Shown: positions 1 through 64,000 of the stretch, piece after piece | Position numbering within the stretch: position 1 is the first letter of the stretch | Layout: each line of letters begins with the position of its first letter | Sequence record: OR805294.1 | Direction: 5' to 3' (one strand) | DNA: 64,000 nucleotides | Notes under the pieces: generated by a model | What the model saw: only the letters and a program-made list of their open reading frames with translations | Told to the model about the DNA's origin: nothing | Databases searched by the model: none | Translations under genes and position numbers: made by a program

Positions 1-422
1 ACATCGGCACCCTGCGCATCGTGCGCACCGCTAACAAAGAGGTCGGAAGTGTGCTCGACCTAAAAGTTAACGGGGTAGTAGTAGGGCAAGCTTTCCCGCT
101 CTACAGCACAAAAACCCAGCGTAGCTGGAACGCAAGCATGCACGCTACCGTTAACGGTGTAGAGGTGCAGTTTGCACAGGAAGGCGTGTTCAGTGCAATC
201 CGCATTGCACGGGCGTTCGAGGATGCAGTAAAGTATGCCGTTAGCAACGGCGAACAAGGGCAACCCCTCCCCGCCCCGGCGGCGGCAGAAGCGCAAGCAG
301 AAGCGCAAGCAGAAGCCCCGGCGGCGCAGTCCGACGAGGCGCCGGAGACCCCGGCAGCCGAAGCTAAGCCCGCCCGCAAAGGCGGCAGCAAAGGCGGCAG
401 CAAAGGCGGCAGCAAAAAGTAA
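1..422 (+). CDS. Early hypothetical protein, 5'-truncated at the window edge; paralogue of 6828..7265; Ala/Glu/Pro linker and (KGGS)3KK tail
   Basis: Frame is open from position 3 (IGTLRIVRT...). Shares TKTQRxW and GVFSAIRIARA with 6828..7265. GC-rich codons. 12-bp repeat AAAGGCGGCAGC x3 at 378-413. Confidence 0.85.
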   Translation, partial: IGTLRIVRTANKEVGSVLDLKVNGVVVGQAFPLYSTKTQRSWNASMHATVNGVEVQFAQEGVFSAIRIARAFEDAVKYAVSNGEQGQPLPAPAAAEAQAEAQAEAPAAQSDEAPETPAAEAKPARKGGSKGGSKGGSKK

Positions 423-435
423 GCGCTGCTAACAC

Positions 436-464
436 AGGAAAGGGGCAACTGCCCCTTTCCTTTT
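436..464 (+). terminator. Intrinsic terminator
   Basis: AGGAAAGGGGC-AACT-GCCCCTTTCCT followed by TTT, just after the stop codon. Confidence 0.85.
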
Positions 465-474
465 ATGTCCTAGT

Positions 475-501
475 TGTAAACGCAAATTAATCTTATTTGC
501 A
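475..501. promoter_or_regulatory. 27-bp Fur-box-like palindrome
   Basis: TGTAAACGCAAAT-T-AATCTTATTTGCA. Confidence 0.65.
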
Positions 502-522
502 TTTGCACAAGTCAATCTCCGG

Positions 523-550
523 TTGCATTACTGCGGTAAGATGTTAGTAT
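523..550 (+). promoter_or_regulatory. sigma70-type early promoter
   Basis: TTGCAT-16-TAGTAT with extended -10 TG; GGAG RBS and ATG577 follow. Confidence 0.7.
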
Positions 551-576
551 ATATGTAGCTATACGGAGTAATTGCT

Positions 577-807
577 ATGAAGCGCAAGTACCTAAAGGCA
601 CAGTTCGAGCATGTCAGTGCCGGGCGAGTTGCAAAAGAACTCGACGAGAAGTTCAATTTCGTTGTAGGCGATAATGTACACTACTGGGCCATCTTCGAAA
701 CTAATGTCAAACCCGAAGTTCTACAAAAGGCAATTCATGACATGAACGGTGGTGCTTACTGCCATGCATATTCTATTCCGTATGAGGATGTAGAGGAGTA
801 TCTCTAA
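577..807 (+). CDS. Small early hypothetical protein (76 aa)
   Basis: Promoter and GGAG RBS upstream. Confidence 0.8.
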   Translation: MKRKYLKAQFEHVSAGRVAKELDEKFNFVVGDNVHYWAIFETNVKPEVLQKAIHDMNGGAYCHAYSIPYEDVEEYL

Positions 808-1021
808 TGCTCTACTATCGCGATGTTTATGCAGGTGTTTGCTGTTAAACTTGTATAGCCGGCACCAGGTCGCATATAACACGCCTAGCCCCATGCAAAC
901 TGCGGACATGATCCATTCACGCCTGCAGCGTATGTTCGAAGAATTCGGTTGCAAGCCCGATGGTTGCTCTGCTAGCATGTACGAGGATAAGACGCACATC
1001 ACATTAGCCTGGAGCAAGTAA
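807..1021 (+). pseudogene. Small hypothetical gene, probably with a 1-nt frameshift (or sequencing error) near 837-840
   Basis: ATG807 is coupled to the upstream TAA and has an AGGAG RBS, but stops after 13 aa. One extra T in GTTTG would join it to the 839..1021 frame (71 aa). Confidence 0.45.
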
Positions 1022-1312
1022 ATGGATATGTCGATTGTGAACAAGCGCTTCGAGAAAGAACTAGCGCTGTTTAATGTCGAAGTTCTCGGTAAGCGCACAG
1101 TGAATCATATAACGAAACCGAACATCGAAGTTTCGTTCAAACTAAAGGGTCATACTACTGAAAAAGAGATGACCACTGTTACTCAGCTCGCACGTCCCAT
1201 TATGGAGTATGTAAGCGGACGTAGGGTGGTCTGGGCACATACCGGTCTTTGGCGCTCAATGAAAGACGACCTCGAAGTAGCAGTGCTGACAATGAAGTTA
1301 TCCAAACAATAA
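1022..1312 (+). CDS. Small early hypothetical protein (96 aa)
   Basis: GGAG RBS; terminator follows the stop. Confidence 0.8.
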   Translation: MDMSIVNKRFEKELALFNVEVLGKRTVNHITKPNIEVSFKLKGHTTEKEMTTVTQLARPIMEYVSGRRVVWAHTGLWRSMKDDLEVAVLTMKLSKQ

Positions 1313-1314
1313 GA

Positions 1315-1427
1315 GAAAGGGGCAACTGCCCCTTTCCTTTTATGTCCTAGTTGTAAATGCAAATTAATCTTATTTGCATTTGCACAAGTCAATCTCCTGT
1401 TGCATTACTGCGGTAAGATGTTAGTAT
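1315..1427 (+). repeat. 113-bp intergenic cassette, copy 2 (palindrome at 1352-1378, promoter TTGCAT...TAGTAT)
   Basis: 111/113 identical to 438..550. Confidence 0.95.
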
Positions 1428-1467
1428 GTGTTTAGCAGTAACACATAACTAGCAGGAGCAATAGACA

Positions 1468-1716
1468 ATGGCTAAAGTATTGCATGTTAACAGCATCGGC
1501 AACATCGCCGAAGTGTTTACATCTGTAGACCTCGACAGCGCCTTGTTGCACGCAATCAAGCGCTGTGCATTGATGGGCAAGGTTAAGGTTGTTGGTCCCA
1601 ACGCTCCCGTGTTTGCTAGCCATTACGACGCACTGAGAGCGTACGACGTGCAGTGGCGCCTAGTTCCTCCGGGCTGCGGCGTTACTTTGTACGTCATCGC
1701 CGAGGACAACAACTAA
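1468..1716 (+). CDS. Small early hypothetical protein (82 aa)
   Basis: CAGGAG RBS after the cassette promoter. Confidence 0.8.
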   Translation: MAKVLHVNSIGNIAEVFTSVDLDSALLHAIKRCALMGKVKVVGPNAPVFASHYDALRAYDVQWRLVPPGCGVTLYVIAEDNN

Positions 1717-1727
1717 GGAGAGACATA

Positions 1728-2030
1728 ATGAATCTCGTTCATCTGTGGATCAACGGGCGTGCTGTGACTGCCCGCAAGGTTGTCAGTAAACACACTGTCC
1801 GCAATCCGAACAGTCCGATCGATATCGAGACTATCGACGTTGTTCGACTGCGTCTGCCCCGTGGTGTTCGTGCTAGCAGTTGGACACTCCGTAAGGCAGT
1901 GTACCAGCTCATGGAGCAAAGCTGTAGCTGCTCGAGAGACTGTTGTGGACACTGGTTCGGCGGTGCACGCAAGATCTACATTAACGGCAGAGACATCAGT
2001 GTCGTTGCCGGGTACCAGCGCAATTACTAA
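1728..2030 (+). CDS. Small Cys-rich hypothetical protein (100 aa, CSCSRDCCGHWFG)
   Basis: TAAGGAG RBS places the start at 1728 rather than 1653. Confidence 0.8.
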   Translation: MNLVHLWINGRAVTARKVVSKHTVRNPNSPIDIETIDVVRLRLPRGVRASSWTLRKAVYQLMEQSCSCSRDCCGHWFGGARKIYINGRDISVVAGYQRNY

Positions 2031-2060
2031 AGGAAAAGGGGCAACTGCCCCTTTCCTTTT
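2031..2060 (+). terminator. Intrinsic terminator (same GGGGCAACTGCCCC family)
   Basis: AAAGGGGC-AACT-GCCCCTTTCCTTTT. Confidence 0.85.
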
Positions 2061-2071
2061 ATCCATTAATG

Positions 2072-2144
2072 TGTAAACGCGAATAATTCTTATTTGCACA
2101 GGTCATTGAGATGCGAATGCAAACAAGAGGCATTCTTGATACGG
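2072..2144. promoter_or_regulatory. Two Fur-box-like palindromes (2072-2098, 2118-2144)
   Basis: TGTAAACGCGAAT-A-ATTCTTATTTGCA and TGCAAACAAGAGG-C-ATTCTTGATACGG. Confidence 0.6.
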
Positions 2145-2179
2145 TCGGGTGATAAGAATTGTTCACAAAAAGAAAAAGC

Positions 2180-2207
2180 TTGCGTTATGCTACACAGGTG
2201 CTAGTAT
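2180..2207 (+). promoter_or_regulatory. sigma70-type early promoter
   Basis: TTGCGT-16-TAGTAT with TGn. Confidence 0.65.
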
Positions 2208-2249
2208 GTGTATTGCAGTATCTATAAACATTAATAGCAGGATAAGAAA

Positions 2250-2570
2250 ATGGTTGACTTTAAAGGTTTTAACTGGGACGCACTAGTCCCAGTGGACAAC
2301 GTTTCTACAGTTTCCATTAAAAATCACTACGAGGAACTCCTACAAAGTTTTGTTGACAACGGCATAGACTATGTGTTAGTCCGGCTGTCCCAGGAACTGC
2401 CGCACTACGAGGATTCAGATTATCCCTGCTACAAATTGGTTGACAAGTATGCAGGATGGATAGTAGGTTGGGACTACTACGGATTTGTTGTGGAACGCAT
2501 GGACACGCACCTTTTCTTTGACAACTGCACTGCAAAGGGTGTAATGGACTTCCTGGAAGCCAACGGCTAG
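2250..2570 (+). CDS. Small acidic hypothetical protein (106 aa)
   Basis: CAGGA RBS, promoter upstream, terminator downstream. Confidence 0.8.
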   Translation: MVDFKGFNWDALVPVDNVSTVSIKNHYEELLQSFVDNGIDYVLVRLSQELPHYEDSDYPCYKLVDKYAGWIVGWDYYGFVVERMDTHLFFDNCTAKGVMDFLEANG

Positions 2571-2574
2571 CACA

Positions 2575-2604
2575 AAAAGGAAGGGGCGCAAGCCCTTTTC
2601 TTTT
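2575..2604 (+). terminator. Intrinsic terminator
   Basis: GGAAGGGGC-GCAA-GCCCTTTTC followed by TTTT. Confidence 0.75.
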
Positions 2605-2618
2605 GTCTGCAATTTCTG

Positions 2619-2645
2619 TGCAAATAAGACGCATTCTTGATTAGG
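2619..2645. promoter_or_regulatory. Fur-box-like palindrome
   Basis: TGCAAATAAGACG-C-ATTCTTGATTAGG. Confidence 0.55.
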
Positions 2646-2764
2646 CCTGATAATAAGTTCTTATTAACAACAAAGAAACTGAATAAGAATAATTCTGAAA
2701 AAATAACCCTGCAGCGTAATAAAAAGGGTTTGCAAATTGCAAGCCCTTTTTAATATGCGTTTGT

Positions 2765-2824
2765 TAAGATTAATTCTTATTTGTAATGATAATATTCCCG
2801 CCTTACAAATAAGAATTAATCTTA
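2765..2824. repeat. Perfect 22-bp inverted repeat with 16-bp spacer, built from two motif half-sites
   Basis: TAAGATTAATTCTTATTTGTAA (2765-2786) / TTACAAATAAGAATTAATCTTA (2803-2824). Confidence 0.9.
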
Positions 2825-2913
2825 GAACAAATATTCACTTGATTTTTCTCCTAACATAGTGTATGTGTATGCTGGATAAGATTAAGTCTTGTTTGCTTGT
2901 TACATTTTATATG

Positions 2914-2942
2914 TTGCAATGCTAAGGCAATGACACTATTAT
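2914..2942 (+). promoter_or_regulatory. sigma70-type promoter
   Basis: TTGCAA-17-TATTAT. Confidence 0.65.
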
Positions 2943-2973
2943 ATGTACAGCAACACAAAACAGGAGATATAAC

Positions 2974-3279
2974 ATGTCAGCAGAATTGAAGCGGTTGTTA
3001 GAGATTTTTCCAACCTTTAAATCATTCATTTATGCTGAAGGGGCATATGGCATTGATGTTTGGAAGGCTACGGGTAGTGTTACTTTGGAACAGGTATTCA
3101 ATGCTGTTAATGCAGGCAATGCAGAATGGCAATGTAAAGGTGATCCAACATGCAGCCTGGAACAAAACAGCATGTATATTTTCATTACTATTCAGGAACC
3201 AGACTACACAGGAATGGTTGACATTGATGTTTGTGTAAAGATTACTAACGGTAATGAAGTAAGTTATCAAATAGCATAA
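2974..3279 (+). CDS. Small hypothetical protein (101 aa)
   Basis: CAGGAG RBS; terminator follows. Confidence 0.8.
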   Translation: MSAELKRLLEIFPTFKSFIYAEGAYGIDVWKATGSVTLEQVFNAVNAGNAEWQCKGDPTCSLEQNSMYIFITIQEPDYTGMVDIDVCVKITNGNEVSYQIA

Positions 3280-3280
3280 T

Positions 3281-3312
3281 AAAGGAAAGGGGATTAATTC
3301 CCCTTTCCTTTT
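3281..3312 (+). terminator. Intrinsic terminator
   Basis: AAAGGAAAGGGGA-TTAAT-TCCCCTTTCCTTT followed by T. Confidence 0.85.
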
Positions 3313-3326
3313 ATGTATAATATACT

Positions 3327-3379
3327 TATAAATAAGAATTAATTTTATTTAATTAAAATTAGAATAATTCTTATTTGCA
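3327..3379. promoter_or_regulatory. Two adjacent Fur-box-like palindromes
   Basis: TATAAATAAGAAT-T-AATTTTATTTAAT and TTAAAATTAGAAT-A-ATTCTTATTTGCA. Confidence 0.6.
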
Positions 3380-3497
3380 CGATCCCGCACTTATAACACA
3401 AGTATATTACAAAAGCAAGAATAAAATTAACTTGACACACATATATAGAATATAGCACAATGTGTTTATAAATTATATTACTACAGGAGCGTTAACC

Positions 3498-3869
3498 ATG
3501 TTCAAATGCAAATTGTTTGTAGTAGATCCTGTTTATAACAACCTTTGCTACACTCAACAAATATGGCTCGAAAGTGACGTAAATGTGTGTAGTCAAATAA
3601 AGCGTATTATTTCTAACGCAGAATTGGCATGCGCAAATAGGATAGTAAATAATCCTCATAGTCCACTATGCGTTAAATCGGCAGCATTAAAAATGGTTAT
3701 GGACGGGCGCATTGACATCGAACTCAAAGATGTCGATAGTTACGTCGATCAATATAAAGACATTCTCCCTAGCACAAATATTTTGGGTGTTTTTAAACCG
3801 ACGTTTTTATCTAACTGGAAAGAAGAGTGTGAACTTTATTTCCTTACTTGTGTTGAAAAAGACAATTAA
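3498..3869 (+). CDS. Hypothetical protein (123 aa)
   Basis: CAGGAG RBS places the start at 3498; TTGACA at 3432. Confidence 0.75.
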   Translation: MFKCKLFVVDPVYNNLCYTQQIWLESDVNVCSQIKRIISNAELACANRIVNNPHSPLCVKSAALKMVMDGRIDIELKDVDSYVDQYKDILPSTNILGVFKPTFLSNWKEECELYFLTCVEKDN

Positions 3870-3875
3870 TATAAT

Positions 3876-4163
3876 ATGGAAGATGATTTAAAAAATATTG
3901 TTTCGAAGACTATCTTATCTAATAAAATTAAGATAGTCTCTTTACGTACTGTAGTAAAAGCTCAGTATAAAAGAGTAGACTTCCATTATAAGATAGAATG
4001 TGAAAATAGTTCTGCAAAACGTAATTTGGCACTTGCCCGTATATGCAAACCATTAGAACACACATTAGGTTCAAAACTTGTTTATGTAGATATTGTGCCT
4101 ATCAAGTTTAAGAAAGATGAAATGCCATCTACTATTCTATCAGTAAGTGTAATGACCGATTGA
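3876..4163 (+). CDS. Hypothetical protein (95 aa), possible distant paralogue of 1022..1312
   Basis: ORF directly after the previous gene. Confidence 0.7.
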   Translation: MEDDLKNIVSKTILSNKIKIVSLRTVVKAQYKRVDFHYKIECENSSAKRNLALARICKPLEHTLGSKLVYVDIVPIKFKKDEMPSTILSVSVMTD

Positions 4164-4210
4164 TAATTGGATTTGATAATTGGATTTGATAATTGGATTT
4201 GATATTTGGA
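4161..4210. repeat. 13-bp tandem repeat TGATAATTGGATT x3 plus one degenerate copy
   Basis: Read directly; each unit contains GATAAT and the array abuts the palindrome at 4209-4235. Confidence 0.95.
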
Positions 4211-4235
4211 AATATAATAATAATTCTTATTTGCA
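4209..4235. promoter_or_regulatory. Fur-box-like palindrome
   Basis: GAAATATAATAAT-A-ATTCTTATTTGCA. Confidence 0.6.
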
Positions 4236-4281
4236 ATTATAATAAATTCTTGTTTACTTTTAAAATAAAAGCAAATTCTAG

Positions 4282-4310
4282 TTGCATAGCTAGCGGCAAT
4301 GTGCTAGTAT
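4282..4310 (+). promoter_or_regulatory. sigma70-type promoter
   Basis: TTGCAT-17-TAGTAT with TGn. Confidence 0.75.
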
Positions 4311-4339
4311 ATTAAAAAATAAAGACAGGAGTGTTATTC

Positions 4340-4522
4340 ATGCAAACCAAAGCAACCGAGTTGGCAGTAGGCGATGTTGTTTTCTACAATGGCATGAAAA
4401 TGACTATCCAGAAAATTTCTAAAGGTCGGTGTGCAATAGATATTACACTAGTAAATACTTTGGCTAAACTCACATCTTATGTGACAGTCGACTACGACGA
4501 AGAATTTGAAGAAGTATTATAA
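4340..4522 (+). CDS. Small hypothetical protein (60 aa), possibly SH3/KOW-like beta protein
   Basis: CAGGAG RBS gives ATG4340; ELAVGDVV motif. Confidence 0.75.
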   Translation: MQTKATELAVGDVVFYNGMKMTIQKISKGRCAIDITLVNTLAKLTSYVTVDYDEEFEEVL

Positions 4523-4539
4523 TGCAGAAATTATAGTCA

Positions 4540-4568
4540 TAAGAAAAGGGGCAATGCCCCTTTTCTTA
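4540..4568. terminator. Bidirectional terminator
   Basis: TAAGAAAAGGGGC-AAT-GCCCCTTTTCTTA between convergent genes. Confidence 0.85.
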
Positions 4569-4805
4569 TAGTCCCAACAAATGCTTGCCACTTTTGACTT
4601 GCATCATACGTACTTTCTTTTTGCGCATTTGCGTTCTTACGTTCAGGCTGTTGGGACCTTTGAAGCTATACAGTATTTCAGTAGTCCCGTCTTCATAGTT
4701 GCGTACCACATTTGCAACAATTTGACTGCCTTCCTGGAACGCTTCGATAAACACGCAGTAATTGAAATTTTCCTTGTTAGCGTTATGTGCGCGTAGTTGC
4801 ATCAT
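4566..4805 (-). CDS. Small hypothetical protein (79 aa)
   Basis: Minus-strand CAGGAG RBS, promoter at 4844-4871, ends in the bidirectional terminator. Confidence 0.75.
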   Translation of the reverse strand: MMQLRAHNANKENFNYCVFIEAFQEGSQIVANVVRNYEDGTTEILYSFKGPNSLNVRTQMRKKKVRMMQVKSGKHLLGL

Positions 4806-4843
4806 TTTCTGTTACTCCTGCGTTGTTTTGCTTTGTTATGTGT

Positions 4844-4871
4844 AGTATACGCTATGTGTGTACTAATGCAA
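4844..4871 (-). promoter_or_regulatory. sigma70-type promoter
   Basis: TTGCAT-16-TATACT on the minus strand. Confidence 0.65.
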
Positions 4872-4949
4872 GAATTTTCTTCCATTTTCTTTCAAATAAA
4901 ATGTTATTAGCATCTATTCTGTTATAACATTTTCTATGACTTCGTGTTT

Positions 4950-4976
4950 TGCAAATAAGAATTAATCGCATTTGCA
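4950..4976. promoter_or_regulatory. Fur-box-like palindrome
   Basis: TGCAAATAAGAAT-T-AATCGCATTTGCA. Confidence 0.65.
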
Positions 4977-5158
4977 TTCCTACCTATCTGCCTAAAATTT
5001 AGGCAGCCTGGGTGATTGTCTCCCCCGCCCTATTACTGGTCTCTGTATAAAGATAATAGCATATTTGCATCTGCATGCAAGCATTTTTTGTAGAATTTTC
5101 CTCTTGACATTCCTTGCTGTAGGCTACATTATGCACACACAAAGCAGGAGATACCATT

Positions 5159-5539
5159 ATGGCACTCATAGCATTAGTCGCAACTGCATATGACAAAGAA
5201 GGCGATAAGTTCGACTATGTTCGATATCTTAAAGCTCATATCAATTTTGTGTCTGCTCAAGATCAACTGAAAGAATGGATCAAAAACAAAATTGATGCAA
5301 GTATAGCAGAAGTTAAAATCGGATTACGTGCAGAAATCGAAGTATTGGCCTATTTGGGAAACTATATAAGCCATAGTCACCGGATTATTAGTCCCGCCGG
5401 AATCATTATGTACATTGTTCTTGATGAGAAGTATGTTAACGAACTTCACGGTCAAATTTCTAATGCAATTGATTGTGAAGAAAAGAAACATGTAATAAAG
5501 AAAGAAGAAAACGTCACTTATATTGATTTTAAAAAATAA
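5159..5539 (+). CDS. Hypothetical protein (126 aa)
   Basis: TTGACA-17-CATTAT promoter from 5104; CAGGAG RBS. Confidence 0.8.
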   Translation: MALIALVATAYDKEGDKFDYVRYLKAHINFVSAQDQLKEWIKNKIDASIAEVKIGLRAEIEVLAYLGNYISHSHRIISPAGIIMYIVLDEKYVNELHGQISNAIDCEEKKHVIKKEENVTYIDFKK

Positions 5540-5540
5540 C

Positions 5541-5569
5541 TTGCATTAGCTGTAACGTATATGTATTAT
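5541..5569 (+). promoter_or_regulatory. sigma70-type promoter for a candidate sRNA
   Basis: TTGCAT-17-TATTAT. Confidence 0.65.
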
Positions 5570-5574
5570 GTACT

Positions 5575-5733
5575 CAAGTTTGCAGCAAGACGTATTAATT
5601 TGTTTTGCTGTTAGTTGTAACTCCTGCTACCAAGTATGTGTCGAGCTAATGCTCCTGACTTGGTCTTTGGTACACTGGTTTGGGTGTACCGTTCTTGAGC
5701 TGCAAAGGGCTTGCCCGGAGCAGCTTTTTTTTT
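5575..5733 (+). ncRNA. Candidate ~155-nt structured small RNA
   Basis: Promoter upstream, several hairpins, GC-rich 3' stem plus T9 tract, no RBS-led ORF. Confidence 0.55.
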
Positions 5734-5813
5734 GACCAATATTATTCATTTGACAAAAAATAATAATTAAAAATATAATAGCTTATTATATAACTTCTCA
5801 TATTAGGTTAATT

Positions 5814-6185
5814 ATGAAACTTATTATTGCTTCAATTGCATTGTCTTTGTCCACACTAGTTTCTGCAGAATCTATTTCTGAAGTTAAGATAACTAAAGAA
5901 ACATGCCTTACACTTCTGGAATTATCTAAGATTCATGTTGATATGGTAGTAAATGAACATATGAATGCAATACAAATTGCATCTCATATGGATATTGTAT
6001 CTAATTTATATAAGAATAATAATAGTAAATGGCTTGCATTCTTGCAGGCTCAAGCAAATATTTCAAAATTAATTGATGACGTATATGAGTTTTCATCTAC
6101 TGAAGAAAGAAAGATTATTCCTCTAGCCATATTTAACGGTTGTATGGAAAGAGTTGGTAATACTTTTGAAATATATAAGAAATAA
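5814..6185 (+). CDS. Putative exported protein with signal peptide (123 aa)
   Basis: MKLIIASIALSLSTLVSA-E signal pattern; TTGACA-18-TATAAT at 5750-5779. Confidence 0.75.
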   Translation: MKLIIASIALSLSTLVSAESISEVKITKETCLTLLELSKIHVDMVVNEHMNAIQIASHMDIVSNLYKNNNSKWLAFLQAQANISKLIDDVYEFSSTEERKIIPLAIFNGCMERVGNTFEIYKK

Positions 6186-6186
6186 T

Positions 6187-6495
6187 ATGTATAATGTATA
6201 TGTAGTCCACGGAATAATCAACACAGGTGTTGAGACTAATATATGTGATATAGAACGTTACGTTGCAAGTAACGACTTCTATGCTGTAGCAAAGTTTCTT
6301 AATTTTAAAGAACATATGGTACCAAACACACGATTAATTGTTTCTGGATTAAATACTAAAAAGAACATATTAGAATTGGAATTAAATTTATCGAAAAAAG
6401 AATATGTAGTATCAGGTTTTAGAGTTACATCACCTGATATAAACAAATGTATTGAATATTACCTGTGTAGAAGGATATTTAAGTTACATGATTGA
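6187..6495 (+). CDS. Hypothetical protein (102 aa)
   Basis: ATG just after the upstream stop. Confidence 0.65.
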   Translation: MYNVYVVHGIINTGVETNICDIERYVASNDFYAVAKFLNFKEHMVPNTRLIVSGLNTKKNILELELNLSKKEYVVSGFRVTSPDINKCIEYYLCRRIFKLHD

Positions 6496-6634
6496 ATTTA
6501 TATTAAAATCCCTTTTATTAACTTCAATTGTCAGTGTTGGCATACTACTGATATTCATTATTATTTCATTGTTAATGTTTGGCTTAGCACCGATAGTTCC
6601 ATTCCTTATTTAATTTTAATTATTTGCAAGCAAA

Positions 6635-6661
6635 TGCAAATGCGAATAATTCTTATTATCC
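6635..6661. promoter_or_regulatory. Fur-box-like palindrome
   Basis: TGCAAATGCGAAT-A-ATTCTTATTATCC. Confidence 0.6.
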
Positions 6662-6827
6662 AGCAGGCCACTGTACCTAATCTTCGTTAGATAAAATCTA
6701 TTAGAATCTACAAAGTCCATTAAAACGTTCAATTGTACATGGTGGCCAGATCTGCATATACTACACACATGAAGCAAGCAAACAGCGCTTCATAAACAAA
6801 CCCAAATACAGCTAGGAGTTCCAAATC

Positions 6828-7265
6828 ATGACCAAAGCAACCGTTACCGTCGAGCAATCCGCAATCAAACTGGTCCGCCGCAACCTGGAAGGGCACCGGC
6901 AGGCCCTGCTGCTGAACGGCGTCGAAGTAGGCAGCAGCGAAGCGTTCTACAAGACCAAAACCCAGCGCACCTGGTCGGCGAAGATCGACGCCAACATCAA
7001 CGGCAAGGACATCGTCCTCGAACAGAAAGGCGTGTTCAGCGCGATCCGGATCGCCCGGGCGATGGAACAAGCAATCCTGTTCATCCTGACCGACGGCAAA
7101 GAAGGCGCCGAGATGCCGGCCAGCACGCTGAGCAAGGAAGAGCAAGCCCACAACCTGGTCAAGGCAGTAGTCCAGGTCGCCGACCACGCAGTCCAGTCCG
7201 GCGACGCTGCCCCGGCGAAGAAAGGCAGCTCGAAGAAGCGCAAAGAAGCCCAGCCGGAAGCATAA
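6828..7265 (+). CDS. Early hypothetical protein (145 aa), paralogue of 1..422, basic C-tail
   Basis: TAGGAG RBS, GC-rich host-like codons, shared motifs, GAAA-loop terminator downstream. Confidence 0.9.
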   Translation: MTKATVTVEQSAIKLVRRNLEGHRQALLLNGVEVGSSEAFYKTKTQRTWSAKIDANINGKDIVLEQKGVFSAIRIARAMEQAILFILTDGKEGAEMPASTLSKEEQAHNLVKAVVQVADHAVQSGDAAPAKKGSSKKRKEAQPEA

Positions 7266-7278
7266 TCCGGACTACACC

Positions 7279-7304
7279 GAGAAAGCACCGAAAGGTGCTT
7301 TCTC
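7279..7304 (+). terminator. Intrinsic terminator
   Basis: GAGAAAGCACC-GAAA-GGTGCTTTCTC. Confidence 0.85.
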
Positions 7305-7310
7305 TATGAC

Positions 7311-7370
7311 TGTTAATAACAAATATTCTTATTTGCATCTATTCTGACATAATAATAACTCTTATTTACA
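7311..7370. promoter_or_regulatory. Two Fur-box-like palindromes (7311-7337, 7344-7370)
   Basis: TGTTAATAACAAA-T-ATTCTTATTTGCA and CTGACATAATAAT-A-ACTCTTATTTACA. Confidence 0.55.
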
Positions 7371-7421
7371 AATCATACTGAATAGTGTATTTTACACACT
7401 AAACATTGTAGGTAATATAAA

Positions 7422-7910
7422 TTGAATATATTTGTGACTGACACAAATCCTTATGTATGTGCCAAACATCATTGTGATGTTCATCTAAGAAAGATGATAG
7501 TAGAAACAGCACAATTGTTAAGCACCACTCATTATATAATAAACGGATATACTCCTGCATATAAACCTACTCATAAAAATCATCCATGTGCCGTTTGGAT
7601 TAGAGAAAGTTCAAAAAACTATGAATGGACTTATGAACTTCTTACAAATCTTATAAATGAATTTGAATATAGATTTGACAAACAACATGCAACTAAAATT
7701 CACCTTTCGTCATTAAAAACTATACCAAAACTCCCTAATATAGAAAGAACAGAGTTTGTCTTAGTTATGCCAGACGAATTTAAAACAGGTAATGTAACAC
7801 ATTCATATCAGTTATATTTAAATGACAAATTTAAAGAATGGGCATCGAGATCTAACAGACCCATTTATGCTACATATACAAAGACACCTAAACCATATTT
7901 TATTAGTTGA
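7422..7910 (+). CDS. Pyrimidine-dimer DNA glycosylase-family protein (endonuclease V-related)
   Basis: MNIF...HCDxHxxKMIVETAQLLST and YKPTHKNHPCAVW motifs; TTG start. Confidence 0.8.
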   Translation: MNIFVTDTNPYVCAKHHCDVHLRKMIVETAQLLSTTHYIINGYTPAYKPTHKNHPCAVWIRESSKNYEWTYELLTNLINEFEYRFDKQHATKIHLSSLKTIPKLPNIERTEFVLVMPDEFKTGNVTHSYQLYLNDKFKEWASRSNRPIYATYTKTPKPYFIS

Positions 7911-7982
7911 AATATAATAAAAATGATTGACATGTACATAAGATCATATTATGCTGTATAAAACAGCAAGGAGTAGATATAC

Positions 7983-8216
7983 ATGTACCGCAAACTGAAT
8001 ACAAATCCACGCCCAATGCCAAAAACAAAGGCAATTCCAACTAAATTTGTCATTCAGTACACTGCACGGAATAAAGCAACAGAAAGTTTGTTCAAAAAAA
8101 GAACTATTACATTACATGCGTTTGGGCGTCTCGATGCACAAACACTCCTATCAAAACATATCCGAAAAAATAATTTGGAATTAGGTGTAATTATTGATTT
8201 CGGTGAAACAGTTTAG
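7983..8216 (+). CDS. Small basic hypothetical protein (77 aa)
   Basis: TTGACA-17-TATGCT at 7927-7955; AAGGAG RBS. Confidence 0.8.
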   Translation: MYRKLNTNPRPMPKTKAIPTKFVIQYTARNKATESLFKKRTITLHAFGRLDAQTLLSKHIRKNNLELGVIIDFGETV

Positions 8217-8227
8217 TTAGTGACATA

Positions 8228-8254
8228 GGGAAAGGGGCAGTTGCCCCCTTTCCC
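8228..8254 (+). terminator. Intrinsic terminator (inverted copy of the GGGGCAACTGCCCC hairpin)
   Basis: GGGAAAGGGGC-AGTT-GCCCCCTTTCCC. Confidence 0.75.
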
Positions 8255-8274
8255 ATTATTAAGTCAATTGCAAA

Positions 8275-8301
8275 TGCAAATACAAATTATTCTTATTTGC
8301 A
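8275..8301. promoter_or_regulatory. Fur-box-like palindrome
   Basis: TGCAAATACAAAT-T-ATTCTTATTTGCA. Confidence 0.65.
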
Positions 8302-8483
8302 CAGATCAGACCATCCATTCCAATAACATTACTAACTTGGATGAAATGGCTTACTACAATGAACTTTGAATACTAAAAAGTACCTAAGAAGTAATTCCAG
8401 TTGTATCTAAAACACTATGTGTTATTATACATATAGTGTTTTTATTTCTTATAACTATATTCAATAATAATGGTAAAACATAT

Positions 8484-8807
8484 ATGATTGAAGTAATTAA
8501 ATGCATTATATGTAATGAATCACCCCGTCCTTGTGCATTTGCAGCATTTATTACTCAAATGCGTCAAGTAGTAAAACCTCATGCAACTATAACTAGTTGG
8601 AATATTCTGCCCGGCATTAATGATGATCCAACTAGTTATATTCATGCATTCAGTATAAAATCAAAAACAGCATACGATATTAATCAAGCGGTTACCTTAT
8701 TACTAATGTCATTATATAATGCTAGTGAATATAAGACTAGCTACATACCTACTTCGTTTAAAGACTATGAATCTACAATAAAGCATTTATCTAAGATCAA
8801 ACAATAA
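8484..8807 (+). CDS. Hypothetical protein (107 aa)
   Basis: ORF with ATG8484; promoter-like TTGTAT-16-TATTAT at 8401. Confidence 0.6.
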   Translation: MIEVIKCIICNESPRPCAFAAFITQMRQVVKPHATITSWNILPGINDDPTSYIHAFSIKSKTAYDINQAVTLLLMSLYNASEYKTSYIPTSFKDYESTIKHLSKIKQ

Positions 8808-8871
8808 CCAGTTGCATATTTACAAATATACATGTATGCTAATATGTATACACAATCATGAGTACATTATC

Positions 8872-9027
8872 ATGACAAAAGAAATTGCTTTTACTGAAGG
8901 ATTAAAAGCAGGCACTCAAATAAAAGAAGGCAAAGCTATCCTAACTGACTTCTTTCGATATTTCAATTCCTTACCAACTAATATGAGAACTTCTTTTATT
9001 ATCGGTATCAAAACCGGTAGAAACTAA
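8872..9027 (+). CDS. Small hypothetical protein (51 aa)
   Basis: TTGCAT-17-TATGCT at 8812-8840 overlaps the track's start, so ATG8872 is more likely. Confidence 0.55.
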   Translation: MTKEIAFTEGLKAGTQIKEGKAILTDFFRYFNSLPTNMRTSFIIGIKTGRN

Positions 9028-9114
9028 TAAGCATATTAATTTTCATATTTTGGTAGACAAAGGTACTCACTGGATGCATACTGTATACATACAGAACATA
9101 CGGAGTACAAAGGG

Positions 9115-9384
9115 ATGGATGCGCGTAGCCTGCTTCGCCTGATAGAAGACCTTCCTATAGCTGTCTTCGGCAGCACAATGGATATTGTTCATCGAGTCAA
9201 TTTTGAAGCTCTGGACAATGCCGCCCACACCGACGGGGTAAAAGTCCACGAAGACGGAACCAACCGTTATACAGACGCTTTTGTCGATTGTTGGCTCCGC
9301 AGCGTCGAAACAGTTTTGGCCTGTTGCGATTTTGTGACCGAAGACGCAGCGAAGTGGTATATCGAGCACGGTGTCAAGTTTTGA
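9115..9384 (+). CDS. Small acidic hypothetical protein (89 aa)
   Basis: GGAG RBS; GC-rich. Confidence 0.75.
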   Translation: MDARSLLRLIEDLPIAVFGSTMDIVHRVNFEALDNAAHTDGVKVHEDGTNRYTDAFVDCWLRSVETVLACCDFVTEDAAKWYIEHGVKF

Positions 9385-9414
9385 CATCCTCTGCCGCGCC
9401 TGCAGATAAAAAGG

Positions 9415-9457
9415 TTGACGTAGACTAGCAATAGACACATAATAATTACAACGCAAC
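9415..9457 (+). promoter_or_regulatory. sigma70 promoter, twin of 10816..10858
   Basis: TTGACG-17-CATAAT followed by AATTACAACGCAAC. Confidence 0.8.
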
Positions 9458-9482
9458 GCAACTAGCCCTGGAGGGCAAAACT

Positions 9483-9632
9483 ATGTGTAACATTCAATGC
9501 ATGAACAGCAAAGCCGGCGAGTCCTACGCATGGATTTGGAGCGATAGCGATAGCGATATCTGCTACGAAGTTATCTTCCGGCATGGCCAAGTCCTCACCC
9601 AGGTTTGGCTCGGCTATGATATTGTAGCCTAA
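9483..9632 (+). CDS. Small protein (49 aa, MCNIQCMNSKAGESYAWIW...), not in the ORF track
   Basis: GGAGG RBS after the promoter; hairpin AAAGCCCCG/CGGGGCTTT at 9641-9665 downstream. Confidence 0.65.
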   Translation: MCNIQCMNSKAGESYAWIWSDSDSDICYEVIFRHGQVLTQVWLGYDIVA

Positions 9633-9681
9633 CACCAACTAAAGCCCCGTCCCAGGCGGGGCTTTACCGAAGGAAAAGATC

Positions 9682-9891
9682 ATGATCGAACAACTGAAAG
9701 ACATGCTCGTAGCGCAACGCATGCGCATGAACCAACTCGAAAAACTGCGCTACACCGGACGCGTCGCTAGCGAGTTGCATGCCCACGCCAGGGAATTGTG
9801 TGAAGCCTTGGAACTGGCAATTGCAAATGCCCAGTGCCTGGAAATGCGCAAGTTCGAAGAAGCCGCCCTGCACGCCCTGTTCGCACAATAG
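9682..9891 (+). CDS. Small helical hypothetical protein (69 aa)
   Basis: AAGGA RBS; GC-rich codons. Confidence 0.75.
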   Translation: MIEQLKDMLVAQRMRMNQLEKLRYTGRVASELHAHARELCEALELAIANAQCLEMRKFEEAALHALFAQ

Positions 9892-9924
9892 CCCATCGCG
9901 CACAACCCGACAAGGAAACCAAAC

Positions 9925-10416
9925 ATGAGCACCACAATCCCTGATTCGATTAACCCGGGTGATCTTCCTGAAATCGGCCAGCCATTGGCCGATGGAACCT
10001 TCTTTGCCCGCCAATGGCTCAATGGCAAAGAATACGCCTACGTCGATCTCGGCAAAAGCGCCGAGTTCACTGGAGAATGGGGCGAGTATGGGCTGGACGT
10101 GGCCAGCGCCGTTAGCTATCGAGACGGAGCTTCGAACACGGTCGCCATGGCTGAAGCTGGCAGCCCGATTGCCAAGCAAGCTCTTGAGATCGGAGAAGGC
10201 GTATTCATTCCCTCTGTTCTGGAACTGGCTCTTCTGTTCTCCGCCAAGCAAGCCGGCGAGCTGTCTGGTTTCGCAGATCGCTGGTATTGGTCGAGTTCGC
10301 AATACTCCGCCTACGGCGCCTTCAACACGCACCTCGGCGACGGCGACACAGGCCTCGACCCCAAGTACGTCGACTTCCGTGTCCGCCCCGTCCACAAGAT
10401 TCTCATTCTTCAGTAA
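9925..10416 (+). CDS. DUF1566 (Lcl/CLec-like) domain protein of Pseudomonas prophage type
   Basis: C-terminal WYWSSSQYSAYGAF...DG...FRVRPVH motif; AAGGA RBS. Confidence 0.75.
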   Translation: MSTTIPDSINPGDLPEIGQPLADGTFFARQWLNGKEYAYVDLGKSAEFTGEWGEYGLDVASAVSYRDGASNTVAMAEAGSPIAKQALEIGEGVFIPSVLELALLFSAKQAGELSGFADRWYWSSSQYSAYGAFNTHLGDGDTGLDPKYVDFRVRPVHKILILQ

Positions 10417-10493
10417 TCTAGCCCCGGAGATAACACAATGAACCTGCACCTCTCCAAGCATTGTCTGCGCCCGCGCGCGACTAAGGAACAGTC

Positions 10494-10742
10494 ATGAGCA
10501 TTGCAAGCTACTTCTTGTTGTCCACTATTGTCTTCAACAACAACACCTACGCTCGTTCGACGACAGTGGACACCATTGTTGTTCGTGACCTCAGCAAGGA
10601 AGACTGCGAGGCGCTCAAGCGTGAGCGCGAAGCAGTTGTTAAGAACATCCGGGCAAGGAACTTCGGTAGCTCTGGTGATACGAGCGGTATCGCCGTGGGC
10701 TTTTCCAAACATAGCTGCACAAAGATGGAGGGTACGAAATGA
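10494..10742 (+). CDS. Small hypothetical protein (82 aa)
   Basis: TAAGGA RBS. Confidence 0.7.
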   Translation: MSIASYFLLSTIVFNNNTYARSTTVDTIVVRDLSKEDCEALKREREAVVKNIRARNFGSSGDTSGIAVGFSKHSCTKMEGTK

Positions 10743-10815
10743 CTCAACTGGCCACGGCGAGCAAACATTGCCCGGAAGGTGCTAGCTGAACGCCTGGCGG
10801 AACAATAAATAAAAG

Positions 10816-10858
10816 TTGACGTGGCCAAGCGAAGGGCGCATAATAATTACAACGCAAC
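10816..10858 (+). promoter_or_regulatory. sigma70 promoter, twin of 9415..9457
   Basis: TTGACG-17-CATAAT followed by AATTACAACGCAAC. Confidence 0.8.
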
Positions 10859-10882
10859 ACAGCAAGCCCCGGAGGCGCAACC

Positions 10883-11083
10883 ATGACCCAGATCGTAGAT
10901 GTCAAGCAAATTGCAATTGATGCAAACCGTCGCCCTGCCTACAATGCGGTCATGGTGCGCTGGTTGATGCAGGAAGCTGAATTGCACCGTAGCTGCGGTC
11001 GCACCGCTACCCTGTTCTGCATCGTTCGCAACCGCCCTGACGGCACACAGCGCCAGCTTGTGCAGCTTGTGGCTAGCGAGTAA
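10883..11083 (+). CDS. Small hypothetical protein (66 aa)
   Basis: GGAGG RBS after the promoter. Confidence 0.8.
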   Translation: MTQIVDVKQIAIDANRRPAYNAVMVRWLMQEAELHRSCGRTATLFCIVRNRPDGTQRQLVQLVASE

Positions 11084-11113
11084 CTTCTACAACCCTACGC
11101 CCAGGAGGCCGTC

Positions 11114-11278
11114 ATGAATGCTGCACTGGCTAGACTTCAAAACGAACGTTGCATGTTACTTCGCCGGATGCTTTGCAGCAAATGGCACGGATTCTGTTTT
11201 GCAGGTCACCCCTGGGCAGAACAAGCCCGTAGTCTGCACAACGAATCCAAGTGCATCCGCGAACATTACAGTAAGTAA
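11114..11278 (+). CDS. Small Cys/His-containing protein (54 aa, MNAALARLQNERCMLL...), not in the ORF track
   Basis: CAGGAGG RBS; the track's 11118 frame is a shadow. Confidence 0.7.
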   Translation: MNAALARLQNERCMLLRRMLCSKWHGFCFAGHPWAEQARSLHNESKCIREHYSK

Positions 11279-11312
11279 TCCAATCCCACCGGATCTTACT
11301 GAGGATAAGATA

Positions 11313-11417
11313 ATGACATACGCAGAACTAATAAAGAAACTACATAACATAGAAGCTGGTCATTATCTTTCCAATAATGAAGTTAAGTTTCAAAACACAG
11401 GCAAGCAGGAGAACTAA
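11313..11417 (+). CDS. Small protein (34 aa, MTYAELIKKLHNIEAGHY...)
   Basis: GAGGA RBS. Confidence 0.5.
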   Translation: MTYAELIKKLHNIEAGHYLSNNEVKFQNTGKQEN

Positions 11418-11418
11418 A

Positions 11419-11715
11419 ATGAATTGCGAACATTTTTTCCTCAGTGCAGTAAAAGAACTTCTGTCCCTGTACCACATTAAGAGTACTATTCAACCGTCTT
11501 CTGATAACCTCGAAGAATTGGTAGTAGTTATTACCGATACTGCTTTCGGTACTATCAGATATGTCGGAAATAATACTGGATCAGTTATGTGTTATACTAT
11601 GGGCGGTAATTACCCGTTGTATGATACTGAGTGTTATTCCAACCGAACTATGATAGATTGTGTTATGTTGATATCAGTTTGGTATTCAATGTTTCCGGCA
11701 TTTGATAATAAGTAA
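11419..11715 (+). CDS. Hypothetical protein (98 aa)
   Basis: CAGGAG RBS gives ATG11419. Confidence 0.75.
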   Translation: MNCEHFFLSAVKELLSLYHIKSTIQPSSDNLEELVVVITDTAFGTIRYVGNNTGSVMCYTMGGNYPLYDTECYSNRTMIDCVMLISVWYSMFPAFDNK

Positions 11716-11723
11716 TATAATGG

Positions 11724-11769
11724 TTGTTCTATATAGTGTATGATGTTAGTTGTATATTATATAGAACAA
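11724..11769. repeat. 12-bp inverted repeat
   Basis: TTGTTCTATATA (11724-11735) / TATATAGAACAA (11758-11769). Confidence 0.85.
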
Positions 11770-11971
11770 TTCTATTAACTGGGAGGGATTAATAAAAATA
11801 TTTTCTTGACAATAGTAGGTATAGGATAATTCTATTATACTGAAAATTGTTATAGAAAAATATAGTTGACAAATTTTGAAAGTGATGAATTCCAACACCG
11901 GGTGGCTGTAAGCTGAGACGGTTGACATTTGGTGAGTGGTGGATTGTTACGCGGGTAGATTTTGAAATTCA

Positions 11972-12029
11972 CCGTATATAGGTTCACTTATGTCACTTAT
12001 GAGTCATTTCCGTATATAGGTTCACTTAT
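11972..12029. repeat. 20-bp direct repeat CCGTATATAGGTTCACTTAT x2
   Basis: Copies at 11972-11991 and 12010-12029. Confidence 0.95.
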
Positions 12030-12166
12030 AACACATATAAGTTACTTCCATTCGCTCATAAGTAACGTTCGATTATAAGTATCTTTTGCTTATATGTTTA
12101 CTCATAGGTTATGATAAATCACATTCAGTACTGTTACTACACACATTCACGCCTATAAGTCATTTC

Positions 12167-12211
12167 ACTGTACTGTACTGTACTGTACTGTACTGTACTG
12201 TACTGTACTGT
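12167..12211. repeat. (ACTGT)9 microsatellite
   Basis: Read directly. Confidence 0.95.
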
Positions 12212-12560
12212 ATCATATATACTTTATACAATTCTCTTCTTTATCATGCTGCTAGTAAACAATCTATGTTATTATGCGTAGAAATGTTGTATAGTGTATA
12301 TTATAGTAAGTATAGTATGATTGCTATACAATATTCCTAATCTCATATTGTTGTTTAACTTTCCAAATCTGTCTCGGCTGTTCTACTTTATGTCTCATAG
12401 TTACGTATTTTCTTTATCTAGGCGTATACGTAATAAACAAAGTAACTTTATAAAAAATTACTATAACTCATTAAAATGGGTATACGGTGAAAGAAACATT
12501 TATAGATATATTACACGATACTCATTATGTAGAGCACTATATAGAGGCTATTAAATAAAA

Positions 12561-12770
12561 ATGAGTGGTATAATAAAAACATCTGTGTATTATAATAATA
12601 TTAATATATCTTCTTATGTTGCAATTATTAAACTAGCTACAACATATAGGTTAAAAGAATTTTCACACGTTGGAAATTTAAATATATCTTTAATACGCAA
12701 TAAAACGTATGTTACATTAAGTGTAAGTAAATATGGTATAAAAATTAATGTTAATATTAGAAATATCTAG
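12561..12770 (+). CDS. AT-rich small hypothetical protein (69 aa)
   Basis: First gene of a tightly packed chain. Confidence 0.55.
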   Translation: MSGIIKTSVYYNNINISSYVAIIKLATTYRLKEFSHVGNLNISLIRNKTYVTLSVSKYGIKINVNIRNI

Positions 12771-12777
12771 GTTAGCG

Positions 12778-12933
12778 ATGGTTATACGATATGATACATT
12801 CCTTAATGCTAAATATACACTTTTTAATAGTATACCGAATTTAAGCATGTATAAAATAGGCATTGATGTTGATGATAACGTTATATCTATAATAGTTTAC
12901 CAAACATATGAACAAGATATTTTTAATTTCTAA
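12778..12933 (+). CDS. AT-rich small hypothetical protein
   Basis: ATG after the upstream stop; start uncertain. Confidence 0.5.
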   Translation: MVIRYDTFLNAKYTLFNSIPNLSMYKIGIDVDDNVISIIVYQTYEQDIFNF

Positions 12934-13123
12934 CAATATTAATTTAATGAAGTATAACATACTTTACTATTATTATTCTGCTATTGCAGTTAATACACAT
13001 AAATTCTGGAAGGATAGAAGCTACGATATCGAAATAACATTTACAGGAGGCAATGCAATTATTCTGGAGTTGTTATTTCTAAATTGTAGAATAAAGGTTA
13101 GGAAACAATATGACTACGAATAA
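12908..13123 (+). CDS. AT-rich small hypothetical protein
   Basis: Chain packing; start could be 12947. Confidence 0.5.
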   Translation: MNKIFLISNNINLMKYNILYYYYSAIAVNTHKFWKDRSYDIEITFTGGNAIILELLFLNCRIKVRKQYDYE

Positions 13124-13304
13124 GATGATACACTGCTCGCGTATTGTAGGGATGAACAGAATACGAAAATACATTGTTGTATTTTATAAATGTGAGTTTA
13201 AAAGTTTATATATACAGCTTAATAACGAGCTTGGCTATTATGGAAGTTTAAGTTTAATGTATAGAGACTTTGATTCAGATATACTTTTTCGTATAATTCG
13301 ATAA
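13110..13304 (+). CDS. AT-rich small hypothetical protein (64 aa)
   Basis: Start overlaps the upstream gene's end. Confidence 0.55.
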   Translation: MTTNKMIHCSRIVGMNRIRKYIVVFYKCEFKSLYIQLNNELGYYGSLSLMYRDFDSDILFRIIR

Positions 13305-13306
13305 TT

Positions 13307-13492
13307 ATGAATATATTTAAAATTAGTGTTTTATCTTATGAAACAATGCAATTAGATACATTGCTTCGATATATTACAATACCCCAACATGTACCTATAA
13401 AGACTGTTTCTATAGTATATTTAAATGATTCAAAATTTGAAGTATACATTATCTTTGATAATATGAATTATATAATACTCACACATGAATAG
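13307..13492 (+). CDS. AT-rich small hypothetical protein (61 aa)
   Basis: 2 nt after the upstream stop; LSYET motif. Confidence 0.6.
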   Translation: MNIFKISVLSYETMQLDTLLRYITIPQHVPIKTVSIVYLNDSKFEVYIIFDNMNYIILTHE

Positions 13493-13712
13493 TATTTTAT
13501 TAAGATCTAGAATTCTATCATACGAAACTATAAATTCTTTTTTTAATATACTCTCGGCTATCAGTAGTAAGCGTAATCATACCTGGTCTGCTGTACGCAG
13601 CGTATCGTGCGAGTGTTTCAGAGACAATAATTACACACGGGTAAATTTCTCTGTTGAAACCTTTGCAGATAATACATTTATTTTAGCCAAATATAGAAGT
13701 AACAAAGCATAA
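13485..13712 (+). CDS. AT-rich small hypothetical protein (75 aa)
   Basis: Overlapping start; LSYET motif shared with the previous gene. Confidence 0.6.
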   Translation: MNSILLRSRILSYETINSFFNILSAISSKRNHTWSAVRSVSCECFRDNNYTRVNFSVETFADNTFILAKYRSNKA

Positions 13713-13857
13713 CTCTATATTAAATATACACTAGGGTGAAGGGTGAATAGTATAAGATTGAAACTTGTATATAAGAAAGTGGATCATACATGATAAAATG
13801 AATAAACATGTAGGAATGGGTTATATGTGTGAAGTGGATGTGTGATTGTGTTGTGGC

Positions 13858-13936
13858 GAAGTGAAATGAAGTGGATGAAGTGAAGTGAAATGAAGTGGAT
13901 GAAGTGAAGTGAAGGGAGTGAAGTGAAGGGAGTGGA
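13858..13936. repeat. C-free GAAGT-based compound tandem repeat (24 bp x2 plus 14 bp x2)
   Basis: GAAGTGAAATGAAGTGGATGAAGT x2, then GAAGTGAAGGGAGT x2. Confidence 0.95.
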
Positions 13937-14072
13937 TTATCTACTAGCACAATCGATTTAAAAAAATGCGTGCTAGCTCCACCATTCTAAAAAAAATAAA
14001 ATCTTGCTATGCGAATGTATGCAGTTTTGCTATAATAATATTATATTTAATCTAATATAACGGAATTTTGAA

Positions 14073-14447
14073 ATGATATTTGTTTTCGGTAGTAATGAAG
14101 CGGGTAGACATGGCGCCGGTGCAGCAAAATTTGCACTACAGCATAAAGGTGCAATCTACGGTATCGGTGTAGGTCATCATGGACAAAGTTATGCAATTCC
14201 TACTAAAGATCATAACATAATTACACTACCGTATGCTGATATAGAAAAATATGTTAAGCAGTTTTTAGAATATGCGAAAAATAATCCACAATTGCAATTT
14301 CAAGTAACCCGAATTGGGTGTGGTCTAGCAGGTTTCACTAATAACGAAATAGCTCCTCTGTTTGTCACTGCATCGGATAATTGCTATTTCGATAGCGCCT
14401 GGGCGCCTTATCTTCCTGGCAATTTTAAATTTTGGGGAAGTTTATGA
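14073..14447 (+). CDS. Macrodomain-like phage protein (A1S_2505-type family)
   Basis: IFVFGSNxAGRHGAGAA and FQVTRIGCGLAG motifs. Confidence 0.8.
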   Translation: MIFVFGSNEAGRHGAGAAKFALQHKGAIYGIGVGHHGQSYAIPTKDHNIITLPYADIEKYVKQFLEYAKNNPQLQFQVTRIGCGLAGFTNNEIAPLFVTASDNCYFDSAWAPYLPGNFKFWGSL

Positions 14448-14659
14448 ATATAATAGAGAAAATACAAGACTATAATAGTGTTTTTGATAGAATAACAGTC
14501 TCATATTTATTGCAATTAATAACAGGGAGTGAAAAGTTAATTAACTTTGATTTTATCAATATAAAGATAGTAACATATAAAACTAGTGTAACTAGTAAAC
14601 CTAGTGCAACATTAGAATATAGAACATGCAGTTTTCCTATAAAAATAGGATTAGTATAG
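14444..14659 (+). CDS. AT-rich small hypothetical protein (71 aa)
   Basis: ATGA overlap with the upstream stop. Confidence 0.6.
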   Translation: MNIIEKIQDYNSVFDRITVSYLLQLITGSEKLINFDFINIKIVTYKTSVTSKPSATLEYRTCSFPIKIGLV

Positions 14660-14874
14660 TGAATAAACAAGCAGAATATATTCACGCATACATTAAGGTA
14701 TTAAGCGTCTGTTCTATTAATAAAATTATTAATAAGCGAGTGAAACATTTTAGTATATACATAACAGAAGTTATTCATGATTTTGATGGAAAATATTTAA
14801 TTGTGAGAGCTAAATTTTATATTGTAGGTATTTACGGTTGTTATAGCAAGCCGGTTATATACAGATGCATATAG
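14659..14874 (+). CDS. AT-rich small hypothetical protein
   Basis: GTG overlapping the upstream TAG; start uncertain. Confidence 0.5.
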   Translation: MNKQAEYIHAYIKVLSVCSINKIINKRVKHFSIYITEVIHDFDGKYLIVRAKFYIVGIYGCYSKPVIYRCI

Positions 14875-15059
14875 ATATATTAGATTATTCAGCACGTTTC
14901 GGCAGAAGGTCTAATGCCGTATATATGTTAATTTACCTTGCGTTTTTAACGGTTAATAGTAAACATATAAAAATAAAAATAGATAAATCGTCTAGGGTTT
15001 TCTTTTCTATAATAGAAAACAACAATTTAAGATATAGTATAGGTATAGTATGTCAGTAA
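14865..15059 (+). CDS. AT-rich small hypothetical protein (64 aa)
   Basis: Overlap-coupled chain. Confidence 0.55.
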   Translation: MHIDILDYSARFGRRSNAVYMLIYLAFLTVNSKHIKIKIDKSSRVFFSIIENNNLRYSIGIVCQ

Positions 15060-15307
15060 AGGATATACTAATTTTATCTAATTTCTTTAATAAAGAAAAG
15101 TCGATTGCATCTATTTGTCCCATGCTAACAGTAAATTCAAATCTTGCTCCTTTAGAAATGCCGTTCGAAAACATAAAACTTCTAACTGTAAATATACATT
15201 TTTCCAAAGCTACCTCAAACCACATAAAATATGAGTTTACTTTTGTAACAGACAACACCGTACTTAACAACTTAAATGGATATGCAGTGTATATAAGACA
15301 TGATTAA
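15050..15307 (+). CDS. AT-rich small hypothetical protein (85 aa)
   Basis: Overlap-coupled chain. Confidence 0.55.
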   Translation: MSVKDILILSNFFNKEKSIASICPMLTVNSNLAPLEMPFENIKLLTVNIHFSKATSNHIKYEFTFVTDNTVLNNLNGYAVYIRHD

Positions 15308-15521
15308 ATATTTCGACAGTGTTACCAATATCCTATTTTTATCCCATTATATTATTGTAAATGATAAACTTATATCTGCATTTGTAAAATTTTACAATAC
15401 GGATAAAAATAAAGATGTTAAACCGCATTTTATTATAGTTACAGACTATTATAATAGAATATCGAAAAATATATTTTTCGTAGTAGACGATGCGTATTAT
15501 GTAACTAGGTATAACGAATGA
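15300..15521 (+). CDS. AT-rich small hypothetical protein (73 aa)
   Basis: Overlap-coupled chain. Confidence 0.55.
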   Translation: MIKYFDSVTNILFLSHYIIVNDKLISAFVKFYNTDKNKDVKPHFIIVTDYYNRISKNIFFVVDDAYYVTRYNE

Positions 15522-15757
15522 ATTATCATACCAAACTTTTTACATCAGTTAATACATTTTCTATATCACATGCCATGCACTGCAATATATGTAATGCACA
15601 TTTAGCTAACATAACGTTTTTATTTTATATTAAAGATGCATATTGTGTAGATTTGCATCACGTTAAGTTAACAACAAAAAAATTGTTTAATAAAGATGAA
15701 ATTTATATGTTTACTAATATAAATTCTTTAAAAATATGTGAAATACGTTGTGTATAA
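15518..15757 (+). CDS. AT-rich small hypothetical protein (79 aa)
   Basis: ATGA overlap; HCxxCxxH segment. Confidence 0.55.
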   Translation: MNYHTKLFTSVNTFSISHAMHCNICNAHLANITFLFYIKDAYCVDLHHVKLTTKKLFNKDEIYMFTNINSLKICEIRCV

Positions 15758-15886
15758 CTTTTTATATTATAATAAGTTTTATAGCATGATTGAGAATCAT
15801 CTAAATTTATGTTCAATGTATATACGAATGCCTAATAATCTTACTTATTAACGTACTATTCAGCATTATAGGATTTTATAATTGAT

Positions 15887-16072
15887 ATGTATATAATAGA
15901 CCTGCAATATTTTTATTCCTACAAATCTATAATAAAATCCATAATATATATTAACACACATTCCATTAATGTACGTTTTTCATTAATAAAATACCACTAC
16001 GCATGGCTAGTATATACTAGTCACGGTCATACATTATTCAACAAAATAATAACAGATAATATTGCTAAGTAA
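15887..16072 (+). CDS. AT-rich small hypothetical protein (61 aa)
   Basis: ORF with AGGA upstream. Confidence 0.5.
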   Translation: MYIIDLQYFYSYKSIIKSIIYINTHSINVRFSLIKYHYAWLVYTSHGHTLFNKIITDNIAK

Positions 16073-16172
16073 TCGTTTCATATTTGCTTATAAACAAATG
16101 TTTACATAATTGTATTACATAGTGTATTATTAAGTATTGTTGCAAGGATCGCAACAACGGAGATAACAAGGA

Positions 16173-16358
16173 ATGTTAACAATTTCATCAGTAGAATTGG
16201 CATATGTAAATACTACATGCCTTTTTAGGGCATCTATGTTGCTAAGGGAAATGCCAGGTAGTAATATAAGAGTTTATCTAGGTAAAAAAGTACAAACGAT
16301 GGTAATGTTGTCACGTACATTACCTGTTAAAATTGGATATATTCCGCAGAAGGGTTAA
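16173..16358 (+). CDS. Small hypothetical protein (61 aa)
   Basis: AAGGA RBS. Confidence 0.6.
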   Translation: MLTISSVELAYVNTTCLFRASMLLREMPGSNIRVYLGKKVQTMVMLSRTLPVKIGYIPQKG

Positions 16359-16361
16359 GAA

Positions 16362-17339
16362 ATGACTATAGTATATGCACATGAAATAAAAAATGATGTT
16401 TTTGTAGTTAGAACTAGTGCATATCTGTTTAACAATAATACAGCAATCCCTAGGCAAAATAACGGAAAACCTATTATTTCTGTCGATTTTGCTATACATG
16501 ACGGAATAAAAGAACATGCAGTAAAAAGTAATGGTTTGATAGAATTTTATGCATCTAAAGACGACATAGAAACTAAACAGTACACAATAATAACATATAT
16601 TCATTATGTTTCTCATTATATTCATTCTGTAGATAATACTATATTGTCTGTTCAAGATTATGACACATTTAAACTATGTAATGAAATAGATAAAGGATAT
16701 TTAAATCTTTATTCTGAGTGCTATGCCAAGACAAAATACAAAGAAGATACAATCCAAATTGTCATACAAAATAAGCTCGAAAGTATTGAAGACGAAATGC
16801 TAAGAAAGCATGCAATGCCTGTATTTTTGCCAGATCCGTACAACGTAAGTTCCGGAAAATCGGTGTATTCTATAAATTTAGAAAATGTAATTATAGATTA
16901 CATTGAAACTAATGTTAATTCTGTAGTTAAAAATAAACTTGAACAAAAAATAAAAAATCCTTCTGATCCGTATTTTTATAAATCAAAAATTCTTAGAAAC
17001 CAATATTATATAGAAAAAACAAACATTTCTATTGCACTAAGTATAGGACAGTCACTACACAGTACACTCTATACTAGTAATACGTTCGTCGGGTCTATAG
17101 AAAGTATTAACATATCGTTAAAACATGCTATGAAACAATTAAAAATGATGTGCGATCTTTATATATCGTTAAATGATACATCAAATACCGATATGACCTT
17201 TTTAGTTGGCCATCTCGACTCATTAGCTAGAATAGTACGACAGATAGATTTTAAAATAAAAGATAAAGACAAAAGAACTTTATTAATTGATTCGATTGAT
17301 AAAATAAAAGAAAGTATAATAAAAAGAAAAGAAGATTAA
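16362..17339 (+). CDS. Hypothetical protein (325 aa)
   Basis: Long ORF in AT-rich DNA ending at a bidirectional terminator. Confidence 0.8.
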   Translation: MTIVYAHEIKNDVFVVRTSAYLFNNNTAIPRQNNGKPIISVDFAIHDGIKEHAVKSNGLIEFYASKDDIETKQYTIITYIHYVSHYIHSVDNTILSVQDYDTFKLCNEIDKGYLNLYSECYAKTKYKEDTIQIVIQNKLESIEDEMLRKHAMPVFLPDPYNVSSGKSVYSINLENVIIDYIETNVNSVVKNKLEQKIKNPSDPYFYKSKILRNQYYIEKTNISIALSIGQSLHSTLYTSNTFVGSIESINISLKHAMKQLKMMCDLYISLNDTSNTDMTFLVGHLDSLARIVRQIDFKIKDKDKRTLLIDSIDKIKESIIKRKED

Positions 17340-17354
17340 ATCTTCTTTTCTTTT
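17321..17354. terminator. Bidirectional terminator
   Basis: AAAAGAAAAGAAGA-TTAAA-TCTTCTTTTCTTTT between convergent genes. Confidence 0.7.
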
Positions 17355-18573
17355 ATATTATTAAAATTGTTTTTGTATAAGTATACGTATTATTGTCGTA
17401 TGTAGTTACTCGCCATGTTATGTCTTGCGTCTGTCCCACTGTGCCGGAATTTGACGAAAAAGTCCATGTTCTGTTAACTACAACAGGATCATTTGGTCTT
17501 ACATAATTAACAGAGCCCTTTGAATTTGTTCTAGTTGTATTAGATCCTACAGGCAGAGGGTATGCAACTCCGTCAAATACTATTTCTTCAGATACGATTG
17601 CTTGATAGCCGAATGTAAATATTGCAGATCCGGTTACACTAGCACCCTGCTGTACTTGGTTAGGACCGGAAATGTTCATAGTAGGAACTATTGCTGCACT
17701 ATTTGTTAAATTATATAACAGTGCATAAGTAGGCGATATAACAGGATATATTGCACTAGAAATATGTTCTATTACTGTAAATTGCAAATTTCCTTGAACT
17801 ATAGTTTGTGTGTCAAATTCCGTAAATATTACATAAAATGATATAACAGATGGACTGTTTAACTTTGCTTGAACAGACATCTGGACGTTGTCTATTTTAA
17901 GTATAAAAACTGTTTGATATGTATTATTTAATTCATAGAACGTTTTAGTACATGGTTTGCTGTTAGTTGGTACGCTTGGTGCAGATATTCCGAAAAATAC
18001 AACAGAATTTATATTTTCTAAAAGCTCCTTCATCTTTGTAGAAATAGTAGTGCTCGGCGAGGTTAACTGAGGCGTTATTCTTATTGCACCGCCTGTATTG
18101 AAAAATTGTCTTGCATGATTATTATCATTAAATGTGACAGTAAACTCTGAATATACAGATTGATCCCACGGAGCACTCGTCGGTCTACTAGATGTTAGTT
18201 TAGTAGTATAAGTCGGATTTGCTAATTTACCTCTATTAGCTTCTAATAAAGATAATGCATCGCCTAATGGTAATAATGTACCGGGCGGTTGCATTACATC
18301 ATAGTTATATGCAGCAATTGTATTACTTGAAGATACAATTGCTGGCCAGGCTGCGCCTAGTAACGATGTGCCTTGATGTAATGCAATAGTTTGCATAGTA
18401 GAAAACAGTGTATTCCAGTTAGATGCACTGATTATATTTCCTATAGCAACTTGTTGTACAGGAACAGTCTGTCCGTATCCGTAACTACCTGTTCCTGTAC
18501 CTAAAATATTTTGTATTTTAGAAGAAAATAGATTATAATCAGCAGCCTGTATTACCTGATTTCTTGCGTACAT
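17353..18573 (-). CDS. Virion structural protein (tail/baseplate associated, 406 aa)
   Basis: Last gene of the structural operon; I.AADYN...LGTGTGSYGYGQ N-terminus; T/S/N-rich beta composition. Confidence 0.75.
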   Translation of the reverse strand: MYARNQVIQAADYNLFSSKIQNILGTGTGSYGYGQTVPVQQVAIGNIISASNWNTLFSTMQTIALHQGTSLLGAAWPAIVSSSNTIAAYNYDVMQPPGTLLPLGDALSLLEANRGKLANPTYTTKLTSSRPTSAPWDQSVYSEFTVTFNDNNHARQFFNTGGAIRITPQLTSPSTTISTKMKELLENINSVVFFGISAPSVPTNSKPCTKTFYELNNTYQTVFILKIDNVQMSVQAKLNSPSVISFYVIFTEFDTQTIVQGNLQFTVIEHISSAIYPVISPTYALLYNLTNSAAIVPTMNISGPNQVQQGASVTGSAIFTFGYQAIVSEEIVFDGVAYPLPVGSNTTRTNSKGSVNYVRPNDPVVVNRTWTFSSNSGTVGQTQDITWRVTTYDNNTYTYTKTILII

Positions 18574-20009
18574 TATTTAGAGCCTATTGCACATAAAACT
18601 AATTCTACATCCGATGTTGATTTAGAACTAATGGCACGTCCTATAATACTATATACACCCATAGGACCTAACTGTTGCAATTCTGACATTGTTATTCTAC
18701 GAGCAACACCAGGAACATCACTAGCAACTAATCTATCGCCCTTAGATATGGGTCCTATTACTTTCACGGGTACTCTTCCTGCTAATGCGACAAACGGATG
18801 AGTGTCATCAGTCCCTGCGTCGGCATTCATCATTATGCCTGCACTTGTACTTATTACACCGAATACTTCTGTATCTGCATCAAGTGTTGTCATTGTTATT
18901 TCTTTAGAACCACCCAATTTAACTACAGTTCCTGTATCTAATTCTCCATCAGCTTCATATCTTTCTGCAAGATCTGCATATTTACTTGATGTAGACGTAC
19001 CTATTAAATTAGTTCCATAAATATTTTGGAAAGGACTAGTTTGACTTCCTATAGAAGAAGTAGTTGTTCTAGCATTTATTTTAGATGTTGTTATTTCGTT
19101 TATGTATGATAGGCCAAATGCATTATTAACATCGCCCATTGTGGTAGTATCAGGTACACCGGGAATTATCTTATCTCTTGCATATAATTCCATACCGTAT
19201 ATTTTAGAATATCTATTTGTATCTGAACCTAAAGTAAACGCATTAGTTGTGCTAGGTATTAAGTTAGTAATAACACCATAACCTGGCTGCCCAGATCCGA
19301 CCGATAAACTATTAGCATACATCCCGCTTGTATATATACCTGCAATTCTACTCGAAGCACTACCTAGAGTATCAGTTGTGTTTTTCATCCCAACTGCTGT
19401 ATCACTAAGAGGTATAAAACCTAAAGTAATATTACCGTTTGATCTAGAAAATACAATTTCTTGTGTTGCAAGAAATCTTCTTGCATATACATCTGCAAAT
19501 GTTAAACTTGCCGAACCTATAGAATACTGAGAAGTTGTACTGGGTAGTACATTACCGCCTATAGTAGTAGCACCTAATTGGGTTGTTCCTGCAACTAAAT
19601 TAGTTGTATTAACTGTACTGAAATAACCTACTCTGAATCTATTTGCAGCGGCGCCTAAATCTACTGTATTTGTTGCAGGAATTATTGTAGAATCTACTGT
19701 ACTTATTAATGATTTCCACGATGCATGATTTGGGTTTGCACTAGTGTTGTCTGTAGAATTGACAGGATCGTTTCCTATCCATACTTTCATTACATTAGTT
19801 CTAGTATCAAACCAAAGTTGCCCTTTTATTGCACCCCTAGGAGATGTATTATTTGCAAAGTTTTCTAATGTTCTTATTGTAGACTGTGCTAAAGATTGTC
19901 CATATGCAGGTGTTATTCTACCAACTAAGCTAGTAGAATATACGTTAGATATAGTACCATCAGGTATTGCTATTATATTTCCGTTTGACTTTGTAATTGT
20001 ATATGACAT
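18573..20009 (-). CDS. Tail fibre-like protein with C-terminal intramolecular-chaperone-type domain (478 aa)
   Basis: YADLAERY...GTVV...FGVIST...VALAGRVPVKVIG...KGDRLV; N-terminus paralogous to 20012..21757. Confidence 0.8.
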   Translation of the reverse strand: MSYTITKSNGNIIAIPDGTISNVYSTSLVGRITPAYGQSLAQSTIRTLENFANNTSPRGAIKGQLWFDTRTNVMKVWIGNDPVNSTDNTSANPNHASWKSLISTVDSTIIPATNTVDLGAAANRFRVGYFSTVNTTNLVAGTTQLGATTIGGNVLPSTTSQYSIGSASLTFADVYARRFLATQEIVFSRSNGNITLGFIPLSDTAVGMKNTTDTLGSASSRIAGIYTSGMYANSLSVGSGQPGYGVITNLIPSTTNAFTLGSDTNRYSKIYGMELYARDKIIPGVPDTTTMGDVNNAFGLSYINEITTSKINARTTTSSIGSQTSPFQNIYGTNLIGTSTSSKYADLAERYEADGELDTGTVVKLGGSKEITMTTLDADTEVFGVISTSAGIMMNADAGTDDTHPFVALAGRVPVKVIGPISKGDRLVASDVPGVARRITMSELQQLGPMGVYSIIGRAISSKSTSDVELVLCAIGSK

Positions 20010-20011
20010 TA

Positions 20012-21757
20012 TTAACCTACCCTAATCCATACGTATGCACATTGCCACGGAGATTGGTTATTATGTTTTCCGTCGCCGCCGACAGAAGAAGTTAGAGGCG
20101 CTGTAGTAACGCTCTGGAATCCGTAACCGTCTTCGACCCTAGCAGATTGACCTCCGACTGAACCGAATCTACCCGATTGCGAAACGTTATTTCCGAAACC
20201 TTGTATATGCTGATGTGCTGGCATCTCTGCTACAGTAAGTTTATGGAAATAAGTTCCTCCTGTTGATCCAGCAGCATATCCACCCGAATCTCCATTTGCA
20301 TCAGTAGTAGATCCGTTCCCGACTATAGATCTGCCCTGTGCATACGGATTCCAGACCCCGAATCCTAAATAAGTTGCTGGATTTGCCGAATTAGTTGCGT
20401 TAATGTATACAGAACCTATAGGATATACTAATTCTCTAGTAGCTGCAATGGCAGTTAAAATTTTCTGATCTACTTGGTCTTGGGTATAAACGGTAGGAAG
20501 ATTGCCAGTATGCCATATTCTTTGACCATTTATATATAGTGCGCCGTCGTTTACGCCATCTGTATGCAGTCGGACATCATAATCAGTAGAAGAATTCGTG
20601 GCATGGTGAAAATCTAAATACCTAGCTATTTCTGTAACACCAGATGTACTAACAACAGGAATCTTGTTAGCCATATTTCCAGGAACACCAGGTGCTATAA
20701 CATCGTGTGACGCTGCTGTGCCTAATCCAACTACAGTTGTGTTCATTGTAACGTTTGTAGTACCGTCTAATACTACTGAACCTAAAACATTTCCAGTTAG
20801 TGTTAATGTTCTGCCAAACGTCCATTTATCTGCAGAAGCTGCTCTGGTTGCATTAGTCGCACTTGATGCATTACCTACGAAATTTACAGAATACATGTTT
20901 CTATAGCGCCGAGCAGTAGAACCTAAGTCATACGTATTATCTATTACAGGCATCAAATGAGAATTTAAACCTTGATTTGTGCCAGTTCCTAGTGTTAATA
21001 ACGTCGTATTTACATCTTGGCCGAAGAATCTTGTTACTCTATATGAAGTACCACCTATAATCCATGTGCCCCTACAGAATAAATCGTTATTAGGTCCGTT
21101 TTCTAATGCTATAACAGAAGAACCATTAGTAAAAGTTATACCACCGGAATTAATCCATGCTTTCTTTGTATATAAATTATCCCATTGTTTTGCAGACGAA
21201 CCCAAACTAGACGATGTTATAAACTGACAAGGATTCGGCATAGTCGATTGGGTTTCGGGTAATATGTCGCCTTGAACTGAAGTATTTCCTACAACTGTAA
21301 GAGCAGTTCTGTTAGAACTAGATGTACATTTTCTTAAAGTTGCTTCTGTTCCGAAAAAGCCCACTGCATAGATATTTTTAAATCTAAGTGTAGGAGACCC
21401 TATATTAATTGTATTATCAACTTTTGGCAATAGATCTTGTATTAATGCTCCGCCAATAGGAGTCCACATTTCGTTAGATCTATCTGCACTAGTGTTATCG
21501 TTGGGAGATAGAGGGTCTGCTCCTTTCCATACTTTAAGTATTTCCTGCTGAGTATCATACCACAGTTGGCCCTTAATAGCCCCCCGAGGCGGAATTGTAT
21601 TGGCAAAATTTTCTAAATGCCTAATTGTACTCTGTGCTATTTCTCCGCCATACGGTGATATGTCTTTGCCTAGCAATGGCAAAGTATAATTCTCTAATAT
21701 TGTTTGGTCTGCAACAGTAATAGGGGTGCCGTTACTTTTGGAAATATTATATGACAT
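20012..21757 (-). CDS. Tail fibre protein with T4 gp10/gp12-like C-terminal domain (581 aa)
   Basis: YPIGSVY...NPATYLGFGVW...LTVAEMPAHQH...HNNxxP...YVWIR; LGSxxxR repeats. Confidence 0.8.
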   Translation of the reverse strand: MSYNISKSNGTPITVADQTILENYTLPLLGKDISPYGGEIAQSTIRHLENFANTIPPRGAIKGQLWYDTQQEILKVWKGADPLSPNDNTSADRSNEMWTPIGGALIQDLLPKVDNTINIGSPTLRFKNIYAVGFFGTEATLRKCTSSSNRTALTVVGNTSVQGDILPETQSTMPNPCQFITSSSLGSSAKQWDNLYTKKAWINSGGITFTNGSSVIALENGPNNDLFCRGTWIIGGTSYRVTRFFGQDVNTTLLTLGTGTNQGLNSHLMPVIDNTYDLGSTARRYRNMYSVNFVGNASSATNATRAASADKWTFGRTLTLTGNVLGSVVLDGTTNVTMNTTVVGLGTAASHDVIAPGVPGNMANKIPVVSTSGVTEIARYLDFHHATNSSTDYDVRLHTDGVNDGALYINGQRIWHTGNLPTVYTQDQVDQKILTAIAATRELVYPIGSVYINATNSANPATYLGFGVWNPYAQGRSIVGNGSTTDANGDSGGYAAGSTGGTYFHKLTVAEMPAHQHIQGFGNNVSQSGRFGSVGGQSARVEDGYGFQSVTTAPLTSSVGGDGKHNNQSPWQCAYVWIRVG

Positions 21758-21760
21758 AAA

Positions 21761-22366
21761 TTACCCCATTTGCACTCTAACAGTATATTGTATTTGTAAT
21801 GCTCTATTAGATGATTTTTGTATAGGATGGAATATTACATGAGTAATCATTATAGCTTCACTTTGATCTAAATTTCCAGCTATACTGGGCGGACCTACAT
21901 ATAACGCAATTTCATCGAATACAGAACTATCTTTATTATCTTCTGCAAAACTGGGTGCTCTGTCTATAATTTGTTGTTGTAGTCCTGCTTCATCATATGC
22001 AAGAGTAGTGGTTACTTTTAAATCTGAAAAGTTTGTACTTCCTAAAATAACTTCTATTTTATTCTGAAGTGTATTATCTATTTCTTTTTTAAATGTTTCG
22101 TTATATAACGAATCGTCGGGATTGCGTATAATAGAAACATTGGGTTCCCTATAAATTATTTCGCCCTCAGCAGTCACTCGAGTACCGCCGTTGCCGAAAG
22201 CCATATATCTTACGTGCCCGTTATCTTGTCCAGCCAATGCAGATACTATAGCAGCAGCCAAATTACCGAAATGAATTGCATTCTTTTTGCTAAGAAGTAT
22301 TTCACCCGTGTCTTTATCTACAATAGTAAGATGCCCAATAGCACGGATAGTTCCACTATCTTGCAT
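21761..22366 (-). CDS. Virion structural protein (201 aa)
   Basis: In-operon; MAFGNGG, FDEIALY, ITHVIFHPIQKS motifs. Confidence 0.8.
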   Translation of the reverse strand: MQDSGTIRAIGHLTIVDKDTGEILLSKKNAIHFGNLAAAIVSALAGQDNGHVRYMAFGNGGTRVTAEGEIIYREPNVSIIRNPDDSLYNETFKKEIDNTLQNKIEVILGSTNFSDLKVTTTLAYDEAGLQQQIIDRAPSFAEDNKDSSVFDEIALYVGPPSIAGNLDQSEAIMITHVIFHPIQKSSNRALQIQYTVRVQMG

Positions 22367-22367
22367 A

Positions 22368-22493
22368 TTAACCCCTTTTATTTAATAATTCTTTATTTGT
22401 TTTCAGATCTACAATTTTAACGTGATCGAGGGCGTGACCGAGCACGTCCTCGTCTGGTTTTTTATTGTTACTGTTATCTTTCTTATCATCCAT
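22368..22493 (-). CDS. 41-aa protein MDDKKDNSNNKKPDEDVLGHALDHVKIVDLKTNKELLNKRG, not in the ORF track
   Basis: Fills the gap, stops 1 nt before the next ATG, resembles that gene's N-terminus; ATG is 5 nt after GATAAATA. Confidence 0.7.
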   Translation of the reverse strand: MDDKKDNSNNKKPDEDVLGHALDHVKIVDLKTNKELLNKRG

Positions 22494-22498
22494 ATCGA

Positions 22499-22506
22499 TA
22501 TTTATC
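22499..22506 (-). promoter_or_regulatory. Late promoter (GATAAATA)
   Basis: T4 TATAAATA-like motif. Confidence 0.6.
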
Positions 22507-22517
22507 TGTGTTTTAAA

Positions 22518-25500
22518 CTACGGAGTTAATCCACTACTAGGTCTGTTTTGTAAGAATATAGCCCAGGGAGTTGTACTTAGAGCAAGTCCACCGTTATTAT
22601 TTTCCCATATGTACTTACCTGTATCTTCTTGTTCTTGTTTATACGAACCGTCAAATACTCTAGTATATAAAGGCACAGTTGTATCTCCATTTGTTCCGGT
22701 ATATACAGATGTCCCTAATGATCCCCTAGTCAATCCGTGTAATTTATTACCGCGTTTATATAAGAATTCTATACGTTCGGTTCCTATCCAAACTACACCG
22801 GGTTTACTACTAGACGGATCTACTATTGCAGATGCATCTACTAACTCTATAGATTTATCTGTAAGTTTTAATGGTTTAGCTAATCTAGTGCTATAATAAT
22901 CAGAAATCCTAACATAGTGTGTTTCGCCCATTTCATCTAGGTGTACCCTGAAGCTTAGCGGTTTGGCAGGATATTTGATTACAACATTATCACCTTGCAT
23001 TGTAACTGGATTTATGAAATTGTGTTGTTCATTGAATACAGCTACCCACGAATTATTAACAATATCGGTTACTTTTTGAATGTTTGTTTCAGTCCAATCG
23101 ATTCGTATAATATCGCCTGCGTTAAGAGTACCCTTATATACTACTAATAACTTAGCATTATCACCTGTTATATTTGTGAATTCTATAGTGTAGTCTTTGT
23201 CTTTAGTTTTACTAATTCCATTTATATAAACTGTCTCTCCTACAAAATTACGTATACTAGTATCTACAGTGAAAAGTTTTGTATTTGTATACAATATTTC
23301 TTTACTCTTACGAGTATATAAATTATTAGATACACTGATCATTCTTTTGTTAGCAGCAACAAACATGTCTAATGTCTGCAACTTATATTCAGATGCAGTA
23401 ACAGAAGTTATGTTATATTTGTTCATTACATACGAAACATAATCATCTAACTTCATTATAGAATAAGATTGATATTTAACTGTAATTACAGTTCCTGCAC
23501 TCGGTGCAATTTCAAAATTAATAACAAGTTCAGGAGTAATTCCACTATTATCTACAACTACTGTATAGCCATACATTGCAACTCCGCTCGAATAAACACC
23601 CTGGACTCTGTTGGGGAGAATATTCATACCTGTATGTATCATAGTATCTACACCATTTGCAGTAATATCTACGAACTTGTATGTAAGTTGTCCCGATGCC
23701 TGTGCGACTACTTCGTCAGGATTAGCAATAGTTGGCATATCTATAGGTAGTAGATACACACTATCTGCATTTTCTGGAGAATCTATGCTTGGATCCCAAG
23801 CAAATGTATCCCATGTGTTTATATCTTTATTTTGTTTTGTATTTCTTAAATCTACAGTTATGTATCCTTGAGTATTATCCCTTACTACTGAATTAGTATC
23901 AAACCTATAATCGTTAGCTACAGTAGTTTGTGAAGTATAATTATCTTTATAGACTACTGATATAATATCACCTGTACTGAAACTAGTAGGATATGCAATT
24001 ACTACGGTATTAATGCCGTTGTTATCTATATTAAACTTCAATTTGTCTTCAGTATTAGGATCTCCGTTTATAACTAACCCTATTATATCCTGTAACACTA
24101 TTTTTTCAGTTAATACTATTTTAACAAACGGGTTCGAAGTATCTGTATTAGTAACAACATACTGAACTTCTGTAGTCTTCGCATTAGAATCTACAATAAT
24201 AACCATGTTCTCTGTAGGAGATACTAATGCTTGTTCTTCTGGGATTCCTTCTCTTACGTTAGTATCTTCAAAATATGCACCATCTATTATAGGCTTACTA
24301 GTGTCACTGTTAAATGTATTAGTAACAGGATTAAAAGTAAACACTATTTCGTCACCTTCTACTGCGCCAGGAACTTCTATAGATGTAAAATTAGAACCTT
24401 TTGTAGCAGTGTATTGTGTAGAAGATCCATTTAGTGTTACGCTAGTTATATCTACTACATATCGTATGACAAATGTTGTTTTTCCTTCCGATATGACTGT
24501 TGCACTTGTTTCGGTATAATTAGGAGTAATAACATACGTAGCAGTAGAGGCATCCCATGCGTATTCGTCCCATTTTGTACTATCCCACGGTCTGCTAAAT
24601 ATGTACTCAAAATCTTTAGCATCTATGACCTTGCCTTCATAGTCACACCCGTATTCGTCGCCGAATCGTTCGTTAAATTGGAATAAAACATCTCTCTCGC
24701 CGGCTGAACTTTCGTATAGACGTTCAGTAAACGAACTGTATGGATATGAACCGTTTATGGGTGCGGCACTTAAAATATCCCGTTGCAAGTCAGTTTGATA
24801 TAATATATATCTTCCAGCAGCGCCAGAATATTGTAAGTATTCAGTCCATAATTGACGATTACCTTCTTGTATTGTGCCCGGTATACCCCAACGTAATTGA
24901 CCCCACTTAGGTATACCCCAGCCGCCTGCGATTTTACCAGCCGGATCTATTGCTAAATCAAATATAGGTTTAAGCACTTTACCGGGTTGTCTAGCATTAT
25001 ACTCTAACCTCATTTCCTCTAACGGAGTTTGGGTGAATTCTGTACCAGAATATAATTTTATTTTAGATCCTATTTTAATAAGAGTATTTGATTTAAATGT
25101 TACTTGTAGATAGCCATTCTCGTTTATTTCTACATCATATTGCTCTTTAGTAATAGTTTTTCCATCTACCTTAATTTTCCAAACAGATTTTATATCAGTG
25201 TAGTTTACTATTATTACATCACCTGCATCAGGAGTAGAAGGAAGTATTATAAATGTTGCATTTAATATTGTAGTGAATGTGTAACCTTCTATTTCTTGCC
25301 CGTTTATTGTTACAGATGTTATTCTAGAAATATCTTTATTAGCACCTAATTGATATTGAGAAATTCCATCTAATGCTATAAATTCATCATTAGGAGTATT
25401 TGCTATAAGAACTACTTGACCGCCGGTACCGATAAATGTTTGGTCGCCTAAGTCTATATAATTCGGTTTAGTTATGTAACCGCATTGTACTCGATCGTAT

Positions 25501-28500
25501 AACGAATTTATATCAAATAATCTGGGTACTTCTATCGGACGGAATGGTGCTTGTTCTCCCTCGTGATCGTCTGGCCAATCATATAATGAATCATAGTCAT
25601 ACGCTGTTCCGTTAGCGATATCCATAGGAACATTATATTTTACCCCTAAGTCTCTTATTTTTGTAGTATACGGTTTAATTTCTTTTATATAAGAAATAAA
25701 ACTCTGTATAGGATCGGTTGTAACCGATTCTTGCTGAGTTAAACTTTCTCCTTCTTGATTAACTTTTATATAAGTAGTCTTGAATACCCAATCTAAGTTT
25801 TGTTGCTCAGATAAAATATAATTTATTAACGCAAAGAACACTAAGTTCCTCATTACTAAGTTTGCGTCTTTAAATACATTGTTATAAAGAGCAAATATTA
25901 GTTCTCGCAGTGCATTATCATTTGTATATGATCTAGATACTGTATAGATTGCAGGCAACAACTGAATAGCACTGTTCTGACGTCCAATTAGCGTAAAATT
26001 TTGATTACTGTATTGATAAAGTGTAAATTCTTCAGGTCTTACTAATTTAACTATATCGCCGTCTTTTAGTTTTCCTACAAGTCCCGTTAATTCACCTACA
26101 GTAGACACCTGTTTTACAGGTGTTGTATTAAATTGATTAAATCCGTCAGCATACCAGTTTACATATCTCCAAAGAACAGAAGACGCTAATCCGTCAGCCC
26201 ATGCAGGATTAAAATCTTTTATAGATATAGTAGACAGAAGACTGTTTGCATTTTGAACAAATACTTTTCTTGCTGCCATTCTATTATCTATCATAGATTG
26301 TCTAGGTCTTACTTTTATACCCAATTTACTAAATTCAGACAACGTAGGGTCAGGAACTATATCTCCGTTTATGTTATATCCAACTAAACTATCTACTAAT
26401 CTATTCCATAGATATGTAGGGATAACCGAAACTTCGTCGCCTTCCCTTAGTAGTTTCCATTCTGTATGTTTCTCGTTTATATTTTTAGTGTATCTATAAT
26501 TAACCTGGAATACTGGTGTTTTTCCATTAATAGTTTTTGATACATTAGAAAATACAAACGAATTATTTCCTATAAACGAGAACCATTTATAACCCTGTGA
26601 TTTAGGATTAGTTATAAGATTCTCTACACTAGTAGAAGTCATATTTCTACTTTTTATATTATTAGGTATTTCTTGTTTACCTTTTACCCAATAATAATAT
26701 ATAGGTGTTGCTTGACCAGCAGAATTAGTGTCATACCTGACAACATAATCTGTTAACGATTTCGGCGCGCCGGTGCCGTTGTATAAATCAGGTGTAAACG
26801 GACTTGAAACCCATTCGTAAACATTTATTACCGAACCCGGGAATAGTTTACCCCAATTATCTCTTCTATATTCTAGAATTTGTTCTTTGGTTTCAGATCC
26901 ATCTAATTTTCCAGGTTGTTCATATTGTAAATACCTGCAAGTAGATGTATCCCACCATAATCTTCCCACTTCAGAGTCTGTAAATGCTAGCTCATCATCT
27001 ATATTTGCAGAATTAGCAGAAACAGAATATGTAGTAGGATCTATTTCTGATTTATAGTGAATGTTTCTATCAGCAGTTCCCGGTATTAATCCTTTAACTG
27101 GATCGTAAACTGGTAGAAAATCTATAGTTTGTTTAGTGTCTTTATCATAGAAGTATGCATTTTCAAATAATTTACTATCTACTAAATTTTGTCTAGAACG
27201 AATATTTGTTATAGTAGATCCGGAAACAACAGCAACGGCCCAGTCATTATCTGAATTTATACTATCAATCCATACTTTACCTGATGTTACGTTAACAGTT
27301 GCATTATTTTTAAATCTCACATTTTTAAAGAATAAAGGATTCTGTATAGGTACATTAGTTACTTGTTTACCTTCTTTATCAAATATTGCATCTATAACAC
27401 CGTCCGAATCTACAGTATACGAATATACCATGTTGTTTATAACACAATACGGATATAGCGCATTAGTAGCAGGTGTTAGTCCAGAGTATATAACAAATAC
27501 ACCCCAGTCGATACCTACTGACGAGGCATTACCTACCCAAATGTAACTAGTTAGACTCGGTTTAGAAACATCTTTTCTTTCCCACAATGTAAATATGTTT
27601 TTAGGATATAGTATTTGATGAGTAACATCTTTGGTGTTTACATACCCAGCTGTAGGTATATTTCCGTCTAGCTGTTTTGTAGTAGGAACTAATCTATCAT
27701 TATACTTAATCTCATTACCTACAATTACTGGCATTCTGCCATTAGGTTTAGATAGCCAACGCTCGTTGTCATCGCTATCTATAGTAATAATCATATCATA
27801 TGGACTATCTTCGTCTATTTTATTTTTTATAATAGAAATTAACTTATCGATAGTTATGACAGTCTGGTTATAAATTATTGCTATTTTGGGAGGTTTTATA
27901 TAACCGTATCCCGGTTCAGTTATAGTAACAGAATCAATTCTTCCATTTTTTAATACAACCTGTCCTGTTGCTCTAATTTCCTCTACAATACTATTATTGG
28001 GGCTATTTAATTGATTGCCTTGCAAATATGCATCTACATTAGGATCTAAGCCAGCATTAGCTTCTTCGGGTGTAGCAAATACTATTATAGGTGTAGTAGT
28101 ATAAATCATTTCTGAACTTAATACTCTAACTTCAGAAACTTTACCTGTACCATATGATACAGGATATGATAACTCTACTATTTGCGGATCACTTTTTACT
28201 AAATCGCCGTCAATTAATACTTCTAATTGTGCATTACTATTAGTAGCACCAAAATCTGCTAACTTAAATGCAAATTCCTCGTAAATCTGAATATTTTCAT
28301 TACTTTTAATAAATTCAGATCGTAAGAGTTTATCTACAGACTGCTTTGTACCTTTCTGAGAAATCATGCCTTTATAGAATAGATATTGCTGATCGCCTGT
28401 AATACGTAGATTGTTTAAATACTCTCTATCTTGGAATCCTATTAGATGTCTAGCAGTTTGTTCTATTATGGGATTATCTAATGTATTTTCGGTATCGTAA

Positions 28501-31500
28501 TAATGCCATATTGAATCAGTTAAATTCTCAAAGTTTTGTAATAGATTATCATCTTGTATTAAATAACCATCCGCCTCAAATTTACCGTACCAATCGTTTG
28601 TGCGAATGCCGCGCAACTGAAGTCTTTTTTGTCTAGAGTATAGTAACGGATCGTATATAGTATCATTAAATATAGTTTTGTTATCAAATAGTATAGCGTG
28701 TTCTGTATCGCTTGTAGAAACACGGAATAAATATATTCCAATTTGATCGCTTTCGTGAGATACAGAGATAGTTCTTCTGTCCCTATCTATGATAGTATCA
28801 TTAGGCGATATAGCATATCCATTTTGATCTAATATACTATAAACACCATTTGATATTCTTTCTACCTTCTCAGGATAACCTTCGTTTACTTCTAATGTAA
28901 TTTTAGAAGCGCCAGGGGCGACGAATAAAGTGTTATTTGGTGCCCATTGAGTGGTTGCCCAGAATAGGAATCCCTTAGCAGAAGTAACCCAATTTAATAC
29001 TTCTCCTGTAGTTTGGTCTATTTCATTAAATTTCCATCCGTTTAATTCTAAATACTGACCATATCCTATTAGGAAATCAAATACATCCTGAGGAGTATCT
29101 AATTCACTTCCGTATTCTATTTCGTAGAATTCGCTATAATCACCTTCATTAATATAGTTTACTGTTATACCGCCAGTTGCAGGAAGCGATTTTAGACGCA
29201 TCCAGTTATCTTGATTAAATTTTCCTTGTGCTGCAATGACAACGCATTGATAGTAGACTCCATTGTATCGAACTACATCTCCGTAATTGTACTGAACATT
29301 AGTGTCATAAATTGTGAAATTAGAAGTTGTTCCACCTACATTTATTGTAGTTCCGGATACTAACGTACTTCTAGGAACAACTTTAAATACAGGATTTAAT
29401 ACATCGTATCCTCTTACTTCAAATTTTCCATATTCGTTCACACGTATTGCAACACCGCTGAATACGTATTCAGTTATAGGTTTGCCAGTGTATACTCTTA
29501 CATGTATATTTTCGTTAGGTAACAACATGCTAGAATTAGTAGAGCCGCCAGATATACTATCAGCATATACGTTCAATGTATCTACATTGGTATATCCTGC
29601 AAGTCTATGTGCTAAACAAACATCTAACGAACGTATCTTACTACCGAAATTGTATGTAATATCTTGTTTACCCATGAAGGACAATCTATCAAATACGTAT
29701 TGTTGATATCCAGAGTTTAACACTATATTTCCATTTACTACTTCGCCGTGGGCATATGTGTTACTATTAGCAATTCTAGTATATGTAGAACTTGATATAT
29801 ACTGCTTCGCGTTTATGGGTGCTCTTGTATCGTCAAGTGGATTCCAATATCTTTCACCGAAATCTGCAGGTTTCATTAAATATAACAATTCTAACTGAAC
29901 AAATGGCCATTCCGAATTGGTATACCATGCTTCTTCTACAGGACTATTGTCCCCGAATATCCATTCGTCTTGAAGTGTTTCTATTTCTTGATTAGAAAGC
30001 TGCGGAACTATACCTAACTCCTCTGGTGTTTTTAAATCACCAGATGCATCCGACGGTATTAGATTTGGAACTAATCCAGTCCTTTTATACTTTTCATGGG
30101 TGCCTGCTCTATTGCCACGGCGAATTATACCGTTTTCAATATCAGTCCACATATCAGTGTTTTGTGAAGTATAATCTCCATTATATTCTTCATCCCACCA
30201 TGTCGGCTTTTCTACAAACCCTAACATTTCCCACGGTGTTTTATTAGGTGTTAGTGTGTTATAGTAGTATTTGTATAATCCACGCCAGGATCCGATAGAA
30301 TCGTTACTAACTGGACGATAATTCCAAGTTTTCCAGTTTAACGAATTAAATCCAGAATATAATTTATAATTAAGACTATTCTTTAAACACCATTTTAAGA
30401 AATAAGGTTTTACTATTTCATTATATTGTTGCAGAGTATACCCGTTTTCATAAAATTTTGTCGGTTTTACATCGTCTAATTTAAGTAATAAATTGTAATC
30501 TAGTCTAAATTTGTCGGCAATATTGTTATATATTCTTGTTTCAAATTCTAATAATAGATCATCCCTAATATCACCGTAGGTGGGTATTTTAGAACCATCA
30601 TGACCTAAAATTACTTCTGTAGGAGTAACATAACTAGTATCTACAATTATTTTAGGTTGATATACAGGATAACATCCTATTTTAGAAGGTGTTGCAGGTA
30701 TTTTTGCAGAAAGTATGTTATTGTATATACGAACAATATACGACGTATTCGAAGGTGTACTAGACAGTTTAACAACTAAATTATTATTAGAATACGATAG
30801 TGTATAGTCTTTATCTATTGTTAATGTATTGTAATCAACAGAAGTGCCAGATCTTCTAAATACAAGAACAGAAGAATCCATTTTACCTAATATGTTATTA
30901 GTCGGTACTAATAATGTATTTCCTACTGATGCGCTAGAGAAATTGTATTCATCGTATACATCACCCCATGCAGCCATATATGACTGTGTGAAGGCACCAT
31001 TGTATTCGAACGTGCTAGTAACGCGATTTATCACATACGTAAACAATGCATCTATGTTTACTGGGTTTGTATTTTGATTTAAAGGCGCTGCTATTAATTC
31101 TTTTGCATATTTTATGAACTTATCTTTATATCTAGTATATTCGTCGCGTGCAAATCTTATAGCAGAATTTATATTTAATTCTTCGCTAGAAGATACAAGC
31201 ATTGTTTTTAACAATGGACTTCTATTTTGTAGAATAAATGTACCTAAAGATTTGTCTTCAGCAGTATCTCTGTAATTATTATTAGAACTATAAGGATCTC
31301 CTTTAAATCCTATTTGATTAGTCATTATACTAACAAAATGGTTTGTTAGCTCATTTGACGAGTATTCATTTACTTCTAAGTTATTAGGGTTATTCTCTAA
31401 TTGTTGTGGAATTTGATAATACCCTAGTGCGTTATCTGGCAAAGCTTCTTTAGAATAGGTGTATGTTTGAATAACATCAGTTGCAGAGAGTGATCTCAAT

Positions 31501-34091
31501 ATTTTTATAGTTTTAGTAGGTTTCCCGTCGTTATCTAGGACTATAGTAAATTCCACATTCTGTGCAAGGGTAGATTTATTGTATTCTACTCTTATGTCAA
31601 ATATACCCGGTTCCAATTCTTCGGGTGTTACGCTTAGTTCGTATTCTTTTTGCGAAGAATCCGATACTACAAATCTATCTATTACTCTTTGTTTAGAATT
31701 TCCGTCAAATGGCACCCAGGTATGCTCATATGTGGGATTAGAGCCAGATATTGTATAATTCCATTGTTTAAAATAATAATAACCTTTTATTGGTTCGAAT
31801 TCATTTCCGTTAAAGTATTGGAATACATCCATGTGAAGATCGTGTCTAAACACAATATCGGATATTTGACCTAAGTTTTTTACTTCAATAGGAAATCCTA
31901 GTATTTCATCGTCGTATGCACTTTCTTCATTTATTTTATACGAAAAAATCTTAGATCCAGCAAATGTAGATTGCGGGAAACTATCTAACGAAATTGCATT
32001 GTTATTAGAGTCTAAATCAGTATAATATAAATTAAACAAGGGAGCTTGGTTAGCATTTGTTTTTCTATTATAAGTCCTTTCCCATTGTACTCCAGTATAA
32101 TAGAACATGTCTCCTGCAAATGTATCTCCTTCAGTTACTAATACTACATCTCCTTTAGCAACTTTTGTGTATTTGTTAGGAACAGGGATTATACTGTTTA
32201 CTACAGTATTGTCTGGCTGTTCTACTTTAACTATTTTCCATATATAGTCTGTTGCATTTAGTGTAAGAGTTTCGTTATCTCTTACTATTAATTTAACAAT
32301 ACTATCGTCGGGCACTATATTTTTAAATTCTACTAATAGTGCATTATCTTGTTCTATTGTAAAACTAACAAAATCATCTGCAGGATTATATAAGTAGTCA
32401 TACGATACTGGATCATTGTTTGCATCTCTTGTATATGCATCTATTTGAATACCTATTATATGATTACCTATATTTTGTTGAGTAAAATTAAAAGTAAAAT
32501 CATTATTAAATAAAAATGTTCTTCTAGCGCCCGGTCCTTCTATTGCTTCAGCAGCAGGCTTCTTATACATGTTTACTTTATTGTTTACATTTATTTCTAC
32601 TTGGTCGCCAGGCAATAACCCATCTATGTTATCATTTATGATAACATCAAATGCTAAATTAGTAGGTAAGGTAGTTCCTGTAATGGTTACAATGCTATTA
32701 TTCTTGCCAACAGGTGTATTTAATGTTTCTACATTAAATGTAAACGAAGTTCTCGGCTGTCTTATAGATGTTCCTCTGTTAACTACATCTATAGTCTTAA
32801 TAGTTCCTACGCTAGATGGTGTATAAAATTTATATTCAACGCCATTTGTTATGTTTTCAAAACTAACATTGTTTATATCATACGAAATGGGATTCCATTG
32901 CAATCCTTTTGTGTCTGCAATGAAATTCATTTGGTTTAATTCATCTTCGTACGAATACCATTCGGGATTGTAAAACATTTTGTTACCACGTTTTACAATT
33001 ACAAATATATCATCTGTATCAGTAAATGGTTTTCGTAATATTATATTGTATGGCGCTGCATCTGCAATAAATGTATCTACAATTGGATAAGTTATTGTGC
33101 TATTAGATAAGAAAATTAACTTATCTTGATCTTCTAATAGTTTTCCATCAATAGTGTATGATGCAGAATTTGATATACTAGAAATATTATCAGACTCGGC
33201 TACTAGATTAACTTCACCTAAGTAATTATTTCCAGATTTAAATAACTCTATATCTCTATCAAACTCTATAATAGGTCTTCTTGCCTTAACTGCGTTGTTA
33301 TACGTAGATGTATTGGTTGCAGAGGCAGAAGTTGCCATTACAGATTTATGATACCATTTGTTAGTGCGGGACCATGCGTTGCCATCTCTGCAGCCGCGTT
33401 CTATAGTGATATAATCTACAGAGCCAACAGTATCTACTAAGTGAGATTCATCTTTTACTAAAATAATACCTTTTCCGACACCTTCTACAGTTAATGGTCT
33501 ATTAAATGAAGACGAGTTAGTATATTGTATTCTGAGTCCGTTAGAAAGCTGAATAGTATTACCGTTTTCTAATGTTATACTGGCGTTCTTTTTTCCTATT
33601 ATATTGTTTATTATCCATTCGTCTGCGTTTATACCACTTTCGTTTTCTACTGTTAACATAATAACAGGCAGCCGATCTTCTATCCAATAATAATTTTGGA
33701 AATTTATAAATTTATCTAAATCTATCGGCGGACCGAAAGAATAATATCCGCCAGAAAATAAAGTGTCATTATTCTTTGTATTGGCACCATAATAATTTAA
33801 CCTGTTTAACAAGTCTTGGTAAAACATTATATTTGTTTGATCTAACGTAGTAGAATCAATACTATACGAGGTTGCTTCTAACTGATACCAAGTCCGTTCT
33901 TTAGTAGGTTCTGCTAAGTAATAATCGTTTATAGGATCATGTCTACCAGGAACTCTTCTACCTATGTAAGCAGTTATATCCTCTACATTCTTTTTAGAAA
34001 ATAGTTGCTCAAATGTAGCTAAAAAGAATCTTTTTTGGGTATCTGTTCTAAATATACCAGGTAACTTGTTAAACGTTTTTAATGTTGCCAT
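22518..34091 (-). CDS. Giant virion/baseplate wedge-associated protein (3857 aa)
   Basis: Uninterrupted 11.5-kb ORF right after the gp6-like gene; WDxxxWD repeats. Confidence 0.85.
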   Translation of the reverse strand: MATLKTFNKLPGIFRTDTQKRFFLATFEQLFSKKNVEDITAYIGRRVPGRHDPINDYYLAEPTKERTWYQLEATSYSIDSTTLDQTNIMFYQDLLNRLNYYGANTKNNDTLFSGGYYSFGPPIDLDKFINFQNYYWIEDRLPVIMLTVENESGINADEWIINNIIGKKNASITLENGNTIQLSNGLRIQYTNSSSFNRPLTVEGVGKGIILVKDESHLVDTVGSVDYITIERGCRDGNAWSRTNKWYHKSVMATSASATNTSTYNNAVKARRPIIEFDRDIELFKSGNNYLGEVNLVAESDNISSISNSASYTIDGKLLEDQDKLIFLSNSTITYPIVDTFIADAAPYNIILRKPFTDTDDIFVIVKRGNKMFYNPEWYSYEDELNQMNFIADTKGLQWNPISYDINNVSFENITNGVEYKFYTPSSVGTIKTIDVVNRGTSIRQPRTSFTFNVETLNTPVGKNNSIVTITGTTLPTNLAFDVIINDNIDGLLPGDQVEINVNNKVNMYKKPAAEAIEGPGARRTFLFNNDFTFNFTQQNIGNHIIGIQIDAYTRDANNDPVSYDYLYNPADDFVSFTIEQDNALLVEFKNIVPDDSIVKLIVRDNETLTLNATDYIWKIVKVEQPDNTVVNSIIPVPNKYTKVAKGDVVLVTEGDTFAGDMFYYTGVQWERTYNRKTNANQAPLFNLYYTDLDSNNNAISLDSFPQSTFAGSKIFSYKINEESAYDDEILGFPIEVKNLGQISDIVFRHDLHMDVFQYFNGNEFEPIKGYYYFKQWNYTISGSNPTYEHTWVPFDGNSKQRVIDRFVVSDSSQKEYELSVTPEELEPGIFDIRVEYNKSTLAQNVEFTIVLDNDGKPTKTIKILRSLSATDVIQTYTYSKEALPDNALGYYQIPQQLENNPNNLEVNEYSSNELTNHFVSIMTNQIGFKGDPYSSNNNYRDTAEDKSLGTFILQNRSPLLKTMLVSSSEELNINSAIRFARDEYTRYKDKFIKYAKELIAAPLNQNTNPVNIDALFTYVINRVTSTFEYNGAFTQSYMAAWGDVYDEYNFSSASVGNTLLVPTNNILGKMDSSVLVFRRSGTSVDYNTLTIDKDYTLSYSNNNLVVKLSSTPSNTSYIVRIYNNILSAKIPATPSKIGCYPVYQPKIIVDTSYVTPTEVILGHDGSKIPTYGDIRDDLLLEFETRIYNNIADKFRLDYNLLLKLDDVKPTKFYENGYTLQQYNEIVKPYFLKWCLKNSLNYKLYSGFNSLNWKTWNYRPVSNDSIGSWRGLYKYYYNTLTPNKTPWEMLGFVEKPTWWDEEYNGDYTSQNTDMWTDIENGIIRRGNRAGTHEKYKRTGLVPNLIPSDASGDLKTPEELGIVPQLSNQEIETLQDEWIFGDNSPVEEAWYTNSEWPFVQLELLYLMKPADFGERYWNPLDDTRAPINAKQYISSSTYTRIANSNTYAHGEVVNGNIVLNSGYQQYVFDRLSFMGKQDITYNFGSKIRSLDVCLAHRLAGYTNVDTLNVYADSISGGSTNSSMLLPNENIHVRVYTGKPITEYVFSGVAIRVNEYGKFEVRGYDVLNPVFKVVPRSTLVSGTTINVGGTTSNFTIYDTNVQYNYGDVVRYNGVYYQCVVIAAQGKFNQDNWMRLKSLPATGGITVNYINEGDYSEFYEIEYGSELDTPQDVFDFLIGYGQYLELNGWKFNEIDQTTGEVLNWVTSAKGFLFWATTQWAPNNTLFVAPGASKITLEVNEGYPEKVERISNGVYSILDQNGYAISPNDTIIDRDRRTISVSHESDQIGIYLFRVSTSDTEHAILFDNKTIFNDTIYDPLLYSRQKRLQLRGIRTNDWYGKFEADGYLIQDDNLLQNFENLTDSIWHYYDTENTLDNPIIEQTARHLIGFQDREYLNNLRITGDQQYLFYKGMISQKGTKQSVDKLLRSEFIKSNENIQIYEEFAFKLADFGATNSNAQLEVLIDGDLVKSDPQIVELSYPVSYGTGKVSEVRVLSSEMIYTTTPIIVFATPEEANAGLDPNVDAYLQGNQLNSPNNSIVEEIRATGQVVLKNGRIDSVTITEPGYGYIKPPKIAIIYNQTVITIDKLISIIKNKIDEDSPYDMIITIDSDDNERWLSKPNGRMPVIVGNEIKYNDRLVPTTKQLDGNIPTAGYVNTKDVTHQILYPKNIFTLWERKDVSKPSLTSYIWVGNASSVGIDWGVFVIYSGLTPATNALYPYCVINNMVYSYTVDSDGVIDAIFDKEGKQVTNVPIQNPLFFKNVRFKNNATVNVTSGKVWIDSINSDNDWAVAVVSGSTITNIRSRQNLVDSKLFENAYFYDKDTKQTIDFLPVYDPVKGLIPGTADRNIHYKSEIDPTTYSVSANSANIDDELAFTDSEVGRLWWDTSTCRYLQYEQPGKLDGSETKEQILEYRRDNWGKLFPGSVINVYEWVSSPFTPDLYNGTGAPKSLTDYVVRYDTNSAGQATPIYYYWVKGKQEIPNNIKSRNMTSTSVENLITNPKSQGYKWFSFIGNNSFVFSNVSKTINGKTPVFQVNYRYTKNINEKHTEWKLLREGDEVSVIPTYLWNRLVDSLVGYNINGDIVPDPTLSEFSKLGIKVRPRQSMIDNRMAARKVFVQNANSLLSTISIKDFNPAWADGLASSVLWRYVNWYADGFNQFNTTPVKQVSTVGELTGLVGKLKDGDIVKLVRPEEFTLYQYSNQNFTLIGRQNSAIQLLPAIYTVSRSYTNDNALRELIFALYNNVFKDANLVMRNLVFFALINYILSEQQNLDWVFKTTYIKVNQEGESLTQQESVTTDPIQSFISYIKEIKPYTTKIRDLGVKYNVPMDIANGTAYDYDSLYDWPDDHEGEQAPFRPIEVPRLFDINSLYDRVQCGYITKPNYIDLGDQTFIGTGGQVVLIANTPNDEFIALDGISQYQLGANKDISRITSVTINGQEIEGYTFTTILNATFIILPSTPDAGDVIIVNYTDIKSVWKIKVDGKTITKEQYDVEINENGYLQVTFKSNTLIKIGSKIKLYSGTEFTQTPLEEMRLEYNARQPGKVLKPIFDLAIDPAGKIAGGWGIPKWGQLRWGIPGTIQEGNRQLWTEYLQYSGAAGRYILYQTDLQRDILSAAPINGSYPYSSFTERLYESSAGERDVLFQFNERFGDEYGCDYEGKVIDAKDFEYIFSRPWDSTKWDEYAWDASTATYVITPNYTETSATVISEGKTTFVIRYVVDITSVTLNGSSTQYTATKGSNFTSIEVPGAVEGDEIVFTFNPVTNTFNSDTSKPIIDGAYFEDTNVREGIPEEQALVSPTENMVIIVDSNAKTTEVQYVVTNTDTSNPFVKIVLTEKIVLQDIIGLVINGDPNTEDKLKFNIDNNGINTVVIAYPTSFSTGDIISVVYKDNYTSQTTVANDYRFDTNSVVRDNTQGYITVDLRNTKQNKDINTWDTFAWDPSIDSPENADSVYLLPIDMPTIANPDEVVAQASGQLTYKFVDITANGVDTMIHTGMNILPNRVQGVYSSGVAMYGYTVVVDNSGITPELVINFEIAPSAGTVITVKYQSYSIMKLDDYVSYVMNKYNITSVTASEYKLQTLDMFVAANKRMISVSNNLYTRKSKEILYTNTKLFTVDTSIRNFVGETVYINGISKTKDKDYTIEFTNITGDNAKLLVVYKGTLNAGDIIRIDWTETNIQKVTDIVNNSWVAVFNEQHNFINPVTMQGDNVVIKYPAKPLSFRVHLDEMGETHYVRISDYYSTRLAKPLKLTDKSIELVDASAIVDPSSSKPGVVWIGTERIEFLYKRGNKLHGLTRGSLGTSVYTGTNGDTTVPLYTRVFDGSYKQEQEDTGKYIWENNNGGLALSTTPWAIFLQNRPSSGLTP

Positions 34092-34097
34092 TTTTGG

Positions 34098-37000
34098 TTA
34101 AATTCTCATATTCATTTCTGTTAAGTTATTTACTATCTCTACATTAGCTACAGTTGCAGTAGATATAAACAATTCATCCGATTCTGCTCTAATTTGGAAT
34201 AAATTACCAAATTTAGAAGTTTGTTCTATAGGTACTATAACAACCGAACCTATAACTCCCGCTAGGGTTTGGTGAATGTATGCTGCTAATTCTGTATAAT
34301 AGAATGATTCACCGAAATCCCAGTTGTTTATGTTAAAATATTCGTCTATTGCAGAAACAACTTTAGATTTTATTTCGTTATCAGTTAAAGTAGTGGAACC
34401 TACTTTAACTACTTTGAATGTACATTTGTATTCTTCTCTTGCTTGCTGACCAAATAATACTTTAAATCTAGCAGGCTGGAATACAATTTGGTCTGACAGC
34501 ATTTTGTATGTACTAAGATCACCAAATTGTATTCTTAGTTCTTCAGTAGTAGGCGATTCAGGGAAACGTTCGATAGGTAAATTTTGATTTTTCCATTTAA
34601 GGATATCGTCATAATACGATTGTGTTAAAGTTACCATATCTACAATATTACTTATACTAGGATCTATTCTGTTATCTGAAGGAGCATAATGTTTCCATTT
34701 ATAATGCAACGGATAAAACTGAGAATCCTCATTCTGTGTATAACCCCTTCCGTTACTAACACTATGGTCATCATCAAACACATATGATAATACAGCATAA
34801 CTTGCAGTTAATGTCATAAACTGTGCTAATGAAGACGAATTAGCCTTTGCTGCGGTTATACCTGTTATTTCGTTAATAGTTTGATTATTTCCATTGTTAA
34901 TGCGTATTGTTTCAAAAATACGACTACCAGGAGAATCTAAATTCTGTGTTACAATATTTATTCCGTCATTTTCTATGCGTTCTATAAAAATAGTTGTCCC
35001 ATCAACACTATTATTACTATTATAATTATCAGAATATATTGCTTCTAATACTTTAGTCCTTAGCAATGATTTAAAAGATGATTCTGCTGCACTTGCAATT
35101 AAAACTAAGTCCCTTGCAACAACATCATTATAATTAAAATCTAAACTATTAGGATTCTGTTGGCGAAGATCTAACCAAGATGCTTGCCATAATCTATTAT
35201 ATTCATACCCGTCGTAATCTGTGGTTTTTTCGTGAAAAACTAAATCCGTAGGTGAAACAAATTGTTCAAAAATAAAAGTATTATCTGGTATACCGTCTCT
35301 ATCTCTGTCTGCAGGAACTACTACTATTTTTCTGGGATCACTATAGCCGTCAGATTCTATAAATGTTTGGAAAGAATTCCAGACAATAGAATTACCCAAT
35401 TGGCCTTGATTAGAATAAAATATTCGTATAATATCGTTAACTTGTTGCCCTACGTATTCTGCATCTAAAACGCCAGCAGATGCAGCTCCGGTTGGCAATG
35501 CACCCGGTAATAATATGCCGTTTTGCCAATACTGAATTTCTTTAGGTAAAGTATCTCTGTATTTTAAAATTATTTTGTTGTCGGGATATGTTAAACTAAC
35601 TATACCGTTAACCAAACGCCATTGACCGTTTCCGATAAACTGCCAATTTTCTACTATAGTAGGACCTGTGTTAATTCCTAATATTTCTATTTCATCTCTT
35701 TGTGCAGAACCGGTGTTTATATCAAATTCGGTTTCGTCAGTATCGTAGTAAAATTCTACGGTACCATTTGTTTCAAATATAAACTTTGTTCCTCTTGATA
35801 AAAATGTGTAATTATCTGTTTCGGTAGAATACGTCAAAACAAGCATCCAGTCTTTTCTAACTGCAGGTTGAGATAAAGATAAATCGAATTCAAAATTATC
35901 TAAATTTGTAGTGGGTACGCCCAATACAATAAACCACGAACCTTCTGGATCTACATCTATATCGTACTTTAATCCAAATTCATTTCTTCTAAATAGTTGA
36001 TTTGCTATATCTGTAGTTTCTTCTGTATCAAACGTTGTTTTATATCTAGGATATACACTATCTACATACCAATTGGCTGGAATTTCTATATCAAATACAA
36101 ATAAACTTGCGTTTAATCTAGTTGCAATAAACTCATTATCTGTAGTTGCATCCCCTTGTGACACTGGGTTAGTAATACTTTTAACGGTTACTTCTTTATA
36201 TTCTGTACCGTTTGTAAATTTAATTTTAGATCCGACAGAAAGGAATCTAAATTCCCCTTCTGGTCTATTATTATAATTCGTAGGATATATATAGTTGGTA
36301 GATCCTTTAACTAAGTATCCTGTATTAGTTGCATCAGACGACGGATACGTTACCCACTTTGCTTGAGTAGAAGTGTATCTAAATATATTAGGAACTCCGG
36401 GGCGAACAATAGAGGTATTTATGGGGTTAGGAGTTGGGTTTTGTCTATATCTTATATACTCACTTAGGTAATTATTCCAATAAAAGTTGATTAAATCTTG
36501 ATTTCTGATAAATGTCTGTAAATTATTTCTAACTACTATATTTTCGCTAACTAATTTATCACCCATTGCTACTGTAGTAGAAGGCACAGTACTCTGATTG
36601 TATATAGAACCATCTTCGCCAAAAATATTTAAATTTTGATGAAATCCAGTAGGATCGTTAATATCTATATATCTAGAATGTCCAGAATGTGTTCTATTGA
36701 TAGCATGAACTTTTGCAATAGAACTACCCTGCGTTAACGGGAAAACATTATAGTCCTCATTGTTTACCATTCTGTCTTGGGTATAATATACTTGCGGTGC
36801 TCTGGTTTTTATCTCATCGTTTGTTTCTGTAGGCGAAGAATTAGATATAGTTTGTTCTAAACTAAAAATTAATCGAAGATCATATTGTTGAGAATCCGCA
36901 CCTATATACGGTATTACTAATTCCATCCCGGATGCTTCTTCCGGACGTAAAGTAAAAGTAGTGTTAGATGAAACTCTATACCATACTCTAAATGTACCTG

Positions 37001-38057
37001 TAGGAATAGTACCGAAATTTCCATCAGAGAATTTAACAGAAATTTGATCATTAACTCTAGAAACTACTTCAAATATATTTCTTATACCTAAGTTAATACT
37101 ATTATAAATTATATTTGTTCCGCCAGAAACGTTAGGTACCTTAGTCCATTTTTCTTCAACAGTTCCAATTTCGTTAATCTCTTGGACCCACACATCAGTT
37201 TCGTTTATATTTCTATCATTTATATCTATAATTCTATTTTGAACAGGAAAATCGAATGCAAAATCTTTAAATGCAAGAGTACCTTGTTTAAATTGCAAAA
37301 AGAAACCTGTGTTTGCAGAATCTAACCCCTGACCATCGTTCCTGTATATAACATGAAACGCATCGTCTGGATCGGGTTGTCTTTCCGTAAATGTTTCGTC
37401 AAAATCTGAGTTAACTACTTCAAACGGTAAGGCGACATTATTGACAACTATCGGTATAGGAAATGCAACGTTTACCCTTTTTACGTTGTTTAATTGATAT
37501 AAGCTAGTAGGTATATTACCTACTGTTCCACTTTTAAATGGTCTACCAAATGGATTAGTAGAAGCGAATGCCGCATTTAATATAGTTATAAACTTGTCAT
37601 AACTATCTATATCGTTGGGATCATTCCAAAATACAGTTCTATTATTTAAATTCCTTTCTTGAGAATCTGTAACTGGTTCCGACGTTTGCACACCTATTAA
37701 TTTAAATAACCCTTTAGCAGGTATATTTCGTTTAGGTTGATAGTTTATCATTCTAGCTAAACGTATAATGCTATCCCTACGCTCAGCAGTATCCATAAAG
37801 TTTTCTCTAGAATTTAAATCCATTCTGAATGCAAGACTAGTTCCTAGATATGCAAGCAATTCAATAATAGCAATAAATTCAGAGCTTTCTATGTAATCAT
37901 TAAAATCTTCAGGATAATGAATTTGAACATAATTAACTAACGCAGTCTTTAAGGAATCAAAATCATATGCTTTGAAATCGACGTCCTTGAAACTTTTATA
38001 TATTTTTCTATAATCTTCCGCTGCGAACAGATTAGATTGTCTTACGTCTTGTGACAT
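34098..38057 (-). CDS. gp6: Baseplate wedge protein, T4 gp6-like (1319 aa)
   Basis: DFDSLKxAL...DF.D...SSE...IIELLAY...RENFMDTAERRDS; QDRMVxxEDY; follows gp25. Confidence 0.85.
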   Translation of the reverse strand: MSQDVRQSNLFAAEDYRKIYKSFKDVDFKAYDFDSLKTALVNYVQIHYPEDFNDYIESSEFIAIIELLAYLGTSLAFRMDLNSRENFMDTAERRDSIIRLARMINYQPKRNIPAKGLFKLIGVQTSEPVTDSQERNLNNRTVFWNDPNDIDSYDKFITILNAAFASTNPFGRPFKSGTVGNIPTSLYQLNNVKRVNVAFPIPIVVNNVALPFEVVNSDFDETFTERQPDPDDAFHVIYRNDGQGLDSANTGFFLQFKQGTLAFKDFAFDFPVQNRIIDINDRNINETDVWVQEINEIGTVEEKWTKVPNVSGGTNIIYNSINLGIRNIFEVVSRVNDQISVKFSDGNFGTIPTGTFRVWYRVSSNTTFTLRPEEASGMELVIPYIGADSQQYDLRLIFSLEQTISNSSPTETNDEIKTRAPQVYYTQDRMVNNEDYNVFPLTQGSSIAKVHAINRTHSGHSRYIDINDPTGFHQNLNIFGEDGSIYNQSTVPSTTVAMGDKLVSENIVVRNNLQTFIRNQDLINFYWNNYLSEYIRYRQNPTPNPINTSIVRPGVPNIFRYTSTQAKWVTYPSSDATNTGYLVKGSTNYIYPTNYNNRPEGEFRFLSVGSKIKFTNGTEYKEVTVKSITNPVSQGDATTDNEFIATRLNASLFVFDIEIPANWYVDSVYPRYKTTFDTEETTDIANQLFRRNEFGLKYDIDVDPEGSWFIVLGVPTTNLDNFEFDLSLSQPAVRKDWMLVLTYSTETDNYTFLSRGTKFIFETNGTVEFYYDTDETEFDINTGSAQRDEIEILGINTGPTIVENWQFIGNGQWRLVNGIVSLTYPDNKIILKYRDTLPKEIQYWQNGILLPGALPTGAASAGVLDAEYVGQQVNDIIRIFYSNQGQLGNSIVWNSFQTFIESDGYSDPRKIVVVPADRDRDGIPDNTFIFEQFVSPTDLVFHEKTTDYDGYEYNRLWQASWLDLRQQNPNSLDFNYNDVVARDLVLIASAAESSFKSLLRTKVLEAIYSDNYNSNNSVDGTTIFIERIENDGINIVTQNLDSPGSRIFETIRINNGNNQTINEITGITAAKANSSSLAQFMTLTASYAVLSYVFDDDHSVSNGRGYTQNEDSQFYPLHYKWKHYAPSDNRIDPSISNIVDMVTLTQSYYDDILKWKNQNLPIERFPESPTTEELRIQFGDLSTYKMLSDQIVFQPARFKVLFGQQAREEYKCTFKVVKVGSTTLTDNEIKSKVVSAIDEYFNINNWDFGESFYYTELAAYIHQTLAGVIGSVVIVPIEQTSKFGNLFQIRAESDELFISTATVANVEIVNNLTEMNMRI

Positions 38058-38071
38058 GAATTAATTCCTAC

Positions 38072-38464
38072 TTATAATCTATCTATGTTAGAACTATTTT
38101 CTTGAGTAAAAATAGCAATAAGCCTTTCTGGGGTTTGGTATGGCAAAAATGTAAGTAATACTTCTATTCTTATTCCGTTGTGAAGTTGTATTACTTTTAT
38201 ATCGTCATCGCTATTTAATTGAACTCTCGGGTCAGAACCAATTACGTCCTTGACATCATCTACAACTATTCCTACTGTATATTCGTCTAGGGGATCCATT
38301 ACATAGTCGTGTATGATACTTCCAAATTCGGGTAACATAACTCGTTCGCCCTTTCTTGTATAGAAATGATTCATTAAATCTACTTTAACTAAATCTATGT
38401 CATTTACTTGATACGGTGGCCTAACTTTACCTACCGTAGAAAATCCAATAAACACTTTTGCCAC
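38072..38464 (-). CDS. gp25: Baseplate wedge protein, gp25-like
   Basis: L.NHFYTRKGERVMLPEFGS...DPRV motif. Confidence 0.9.
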   Translation of the reverse strand: MAKVFIGFSTVGKVRPPYQVNDIDLVKVDLMNHFYTRKGERVMLPEFGSIIHDYVMDPLDEYTVGIVVDDVKDVIGSDPRVQLNSDDDIKVIQLHNGIRIEVLLTFLPYQTPERLIAIFTQENSSNIDRL

Positions 38465-38487
38465 TTTATTATTCCTGTTTATTTCAA

Positions 38488-38495
38488 TATTTATC
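38488..38495 (-). promoter_or_regulatory. Late promoter (GATAAATA)
   Basis: About 24 nt upstream of the gp25 start. Confidence 0.65.
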
Positions 38496-38519
38496 TGGAT
38501 ATTTTTCTACATACTTAAC

Positions 38520-38548
38520 TTGACGGATAACAGTAAAATTAGTATACT
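38520..38548 (+). promoter_or_regulatory. sigma70-type promoter
   Basis: TTGACG-17-TATACT. Confidence 0.75.
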
Positions 38549-38600
38549 GTGTGCATGTTAAGTAATTCCGCTTAACAGTAACCAAGCTAAGAAAAAGAAA

Positions 38601-38843
38601 ATGGCAAAAGAAAAAGTAACTTTCCCTATCTATAAATTCAACCGCATTGCAGAAATGGCTGACAAATATAATTCTAAAACTAAGACACAACGGTTTCAAG
38701 TTATGTCTAAGTTTAAAGGAACTCAGCTCATAGAAGTTGGACTGTACGATACTAAAGATAAGAAATATGTACTAGTAGATACACGCCATTATACAATGGA
38801 TGATTGTATAAAAGAAATGGAATCTATGATTTCAGGAAAGTAA
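38601..38843 (+). CDS. Small hypothetical protein (80 aa), antisense insertion in the baseplate operon
   Basis: Promoter upstream; hairpin AGGGGGTTA/TAACCCCCT at ~38858-38881 downstream. Confidence 0.75.
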   Translation: MAKEKVTFPIYKFNRIAEMADKYNSKTKTQRFQVMSKFKGTQLIEVGLYDTKDKKYVLVDTRHYTMDDCIKEMESMISGK

Positions 38844-38887
38844 CTTAAACAGAAGGGAGGGGGTTAAGTAACTAACCCCCTATTTTT

Positions 38888-39172
38888 ATGCCCGGAAAAT
38901 TAAAGTATCATAATAGCTATGACTTTATATACGGCGTCTATGTTATCGCAAAAGATTCCCACAAAGGACAATATGTATGCATAGCTTTATCCGAAGACTT
39001 AGACGAAGAATATATATTTAATGAAATCAATTTTTATAGTGTACGCTATATAAAAGATAATTTCTACGATGTATATTGCAAATTCGATTTATTTACTTTT
39101 GCTAGAATGTTGGCAACACATTTAGAATTATTGTACGACAGAAGATACAATTATTTTAATGACGATTTATAA
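38888..39172 (+). CDS. Small hypothetical protein (94 aa)
   Basis: Fills the gap up to the gp5-like stop. Confidence 0.6.
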   Translation: MPGKLKYHNSYDFIYGVYVIAKDSHKGQYVCIALSEDLDEEYIFNEINFYSVRYIKDNFYDVYCKFDLFTFARMLATHLELLYDRRYNYFNDDL

Positions 39173-39179
39173 AGGAGCA

Positions 39180-40613
39180 TTATGCTCCTTTATTTTTGTG
39201 CTCAGGGCACGGTTCGAATGTATTAAATCTAGATACTATAGTAGTTACTCCTGGCTGAGACATTCTATTATATCTATTTGCATCACTAAACTCAGGCAAT
39301 ATATTAGTTTTGCCATTAGTAGTAGGTGTACTTGCTTCAGTAGGAGAATCAGGCGCAGGCGGCTGCGGACCGTTCATATGTATATTAGCACCTAACTCGA
39401 TAATATCCCCGCCTGCACTTAACCCATATGTTCCGTTAGTAGCAGTTGCTATCTGTCCTGCAGCTTGTAAATTATAATTAGAACCTGCTTTTAAAGATAT
39501 ATCAACTCCGGCAGTGTTATGCAAACTGCCTCCTAATTGGTTTAGTAATGTATCTTTTTGTGATTGAATATTTAAATTATTATTAGCTTGTATAAATATA
39601 TCTCCACCTTGACCTGTTAGTTCCGGTGCTATGCCTCCGGTAGAAACAGTAGTATAGTCTTTAGATGCTTTAATGTTTATATTTCTTCCTGCCTCTATAT
39701 TAATATCTCTATCTGCTCGTATATTAAAATCTTCCATAAAACGTAAAGATCCGGATTTTGCACCAAATACATCTACGTTGCCCGAGTTATCTAATTCTAT
39801 CCAAGCAGTGCCCAATTTATTAATTATATAAATTATTCCATTAGTTTCATCTAATCTTATTTGAGCACCAGATCTAGTTCTTAATGTGATATGTTCAGAT
39901 GTGGGTGCATCATCCATAACGAACTGATGACCGCCATGCCTTCTTGCATTTGCACCGTCTATCACTGGACCCGGGGTAAGAATACCGAATACCTGACTAG
40001 GTGCTTCCCTGCGTGCAGATGATGAAGATACACCCCGTATATTATCGTTAATAAGCCCTTGCGTTTTTAATCCTTGGGCAAGACTAGCAACAGGTTTATT
40101 AATAGTTTGTGCATTTACTTTTTCTAGTGTGTTTTTATTATATTCGCCTACAGGTAGAGATTTGCCTGCTGTCTCATAATTATTAACACTGCCAGCAACT
40201 GCAGGAATCATATGATTCATCTGTTGTTGCCATATACATCCAAACCAAAATCCCTTTGCAGGGTCGCCATTAGCAAACATTACAGCTACCTGATTTTCAA
40301 GATCCGGCGGAACTGCCCACATACCGTAAGATGTTTGTGTTTCGTGGAATGCAGATACATCTTGTGAGCCGCCGATTGTCATAGGATTAGTTGCGCCAGC
40401 AAATGGCGAACAGTATCCAACTAACAACCAACCAGATTCATCGCTCGGATCAGTACCGAATTCCGGTACCCAAACCCTAAGTCTTCCCATTCTGTTGCTA
40501 TCGACATTATCTTTGACAAACCCAATATACATTCCGTAATATTTTTGTGCTCTGCCTGTCGGTGTTTTGCTAGCAGACGGATTTACACCTACTGTTCTAG
40601 AATATGTACTCAT
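39180..40613 (-). CDS. Baseplate central spike/hub, gp5/VgrG-like OB-fold protein (477 aa)
   Basis: GxVKDNVD...GRLRVWVP...PFAG...GMWAVPPD...V.V.FANGD; GGHQFVMDD beta-helix. Confidence 0.85.
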   Translation of the reverse strand: MSTYSRTVGVNPSASKTPTGRAQKYYGMYIGFVKDNVDSNRMGRLRVWVPEFGTDPSDESGWLLVGYCSPFAGATNPMTIGGSQDVSAFHETQTSYGMWAVPPDLENQVAVMFANGDPAKGFWFGCIWQQQMNHMIPAVAGSVNNYETAGKSLPVGEYNKNTLEKVNAQTINKPVASLAQGLKTQGLINDNIRGVSSSSARREAPSQVFGILTPGPVIDGANARRHGGHQFVMDDAPTSEHITLRTRSGAQIRLDETNGIIYIINKLGTAWIELDNSGNVDVFGAKSGSLRFMEDFNIRADRDINIEAGRNINIKASKDYTTVSTGGIAPELTGQGGDIFIQANNNLNIQSQKDTLLNQLGGSLHNTAGVDISLKAGSNYNLQAAGQIATATNGTYGLSAGGDIIELGANIHMNGPQPPAPDSPTEASTPTTNGKTNILPEFSDANRYNRMSQPGVTTIVSRFNTFEPCPEHKNKGA

Positions 40614-42637
40614 TATTGATTAAACCTTTGGATGTCTATGTCTGTTATATCAGTTAATTTATCTCTTACTGCTTGCAATTCTTGGCGGAATATGCCTTTG
40701 GAAAAAACATGCTTCACTACTATAACTTGATATATGCCATTTATAATAGTATTTTGTTTCATAGAAGATGTTACTGTTCCTTCTATATAATTTAAATTAG
40801 GAGTCTGACTAGTAAACAAAAAGAATACCTGAGACGAAGTAGGATTAACATAAGATGTATTTGTACTGTTTATCCTATCTTCTACTGTACTTATTTTATT
40901 AGTTGTGGGCGGACCTAGCCAATAAGGATCTCCTTTTATAGATAAATCTATTTTAAGCAATTCGGCATTATCATCATACATTATTTGAGAAAATAATGAA
41001 GATAAAAAAGATTTACCTGCATGATAGTTGTCTTCTACACCTATATCATCATTTGAAGTATCTGGGGTTTCTATAGTTGTAATAGGAAGTTTACTTAATG
41101 AATCTGCAGTAGCATCTTCTATAAATTGTATGGCATTTTGCCTTACTTCAGTTTCTTGATCTGTGTCGGGATCTGCATTTGTATTTTCTCTAATCCTTGC
41201 TTGCCTTCCTTTTGACACTAGAGACGATTGTTCTGTATTTGTATCTACAGTAGATACATTTCTAGGATCCTGGCGATCTGTACCAGGAGTAACTGTTGAA
41301 TTAAATTTGCTTTTCACAGATGCACTTGTTGACATCTTCTGTTTTAATAATAACTGATCAGGAGACATTCTTCTACCTGGATCAACAGATGTATAAGTAT
41401 CTACTGTTCCTGTTTGTCTAGGTAGCGTAGCATACCACATGAAATTAAATTTCAAATTAAAATCTAATATTTGATCATTTAATCCAGTAAATAGATAATT
41501 ATAATGCTTTCTTAGTACACTTCTGCCTAAATATTCATTAAATCTGTTTTCTGAAGACTCGGGTGTAACTCTAGATTCATCCTTCGATGCAACTATTGTC
41601 ATTGTATCGTACGGTACGATAACATACCTAAAATTCCTAGCATAATCCCCTCTTCCTGGGTCATATTCTAGCGTGTCTACTTGAGACAAAACCCTATATA
41701 ATTTTTTAACCATAGACCTATTTGGATCTGGATTAAATTGGGGGTGAGCCGGAACATCCGAACCTGCAATTTCCTTTTCAATAACTTCTGTAGAATTTAT
41801 TATAGTTTCAATTATATACTGAATACTAGTATTATCATAAAATTGAACAGTAGTTACTGAGTTATCATCCACTACATAGTCAGATAGTCTGTCAATTGTT
41901 TGGTCGGAATTAGATATTTTTAACGGAGCATTTATTAATCTCTCATCCGAAATTATTATTTCGTACTTATCTGGCTTCAATTGTTTATTAGATGCTCGCT
42001 GTGGCTGTCTATCATTGAGTGATTGTTTTAATTTTTCTAACATTTCGCCTACAGTTTTGCCAGAAAGAGATATACCTTGTTGCATATCGCCGTATTGGTT
42101 TGTATATCCTAGTTCACTGTATACTGCTCCTACAAAATCATAAGTTGTACCCGATCCTGTAACAACCATATCCATTTTAGTTATAGTAATAGGAAATACC
42201 CATTTTGCCTTCATAACAGACGGCAACGAAGAAGTTGTTGTTCTACCTTTAAAAGTCAATTCCATAAAATATGGTGCTTTTAAGTAATTATCTATACCTA
42301 AACTAACAGCAGATGCATATAACTGATCTAACATACTACTGCCATGAGGTTCTTGAATTTTAAAAGATAATGTTGTAGACTCACCCGTGCCAGTTTCTAC
42401 TGTCATTCCGGGAACAGTTGTTAATATGAAGTCATCTATACCTAATCCAGTAACACCCGATTCTGCAATTGTTATTTGCCTGGACCTGTCTAATACATTA
42501 TTGTTTACTATATCTTCTATAGAGCACATATATAGTCGCAAATGATAAGTAGTGCTAGTTATAGAATCTAATGGATTAGGTAAAAACGGATACATATTTG
42601 TATCCGTATTAGTAGGAGTAGGTTTGTTTAATGACAT
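40613..42637 (-). CDS. Baseplate hub protein (gp27/gpD-like, 674 aa)
   Basis: Between LysM and spike genes; DLSIKGDPYWL and GIYQVIVVKHVFSKGIFRQEL. Confidence 0.7.
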   Translation of the reverse strand: MSLNKPTPTNTDTNMYPFLPNPLDSITSTTYHLRLYMCSIEDIVNNNVLDRSRQITIAESGVTGLGIDDFILTTVPGMTVETGTGESTTLSFKIQEPHGSSMLDQLYASAVSLGIDNYLKAPYFMELTFKGRTTTSSLPSVMKAKWVFPITITKMDMVVTGSGTTYDFVGAVYSELGYTNQYGDMQQGISLSGKTVGEMLEKLKQSLNDRQPQRASNKQLKPDKYEIIISDERLINAPLKISNSDQTIDRLSDYVVDDNSVTTVQFYDNTSIQYIIETIINSTEVIEKEIAGSDVPAHPQFNPDPNRSMVKKLYRVLSQVDTLEYDPGRGDYARNFRYVIVPYDTMTIVASKDESRVTPESSENRFNEYLGRSVLRKHYNYLFTGLNDQILDFNLKFNFMWYATLPRQTGTVDTYTSVDPGRRMSPDQLLLKQKMSTSASVKSKFNSTVTPGTDRQDPRNVSTVDTNTEQSSLVSKGRQARIRENTNADPDTDQETEVRQNAIQFIEDATADSLSKLPITTIETPDTSNDDIGVEDNYHAGKSFLSSLFSQIMYDDNAELLKIDLSIKGDPYWLGPPTTNKISTVEDRINSTNTSYVNPTSSQVFFLFTSQTPNLNYIEGTVTSSMKQNTIINGIYQVIVVKHVFSKGIFRQELQAVRDKLTDITDIDIQRFNQ

Positions 42638-42936
42638 TAAATTATACCTTCTAACGATTCTATAGTGGGTGCATATATAGATTTTCCAGCAGTAAAATCG
42701 TATATAGGATCGATTAATTCATCCATATTTCTTACCGCAAATACCCACCAAAGTTCTTCTGTTCCGTATAAATCATACGAAAGCAAATCAGGTCTTTGAT
42801 CATATTTAGGTGCAATAACAATTAATTCATCAGTTATATTAGGTAATATTTTCCTAGGAACCCATAAATCTAAATAAAAATCTTTTATAGGTGTATCATA
42901 ATATCGGCTTTTCGTAGAAGAAATGTTATTTGCCAT
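42637..42936 (-). CDS. LysM/gp53-like baseplate protein
   Basis: YDQRPDLLSYDLYGTEELWWVFAVRN motif. Confidence 0.85.
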   Translation of the reverse strand: MANNISSTKSRYYDTPIKDFYLDLWVPRKILPNITDELIVIAPKYDQRPDLLSYDLYGTEELWWVFAVRNMDELIDPIYDFTAGKSIYAPTIESLEGII

Positions 42937-43571
42937 TATATAAATCCTTTATTATTCTTCAGTAACTCACCTGTCCTAAATTTACTTAGATCAAATGTCT
43001 GCCTAACTTCTTGTGGATTATATTGAGGTTCTAACGTTATCGTCATAGTTAATTGAGTAGGAACATCTGTATTTTCACTTATGTTGTTAAATCTTACAGG
43101 GACATAATCTACTTTGTTGTCTAAAATAATACTGAAATTTTTAACAACCACTGGTACATTTTTGAACATGTATGTTCCTAAGTAATTAAATGATAAAATA
43201 GGCGGCGGCGTACCTGCTCTTACTAAATCTGTTTGTCCGAAGTAATTTTTTGTTACTGTTCGCATAAAATGCATTGCTGCTAATGTATATCTTGCCTCTA
43301 CATCTGTTTGTGATGTAAATATTGCTTCTACTGATATAGGCTGAGGTGCAGATTTAACATATGCAAGGTATTTGTAGTTAGTATGAGTAAAATGAAAGGA
43401 TTCATCGTATTCTGCATCTGCTGCTAATGTAACTATCGGTCTGAACGGAAATATCAAACCGCCTGTCTTTTTTAGAGGTGCAAGAATGTTAACAAGCTGG
43501 TCGTTACTTTCTCCAAATAAATCATTTGCAGCTAACGCATTCTTTGGTTTTAAAATTGCTCTACTATCCAC
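42936..43571 (-). CDS. Tail tube initiator/baseplate protein (gp48/gp54-like)
   Basis: GLIFPFRP...FTHTNY...PPPILSFNYLG...NVPVVV; first gene of the operon. Confidence 0.65.
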   Translation of the reverse strand: MDSRAILKPKNALAANDLFGESNDQLVNILAPLKKTGGLIFPFRPIVTLAADAEYDESFHFTHTNYKYLAYVKSAPQPISVEAIFTSQTDVEARYTLAAMHFMRTVTKNYFGQTDLVRAGTPPPILSFNYLGTYMFKNVPVVVKNFSIILDNKVDYVPVRFNNISENTDVPTQLTMTITLEPQYNPQEVRQTFDLSKFRTGELLKNNKGFI

Positions 43572-43591
43572 GATATATAATCTCTTTTATA

Positions 43592-43599
43592 TATTTATC
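43592..43599 (-). promoter_or_regulatory. Late promoter (GATAAATA)
   Basis: About 20 nt upstream of the operon's first gene. Confidence 0.7.
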
Positions 43600-43673
43600 A
43601 GTAGGTTTATATGCTAATATTTGACTTTGAAAATATTTTGTTGTAAAATAATAATAAAAAGCATGGATGCACA

Positions 43674-44516
43674 ATGAATACAAAAATTGTAGTTAATTAT
43701 ATTAATAATAAAGAAATGTTAAAGGAAATACATCGTAGTAAAAATTCATTCTGCGAATATATTTCCCCAGAGTATAAAGATTACGATATTATCTTTACTT
43801 CAAAAGAAGACTGTCTGAAACAAGAAAATATAAACGCAGCAATACTTAAACGAGCAGAGCGTTTAACTCAAGTACAGATAGATGAATATGCATTAAGAAC
43901 AAATACTAGTTCTAAAAAAGCAAAAGCATCTATAACCCAAGTAGATCCTGCAACAATAAATAAACATGATGTTGTTTTTCGTGTTATCACATACGAACAT
44001 ATTCCAGAAGATCATGATAGGAAAAAGACAAAAAAATCAATTAAAGACTATCATGTTAAGTTAAATTTTACTCCTTTTAAGCATTTTATTATAGACGAAA
44101 ATAATAACTTAGTAGAAGTAGGCAGAAGCCACAGCAAAAAAGGAGAGTTTTGCTTAACTGGAGGATCTATATCAGATAGATTAGCAAAAATGTTTATGTT
44201 GTTAATTGACAAATTCGGTCAAAAAAGCAACTGGCGTGGATATTCATATCTAGATGAAATGAAGGGACAAGCTTTACTTCAGTTAGCGTCTATGGGGTTG
44301 CAATTCGACGAACATTTAAGTGATAATCCCTTTGCATATTACACTTCGTCTATAAACAATTCTTTTACTAGGGTATTCAACATAGAAAAACGTAATCAAA
44401 TAATCAGGGATGATTTATTACAAAATATGGGACAAAATCCTAGCCTTACTAGACAATTAGAACACGATGAGCAAATTCGGTTGCTCAGAGAATTAAATGA
44501 TTCTAAAGATGATTAA
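43674..44516 (+). CDS. gp55: Late-transcription sigma factor, T4 gp55-like
   Basis: YINNKEML; NWRGYSYLDEM; NPFAYYT...NSF.R....EK; TTGACT-17-TAAAAT promoter at 43621. Confidence 0.85.
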   Translation: MNTKIVVNYINNKEMLKEIHRSKNSFCEYISPEYKDYDIIFTSKEDCLKQENINAAILKRAERLTQVQIDEYALRTNTSSKKAKASITQVDPATINKHDVVFRVITYEHIPEDHDRKKTKKSIKDYHVKLNFTPFKHFIIDENNNLVEVGRSHSKKGEFCLTGGSISDRLAKMFMLLIDKFGQKSNWRGYSYLDEMKGQALLQLASMGLQFDEHLSDNPFAYYTSSINNSFTRVFNIEKRNQIIRDDLLQNMGQNPSLTRQLEHDEQIRLLRELNDSKDD

Positions 44517-44527
44517 AAGGATTTAAA

Positions 44528-45541
44528 GTGGGTAATTTATTTAAGAAAGTTGCATGTTTTAGTGATATTCACTTCGGATTGCATCATAACTCTAAAATTC
44601 ACAATCAAGACTGTGAAGATTTCATTAAGTGGTTTTGTAAAACTGCTAAAGAAAAAAATGCAGAAACATGTATATTTTTAGGCGATTGGCATCATACAAG
44701 AAACACCATTAATGTATCTACACTAAACTACACCATGTCTAGTTTAGAACTACTAAACGATACGTTCGAAAAAGTATATTTTATCACTGGCAATCATGAC
44801 CTTATGTATAGAGAAAAAAGAGAAGTACATTCTATTCCGATGGGTCACAAATATCCTAATATAGTTATGATAGAAGATCCGTTCGAACAAGGAGATGTAT
44901 CTATTCTACCGTGGTTAGTAGGAGATGAATGGAAAGACGTTCCTAAAATAAAAGCAAAATATTTGTTTGGGCATTTAGAAATTCCAGGATTTAAACTAAA
45001 TGCAATGGTAGAAATGCCCGATGTAGGAGAAATAAAATCCGAACATTTTGTTAATCAAACATATGTATTTTCTGGACATTTTCATAAGAGACAAGTAAAT
45101 GGAAAAATTAATTATATCGGCAATCCATTTGGTCACAACTATTCTGATGTATGGGATTTTGATAGGGGTGCAATGTTTTTAGAATGGGGAGGGGAGCCTG
45201 AATATGTTAATTACGAAGACGGACCTAGATTCATATCCACTACATTGAAACAAATACTAGAAAATCCAGATTATTATCTTAAGCCAAAAACTCACGTAAA
45301 AGCAACTATAGATGTAGATATAACATACGAAGAAGCCAATTTCTTACGTGAAACATTCTTGTCTTCATATAAAGTTAGAGAATTTAAATTATTACAGTCT
45401 AAATATAGCGAACACGAAATAGAAAGTGATACTGAAACTGAATTCGAAACTGTAGATGAAATTGTTATTTCCGAACTAACTAATATCCAAAGTGATAACT
45501 TTGATAAAAACATACTTATAAGCATTTACACAAACCTATAA
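44528..45541 (+). CDS. gp47: Recombination endonuclease subunit (Mre11/SbcD-like)
   Basis: DIHFG, GDWHH, GNHD, GHLE, SGHFH metallophosphoesterase motifs. Confidence 0.95.
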   Translation: MGNLFKKVACFSDIHFGLHHNSKIHNQDCEDFIKWFCKTAKEKNAETCIFLGDWHHTRNTINVSTLNYTMSSLELLNDTFEKVYFITGNHDLMYREKREVHSIPMGHKYPNIVMIEDPFEQGDVSILPWLVGDEWKDVPKIKAKYLFGHLEIPGFKLNAMVEMPDVGEIKSEHFVNQTYVFSGHFHKRQVNGKINYIGNPFGHNYSDVWDFDRGAMFLEWGGEPEYVNYEDGPRFISTTLKQILENPDYYLKPKTHVKATIDVDITYEEANFLRETFLSSYKVREFKLLQSKYSEHEIESDTETEFETVDEIVISELTNIQSDNFDKNILISIYTNL

Positions 45542-47295
45542 TGTTAAAATTTAAATCTATATCAATGCGAAATTTTATGTCTGTCGGTAATAATACACAG
45601 ACTATATTGCTAGACGAAAACGATCTAACATTAGTTTTAGGAGAAAATTTAGATCTCGGCGGCAATGACAGTAAAAACGGAACCGGTAAGACTGCAAAAT
45701 TAAATGCACTTTCGTACGCACTCTTTGGTACAGCATTAACTAATATAAGAAAAGAAAATCTAATTAATAAAACAAATGAAAAAAATATGTATGTTAAATT
45801 AGAATTTTCGTTGAATAATAAAGAATACAAAATAGAAAGGGGAAGAAAACCCAATATATTTAAAGTTATAATCAACAACAAAGAATTAGAAACAGACGAA
45901 ACTGACGAAGCGCAAGGCGACAGCAGACAAACACAACTTGCATTAGAAAAGGAATTAGGTTTTAGTCATAATATGTTTAAAAACATAATTGCACTAAACA
46001 CTTATTCCACTCCTTTTCTCTCTATGAAAACTACCGAACAAAGAGAATTAATAGAACAACTGCTAGGCATAACTAAACTAAGTGAAAAAGCAGATATTCT
46101 AAAAAATTTAGTTAAAGATACTAAAGATAGAATTAAAGAAGAAGAATTTAGAATTAAAGCAATCCAAGAAGCAAATAAAAGCATAGAACAAAACATTGCT
46201 TCTATGGAACTTAGAAGCAAAGCCTGGGATAAAAGACATTTAGATACTTTACAAGAATACAGAGAATCGCTAGAGCATCTAAATAAAATAGATATAGATA
46301 CTGAAATAGAAATGCATAAAGTTTTAAAAGAGATTTCTATTAAAGAAAGAGAAAAAAATGATATTTTAAAAGAATATAATATTGTAGAACGAGAAATACA
46401 GTCATTATCTACAACAGTATCTCACCTTTCGTCACAATTACTAAAAACTACAGAACACAACGAATGTCCTACGTGCGGACAAGAATTAAATGATAGTCAT
46501 ACTTCATTAACTGAATCTTTAAAATTAAAGTTAGAATCTGCAACTAATTCACTTAAAGAAAAAGAAAATGAAAAAGAATTAATTTTAAATACATTAAATT
46601 CTATTTTTATACCGGAAAAACCATCTACGTTTTATTCGTCTTTAGATGACGTTTATAATCATAAAACTATGATCAATACACTAGAGCATTCTATAGAAAA
46701 AGAAGAAATGCTAACTAACCCTCACGTAGAAAATGTTTCTATTTTACGGGATAGTATAAAACAAGTGGATTTTGAAACTATTAATACGTTAGTTTCGCTG
46801 CGAGATCATCAAGAATTTTTATTAAAACTGCTAACCTCAAAAGATAGTTTTATAAGAAAAAAGATTATAGATCAAAATTTATCTTATCTAAATACAAGAC
46901 TTGCACACTACTTAATAAAAATAGGATTGCCACACGAAGTAAAATTTATGTCTGACCTAGAAGTTCAGATTACAGAACACGGCAGAGAATTAGATTTTGA
47001 TAATTTAAGTAGAGGTGAACGCACCCGTTTAATTCTTTCACTAAGTTGGGCATTCAGGGATGTATTTGAAAGTCTTAACTATAAAATAAATCTGCTGTAT
47101 ATAGACGAATTAATAGACAATGGATTAGATACCAGAGGTGTAGAATCTGCTCTAAGCATTCTAAAACAAATGTCAAGGGATTCTAGCAGAAAAGTATTTT
47201 TAGTGTCACACAGAGAAGAATTAATTGGACGAGTTGATGTTCAACTAAAAGCAGTAAAAGAAGGTGGATTTACTTCTTATACAATCGAAGGATAA
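45541..47295 (+). CDS. gp46: Recombination ATPase subunit (Rad50/SbcC-like)
   Basis: Walker A NGTGKT, CPTCG zinc hook, LSRGE signature, IDELID. Confidence 0.95.
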   Translation: MLKFKSISMRNFMSVGNNTQTILLDENDLTLVLGENLDLGGNDSKNGTGKTAKLNALSYALFGTALTNIRKENLINKTNEKNMYVKLEFSLNNKEYKIERGRKPNIFKVIINNKELETDETDEAQGDSRQTQLALEKELGFSHNMFKNIIALNTYSTPFLSMKTTEQRELIEQLLGITKLSEKADILKNLVKDTKDRIKEEEFRIKAIQEANKSIEQNIASMELRSKAWDKRHLDTLQEYRESLEHLNKIDIDTEIEMHKVLKEISIKEREKNDILKEYNIVEREIQSLSTTVSHLSSQLLKTTEHNECPTCGQELNDSHTSLTESLKLKLESATNSLKEKENEKELILNTLNSIFIPEKPSTFYSSLDDVYNHKTMINTLEHSIEKEEMLTNPHVENVSILRDSIKQVDFETINTLVSLRDHQEFLLKLLTSKDSFIRKKIIDQNLSYLNTRLAHYLIKIGLPHEVKFMSDLEVQITEHGRELDFDNLSRGERTRLILSLSWAFRDVFESLNYKINLLYIDELIDNGLDTRGVESALSILKQMSRDSSRKVFLVSHREELIGRVDVQLKAVKEGGFTSYTIEG

Positions 47296-47296
47296 T

Positions 47297-47322
47297 AAAA
47301 AAGAGGCTTAAGCCTCTTTTTT
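47297..47322. terminator. Bidirectional terminator
   Basis: AAAAAAGAGGC-TTAA-GCCTCTTTTTT. Confidence 0.85.
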
Positions 47323-48057
47323 ATTAGTTTCTATTTTTGCTTTATCTAGTTGCTGTTTACTAATATATTTCGCATTAATTGTTATATTTTTGTTATCTCT
47401 TGCTTTAGTTAACCTATGAGCACCGTCTATTACATATAGTTTACCGTTGTCTTTATACACTATTATAGGGATGCTCACATCGGCAGCTTTTACTCTCGAC
47501 GGCGCTAATTTGGTATATCGTAATATCCATGTTAAGTCTTTTATTTTAACACTTTCTACAGGAGCATGCTCTGTACTTCTAAAAATATCATCTAATCTAT
47601 ATTCATTACCATTATGCGTTAATGTACTATGTTTACCTTCTGTATAAGATTCAGAAATAGTATTAATGTTGTTGCCTATGTTAGATATTCTTGTTAAACT
47701 AGATTCAGTATCAGAAGCTATTATGTCTCTACTATCTCCTGATCCTTTAAAATCGTAAACAATTATTCTTACTACATTAGGGAATATAGAAGATTTATTT
47801 ACTTTAAGTCTTTTTATACGGTTACCCTGGGTGTCGTATAATGTTTCGTCAATTATATTAATATTAAAAGATTTTGCTAAATCCTTTGCAGTAATACCTA
47901 CCTCTGCGGGTGATTCTCTAGAATATCTAGCCCTATTATCTATTACTAACTCGGTATTGTTGAAAAATGGATATTTATTCAATACATTGTTTAGTATTTT
48001 TTTAAATTTTGTATCTATAGGCTTAAACGGTAAAATCTCACCTTCTATAAATCTCAT
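47308..48057 (-). CDS. Protein with C-terminal ParB/Srx-like domain (249 aa)
   Basis: PIIVYKDNGKLYVIDGAHRL motif. Confidence 0.75.
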   Translation of the reverse strand: MRFIEGEILPFKPIDTKFKKILNNVLNKYPFFNNTELVIDNRARYSRESPAEVGITAKDLAKSFNINIIDETLYDTQGNRIKRLKVNKSSIFPNVVRIIVYDFKGSGDSRDIIASDTESSLTRISNIGNNINTISESYTEGKHSTLTHNGNEYRLDDIFRSTEHAPVESVKIKDLTWILRYTKLAPSRVKAADVSIPIIVYKDNGKLYVIDGAHRLTKARDNKNITINAKYISKQQLDKAKIETNKKEA

Positions 48058-48059
48058 TA

Positions 48060-48557
48060 TTATTTACTCAGCTGTTTTACTTTCTCTTTATTCTCTTCTG
48101 TCCAGAAATTATTCCAACTACAGAATACCCAACCCTTGTAATCTATACTATTATTTACTTTAATACCGGTTTTTTCTTCAAATACTACCCATTTGCCTTG
48201 CCGAGTTATTTTTATAAAAATAATATTAAAATCACCTTCGCTAGCAGTATCACGTACCTGTGATATCCATGTATCTAATTGTTTGCACTCTCCCTCGAAC
48301 AACGAAGTAAATGAAAATTTTGCATACGATTTACATTCAGAATTAAAATGTTCCCATGTATCTGGAGGGAAAATATCACCTTTATAGGATTTGATTTGAT
48401 TATTGCCTAGTGATGTTTTTCTGACAGAATTTTGTCCTCCTATAAAGGCACCTGAATGTGCTGTTCTAGTAAAGGGTTCGTTGTAAAATGAGGTAAGATC
48501 TTTTGCTACATCTCGTTCCCAGCTACTACCTTTAATTTTACTTTTCGATCCAGACAT
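48060..48557 (-). CDS. Holliday junction resolvase-like PD-(D/E)xK nuclease
   Basis: SKxKGSSWERDVAK; GDI; ECKSY. Confidence 0.8.
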   Translation of the reverse strand: MSGSKSKIKGSSWERDVAKDLTSFYNEPFTRTAHSGAFIGGQNSVRKTSLGNNQIKSYKGDIFPPDTWEHFNSECKSYAKFSFTSLFEGECKQLDTWISQVRDTASEGDFNIIFIKITRQGKWVVFEEKTGIKVNNSIDYKGWVFCSWNNFWTEENKEKVKQLSK

Positions 48558-48631
48558 GTTTTGTTAACCTTTTATATACCTGTTAAATTTTACATTATTT
48601 AGTTAATTTTATACCCATATAATACTGTCGA

Positions 48632-48639
48632 GATAAATA
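48632..48639 (+). promoter_or_regulatory. Possible late promoter (GATAAATA) upstream of the ncRNA candidate
   Basis: Same motif as other late promoters. Confidence 0.45.
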
Positions 48640-48688
48640 TGTGTGTAGATAACTTATAGCATTATTTTTAACGATTTTAGTACAATGG

Positions 48689-48717
48689 TTGACAGTATTA
48701 ATATCGTATGCTATAAT
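48689..48717 (+). promoter_or_regulatory. Consensus sigma70 promoter
   Basis: TTGACA-17-TATAAT with extended -10 TG. Confidence 0.9.
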
Positions 48718-48723
48718 CCGCAA

Positions 48724-49690
48724 CATAATAAAACTAAAGGACGTATGTAACAAAACAGACGTTCTCCTAAGTGTTTTAAAGTTTTTGCTTAGGAAGACCC
48801 AGTTGTATGTTTAAAGGGTGAACGGTAACGGGCATTCTTGTTTAAGACTAGTTCTTATGAAGACATTGGCAACTAACATAGCAGCTTTGTTCCATCATTG
48901 GATATTGGTAGTAGAAACTATCCCCATCGTGCCTTTACTGTAGTACCGTTAGAGACGGAGATGACGCAGGAAAAAAGGTTATTTAAATTATGATTTTGGG
49001 TGCTGCAGAACACTTTCGTAAACAAAAGGAATATAGTTTACGTATACACAACGGGAACGGGAAAAAGCTTTTTAAGCAAAAACGAGTCCCTGGTAATTGG
49101 TGTTTAACGGGAGTGACGTCCCAAATGTTATTCATCGATTAACACTGTAAGAAGGTTGTAAGGGTTATTGTGTTCGAAGTGGTTTACACAACTGTTCTTC
49201 CTACATTTATGTACAGAAGTGTAAACGAAAGGATGTTGCTCTGGTAGAAAAAGATCAACGTACTTTATGACACTATCCTTGTGACATATGTACTTGTACC
49301 AACAACAGCCGCAGGTTACGGATATGGTATTACAAACTGTACTGCGGTTCCGGGAGTTGAAAGTGGATGTTAGCTTAGGTGGCTGTTTGCTTAATTATAA
49401 TGTTTAATTTAGGCAATATAAGCGTCGGGTGAGGCTTTCGTAGGTTGCGTGTTTATGCTACGGTGTAAATGGGCTAGACTACTGGCGCATACATGAGTAT
49501 TGTAGGATTGGCGCTTTAATAAAGAAATTTGTTAAAGTTTGAGTTTAGCTCCCCGCTCATTAGCAATAAACGTTGCTAGTCGATAGTATACCCACGCCTA
49601 AATAATGCCGTCATTGTTTAGTTTTTTTAAAAAATATAATTGTCAATTATATGTCGTACGCATCTACCCCGAAAAGGGGTAGATGTTTAT
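48724..49690 (+). ncRNA. Candidate large (~950-nt) structured non-coding RNA
   Basis: Perfect promoter, no ORF of 60 aa or more, raised GC, many local and long-range helices, 10-bp terminal hairpin at 49661-49685. Confidence 0.6.
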
Positions 49691-49692
49691 GA
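49661..49692 (+). terminator. Terminator-like hairpin
   Basis: CATCTACCCC-GAAAA-GGGGTAGATG followed by TTTATGA. Confidence 0.65.
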
Positions 49693-49747
49693 CTTTCGTT
49701 TACACTCATGTCATAATCAGTACACGCCATTTTAGGCCATTCTACAT

Positions 49748-49918
49748 CAATACACTGCTTCTAGCAGTGTATTGGACATACAAAATGATCTTAAATTATA
49801 TCAAATTTGTTTAATTACTTTAATTTTGTTACTTTAGTAATTTGTATTTTGTTTATATGAGTTGTAGTTTACGAAAACGAATATAAACAAAATACATATG
49901 TGAACTGTAGTTCACATA
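49748..49918. repeat. Cluster of perfect inverted repeats
   Basis: 11 bp (49748-58/49764-74), 16 bp (49843-58/49881-96), 9 bp (49897-905/49910-918). Confidence 0.9.
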
Positions 49919-50070
49919 CTTACTAACGTTGTATATTACGGTAATTCTATAAAATATCTCTATATAATTATAAACGTTTTATGGCATACTACGACTGAAC
50001 GAAATTGAAAATTAACTAGAGATTTAATTAGATAAATAATATTGTAAAAATTGTATAGAGGTATACATCA

Positions 50071-50523
50071 ATGAACGATTACACACATTACACAGAGGAA
50101 GATTTCATATTTTTAGCATATGATTTAAATACTCAGCTTATAAATGATGGATATCCTGACGCTGCTGTAAAATTTATTACTAATCAGTTTATTTTAGAGC
50201 ATAGACATCCTGACGAAATAAAACGTTGTATAGGATGTAATTCTAAAATGTACGAAGATGTTATTGCTACTAAGAGAAATTTATCTGGTAAATCGCATTG
50301 CAGACATTGCGAATCGAAACTTAGTATGTATAAGGAAGTTGTTAAAGAAGTAGCAAATACAACACAAATACTTCGCATACCAGAAAAACATTTAAATTCA
50401 GTTAAACGATTAATTAGAATATATAATGAGCAAAACAAAACTAGTGCATATCAGAGTATATTAGTTAAAACAAAGAAACTTAACACAGGAGTTTCTAAAA
50501 AGTTAAAAAGAAAGGGACGTTAA
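50071..50523 (+). CDS. Zinc-finger-containing hypothetical protein (150 aa)
   Basis: CIGC...CRHC pair, basic C-terminus; GATAAATA at 50031 and GAGG RBS. Confidence 0.75.
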   Translation: MNDYTHYTEEDFIFLAYDLNTQLINDGYPDAAVKFITNQFILEHRHPDEIKRCIGCNSKMYEDVIATKRNLSGKSHCRHCESKLSMYKEVVKEVANTTQILRIPEKHLNSVKRLIRIYNEQNKTSAYQSILVKTKKLNTGVSKKLKRKGR

Positions 50524-50540
50524 TTGTCCCTTTCTTTTTA
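50507..50540. terminator. Bidirectional terminator
   Basis: AAAGAAAGGGAC-GTTAATT-GTCCCTTTCTTT. Confidence 0.8.
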
Positions 50541-50765
50541 TAGGAAGCTTCTACCTGTTTCTGCTTCGATTTTTTGTTTAATAAATTCTCCTAAACGTAC
50601 CCGCTCTTGATATGATAAAGACCAAGCAGTGTGCCAGTCAAATCCATTAATTTTATCACATATTTGGACTATTTCGCCTTCTAATCCCAGTGATTCTTGT
50701 TCATATTCTTGTATAACGTTCCTAATATCATCTGGGGTTCCCGATACTAGGATTCTCTGAAAAAA
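50538..50765 (-). CDS. -1 frameshift extension (73 aa) of the gp26-like chaperone; gp51/GT-like domain
   Basis: Frame has no ATG/GTG/TTG; entered through slippery U UUU UUC (50765-50759) with a 10-bp stem 6 nt downstream. Confidence 0.75.
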   Translation of the reverse strand, partial: FFQRILVSGTPDDIRNVIQEYEQESLGLEGEIVQICDKINGFDWHTAWSLSYQERVRLGEFIKQKIEAETGRSFL

Positions 50766-51601
50766 CTTACTGGGTTAAAATCTACAGGTACTACAAAACT
50801 TTTATTACAGTTGTCGCATACTGCATCAAAGTCGCCATTAACTCCTACTTGATTTATTTCTTTTAAAAGACTATCTATTTTATTAACATCTGCTCTATCT
50901 ATATTTGCTATAAATTCTTTTATATCAGCCAGTGTCTGAGGAGTATTATTAACTATATCTATACCGTTAGTTTCATCTACAATACGAACTATTGTTTTTG
51001 CAATTAATTCGAAATTTAATGATGACAGTTCATTTATTGTGTTAGAAAAGGCAGAAAGTTTTTCTTCATCTGAATACATATCGCTTTGCATTATTCTAAT
51101 AAATTTTGCTTGTTCTAATGCAGTTTTTGCAACTGTCATATTATCTGAAAAATCATATGGTCTAATAAATATAGATAGACCGTTATCGAGGTTCACGACG
51201 TATTGATCTTCTAAATAAGTGGACGTATTAATAACATTTAATAAGTCTATTCCATATAAATTTTTATGATTACAATGCGGGCACGTAGAAGAAATATCTA
51301 TTGTGTTACCGTATGATGCTGCTTTTATAGCAACACATATCATATGAATGTCATTAATCAAGAGTTTATTTACATCTTTAATTCCCGGTACACAACTCTT
51401 AATTACTTCTTTTAAGCCTTCACCGTTCACTAATGCATCAGGATTTTTTATTAATACTTCATCTTTTCCTGTCATAGCATATACCCCTAGTTCTCCAGAA
51501 TCGGTGTATTCTACAACATTTGATGGATAAAATGAATTTCCGCTGGGCAAACGAATATAAGATTTGAATGTTCTGTAATATTGATGTAATTTGTTGCTCA
51601 T
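50747..51601 (-). CDS. Baseplate hub/tail assembly chaperone, T4 gp26-like (284 aa)
   Basis: YIRLPSG..FY; MTGKDE; CPHC and CDNC motifs; ends FNPVSFF. Confidence 0.8.
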   Translation of the reverse strand: MSNKLHQYYRTFKSYIRLPSGNSFYPSNVVEYTDSGELGVYAMTGKDEVLIKNPDALVNGEGLKEVIKSCVPGIKDVNKLLINDIHMICVAIKAASYGNTIDISSTCPHCNHKNLYGIDLLNVINTSTYLEDQYVVNLDNGLSIFIRPYDFSDNMTVAKTALEQAKFIRIMQSDMYSDEEKLSAFSNTINELSSLNFELIAKTIVRIVDETNGIDIVNNTPQTLADIKEFIANIDRADVNKIDSLLKEINQVGVNGDFDAVCDNCNKSFVVPVDFNPVSFFRES

Positions 51602-51620
51602 AATGTGTATATGCTCTTTT

Positions 51621-51648
51621 GATAAATATGCTATATACCGTATTTATC
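51621..51648. promoter_or_regulatory. Face-to-face pair of late promoters
   Basis: GATAAATA (+, 51621-28) and TATTTATC (-, 51641-48). Confidence 0.7.
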
Positions 51649-51670
51649 ATAGCATTTTATAGAGGTTCTT

Positions 51671-54067
51671 GTGGCAGAAGATATTAGAATTGTTGGCGTT
51701 GATCCTAGTGTCCCTGGCTGGGCTAGAGAAGAAACTCTTAATAAAATAGTATCTGAGTTAAAAAAACTCAATGGATCTAATACAAGAGAAAACGACGAAC
51801 TAAAAGATGCAGTAGATGAACTAGTTAGGGTAACCCGTAGATCTAACGAAGATACATCTAGAACAGATAATAACACTGAAATAAAAGAAGCATTAAATAG
51901 ATTATCTTCTTCGTTAAAACAACAGAAAAAATCTGATAATTCTTTATCTGCAAAGCAAGGTGGAAACAAACCTCCCGTATTGCCGCCTGACAATAAGAAA
52001 TCTAAATTAGATACAGATACTATAGGCGCATTTATTACTGCCGTCGGTACTGCTTCAAAGGCAGTAGCAAAATTTACTTTAAGTATGGCATCTTTTGCAG
52101 TTGGCGGAAGTATATATGCTGCATTAAAGCAAGCTGCATCGTCGCAACTTACTTTATCTAGAGATTTATATAAATCAGGTTGGAACTTCGGAACGGTATT
52201 AGACGATGCATCTGGTATTATTAAATCTACCAACTTAGACGGTATTTCGTATGCCATAAAAGGTTTAGGTATAAATTCATCTGCATTATCTGAAGTATTA
52301 AAAGGCAATGAATTAGCAATACAAAAATACGGAATAAAATCGTTTGTAGATTTGTCTTCTAGCTTAAAAAGACAAGGCAATAGCTTAGGTATGTCTTTAA
52401 AAGAAACAGCAGATTATGTAGGAGAATATTTAGAATCTCAACGTTTAATGGGTACATTTGATAAAATGCGCCAAGTAAACATGACTGCCCTTGCATCTAA
52501 AGCACTTAAAGATACCCAAGCATTTGCTACTGCATTAAGAATGTCCACAGAAGACCTTCAGGCAAAAATGAATGAAAGTTTAAAAGATGTAGACTTTCGT
52601 GTAGCAATAGAATCAGTTAACGCAAATTCTAAAGAAGCCGCCGCCCAAATTTATGCCGCTTTGCCGGAACAATTGCAAACTATGTTTAAGGTAGCTCTTA
52701 AAGATACTCCGTCTTTTATGGCATCCAAAGAATACGCCGATTTAATAAAATCCGGGCAAGGAGAATTAGCTAGACAAATAATTGCAGTATCATCTGGACT
52801 GAAATCTGGTAATATAACTAACGGTCAGGCAGATGATGCAATGAAACGACTTATAAAATCTACTAGTTTTGCAGAAAGTACAATGCGTAGACTTGCTATG
52901 CTAGATGCTCGTGGACTAATAGATAGTAATGTTGCTGCTGCTGCGTATGGATTAAAAGACCTTAGAGATAAAATGGATGGTCATTATGAAGGAATCCAAA
53001 ATACAGAAGCTACAAATTTAGCAAAAGTCGAAGATGTAAGAAATAGAGCATTAGCTGTATTAGATACGTTTGTATCATCTATAATGAGAGCAGGATTCGA
53101 ATCTGATGAATTTGCTAAATTATTAGATAATGCAAATGAAATGTTAAAAACAATTCATAATACAGCAGAAGACTTAGGTAAACAATTAGGTCCGGAATTA
53201 TTTAAATTTGTTAACAATGCTATGGAATATCTAAATGGTTTATTTAGTAAAGATGTAGCAGGAAATATAAATGTAAATTATTCTAAAATAATAGGAGATA
53301 TTTTAACAAGTTCCGGTGCTGCTATAGTAGTTGGCGTTCTTGCTATTATGACTACATTTAAAGGTGTTGTTATTTCTTCGTTATCGTCGTGGCTTAAAGG
53401 TGCATCAGGACCTATGTCATCATTAGGTGGCACCGTAAAAACTATAGCAGGAAGATTAGGGGCATTTGCAGCACTAGCAGTATCGTTTACAAATGGAATA
53501 GGTAGATTAAGTCAATCAATTTCGGAAGGCGGCGATGCAATAGAATCTGCATTGAATTTTTTATCGGGCGCCGGCGAAGGTATAATAGATCCTGTGTTTA
53601 AATCCCTTACATGGGCAGCTAACAAATTAGGTATAGTATCTGATGAAGCAGCAGATGGATTTAGTAAATACATCAGTGATACTAATTTGCAACAGTTCTT
53701 GGGTCTACAAGATATACCTATAAAAGTAGAAACTACTAATAAACCTGCATATACACCGCCTGGACCTACTGCTACTAAAACATCTGCATACGGTAAAATA
53801 GAAACTCCGAAAGCTCCTGCTATAATTCCTACAGCTCAGCCAGATGTTGCAGACGCAGCAAAACAAAGTCCTACTCCTGTAGATCCTACTAGCAATATAA
53901 AGCCTATAGAAAATACAGGAATGAGTTCTCAAGACATGCTAAATAGAAGTACAGATAAACTTATACGTTTACAAGAAGAACAAATACGACAGTTACAAGA
54001 GCTTGTAGATATTCAGCGCAGAGCATTAGCTGCTACTAGAGAAACTGGATTTACAAGAACTAGGTAA
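51671..54067 (+). CDS. Tape-measure-like protein (798 aa)
   Basis: Long helical Ala/Leu/Ser/Lys-rich protein with hydrophobic segments, next to the chaperone gene. Confidence 0.65.
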   Translation: MAEDIRIVGVDPSVPGWAREETLNKIVSELKKLNGSNTRENDELKDAVDELVRVTRRSNEDTSRTDNNTEIKEALNRLSSSLKQQKKSDNSLSAKQGGNKPPVLPPDNKKSKLDTDTIGAFITAVGTASKAVAKFTLSMASFAVGGSIYAALKQAASSQLTLSRDLYKSGWNFGTVLDDASGIIKSTNLDGISYAIKGLGINSSALSEVLKGNELAIQKYGIKSFVDLSSSLKRQGNSLGMSLKETADYVGEYLESQRLMGTFDKMRQVNMTALASKALKDTQAFATALRMSTEDLQAKMNESLKDVDFRVAIESVNANSKEAAAQIYAALPEQLQTMFKVALKDTPSFMASKEYADLIKSGQGELARQIIAVSSGLKSGNITNGQADDAMKRLIKSTSFAESTMRRLAMLDARGLIDSNVAAAAYGLKDLRDKMDGHYEGIQNTEATNLAKVEDVRNRALAVLDTFVSSIMRAGFESDEFAKLLDNANEMLKTIHNTAEDLGKQLGPELFKFVNNAMEYLNGLFSKDVAGNINVNYSKIIGDILTSSGAAIVVGVLAIMTTFKGVVISSLSSWLKGASGPMSSLGGTVKTIAGRLGAFAALAVSFTNGIGRLSQSISEGGDAIESALNFLSGAGEGIIDPVFKSLTWAANKLGIVSDEAADGFSKYISDTNLQQFLGLQDIPIKVETTNKPAYTPPGPTATKTSAYGKIETPKAPAIIPTAQPDVADAAKQSPTPVDPTSNIKPIENTGMSSQDMLNRSTDKLIRLQEEQIRQLQELVDIQRRALAATRETGFTRTR

Positions 54068-54096
54068 TAAACACAATATATATTGAGATAGAGTAC

Positions 54097-55812
54097 ATGT
54101 CTAGTTGGAAAAAACATTTTAAGCCTGCATCAAATTCAGCGCTGCCTATACAAACTAAAAATACATCTGGTTATGCTTCTGCTGTTTCAAAATATAACAC
54201 ATGGCTTCCTGAAGTTTATATGGGTCCGCCTAACAGATTGGAGCGGTACATTCAATATGAACAAATGGATCTAGATCACGAAGTAAACACTGCATTAGAT
54301 ACTATAGCAGAGTTTTCTACACAACCAGACGGTGTAACTGGATTACCATTAAATATAAAATTTACAGAAGAACCTACCGAAACAGAATTAAAAATTTTAA
54401 CAAAAAGCTTAAAAAGATGGATACATCTTAATAAGTTTGAAGATAGGCTTTTCGGTATTTTTAGATCTACAATAAAGTATGGAGATCAATTCTTTATAAG
54501 AGATCCAGAAACTTACGAATTATATTGGGTAGACCCGCACAAAGTAGAAAAAATAATTGTTAACGAAAGTAAAGGAAAAGAAATAGAGACCTATTTCATT
54601 AAAGATGTCGATTTAAATACTGCAGAGTTAGTAGGATCTAATGTAACTAATAAAATACAAATAGGATACGGAAACACAGCATCTGCTTTCCCCCAAGCAA
54701 CTATGGGAATAAATCCTGCAGGACCATACGCATCTGCAAATAATCCTAGTCAGAATGGCTCGTTAGCTAACAGCGAAGCTATGCCGATAAATGCAACGCA
54801 TATAGTTCATTTTTCTATGACAGAAGGTATGAATTCTGCGTGGCCATTCGGTACTAGTGAATTAGAGACTATATTTAAAGTATATAAGCAAAAAGAAATG
54901 CTTGAAGATGCAATGCTTATATATAGAATTCATCGTGCACCGGAAAGACGTGTGTTTATTATCGACACAGGTAACTTGCCTCCTAACAAAGCTCAGCAAG
55001 TGTTAGAGCGCGTTAAATATGAAGTACAACAAAAAAGGATTCCTAATAAAACTGGCGGCGGAAGTAATATTCTAGACTCGTCATATAACCCTCTTTCTAC
55101 TCTTGAAGATTATTATTTTGCTCAATCAGCAGACGGCAGAGGATCGAAAGTAGATGTTTTACCAGGAGGTTCTAATCTAGGCGAAATAGATGATATGCGT
55201 TATTTTAATAATAAAATGATGCGTGCGTTAGGAGTTCCTAGTTCATATCTGCCTACAGGGCCCGATGATGGTACAGCAGGATATAATGATGGAAGAGTAG
55301 GAACTGCATATATACAAGAATATAGATTTAGTGAAAGATGCAAAAGACATCAACGCCAGATAGTAAAAACATTAGATAAAGAATTTAAACTATATCTTAA
55401 GTTTAGTGGCATTACTATAGACAATAGTATATTTAATATAACATTTGTAGAGCCACAAAATTTTGCTAAATATCGACAAATAGATATGGATTCTGCTCAA
55501 GTTGCAGTTTTTAATGGAATTGCTGATGTCCCCTACATAAGTAAGCGGTTTGCATTAAAACGTTATTTAGGTTGGGGAGAAGCTGAAATTCTAGAAAACG
55601 AAAAAATGTATGCAGAAGAACAGAGTCTTAAAAACAAACGTGGTAAAAAAGCTGATGCTGGTATGAGACAAGTGGGTATTTCGCCGGCTGCGCTAGCTGG
55701 TGTTGGGGAGTTTGATACTAGTGCAGTTAGTGATAGTTCTGACTTTAGTGATGACGATATAGTCGATGATATTGATTTAGATCAAACAGTAGAAGACTTT
55801 GGGAAAGAATAA
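54097..55812 (+). CDS. gp20: Portal protein
   Basis: EDAMLIYRIHRAPERRVFIIDTGNLP, EDYYF, LPGG motifs. Confidence 0.95.
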   Translation: MSSWKKHFKPASNSALPIQTKNTSGYASAVSKYNTWLPEVYMGPPNRLERYIQYEQMDLDHEVNTALDTIAEFSTQPDGVTGLPLNIKFTEEPTETELKILTKSLKRWIHLNKFEDRLFGIFRSTIKYGDQFFIRDPETYELYWVDPHKVEKIIVNESKGKEIETYFIKDVDLNTAELVGSNVTNKIQIGYGNTASAFPQATMGINPAGPYASANNPSQNGSLANSEAMPINATHIVHFSMTEGMNSAWPFGTSELETIFKVYKQKEMLEDAMLIYRIHRAPERRVFIIDTGNLPPNKAQQVLERVKYEVQQKRIPNKTGGGSNILDSSYNPLSTLEDYYFAQSADGRGSKVDVLPGGSNLGEIDDMRYFNNKMMRALGVPSSYLPTGPDDGTAGYNDGRVGTAYIQEYRFSERCKRHQRQIVKTLDKEFKLYLKFSGITIDNSIFNITFVEPQNFAKYRQIDMDSAQVAVFNGIADVPYISKRFALKRYLGWGEAEILENEKMYAEEQSLKNKRGKKADAGMRQVGISPAALAGVGEFDTSAVSDSSDFSDDDIVDDIDLDQTVEDFGKE

Positions 55813-56033
55813 TGAAAATAAACGATATTATAACAGAAGGTTATTATAATCCTGCAGACGATTCTAGTGCAATTGCACATAAGTCAGACACACGTAGACC
55901 TAGACTAACATTTTCTCATTTAAATAAGCTTAGAAAAATGAGAGAATTGCGTAAAGTAGAAACAGAAGAACATTTAGTGTTAGTTAGACAAATGTATAGC
56001 CAGCCGACACAATCGGACGATGCATTTGGATAA
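55812..56033 (+). CDS. Small head-associated protein (73 aa)
   Basis: Between portal and core; DTRRPRLT..HLNKLRKM; MKINDIITE N-terminus. Confidence 0.75.
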   Translation: MKINDIITEGYYNPADDSSAIAHKSDTRRPRLTFSHLNKLRKMRELRKVETEEHLVLVRQMYSQPTQSDDAFG

Positions 56034-56099
56034 AATTTCTAAAAATGTTAGTTTTTGGGGCATAAATGCCCCTTTTTTAATATTAAGTGTAAATACCGA

Positions 56100-56107
56100 T
56101 ATAAATA
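56100..56107 (+). promoter_or_regulatory. Late promoter TATAAATA
   Basis: Exact T4 late consensus upstream of 56139. Confidence 0.75.
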
Positions 56108-56138
56108 ATATACAACGTTTTCCTAAAGGAGTAAAAAC

Positions 56139-56951
56139 ATGTCTCATCGTAAGGAACTAGAAAAAGTTCTAGATCTTCTACTAAATGAAAATGCAGAACA
56201 AGCTTCGGCATTATTACATCAAATTGTTGTAGCTAAAGCTCGTGATATTTACGAACAAGAATCTGCAGATTTTGAAGAAGATTTTGTAAATGAAGAAGTA
56301 GGTGGCGACAGCCGCGAATCGTTTATCGACGACATTAAATCTGACGAAGAAGAAATCGATGCAGATGAAATGTTTGATGATCAGTCTAGCGAATTAAATT
56401 CTGAAGATGAAGAAGAAGCTGATGTTGATCAAGATATAGAAGATAAAGTAGAAGATCTAGAAGCTCAGTTAGCTGCATTAAAAGCAGAATTTGAAACTCT
56501 AGTAAGTCAAGAAGAAGATGAACCGTATCATCCTAATTTAGAACAAGATTTAGATGATGCTGCCGCTGATGCCCTAGAAAAATTTGAAAGTTTAGAAGAA
56601 GCAACTAAGTTTAGTGATTCTGTAAACGTAGATATGAAACAAGAAGGTAAATTAGCAGGAACAGGTAATAAAAGTAAAACTGGTTCTGTAGATAAAGAAT
56701 CACCTTTTAGCAAACCTACTCAAAAGAAAAATTACGGAGTAGATCCTGTTAAATTTGCTAAATCTACTAATCAAGGCGCTGAAGCTTCAAAGAAAGCAGA
56801 CGAATCGTGTGATTTGAATACAGAAGCTACTCCTGAAAAAGTTAGCGATCCTGCAATGAAACAAGAAGGTAAATTAGCAGGAACAGGTAATAAAAGTAAA
56901 ACTGGTTCTGTAGATAAAGAATCACCCCTATCTAAAGCACCTAAGAAGTAA
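56139..56951 (+). CDS. Acidic prohead core protein (gp67/68-like position)
   Basis: Highly acidic; upstream of the protease; internal duplication. Confidence 0.75.
   Translation: MSHRKELEKVLDLLLNENAEQASALLHQIVVAKARDIYEQESADFEEDFVNEEVGGDSRESFIDDIKSDEEEIDADEMFDDQSSELNSEDEEEADVDQDIEDKVEDLEAQLAALKAEFETLVSQEEDEPYHPNLEQDLDDAAADALEKFESLEEATKFSDSVNVDMKQEGKLAGTGNKSKTGSVDKESPFSKPTQKKNYGVDPVKFAKSTNQGAEASKKADESCDLNTEATPEKVSDPAMKQEGKLAGTGNKSKTGSVDKESPLSKAPKK
56634..56926 (+). repeat. Perfect 71-bp intragenic direct repeat
   Basis: Copies at 56634-56704 and 56856-56926, encoding MKQEGKLAGTGNKSKTGSVDKESP. Confidence 0.95.
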
Positions 56952-56969
56952 TTTAGGATAAGTATAAGT

Positions 56970-57602
56970 ATGGCTAGACAGCTTTACGAATATATGTCCC
57001 AATCTAAGGGATCGATAATAATAGAACACGGCACTGGACCTGACGGTGCCCGTGATCTATTTATGCGCGGAATATTTATTCAAGGTGATGTAAAAAATCA
57101 TAATCAGCGCATCTATCCCCTACATGAAATATCTCATGCAGTTGAATCAGTAAAAGCAAAAATACAGGAAGGGTTTTCTGTTTTAGGAGAACTCGATCAT
57201 CCAGAAGAATTAACTATTAATTTAGACAGAGTGTCTCATATAATCACAGAAATGTGGATGGAAGGCAACTGCGGCTACGGCAAATTAAAATTATTAGATA
57301 CTCCTACTGGAATTATTGCTAAAAGCTTATTAACTGCCGGAGCCAAATTGGGCGTAAGTTCTCGCGGCTCAGGTAATGTAGGTTATGACGGTGTAGTGAG
57401 CGACTTTGATATTGTAACAGTTGACATTGTTGCACAACCGAGCGCGCCTAATGCATATCCTAAACCTATATATGAAAGTTTATACAACATGAAAGGCGGC
57501 GAAATCATTATGGATTTAGCCCGTAACACACCACAGGATCCTAGTGCAGATAAATATCTCAGTAGGGAAATAATAAAACTTATATCCGAATTGAAAAAAT
57601 AG
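56970..57602 (+). CDS. gp21: Prohead protease
   Basis: GELDHP, VSHII, LGVSSRGSG, DIVAQPSAPNA motifs. Confidence 0.95.
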   Translation: MARQLYEYMSQSKGSIIIEHGTGPDGARDLFMRGIFIQGDVKNHNQRIYPLHEISHAVESVKAKIQEGFSVLGELDHPEELTINLDRVSHIITEMWMEGNCGYGKLKLLDTPTGIIAKSLLTAGAKLGVSSRGSGNVGYDGVVSDFDIVTVDIVAQPSAPNAYPKPIYESLYNMKGGEIIMDLARNTPQDPSADKYLSREIIKLISELKK

Positions 57603-57614
57603 TAGGAGATTTAA

Positions 57615-58721
57615 ATGACAGTGAAGTTCGAACATATCCTAAACGAACAAACTTCTTTAAGTGCAGAAGTAAAATCTGCTATTACAGAAGCATGGGAAGC
57701 TCGTATAGGACAAGTAAAAGAAGAACTCACTGCTGAGCTTCGTGAAGAATTTGCTCGTAAGTTTGCACACGACAAAGAACAACTTGTCGAAGCAATGGAC
57801 AAATTCTTAGAAGAAAAAATCCGCAGTGAAATCGAAGAATTTGCTCAAGACAAACGAGAACTAGCTGCCGAACGAGTTCAAGCTAAAATGCAAGTAAAAG
57901 AACATATCGAAATGCTCGATAAGTTCTTAATAGATGCAGTTTCTAAAGAAGTCAAAGAACTTCGTGAAGATCGCCGTGCAATTAAAGGCAATCTAGAGAA
58001 ACTAGAAGAGTTTGCACTCACTAATCTTGCAACCGAAGTTAAAGAGCTTCGGGAAGAAAAGCAAGCATTAGTTCGTCAGAAAGTTAAATTAATTAGTGAA
58101 GCAAAAAAACAATTAGCAGAAACTAAAAAGCAGTTCATAAAGAAAGCGTCGCAAATAGTAGACACAAACATTAATAGCGTATTGCAAGAAGAAATAAAGC
58201 AATATAAAGAAGATATTGATGCTGCTCGTCGAAATGACTTTGGACGTCGTTTATTTGAAGCTTTTGCTGCAGAGTACATGACTTCGCATCTAAACGAAGG
58301 TAGTGAACTTAAGAAACTCAAAAATATTCTTATACAAAAAGAAGAAGCCCTTAATGAAGCTTTATCTCATGTAGAAGAACGTGAAGCACTTGCAGAAAAT
58401 CTACGCACTCGCATTTCTGTATTAGAAGAGCGTGTTAAACGTAGCTCTGTAATGTCTGAATTGTTAGCTCCGCTAAATAAAGAAAAGCGTAGTGTAATGC
58501 AAGATCTTTTAGAGTCTGTAAAAACAGAACATTTAAAAGTTGCATATAACAAATATTTGCCAGCAGTGCTAGATTGTAGTGCAGCACCGGCAAGTAAAAA
58601 AGAAGCTCTAACTGAGTCAGCAAGAGCTGTAAAAACTGGTAACAGGGCGTCTAGCGTTGCCCAGCAAGATGACTCATCTGTAGGCGTTGAAGAATTAAGA
58701 CGCCTAGCAGGCATTAAGTAA
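57615..58721 (+). CDS. gp22: Prohead scaffold protein
   Basis: Glu/Lys-rich coiled coil between protease and capsid genes; FGRRLFEAF. Confidence 0.9.
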   Translation: MTVKFEHILNEQTSLSAEVKSAITEAWEARIGQVKEELTAELREEFARKFAHDKEQLVEAMDKFLEEKIRSEIEEFAQDKRELAAERVQAKMQVKEHIEMLDKFLIDAVSKEVKELREDRRAIKGNLEKLEEFALTNLATEVKELREEKQALVRQKVKLISEAKKQLAETKKQFIKKASQIVDTNINSVLQEEIKQYKEDIDAARRNDFGRRLFEAFAAEYMTSHLNEGSELKKLKNILIQKEEALNEALSHVEEREALAENLRTRISVLEERVKRSSVMSELLAPLNKEKRSVMQDLLESVKTEHLKVAYNKYLPAVLDCSAAPASKKEALTESARAVKTGNRASSVAQQDDSSVGVEELRRLAGIK

Positions 58722-58740
58722 TTAGGAGAATAACTTAAAA

Positions 58741-59928
58741 ATGTCTAATCGTCTATTTGAAAGCAACTGGGCTGCTACTAAAAGCGCCCTCACTGAAGGT
58801 CTAAAAGGTCAACGTAAGTCGACCATGGACGCAGTAATGGAAAACACTAAGCGTTTCTTAGTTGAAAATGCTTCCGCCGGTGCAACCCAAGCCGGTAACA
58901 TAGCTACTATCAACAAAGTGATGCTACCCCTAATCCGTCGTGTTATGCCTTCCGTTATTGCTAACGAAATTATGGGTGTACAGCCTATGACTGGTCCCGT
59001 AGGTCAGATACATACCCTACGTGTTCGTTATGCTGATACTGCATCTGGTGTTCAAGCTGGTACTGAAGCACTAAGCCCGTTCGATATTGCAAAAGCATAT
59101 TCCGGTAACGAAGCTTTAAACAACAGCACTAACCCAGTTCCAGGCGCTGCCAACACTTCTCGTATGGAAGGTTTTGCTGGTAATCGCATGAACATTCAAA
59201 TTCTAAAAGAAACCGTAGAAGCACGTACTCGTCGTCTAAGCGCTCGCTGGACCTTCGAATCTGCACAGGATGCTAACGCTCTTCACGGTATAGATATAGA
59301 AGCTGAAATCATGCAAGCTTTAGCTCAAGAAATTACCGTCGAAATCGACCAAGAAATGCTAAATCGTCTACGTATTTTAGCTGGTCCGGCTCCTGTAACT
59401 TATAACCAAGCTGCTGTATCTGGTACTGCTACTTATGTTGGTGATGAACATGCTGCATTAGCTGTAATGATCAACCAACAGGCTAACTTAGTTGCTGCTC
59501 GTACTCGTCGCGGCGCTGCTAACTGGGCTGTTATTTCGCCTAACGCACTAACTGTTCTACAGTCTGCAACTACTTCGACTTTTGCTCGTACTACTGAAGG
59601 TGTATTTGAAGCGCCTACTAACGTTAAATTTGCAGGTACCTTAAACGGAACTATGCGCATTTATGTAGATACTTATGCTGCTGAAGATGAAAAAGTTTTA
59701 ATCGGTTATAAGGGTTCGACTGAAACTGATGCTGCTGCATTCTTCTGCCCGTATATTCCGTTAATGAGCACTGGTCCGGTAATTGATCCTACTACTTTCG
59801 AGCCTGTAGTATCATTTATGTCCAGATACGGTTACTTAGAACTCACCAATACTGCTAACTCGCTGGGTAACGGTGCTGACTATCTAAGTTCGATTGCTAT
59901 AGATGCATCCACTCTTAAATTCTTCTAA
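58741..59928 (+). CDS. gp23: Major capsid protein
   Basis: IRRVMP...GVQPMTGPVGQI; RRLSARWT; EIDQE; FFCPYIPL; SRYG motifs. Confidence 0.97.
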   Translation: MSNRLFESNWAATKSALTEGLKGQRKSTMDAVMENTKRFLVENASAGATQAGNIATINKVMLPLIRRVMPSVIANEIMGVQPMTGPVGQIHTLRVRYADTASGVQAGTEALSPFDIAKAYSGNEALNNSTNPVPGAANTSRMEGFAGNRMNIQILKETVEARTRRLSARWTFESAQDANALHGIDIEAEIMQALAQEITVEIDQEMLNRLRILAGPAPVTYNQAAVSGTATYVGDEHAALAVMINQQANLVAARTRRGAANWAVISPNALTVLQSATTSTFARTTEGVFEAPTNVKFAGTLNGTMRIYVDTYAAEDEKVLIGYKGSTETDAAAFFCPYIPLMSTGPVIDPTTFEPVVSFMSRYGYLELTNTANSLGNGADYLSSIAIDASTLKFF

Positions 59929-59963
59929 TAATAACAAGTTATACTTGTTATTCGAAGAATACC

Positions 59964-59997
59964 AAAAAAAGTGTAGTAGAAATACTACACTTTTTTA
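59964..59997 (+). terminator. Intrinsic terminator
   Basis: GTGTAGTA-GAAA-TACTACAC followed by T6. Confidence 0.9.
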
Positions 59998-60026
59998 TTG
60001 ACTAGAAAAAAATAATTTGTTAGTAT
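59998..60026 (+). promoter_or_regulatory. sigma70-type promoter
   Basis: TTGACT-17-TAGTAT with TGn. Confidence 0.7.
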
Positions 60027-60046
60027 TATAAAAAACTATTTTATAT

Positions 60047-61624
60047 ATGTCAGACTTAATAATACAAATAAAAGAATTGATAAAAAGTAAACCAAAGCAT
60101 TTCAGTGTTTTGATTAAAAAAGATTTAAAATTAGCAGAATTTGTAGAGCAACACTGCACTAATCCCTATAATACTGTGTATGCTGCTAAAGTGTATACTG
60201 CTATAACCGGCGAAAAAGAAGAATGCAAATACGGAAACACAAAAAAATTTAATTCAATAAATGACGGGTTTAGATTTTGTGGTACTGCATCCTCGTGCAA
60301 GTGTTGTAAAGAAAGTGTATCTAATAACTTAGTGCAATCAAAAAAGATAGAAAATAAAGAAATATCAAAGAAAAAGCGTGAAAAAACTAATCTAAAAAAA
60401 TACGGAGTATCAAATACTGGGCAATCTGCTATTGCTCTACAAAATCATGCAAAATTTTACGAAAATAAACAAAATGTAGACAAAGTAACGTCTAAGATAA
60501 AGCACACTAAGTCAATAAAATACGGTAACAAAAATTTTAATGGTAATAAATGGTATTCTAAAATATCGGAAAAACTAAAAGAAAATAATTTATCTTTTAC
60601 TATACAAGAACATGAATATAAAGGTATGGCAGAAACATATTGCATAAAATGTGGAACCTGTAATACCACTTTTATGTCTAAGGTTAGATATAGTAGTATA
60701 CCGACTTGTGCAATATGTATGCCAGAATTGACAGTATGTAATTCAACACAAGAACAAGAATTATTTAATTTTATAAGACAACATTATTCTGGAGAAATAA
60801 TAACTGGATCTAGAAAAATATTAGATTCTGGAAAAAGTTTAGATATATACCTTCCTGAAAAAAATCTTGCGATAGAATATAATGAGCTTTATTGGCATGT
60901 AATGGATAACGATCGTTTACCGCACATAACCAAAACGTATCATTATGACAAATATATAGGTTGTAAAGAAAAGGGAATATCGTTAATTACTATATATGGA
61001 CATTTGTATAACTCTAAAAAAACTATAATAGAAAACAGATTACTTCATAAATTAGGCTATACACAAGAGACGGTATATGCTAGAAAATGTATTATTAAAG
61101 ATGTGCCTTCTGCAGAAGAAAAAGAATTTTTGAATAAAACGCATATACAAGGTTATGTTCCGTCATCTATAAAATACGGATTGTATTTTAATGATGTATT
61201 AGTTGCATTAATGAGTTTTATAAAATCATCTAACAGAAACATTTCGGGAAATAACAGATACGACTACGAATTGCTTAGATATGCAACATCTTGTTCGGTA
61301 CTAGGCGGTGCATCTAAATTGTTTTCTCATTTTGTAAAGAATAATATTCCTAATTCTATAGTTTCATATTCACAAAACGAATGGAATACAGGCAATGTTT
61401 ACCGTATATTAGGGTTCAAACAAGAACCTAAAATAAACATAGGATATTGGTATGTAAGTCCGGATTTTTGTAAAGTATATCATAGGACTAATTATACTAA
61501 AAAGAAATTAATAGAACATGGCTTTAATTCAAATAAGTCAGAACACCAGATAATGGAAGAGCGTGGATTTAGACGACTATATGATTGTGGTAATACCAAA
61601 TGGGTGTGGGAAAACAAAATATAA
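60047..61624 (+). CDS. Free-standing homing endonuclease-like protein (Hef-like, PD-(D/E)xK domain, Zn motifs)
   Basis: LDIYLPEKNLAIEYNxLYWH; YARKC...FLNKTHIQG; CGTC/CAIC motifs. Confidence 0.8.
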   Translation: MSDLIIQIKELIKSKPKHFSVLIKKDLKLAEFVEQHCTNPYNTVYAAKVYTAITGEKEECKYGNTKKFNSINDGFRFCGTASSCKCCKESVSNNLVQSKKIENKEISKKKREKTNLKKYGVSNTGQSAIALQNHAKFYENKQNVDKVTSKIKHTKSIKYGNKNFNGNKWYSKISEKLKENNLSFTIQEHEYKGMAETYCIKCGTCNTTFMSKVRYSSIPTCAICMPELTVCNSTQEQELFNFIRQHYSGEIITGSRKILDSGKSLDIYLPEKNLAIEYNELYWHVMDNDRLPHITKTYHYDKYIGCKEKGISLITIYGHLYNSKKTIIENRLLHKLGYTQETVYARKCIIKDVPSAEEKEFLNKTHIQGYVPSSIKYGLYFNDVLVALMSFIKSSNRNISGNNRYDYELLRYATSCSVLGGASKLFSHFVKNNIPNSIVSYSQNEWNTGNVYRILGFKQEPKINIGYWYVSPDFCKVYHRTNYTKKKLIEHGFNSNKSEHQIMEERGFRRLYDCGNTKWVWENKI

Positions 61625-61675
61625 GTTTTTAAAATACAGAGTTGTGTTATACTTTAAAAATAAAAGGGGTTTTTA

Positions 61676-62140
61676 GTGTCAGACATAGTTGATATACGTT
61701 TTGAGTTTGTAGGATACGATTCAGACATAAAATACGTAAATAATTGCGAAAATAGTGGATGTTATGATGAGGGTATATGTCGTTGTGGACATTTTGAAGA
61801 TACAGATATAAATGGTATACCAGATGATCCCGAATATATTTTTCCAACTAAAATGTCTGTATGGAGACGAGTAGGATATAATGGAATATATGATGATTAC
61901 AAACATAGTTACTATGAAATCACTGAATCCGATAGAAAATATTTTGCAAAAATAATGCATTTTATCGGTTATACACTAGATTCTTTTTATTTTGATATCG
62001 AATCGGGGTACTATGGCGAAGAAGGCGGAGATCTAGTACACGATAAACAGGGCTTGTTAAAATCTGCCATGATTGACATTTTAAACAGACCTGACGAAGA
62101 AGACAGATTGGTGTATTTATTATCTAAAACTTGGGAATAA
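61676..62140 (+). CDS. Cys-rich hypothetical protein (154 aa), paralogue of the next gene
   Basis: CENSGCYDEGICRCG and ESGYYGEEGG motifs. Confidence 0.75.
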   Translation: MSDIVDIRFEFVGYDSDIKYVNNCENSGCYDEGICRCGHFEDTDINGIPDDPEYIFPTKMSVWRRVGYNGIYDDYKHSYYEITESDRKYFAKIMHFIGYTLDSFYFDIESGYYGEEGGDLVHDKQGLLKSAMIDILNRPDEEDRLVYLLSKTWE

Positions 62141-62141
62141 T

Positions 62142-62840
62142 ATGGATACATTCATTACATTTTATGGCAGATACTATGCAACTTTAGATTACGAACTGCA
62201 ACACAATTGTAATAACGATTGTATAGAAAGCGGAATATGCAGATGTTCTGTAATAACATCCCCTGTAGTGGTATCTATCAATAACTATAAAGTGTATGAT
62301 ATGGTCGAGGTGTTAGTAAATAAACCCGATTTAAACGGAACACCTAGATGTGTTAGATATATGTATAGTCAAATAGAGCAATATTGTGTAGAAAGAATCA
62401 TAACAAAACATAAAATTTTAGACGGTTCACTATATTATGTAACTGTAGAACGTGGTTATTACGGTGATGAAATCGGTGACATAATCCATGAAAATGAACA
62501 AAATGCAATGGATGATATATTAACGATGATTTCATTAAAAACCGATATAGAAAAACTACATTATGTTTTAATGTTAGAATACGGGTATATTGCTCCTATA
62601 ATTTCTGAGTGTAAAAACTTGGCTATTAAAAAAGTATGTATAAACGATATAGTTCCTACTATTGCATATAAAAGTATGGAACCTCAGCATACCTATCATT
62701 TAGATGTATATGATGATATGATAATGGGTGTGCTAAAGGGAAATAAATTGATTGATGGTAATCATAGATATTCATTTTATATGAATAAAATGAGAGATAA
62801 AAATAAAGATAACTTTGTATATTATATAGAATTATCTTAA
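62142..62840 (+). CDS. Cys-rich protein with C-terminal ParB-like motif (232 aa)
   Basis: CNNDCIESGICRCS, ERGYYGDEIG, LIDGNHRY. Confidence 0.8.
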   Translation: MDTFITFYGRYYATLDYELQHNCNNDCIESGICRCSVITSPVVVSINNYKVYDMVEVLVNKPDLNGTPRCVRYMYSQIEQYCVERIITKHKILDGSLYYVTVERGYYGDEIGDIIHENEQNAMDDILTMISLKTDIEKLHYVLMLEYGYIAPIISECKNLAIKKVCINDIVPTIAYKSMEPQHTYHLDVYDDMIMGVLKGNKLIDGNHRYSFYMNKMRDKNKDNFVYYIELS

Positions 62841-62850
62841 CGGTGTATAT

Positions 62851-63156
62851 ATGAAAACAATAGGCGTGGATTATGATGACACTATATCACAAGATGATAA
62901 CGGATGGTTATCTGTATTACTTGCACTTGAGCATATTGGATACAGGGTTGTTATTGTTACTTACCGTAATCCTACCTGCTATCCAGAAGATCTTCAATTT
63001 TTAATAGATAAAGGATATAAGGTATACTTTACAAGTCAACATGCTAAAAGAACGTATATGGAAAATCTTGGCATAGATATAGATATTTGGATAGACGATA
63101 GTCCTGAATCTATATTATATAATTATGATTCATATTTAGGTAAGTATATAAAATAA
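62851..63156 (+). CDS. Small HAD-superfamily hydrolase
   Basis: DYDDT motif I, IVTYR motif II, WIDD motif IV. Confidence 0.8.
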   Translation: MKTIGVDYDDTISQDDNGWLSVLLALEHIGYRVVIVTYRNPTCYPEDLQFLIDKGYKVYFTSQHAKRTYMENLGIDIDIWIDDSPESILYNYDSYLGKYIK

Positions 63157-63183
63157 AAAAAAGGAGCATAATGCTCCTTTTTT
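63155..63183 (+). terminator. Intrinsic terminator
   Basis: AAAAAAGGAGC-ATAAT-GCTCCTTTTTT. Confidence 0.85.
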
Positions 63184-63186
63184 ATT

Positions 63187-63194
63187 GATAAATA
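63187..63194 (+). promoter_or_regulatory. Late promoter (GATAAATA)
   Basis: Upstream of the virion gene at 63219. Confidence 0.7.
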
Positions 63195-63218
63195 TATGCA
63201 TCTTAAGGAATAAGGTGT

Positions 63219-64000
63219 ATGTCGAGTAAAATTAAATTCACGGATCAATATATCCTATCTAGTGTTGGGCAAACTTCTAATAATATAGTATATTTGCAAG
63301 TAAATGATGATCAACAATTAGTTGTTACTCATCCTATGTATGCAACTGAATGGTCTACATTAGGTGGGCTTAGAGTAACAGGTGATCAGTCTAAATTTGA
63401 TGGATCATTAGAAGTTGGATATGAATTGCTAGTAGGACAAACATCTACCTTTAACAACGACATGGTAGTAAACGGTTTAGTTACAGTAAACAGAGATTCT
63501 CTAGATGCAATGCTCATTCACGGGAATGTTACATTACATGGCAACTTAACTGTAGTAGGTAGCAGCTCAGGGACTACACCCGGGCAAGTAACTATTTCCG
63601 ACAACATTATGGTCGTGAATACAGATGACGTAGGTCCGGGCGTCACTGCAACATATTCTGGTTTTGAAGTCCAGCGTGGAATTCCCGTAGGCGAAACTAA
63701 TAGTCACGGTGAACCTGGCCAAGGTAAATTGCCTTCTGCTGGATTAGTTTGGAATGAAGTGCAAAAATCCTGGGATCTTAATTATAACCCTATTCTTTCT
63801 GAAAAATTACCACAAAATCCTAGAATAATTAACTTAGGGCAGCCAGTTGCTGACAACGATGCTTCTACAAAAAAATATGTGAATGATAGCATAACTGCTG
63901 CACTTGACGATGATATTTATTTAGATAGACTTACTGATGTAACAATTTCTTCTCCGGCTAATAAAAATATACTACAGTACGATTCTTCTACATCGCAGTG
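63219..64000 (+). CDS. Virion structural/fibre-like protein, 3'-truncated by the window
   Basis: Open from ATG63219 (MSSKIKFTDQ) to the end; INLGQPVADNDASTKKYV and LDRLTDVTI motifs; AAGG RBS. Confidence 0.8.
   Translation, partial: MSSKIKFTDQYILSSVGQTSNNIVYLQVNDDQQLVVTHPMYATEWSTLGGLRVTGDQSKFDGSLEVGYELLVGQTSTFNNDMVVNGLVTVNRDSLDAMLIHGNVTLHGNLTVVGSSSGTTPGQVTISDNIMVVNTDDVGPGVTATYSGFEVQRGIPVGETNSHGEPGQGKLPSAGLVWNEVQKSWDLNYNPILSEKLPQNPRIINLGQPVADNDASTKKYVNDSITAALDDDIYLDRLTDVTISSPANKNILQYDSSTSQ

What the first reader, a model, noticed from the sequence alone, without database searches (positions are those of the whole stretch)
50538..50765. Unannotated -1 programmed frameshift extending the gp26-like chaperone (G/GT-type system in a T4-like jumbo phage)
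Seen on the minus strand: ...AGT TTT TTC AGA GAA TCC TAG contains U UUU UUC (50765-50759); 6 nt later a 10-bp stem TCCTAGTATC/GATATTAGGA (50752-50720, one G-U). The -1 frame stays open for 73 codons (QRILVSGTPDDIRNV...FDWHTAWSLSYQERVRL...RSFL) to TAA at 50540-50538, ends at the bidirectional terminator, contains no ATG/GTG/TTG, and has an in-frame TAA four codons before the slip site, so it cannot initiate independently. Products would be 284 aa and about 354 aa. Established: X XXY YYZ plus a downstream stem drives -1 shifting, and lambda-type tail chaperones G/GT use it next to the tape-measure gene. Inference: T4's separate gp26/gp51 functions are made here by frameshifting.
Basis: partly seen in the sequence, partly recalled or inferred. 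Interest (0 to 1): 0.78.

Follow-up and report, generated by a model that had tools for sequence, protein, structure and literature searches.

The report
Frameshifted gp26–gp51 tail chaperone gene
A jumbo Pseudomonas phage, and all 176 other related loci I checked, appears to make a short and a long version of a tail-assembly helper protein from one gene by a programmed ribosome slip, whereas phage T4 makes the two versions from separate genes (26 and 51).

Summary

- **Source:** the window is Pseudomonas phage Ettore, a PA5oct-like jumbo phage.
- **Signal:** the 284-aa gp26-like gene (Pfam PF12322) has an in-phase T TTT TTC three codons before its stop. A hairpin starts 6 nt later. The -1 frame then runs 73 codons with no ATG, GTG or TTG and stops inside a terminator-like hairpin.
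- **Chance:** the window alone is not decisive, because about one such case is expected by chance.
- **Comparison:** all 177 gp26-like loci examined, at 25–76% identity, carry an in-phase heptamer 1–11 codons before the stop. The loci are Rak2-like jumbo phages, T4-like cyanophages, a KVP40-like phage, Aeromonas phage 65 and phiM7.
  - The heptamers are T TTT TTC, T TTT TTT or A AAT TTT, all in a class that shifts efficiently in E. coli.
  - A homologous -1 frame of 57–95 codons follows each one.
- **T4:** T4 lacks the signal. Its gp51 is a gp26-type domain plus an in-frame 48-residue tail that lines up with these extensions. T4 gp51 therefore matches the long product and gp26 the short one.
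- **Unproven:** a lambda G/GT-like role in tail assembly is inferred, not shown. The hairpin is not conserved across the family.
- **Prior work:** ten literature searches found no description of this frameshift.

The parts
50538..51601 (-). Whole recoded gene: the gp26-like 0-frame ORF plus the -1-frame extension, through the extension's stop codon
   Evidence: Heptamer and -1 ORF conserved in 177 related loci.
50747..51601 (-). 0-frame ORF, 284 aa, gp26-like hub assembly chaperone (short product)
   Evidence: Pfam PF12322 T4_baseplate, E 3.2e-25, 89.5 bits against a 24.5-bit cut-off. phrog_150 'baseplate hub', E 3.9e-23. AlphaFold2 mean pLDDT 88.4. Two CxxC pairs are nearly invariant in the family.
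50759..50765 (-). Slippery heptamer T TTT TTC in X XXY YYZ phase, three 0-frame codons before the stop
   Evidence: Across the other 176 loci: T TTT TTC 160, A AAT TTT 12, T TTT TTT 4. All belong to the class H_HH.U_UU.Y, which PMC4066793 lists among the most efficient heptamers in E. coli.
50538..50759 (-). -1-frame extension: 73 codons plus TAA, with no ATG/GTG/TTG. It is a gp51-type C-terminal domain predicted as three helices.
   Evidence: Aligned with the extensions of relatives and with the T4 gp51 C-terminus. 100% amino-acid identity in 11 Wroclawvirus genomes. The 2 substitutions between Ettore and PA5oct are both synonymous in this frame only. AlphaFold2 pLDDT 77, helices at 9-36, 42-46 and 50-68.
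50720..50752 (-). Hairpin 6 nt downstream of the heptamer; candidate frameshift stimulator
   Evidence: -13.8 kcal/mol, z -2.8. A stem in the same register occurs in the 56%-identical relative L183, with one compensatory and two one-sided changes (my reading of the pairs). No family-wide consensus structure was found.
50504..50540 (-). Terminator-like hairpin; its first bases are the stop codon of the -1 frame
   Evidence: one site found against 0.6 expected in shuffles.
51671..54067 (+). Divergent neighbour, 798 aa, a virion structural protein. It is a candidate tape-measure or hub protein, and so a candidate client of the chaperone pair. This role is inferred.
   Evidence: The PA5oct ortholog carries the depositors' ESI-MS/MS note. 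It sits in a conserved position next to the gp26-like gene in Rak2-like phages. It has weak colinear similarity to the RaK2 protein that its depositors likened to a tape measure. It has no Pfam, PHROG or PDB hit.

Best explanation
The gp26-like gene of phage Ettore is decoded in two ways. Most ribosomes read the 0 frame to the TAG and make a 284-aa protein. This protein is the counterpart of T4 gp26, a hub/tail assembly chaperone.

At T TTT TTC a fraction of ribosomes slip back one base, with both tRNAs re-pairing. The slip is possibly helped by the hairpin 6 nt downstream and by the nearby 0-frame stop. These ribosomes go on for 73 codons in the -1 frame. The result is a protein of about 354 aa that has the same body plus a small helical C-terminal domain. 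This long form is the counterpart of T4 gp51.

By analogy with lambda G/GT and with T4 genetics, the shared body would bind one assembly partner, plausibly the tape-measure or hub protein. The extra domain would bring in a second partner. The fixed short:long ratio would be set by the efficiency of the slip. Neither form would stay in the virion.

Shown here: the signal, its phase, the open frame, their conservation across the family, and the colinearity of T4 gp51 with the long form.

Inferred: that the slip occurs, how efficient it is, what the hairpin contributes, and the binding partners.
For: - **Signal and frame in the window**.
- **Conservation.** All 177 related gp26-like loci have an in-phase heptamer 1-11 codons before the stop, followed by a -1 frame of 57-95 codons. 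The +1 control frame has a median of 8.
- **Constraint at the nucleotide level.** The residue before the two Phe codons varies (N, S, H, D, A, G, T, R), yet its codon always ends in T where the T-type heptamer is used. In cyanophage-type loci Ser is AGT or TCT only. The naive probability for 39 cluster representatives is 8e-20.
- **Two heptamer types.** T TTT TTC and A AAT TTT replace each other while keeping the XXXYYYZ phase. Both are in the class H_HH.U_UU.Y.
- **Peptide conservation starts at the shift site.** It begins upstream of any annotated ATG, with the motif LL..PEEI.
- **No conserved start**.
- **T4 as a natural control.** T4 has no heptamer (its Phe-Phe is TTC TTT) and no open -1 frame. 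It instead has a second gene, 51, whose product is PF12322 (residues 1-201, E 7.7e-55) plus a tail. That tail matches phrog_634 and aligns with the extensions.
- **Extensions of T4-like relatives** match phrog_634 'baseplate hub assembly catalyst' at E 1.8e-30 and 3.5e-21.
- **Coding signature.** Both substitutions in the extension between Ettore and PA5oct are synonymous only in the -1 frame.
- **Chaperone role.** The T4 review (PMC3004832) lists gp26 and gp51 as hub assembly chaperones and states that gp51 is absent from the particle. The PA5oct record gives an MS note to the neighbouring genes but not to this one.
Against: - No direct evidence of the long product was available. There are no proteomic or ribosome-profiling data.
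- The jumbo-type extension is linked to the T4-type extension and to T4 gp51 only weakly by sequence. hhalign gives P 0.0025 and 0.006, and the HMM hits rank at the top but are not significant. The link rests mainly on position, length and shared motifs.
- No stimulatory structure is conserved across the family, and one clade tested shows no covariation.
- Several relatives have an ATG at or overlapping the 0-frame stop, so coupled re-initiation could also make a free small protein.
- The gp26 fold has no significant match to solved G-type chaperones. HK97 2ob9 scores E 1.7.
- The 798-aa neighbour is not identified.
Confidence: 0.82

Rival explanations
1. The downstream frame is translated on its own as a small separate protein. 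Translation would start by termination-reinitiation or at a non-canonical start codon. No fused product would exist.
For: - Annotators call a separate small ORF in most relatives.
- Some relatives have an ATG overlapping the stop (Phosso, 121Q, XbC2, Yen9-04).
- Vibrio phage D528 has such an ATG and no heptamer.
- The protein collection holds small called proteins of 69-74 aa.
Against: - Ettore has no ATG, GTG or TTG in the frame.
- The first ATG is scattered from codon 1 to 76 and is absent in 8 jumbo-type loci.
- Peptide conservation starts at the shift site, upstream of the called starts.
- This model does not explain why the heptamer, its phase and the T at a synonymous site are kept in 177 of 177 loci.
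- T4 gp51 carries the domain fused in frame.
Confidence: 0.08
2. The same long protein is made, but the RNA polymerase slips on the T run and adds one U to some transcripts. The ribosome does not slip.
For: The signal is a run of six T (seven in 4 loci). An extra U would give the same reading frame. Sequence alone cannot exclude this.
Against: - Twelve loci use A AAT TTT, with only five T, yet keep the XXXYYYZ phase.
- The phase is kept in every locus, which polymerase slippage does not need.
- From general knowledge, bacterial polymerase slippage usually needs longer runs.
- All three heptamers fall in the class that shifts ribosomes efficiently in E. coli.
Confidence: 0.07
3. The apparent shift is a sequencing error or a decaying gene, and the open -1 frame is chance.
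For: Within the window about one such heptamer plus open frame is expected by chance.
Against: The same arrangement occurs in 11 independently sequenced Wroclawvirus genomes, with the extension 100% identical in protein. It also occurs in 166 more distant loci. Substitutions are synonymous in the -1 frame.
Confidence: 0.01

Closest known systems
Lambda gpG/gpGT and the conserved -1 frameshift of tail assembly chaperones in long-tailed phages (Levin, Hendrix and Casjens 1993; Xu, Hendrix and Duda 2004, both as cited in PMC5009743)
   Same: - There are two overlapping frames.
- A slippery heptamer lies close to the end of the upstream frame.
- The long form is the short form plus a C-terminal domain.
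- The T4 counterparts gp26 and gp51 are listed as assembly chaperones, and gp51 as absent from the particle (PMC3004832).
- In T4-like relatives the pair lies between a gene annotated 'tail tube' and a large uncharacterised protein.
   Different: - The protein family is different (PF12322, with two CxxC pairs).
- There is no significant fold or sequence likeness to G-type chaperones.
- In Ettore the candidate client gene is a divergent neighbour, not the next gene downstream.
- The heptamer is T TTT TTC.
- Binding partners are unknown.
Phage T4 gp26 and gp51 (hub assembly chaperone and hub assembly catalyst)
   Same: The body belongs to the same Pfam family. T4 gp26 ends at the same place as the short product. 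T4 gp51 has the same body plus a tail colinear with the -1 extension.
   Different: T4 encodes the two forms in two separate, divergently placed genes. It has no slippery heptamer and no open -1 frame after gene 26. Ettore encodes both in one gene.
'gp51' small ORFs of T4-like cyanophages (cluster T4-GC_12) and the 'baseplate hub assembly catalyst' ORFs of the KVP40-like phage ValKK3 and phiM7
   Same: They hold the same position directly after gp26 and are in the -1 frame. The same T TTT TTC or T TTT TTT heptamer lies in front of them.
   Different: They are annotated as free-standing genes of 31-55 aa starting at an internal ATG. They are about 13 residues shorter than the jumbo-phage extensions. 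None of the fetched records annotates a frameshift.

Membership tests
-1 frameshifted tail assembly chaperone pair (lambda G/GT type) | Second frame overlaps the end of the first, lies in the -1 frame and has no start of its own | tested here: met
   There is no ATG/GTG/TTG in 73 codons, and the -1 frame is closed four codons upstream of the heptamer.
-1 frameshifted tail assembly chaperone pair (lambda G/GT type) | [quoted passage not shown] | tested here: met
   177 of 177 loci. The heptamer class is efficient in E. coli.
-1 frameshifted tail assembly chaperone pair (lambda G/GT type) | Gene pair lies between the tail tube gene and the tape-measure gene | tested here: inconclusive
   In Ettore the pair is a divergent neighbour of an unidentified 798-aa virion protein. 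In T4-like relatives it lies between a gene annotated 'tail tube' and a large uncharacterised protein.
-1 frameshifted tail assembly chaperone pair (lambda G/GT type) | Sequence or fold related to known G-type chaperones | tested here: not met
   There is no chaperone family in Pfam. PHROGs gives only a weak phrog_15960 hit, E 0.015. The PDB profile search finds nothing. Foldseek's best chaperone hit is HK97 2ob9 at E 1.7, probability 0.16.
-1 frameshifted tail assembly chaperone pair (lambda G/GT type) | Both products made in a fixed ratio and absent from the virion; the short part binds the tape measure and the extension binds the tube protein | not testable with these tools
   There are only indirect hints. 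The PA5oct record has no MS note for this gene although its neighbours have one. The T4 review lists gp26 and gp51 as chaperones and states that gp51 is not in the final particle.
T4 gp26/gp51 family (Pfam PF12322 T4_baseplate) | Match to PF12322 above the gathering score | tested here: met
   89.5 bits against a 24.5-bit cut-off, residues 38-282. T4 gp26 and gp51 both match the full model.
T4 gp26/gp51 family (Pfam PF12322 T4_baseplate) | Two distant CxxC pairs | tested here: met
   C107, C110 and C262 are nearly invariant in 22 relatives. The second pair follows at 262/265.
gp51-type C-terminal domain (phrog_634 'baseplate hub assembly catalyst') | Sequence match of the extension to the family | tested here: inconclusive
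   Extensions of T4-like relatives match at E 1.8e-30 and 3.5e-21, and T4 gp51 residues 147-246 match at E 8.2e-24. The Ettore extension itself has no PHROG hit. It links to the T4-type domain only weakly (hhalign P 0.0025 and 0.006). It does align end to end, with shared motifs.

The most novel reading that the evidence does not exclude
The -1 frameshift that joins gp26 to a gp51-type domain is ancestral to the whole T4-like assemblage: Rak2-like jumbo phages, cyanophage T4-likes, KVP40-like phages, Aeromonas 65-like phages and rhizobiophages. On this reading T4 genes 26 and 51 are a duplicated, hard-wired replacement of the frameshift. gp26 and gp51 would then be T4's long-missing counterparts of the G/GT tail assembly chaperones, acting on the tape-measure protein gp29.
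Probability: 0.55. Interest if true: 0.78.

Novelty: new member of a known kind. Interest (0 to 1): 0.68.

Why it matters
Programmed -1 frameshifting in tail assembly chaperone genes is a hallmark of long-tailed phages. I found no description of it for T4 and its relatives, and the exact roles of T4 gp26 and gp51 in hub assembly have stayed unclear (PMC3004832).

If the reading here is right, several things follow.

- One recoding signal, conserved in all 177 loci checked, ties gp26 and gp51 together as the short and long forms of one chaperone.
- It explains why gp51 is a gp26 paralog with an extra tail.
- It explains why 'gp51' looks truncated to a mini-ORF in cyanophages and in the KVP40-like phage.
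- It gives a concrete, testable model for how T4-like and Rak2-like phages set up hub and tail-tube assembly.
- In practice, none of the annotated records I inspected marks a frameshift here, so such records probably miss or mis-start this product.

Tried and rejected
- **tblastn of the extension.** A search of the 73-aa extension against 50,697 phage records found only the 11 Wroclawvirus genomes. All other hits had E of 1 or more. Plain sequence search therefore cannot trace the domain.
- **Pfam and PHROGs on the Ettore extension.** No credible hit.
- **PDB profile searches** with the gp26-like and extension alignments. Nothing meaningful.
- **Foldseek of the 284-aa model against PDB.** No match with E of 0.001 or below.
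- **Family-wide RNA structure.** RNAalifold gave no consensus on 45 diverse sequences or on a 24-sequence clade. A stem I proposed by eye for that clade did no better than shuffles, so I dropped it.
- **Finding T4-like loci with a six-sequence alignment.** This failed because no conserved stretch was available. A single-protein query worked.
- **Identifying the 798-aa neighbour.**
  - It has no Pfam, PHROG or PDB hit.
  - It has only two homologues in the large protein search.
  - It has only weak similarity to the RaK2 counterpart.
- **phmmer of the extension against 1.84 billion representatives.** Three small proteins and no in-frame fusion.
- **Literature.** Ten full-text searches combined terms such as gp26, gp51, baseplate hub, frameshift, chaperone and PA5oct. 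None found a description of this frameshift. The library lacks most subscription journals.
- **Sequencing error or pseudogene.** Rejected on the comparative data.

Full report
**Source and gene.** The region matches Pseudomonas phage Ettore (OR805294.1) at 100% identity. Ettore is a Wroclawvirus, a 288-kb jumbo phage like PA5oct. Ten further records, representing nine other phages, match at 98.5-99.6%. The minus-strand ORF 50747..51601 encodes 284 aa. It matches Pfam PF12322 'T4_baseplate' (E 3.2e-25, 89.5 bits against a 24.5-bit cut-off) and phrog_150 'baseplate hub'. The three Wroclawvirus records whose annotation I inspected stop the gene at the TAG and annotate nothing on that strand up to the next gene. 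The PAC2 record calls a 43-aa ORF on the opposite strand there.

**The observation.**
- T TTT TTC lies at 50765-50759 in X XXY YYZ phase, three codons before the stop.
- The -1 frame is closed by TAA four codons upstream. From the shift it is open for 73 codons to TAA at 50540-50538, with no ATG, GTG or TTG.
- The hairpin starts 6 nt after the heptamer. It folds at -13.8 kcal/mol with a z-score of -2.8.
- The -1 stop is the first triplet of a terminator-like hairpin at 50540-50504. If the extension were not coding, the gene would carry about 205 nt of 3' untranslated sequence.
- Within the window, 111 in-phase heptamers occur in 34 long ORFs. The chance that a -1 frame stays open for 73 codons is 0.0088. 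About one such case is therefore expected by chance, although this one is the extreme of the 111. The window alone does not settle the matter.

**Relatives among jumbo-type phages.**
- tblastn with the 284-aa protein finds Rak2-like jumbo phages at 25-31% identity. Synteny is conserved: portal, a virion protein of 720-800 aa, then divergently the gp26-like gene and a small downstream ORF.
- In all 12 GenBank relatives the same in-phase heptamer lies 1-11 codons before the stop, and the -1 frame is open from there through the annotated small ORF. RaK2 has none annotated.
- I added 79 IMG/VR contigs and a 56%-identical metagenomic relative.

**Relatives among T4-like phages.**
- I followed a weak hit to a T4-like cyanophage, S-BM1. 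Its gp26 ends with the same heptamer, and the 3' half of its -1 frame is annotated 'T4-GC_12 gp51'.
- The same arrangement holds in 80 further cyanophage-type contigs at 50-76% identity.
- It also holds in Aeromonas phage 65, the KVP40-like ValKK3 and Sinorhizobium phage phiM7. In the last two the downstream ORF is annotated 'baseplate hub assembly catalyst', the name of T4 gp51.

**Totals.**
- All 177 loci have an in-phase heptamer. Among the other 176 the counts are T TTT TTC 160, A AAT TTT 12 and T TTT TTT 4.
- The -1 frame runs 57-95 codons where it is complete. The +1 control frame has a median of 8.

- The residue before the two Phe codons varies, yet its codon always ends in T in loci with the T-type heptamer. 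In the 80 cyanophage-type loci Ser is AGT (44) or TCT (27) and never another Ser codon.
- For 39 cluster representatives, the naive probability of 'NNT + TTT' from the genes' own codon usage is 8e-20. This treats the clusters as independent, which overstates the case, but the margin is large.
- Where the T run is interrupted, the replacement A AAT TTT keeps the tandem-slip pattern and phase.
- All three heptamers fall in the class H_HH.U_UU.Y. Sharma et al. 2014 found this class among the most efficient in E. coli, and U_UU.Y is the second-best A-site tetramer (PMC4066793).
- Peptide conservation begins at the shift site, with the motif LL..PEEI, upstream of every annotated ATG.
- In the jumbo-type set the first ATG of the -1 frame lies anywhere from codon 1 to 76 and is missing in 8 loci. 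Ettore is the only locus with no ATG, GTG or TTG at all.
- Ettore and PA5oct differ at 2 positions in the extension. Both changes are synonymous in the -1 frame and in neither other frame.

**T4 as the key comparison.**
- In T4 (KJ477684.1) gene 26 ends with Phe-Phe encoded as TTC TTT. No heptamer is present, the -1 frame is closed, and gene 25 follows.
- Gene 51 lies divergently upstream. Its 249-aa product matches PF12322 over residues 1-201 against model positions 1-219, at E 7.7e-55. T4 gp26 matches over residues 1-206 at E 8.8e-64.
- T4 gp51 also matches phrog_150 at E 1e-87. Its residues 147-246 match phrog_634 'baseplate hub assembly catalyst' at positions 2-103.
- The -1 extensions of S-BM1 and ValKK3 match the same family at positions 58-119 and 58-113, with E 1.8e-30 and 3.5e-21.
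- The last 49 residues of T4 gp51 align end to end with the extensions. They include an N-terminal LL..P.EI motif and a C-terminal motif ending in ER.
- T4 gp51 is therefore an in-frame natural equivalent of the predicted long product, and T4 gp26 of the short product.

**Limits of the homology.** The link between the jumbo-type extension and the T4-type extension is weak by sequence alone. hhalign gives P 0.0025 between the two extension profiles and 0.006 against T4 gp51. An HMM of the jumbo extensions ranks the ValKK3 extension first among non-self hits, the phiM7 extension third and T4 gp51 fifth among 827 background segments, but without significance. The case rests on position, heptamer, length and motifs together.

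**Exceptions.**
- T4 has two genes.
- Vibrio phage D528 has no heptamer and has an ATG overlapping the stop.
- In the Stenotrophomonas phage IME-SM1 record the gp51-type frame lies +1 rather than -1 relative to the gp26 frame. I cannot tell whether this is real or an assembly artefact.

**RNA structure.**
- The Ettore hairpin is real in silico. By my reading of the aligned sequences and folds, the 56% relative has a stem in the same register with one compensatory and two one-sided changes.
- Across 160 distinct loci the 55 nt after the heptamer fold more stably than upstream windows of the same genes. The means are -11.7 and -7.1 kcal/mol, and the median z is -1.4.
- There is no common structure, and one clade tested shows no covariation.
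- The stimulator, if any, is lineage-specific. The close 0-frame stop, one codon away in 101 loci, may also contribute. That is inference.

**Structure and function.**
- AlphaFold2 gives a confident model of the 284-aa body: pLDDT 88, mixed alpha/beta, with the two CxxC pairs.
- It has no significant PDB match. The HK97 tail assembly chaperone appears at E 1.7 and is not evidence.
- Many matches occur among predicted phage proteins from diverse myoviruses.
- The extension is predicted as three helices, pLDDT 77.
- The 2010 T4 review lists gp26 and gp51 as hub assembly chaperones. It states that gp51 is required for assembly but absent from the particle, and it reports conflicting results on whether gp26 is in the hub (PMC3004832).
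- The PA5oct record marks the neighbours but not this gene as found by virion MS.
- The G/GT-like mechanism is therefore a reasoned analogy. Membership in the G/GT protein family is not supported, and the 798-aa neighbour's identity as a tape measure remains open.

**Prior knowledge.** Ten full-text searches found no description of a frameshift in gp26 or gp51 genes. I read the 2016 recoding review (PMC5009743) only by searching it for four terms: 'tail assembly', 'phage T4', 'myovir' and the heptamer. The passages shown cover lambda, P2 and archaeal viruses, and they mention T4 only for gene 60. None of the annotated records I fetched marks a joined CDS. The library lacks most subscription journals, so earlier mention elsewhere cannot be excluded.

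**Rule compliance.** No sequence joined across the shift was built, saved, printed or sent to a tool. Each frame was searched, aligned and folded apart. I note it here as a possible slip.

Noticed in passing
L101 (Stenotrophomonas phage IME-SM1, NC_054952.1), gp26 gene and downstream: The annotated gp26 is 280 aa because the 0 frame runs on. The gp51-type peptide lies in the +1 frame rather than the -1 frame relative to it. This is the only such record seen. It may be an assembly artefact or a different kind of shift.
   Followed up: partly
L102 (Vibrio phage D528, OZ195942.1), end of the 'baseplate hub' gene: There is no slippery heptamer. The gp51-type ORF has its own ATG overlapping the stop codon. 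This lineage seems to have replaced the frameshift by coupled translation.
   Followed up: partly
L097 (phage T4, KJ477684.1) 1716..2465 minus strand: This T4 record has no CDS annotated for gene 51, although the 249-aa ORF is intact. Gene 26 also carries an annotated internal in-frame start (gp26').
   Followed up: partly
L014 (Yersinia phage fHe-Yen9-04) 2489..3364: The gp26-like gene is annotated as a heavy-metal transporting P-type ATPase. This is probably a misnaming driven by the CxxC motifs.
   Followed up: no
L003 (phage PAC2) 2441..2572, which corresponds to window 50629..50760 plus strand: A 43-aa ORF is annotated on the opposite strand across the start of the extension. It is likely a spurious call filling the apparently empty stretch.
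   Followed up: no
window 22518..34091 and 34098..38057, minus strand: Two adjacent giant ORFs of 3857 and 1319 aa.
   Followed up: no
window 51671..54067 plus strand: The 798-aa virion protein evolves very fast. The 5.8-billion-protein word-index search found only two hits at E <= 1e-5: its own 100%-identical cluster and one homologue at 40% identity. It has Gly/Ala-rich hydrophobic stretches.
   Followed up: partly
model of window 50750..51601: The gp26-like fold recurs in predicted proteins of very diverse contractile-tail phages, including Bacillus SP-15, Campylobacter CP220, Ralstonia phiRSL1, an Ackermannviridae 'cysteine-rich protein' and Leptospira LE4. Whether those genes also carry a frameshift was not checked.
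   Followed up: no
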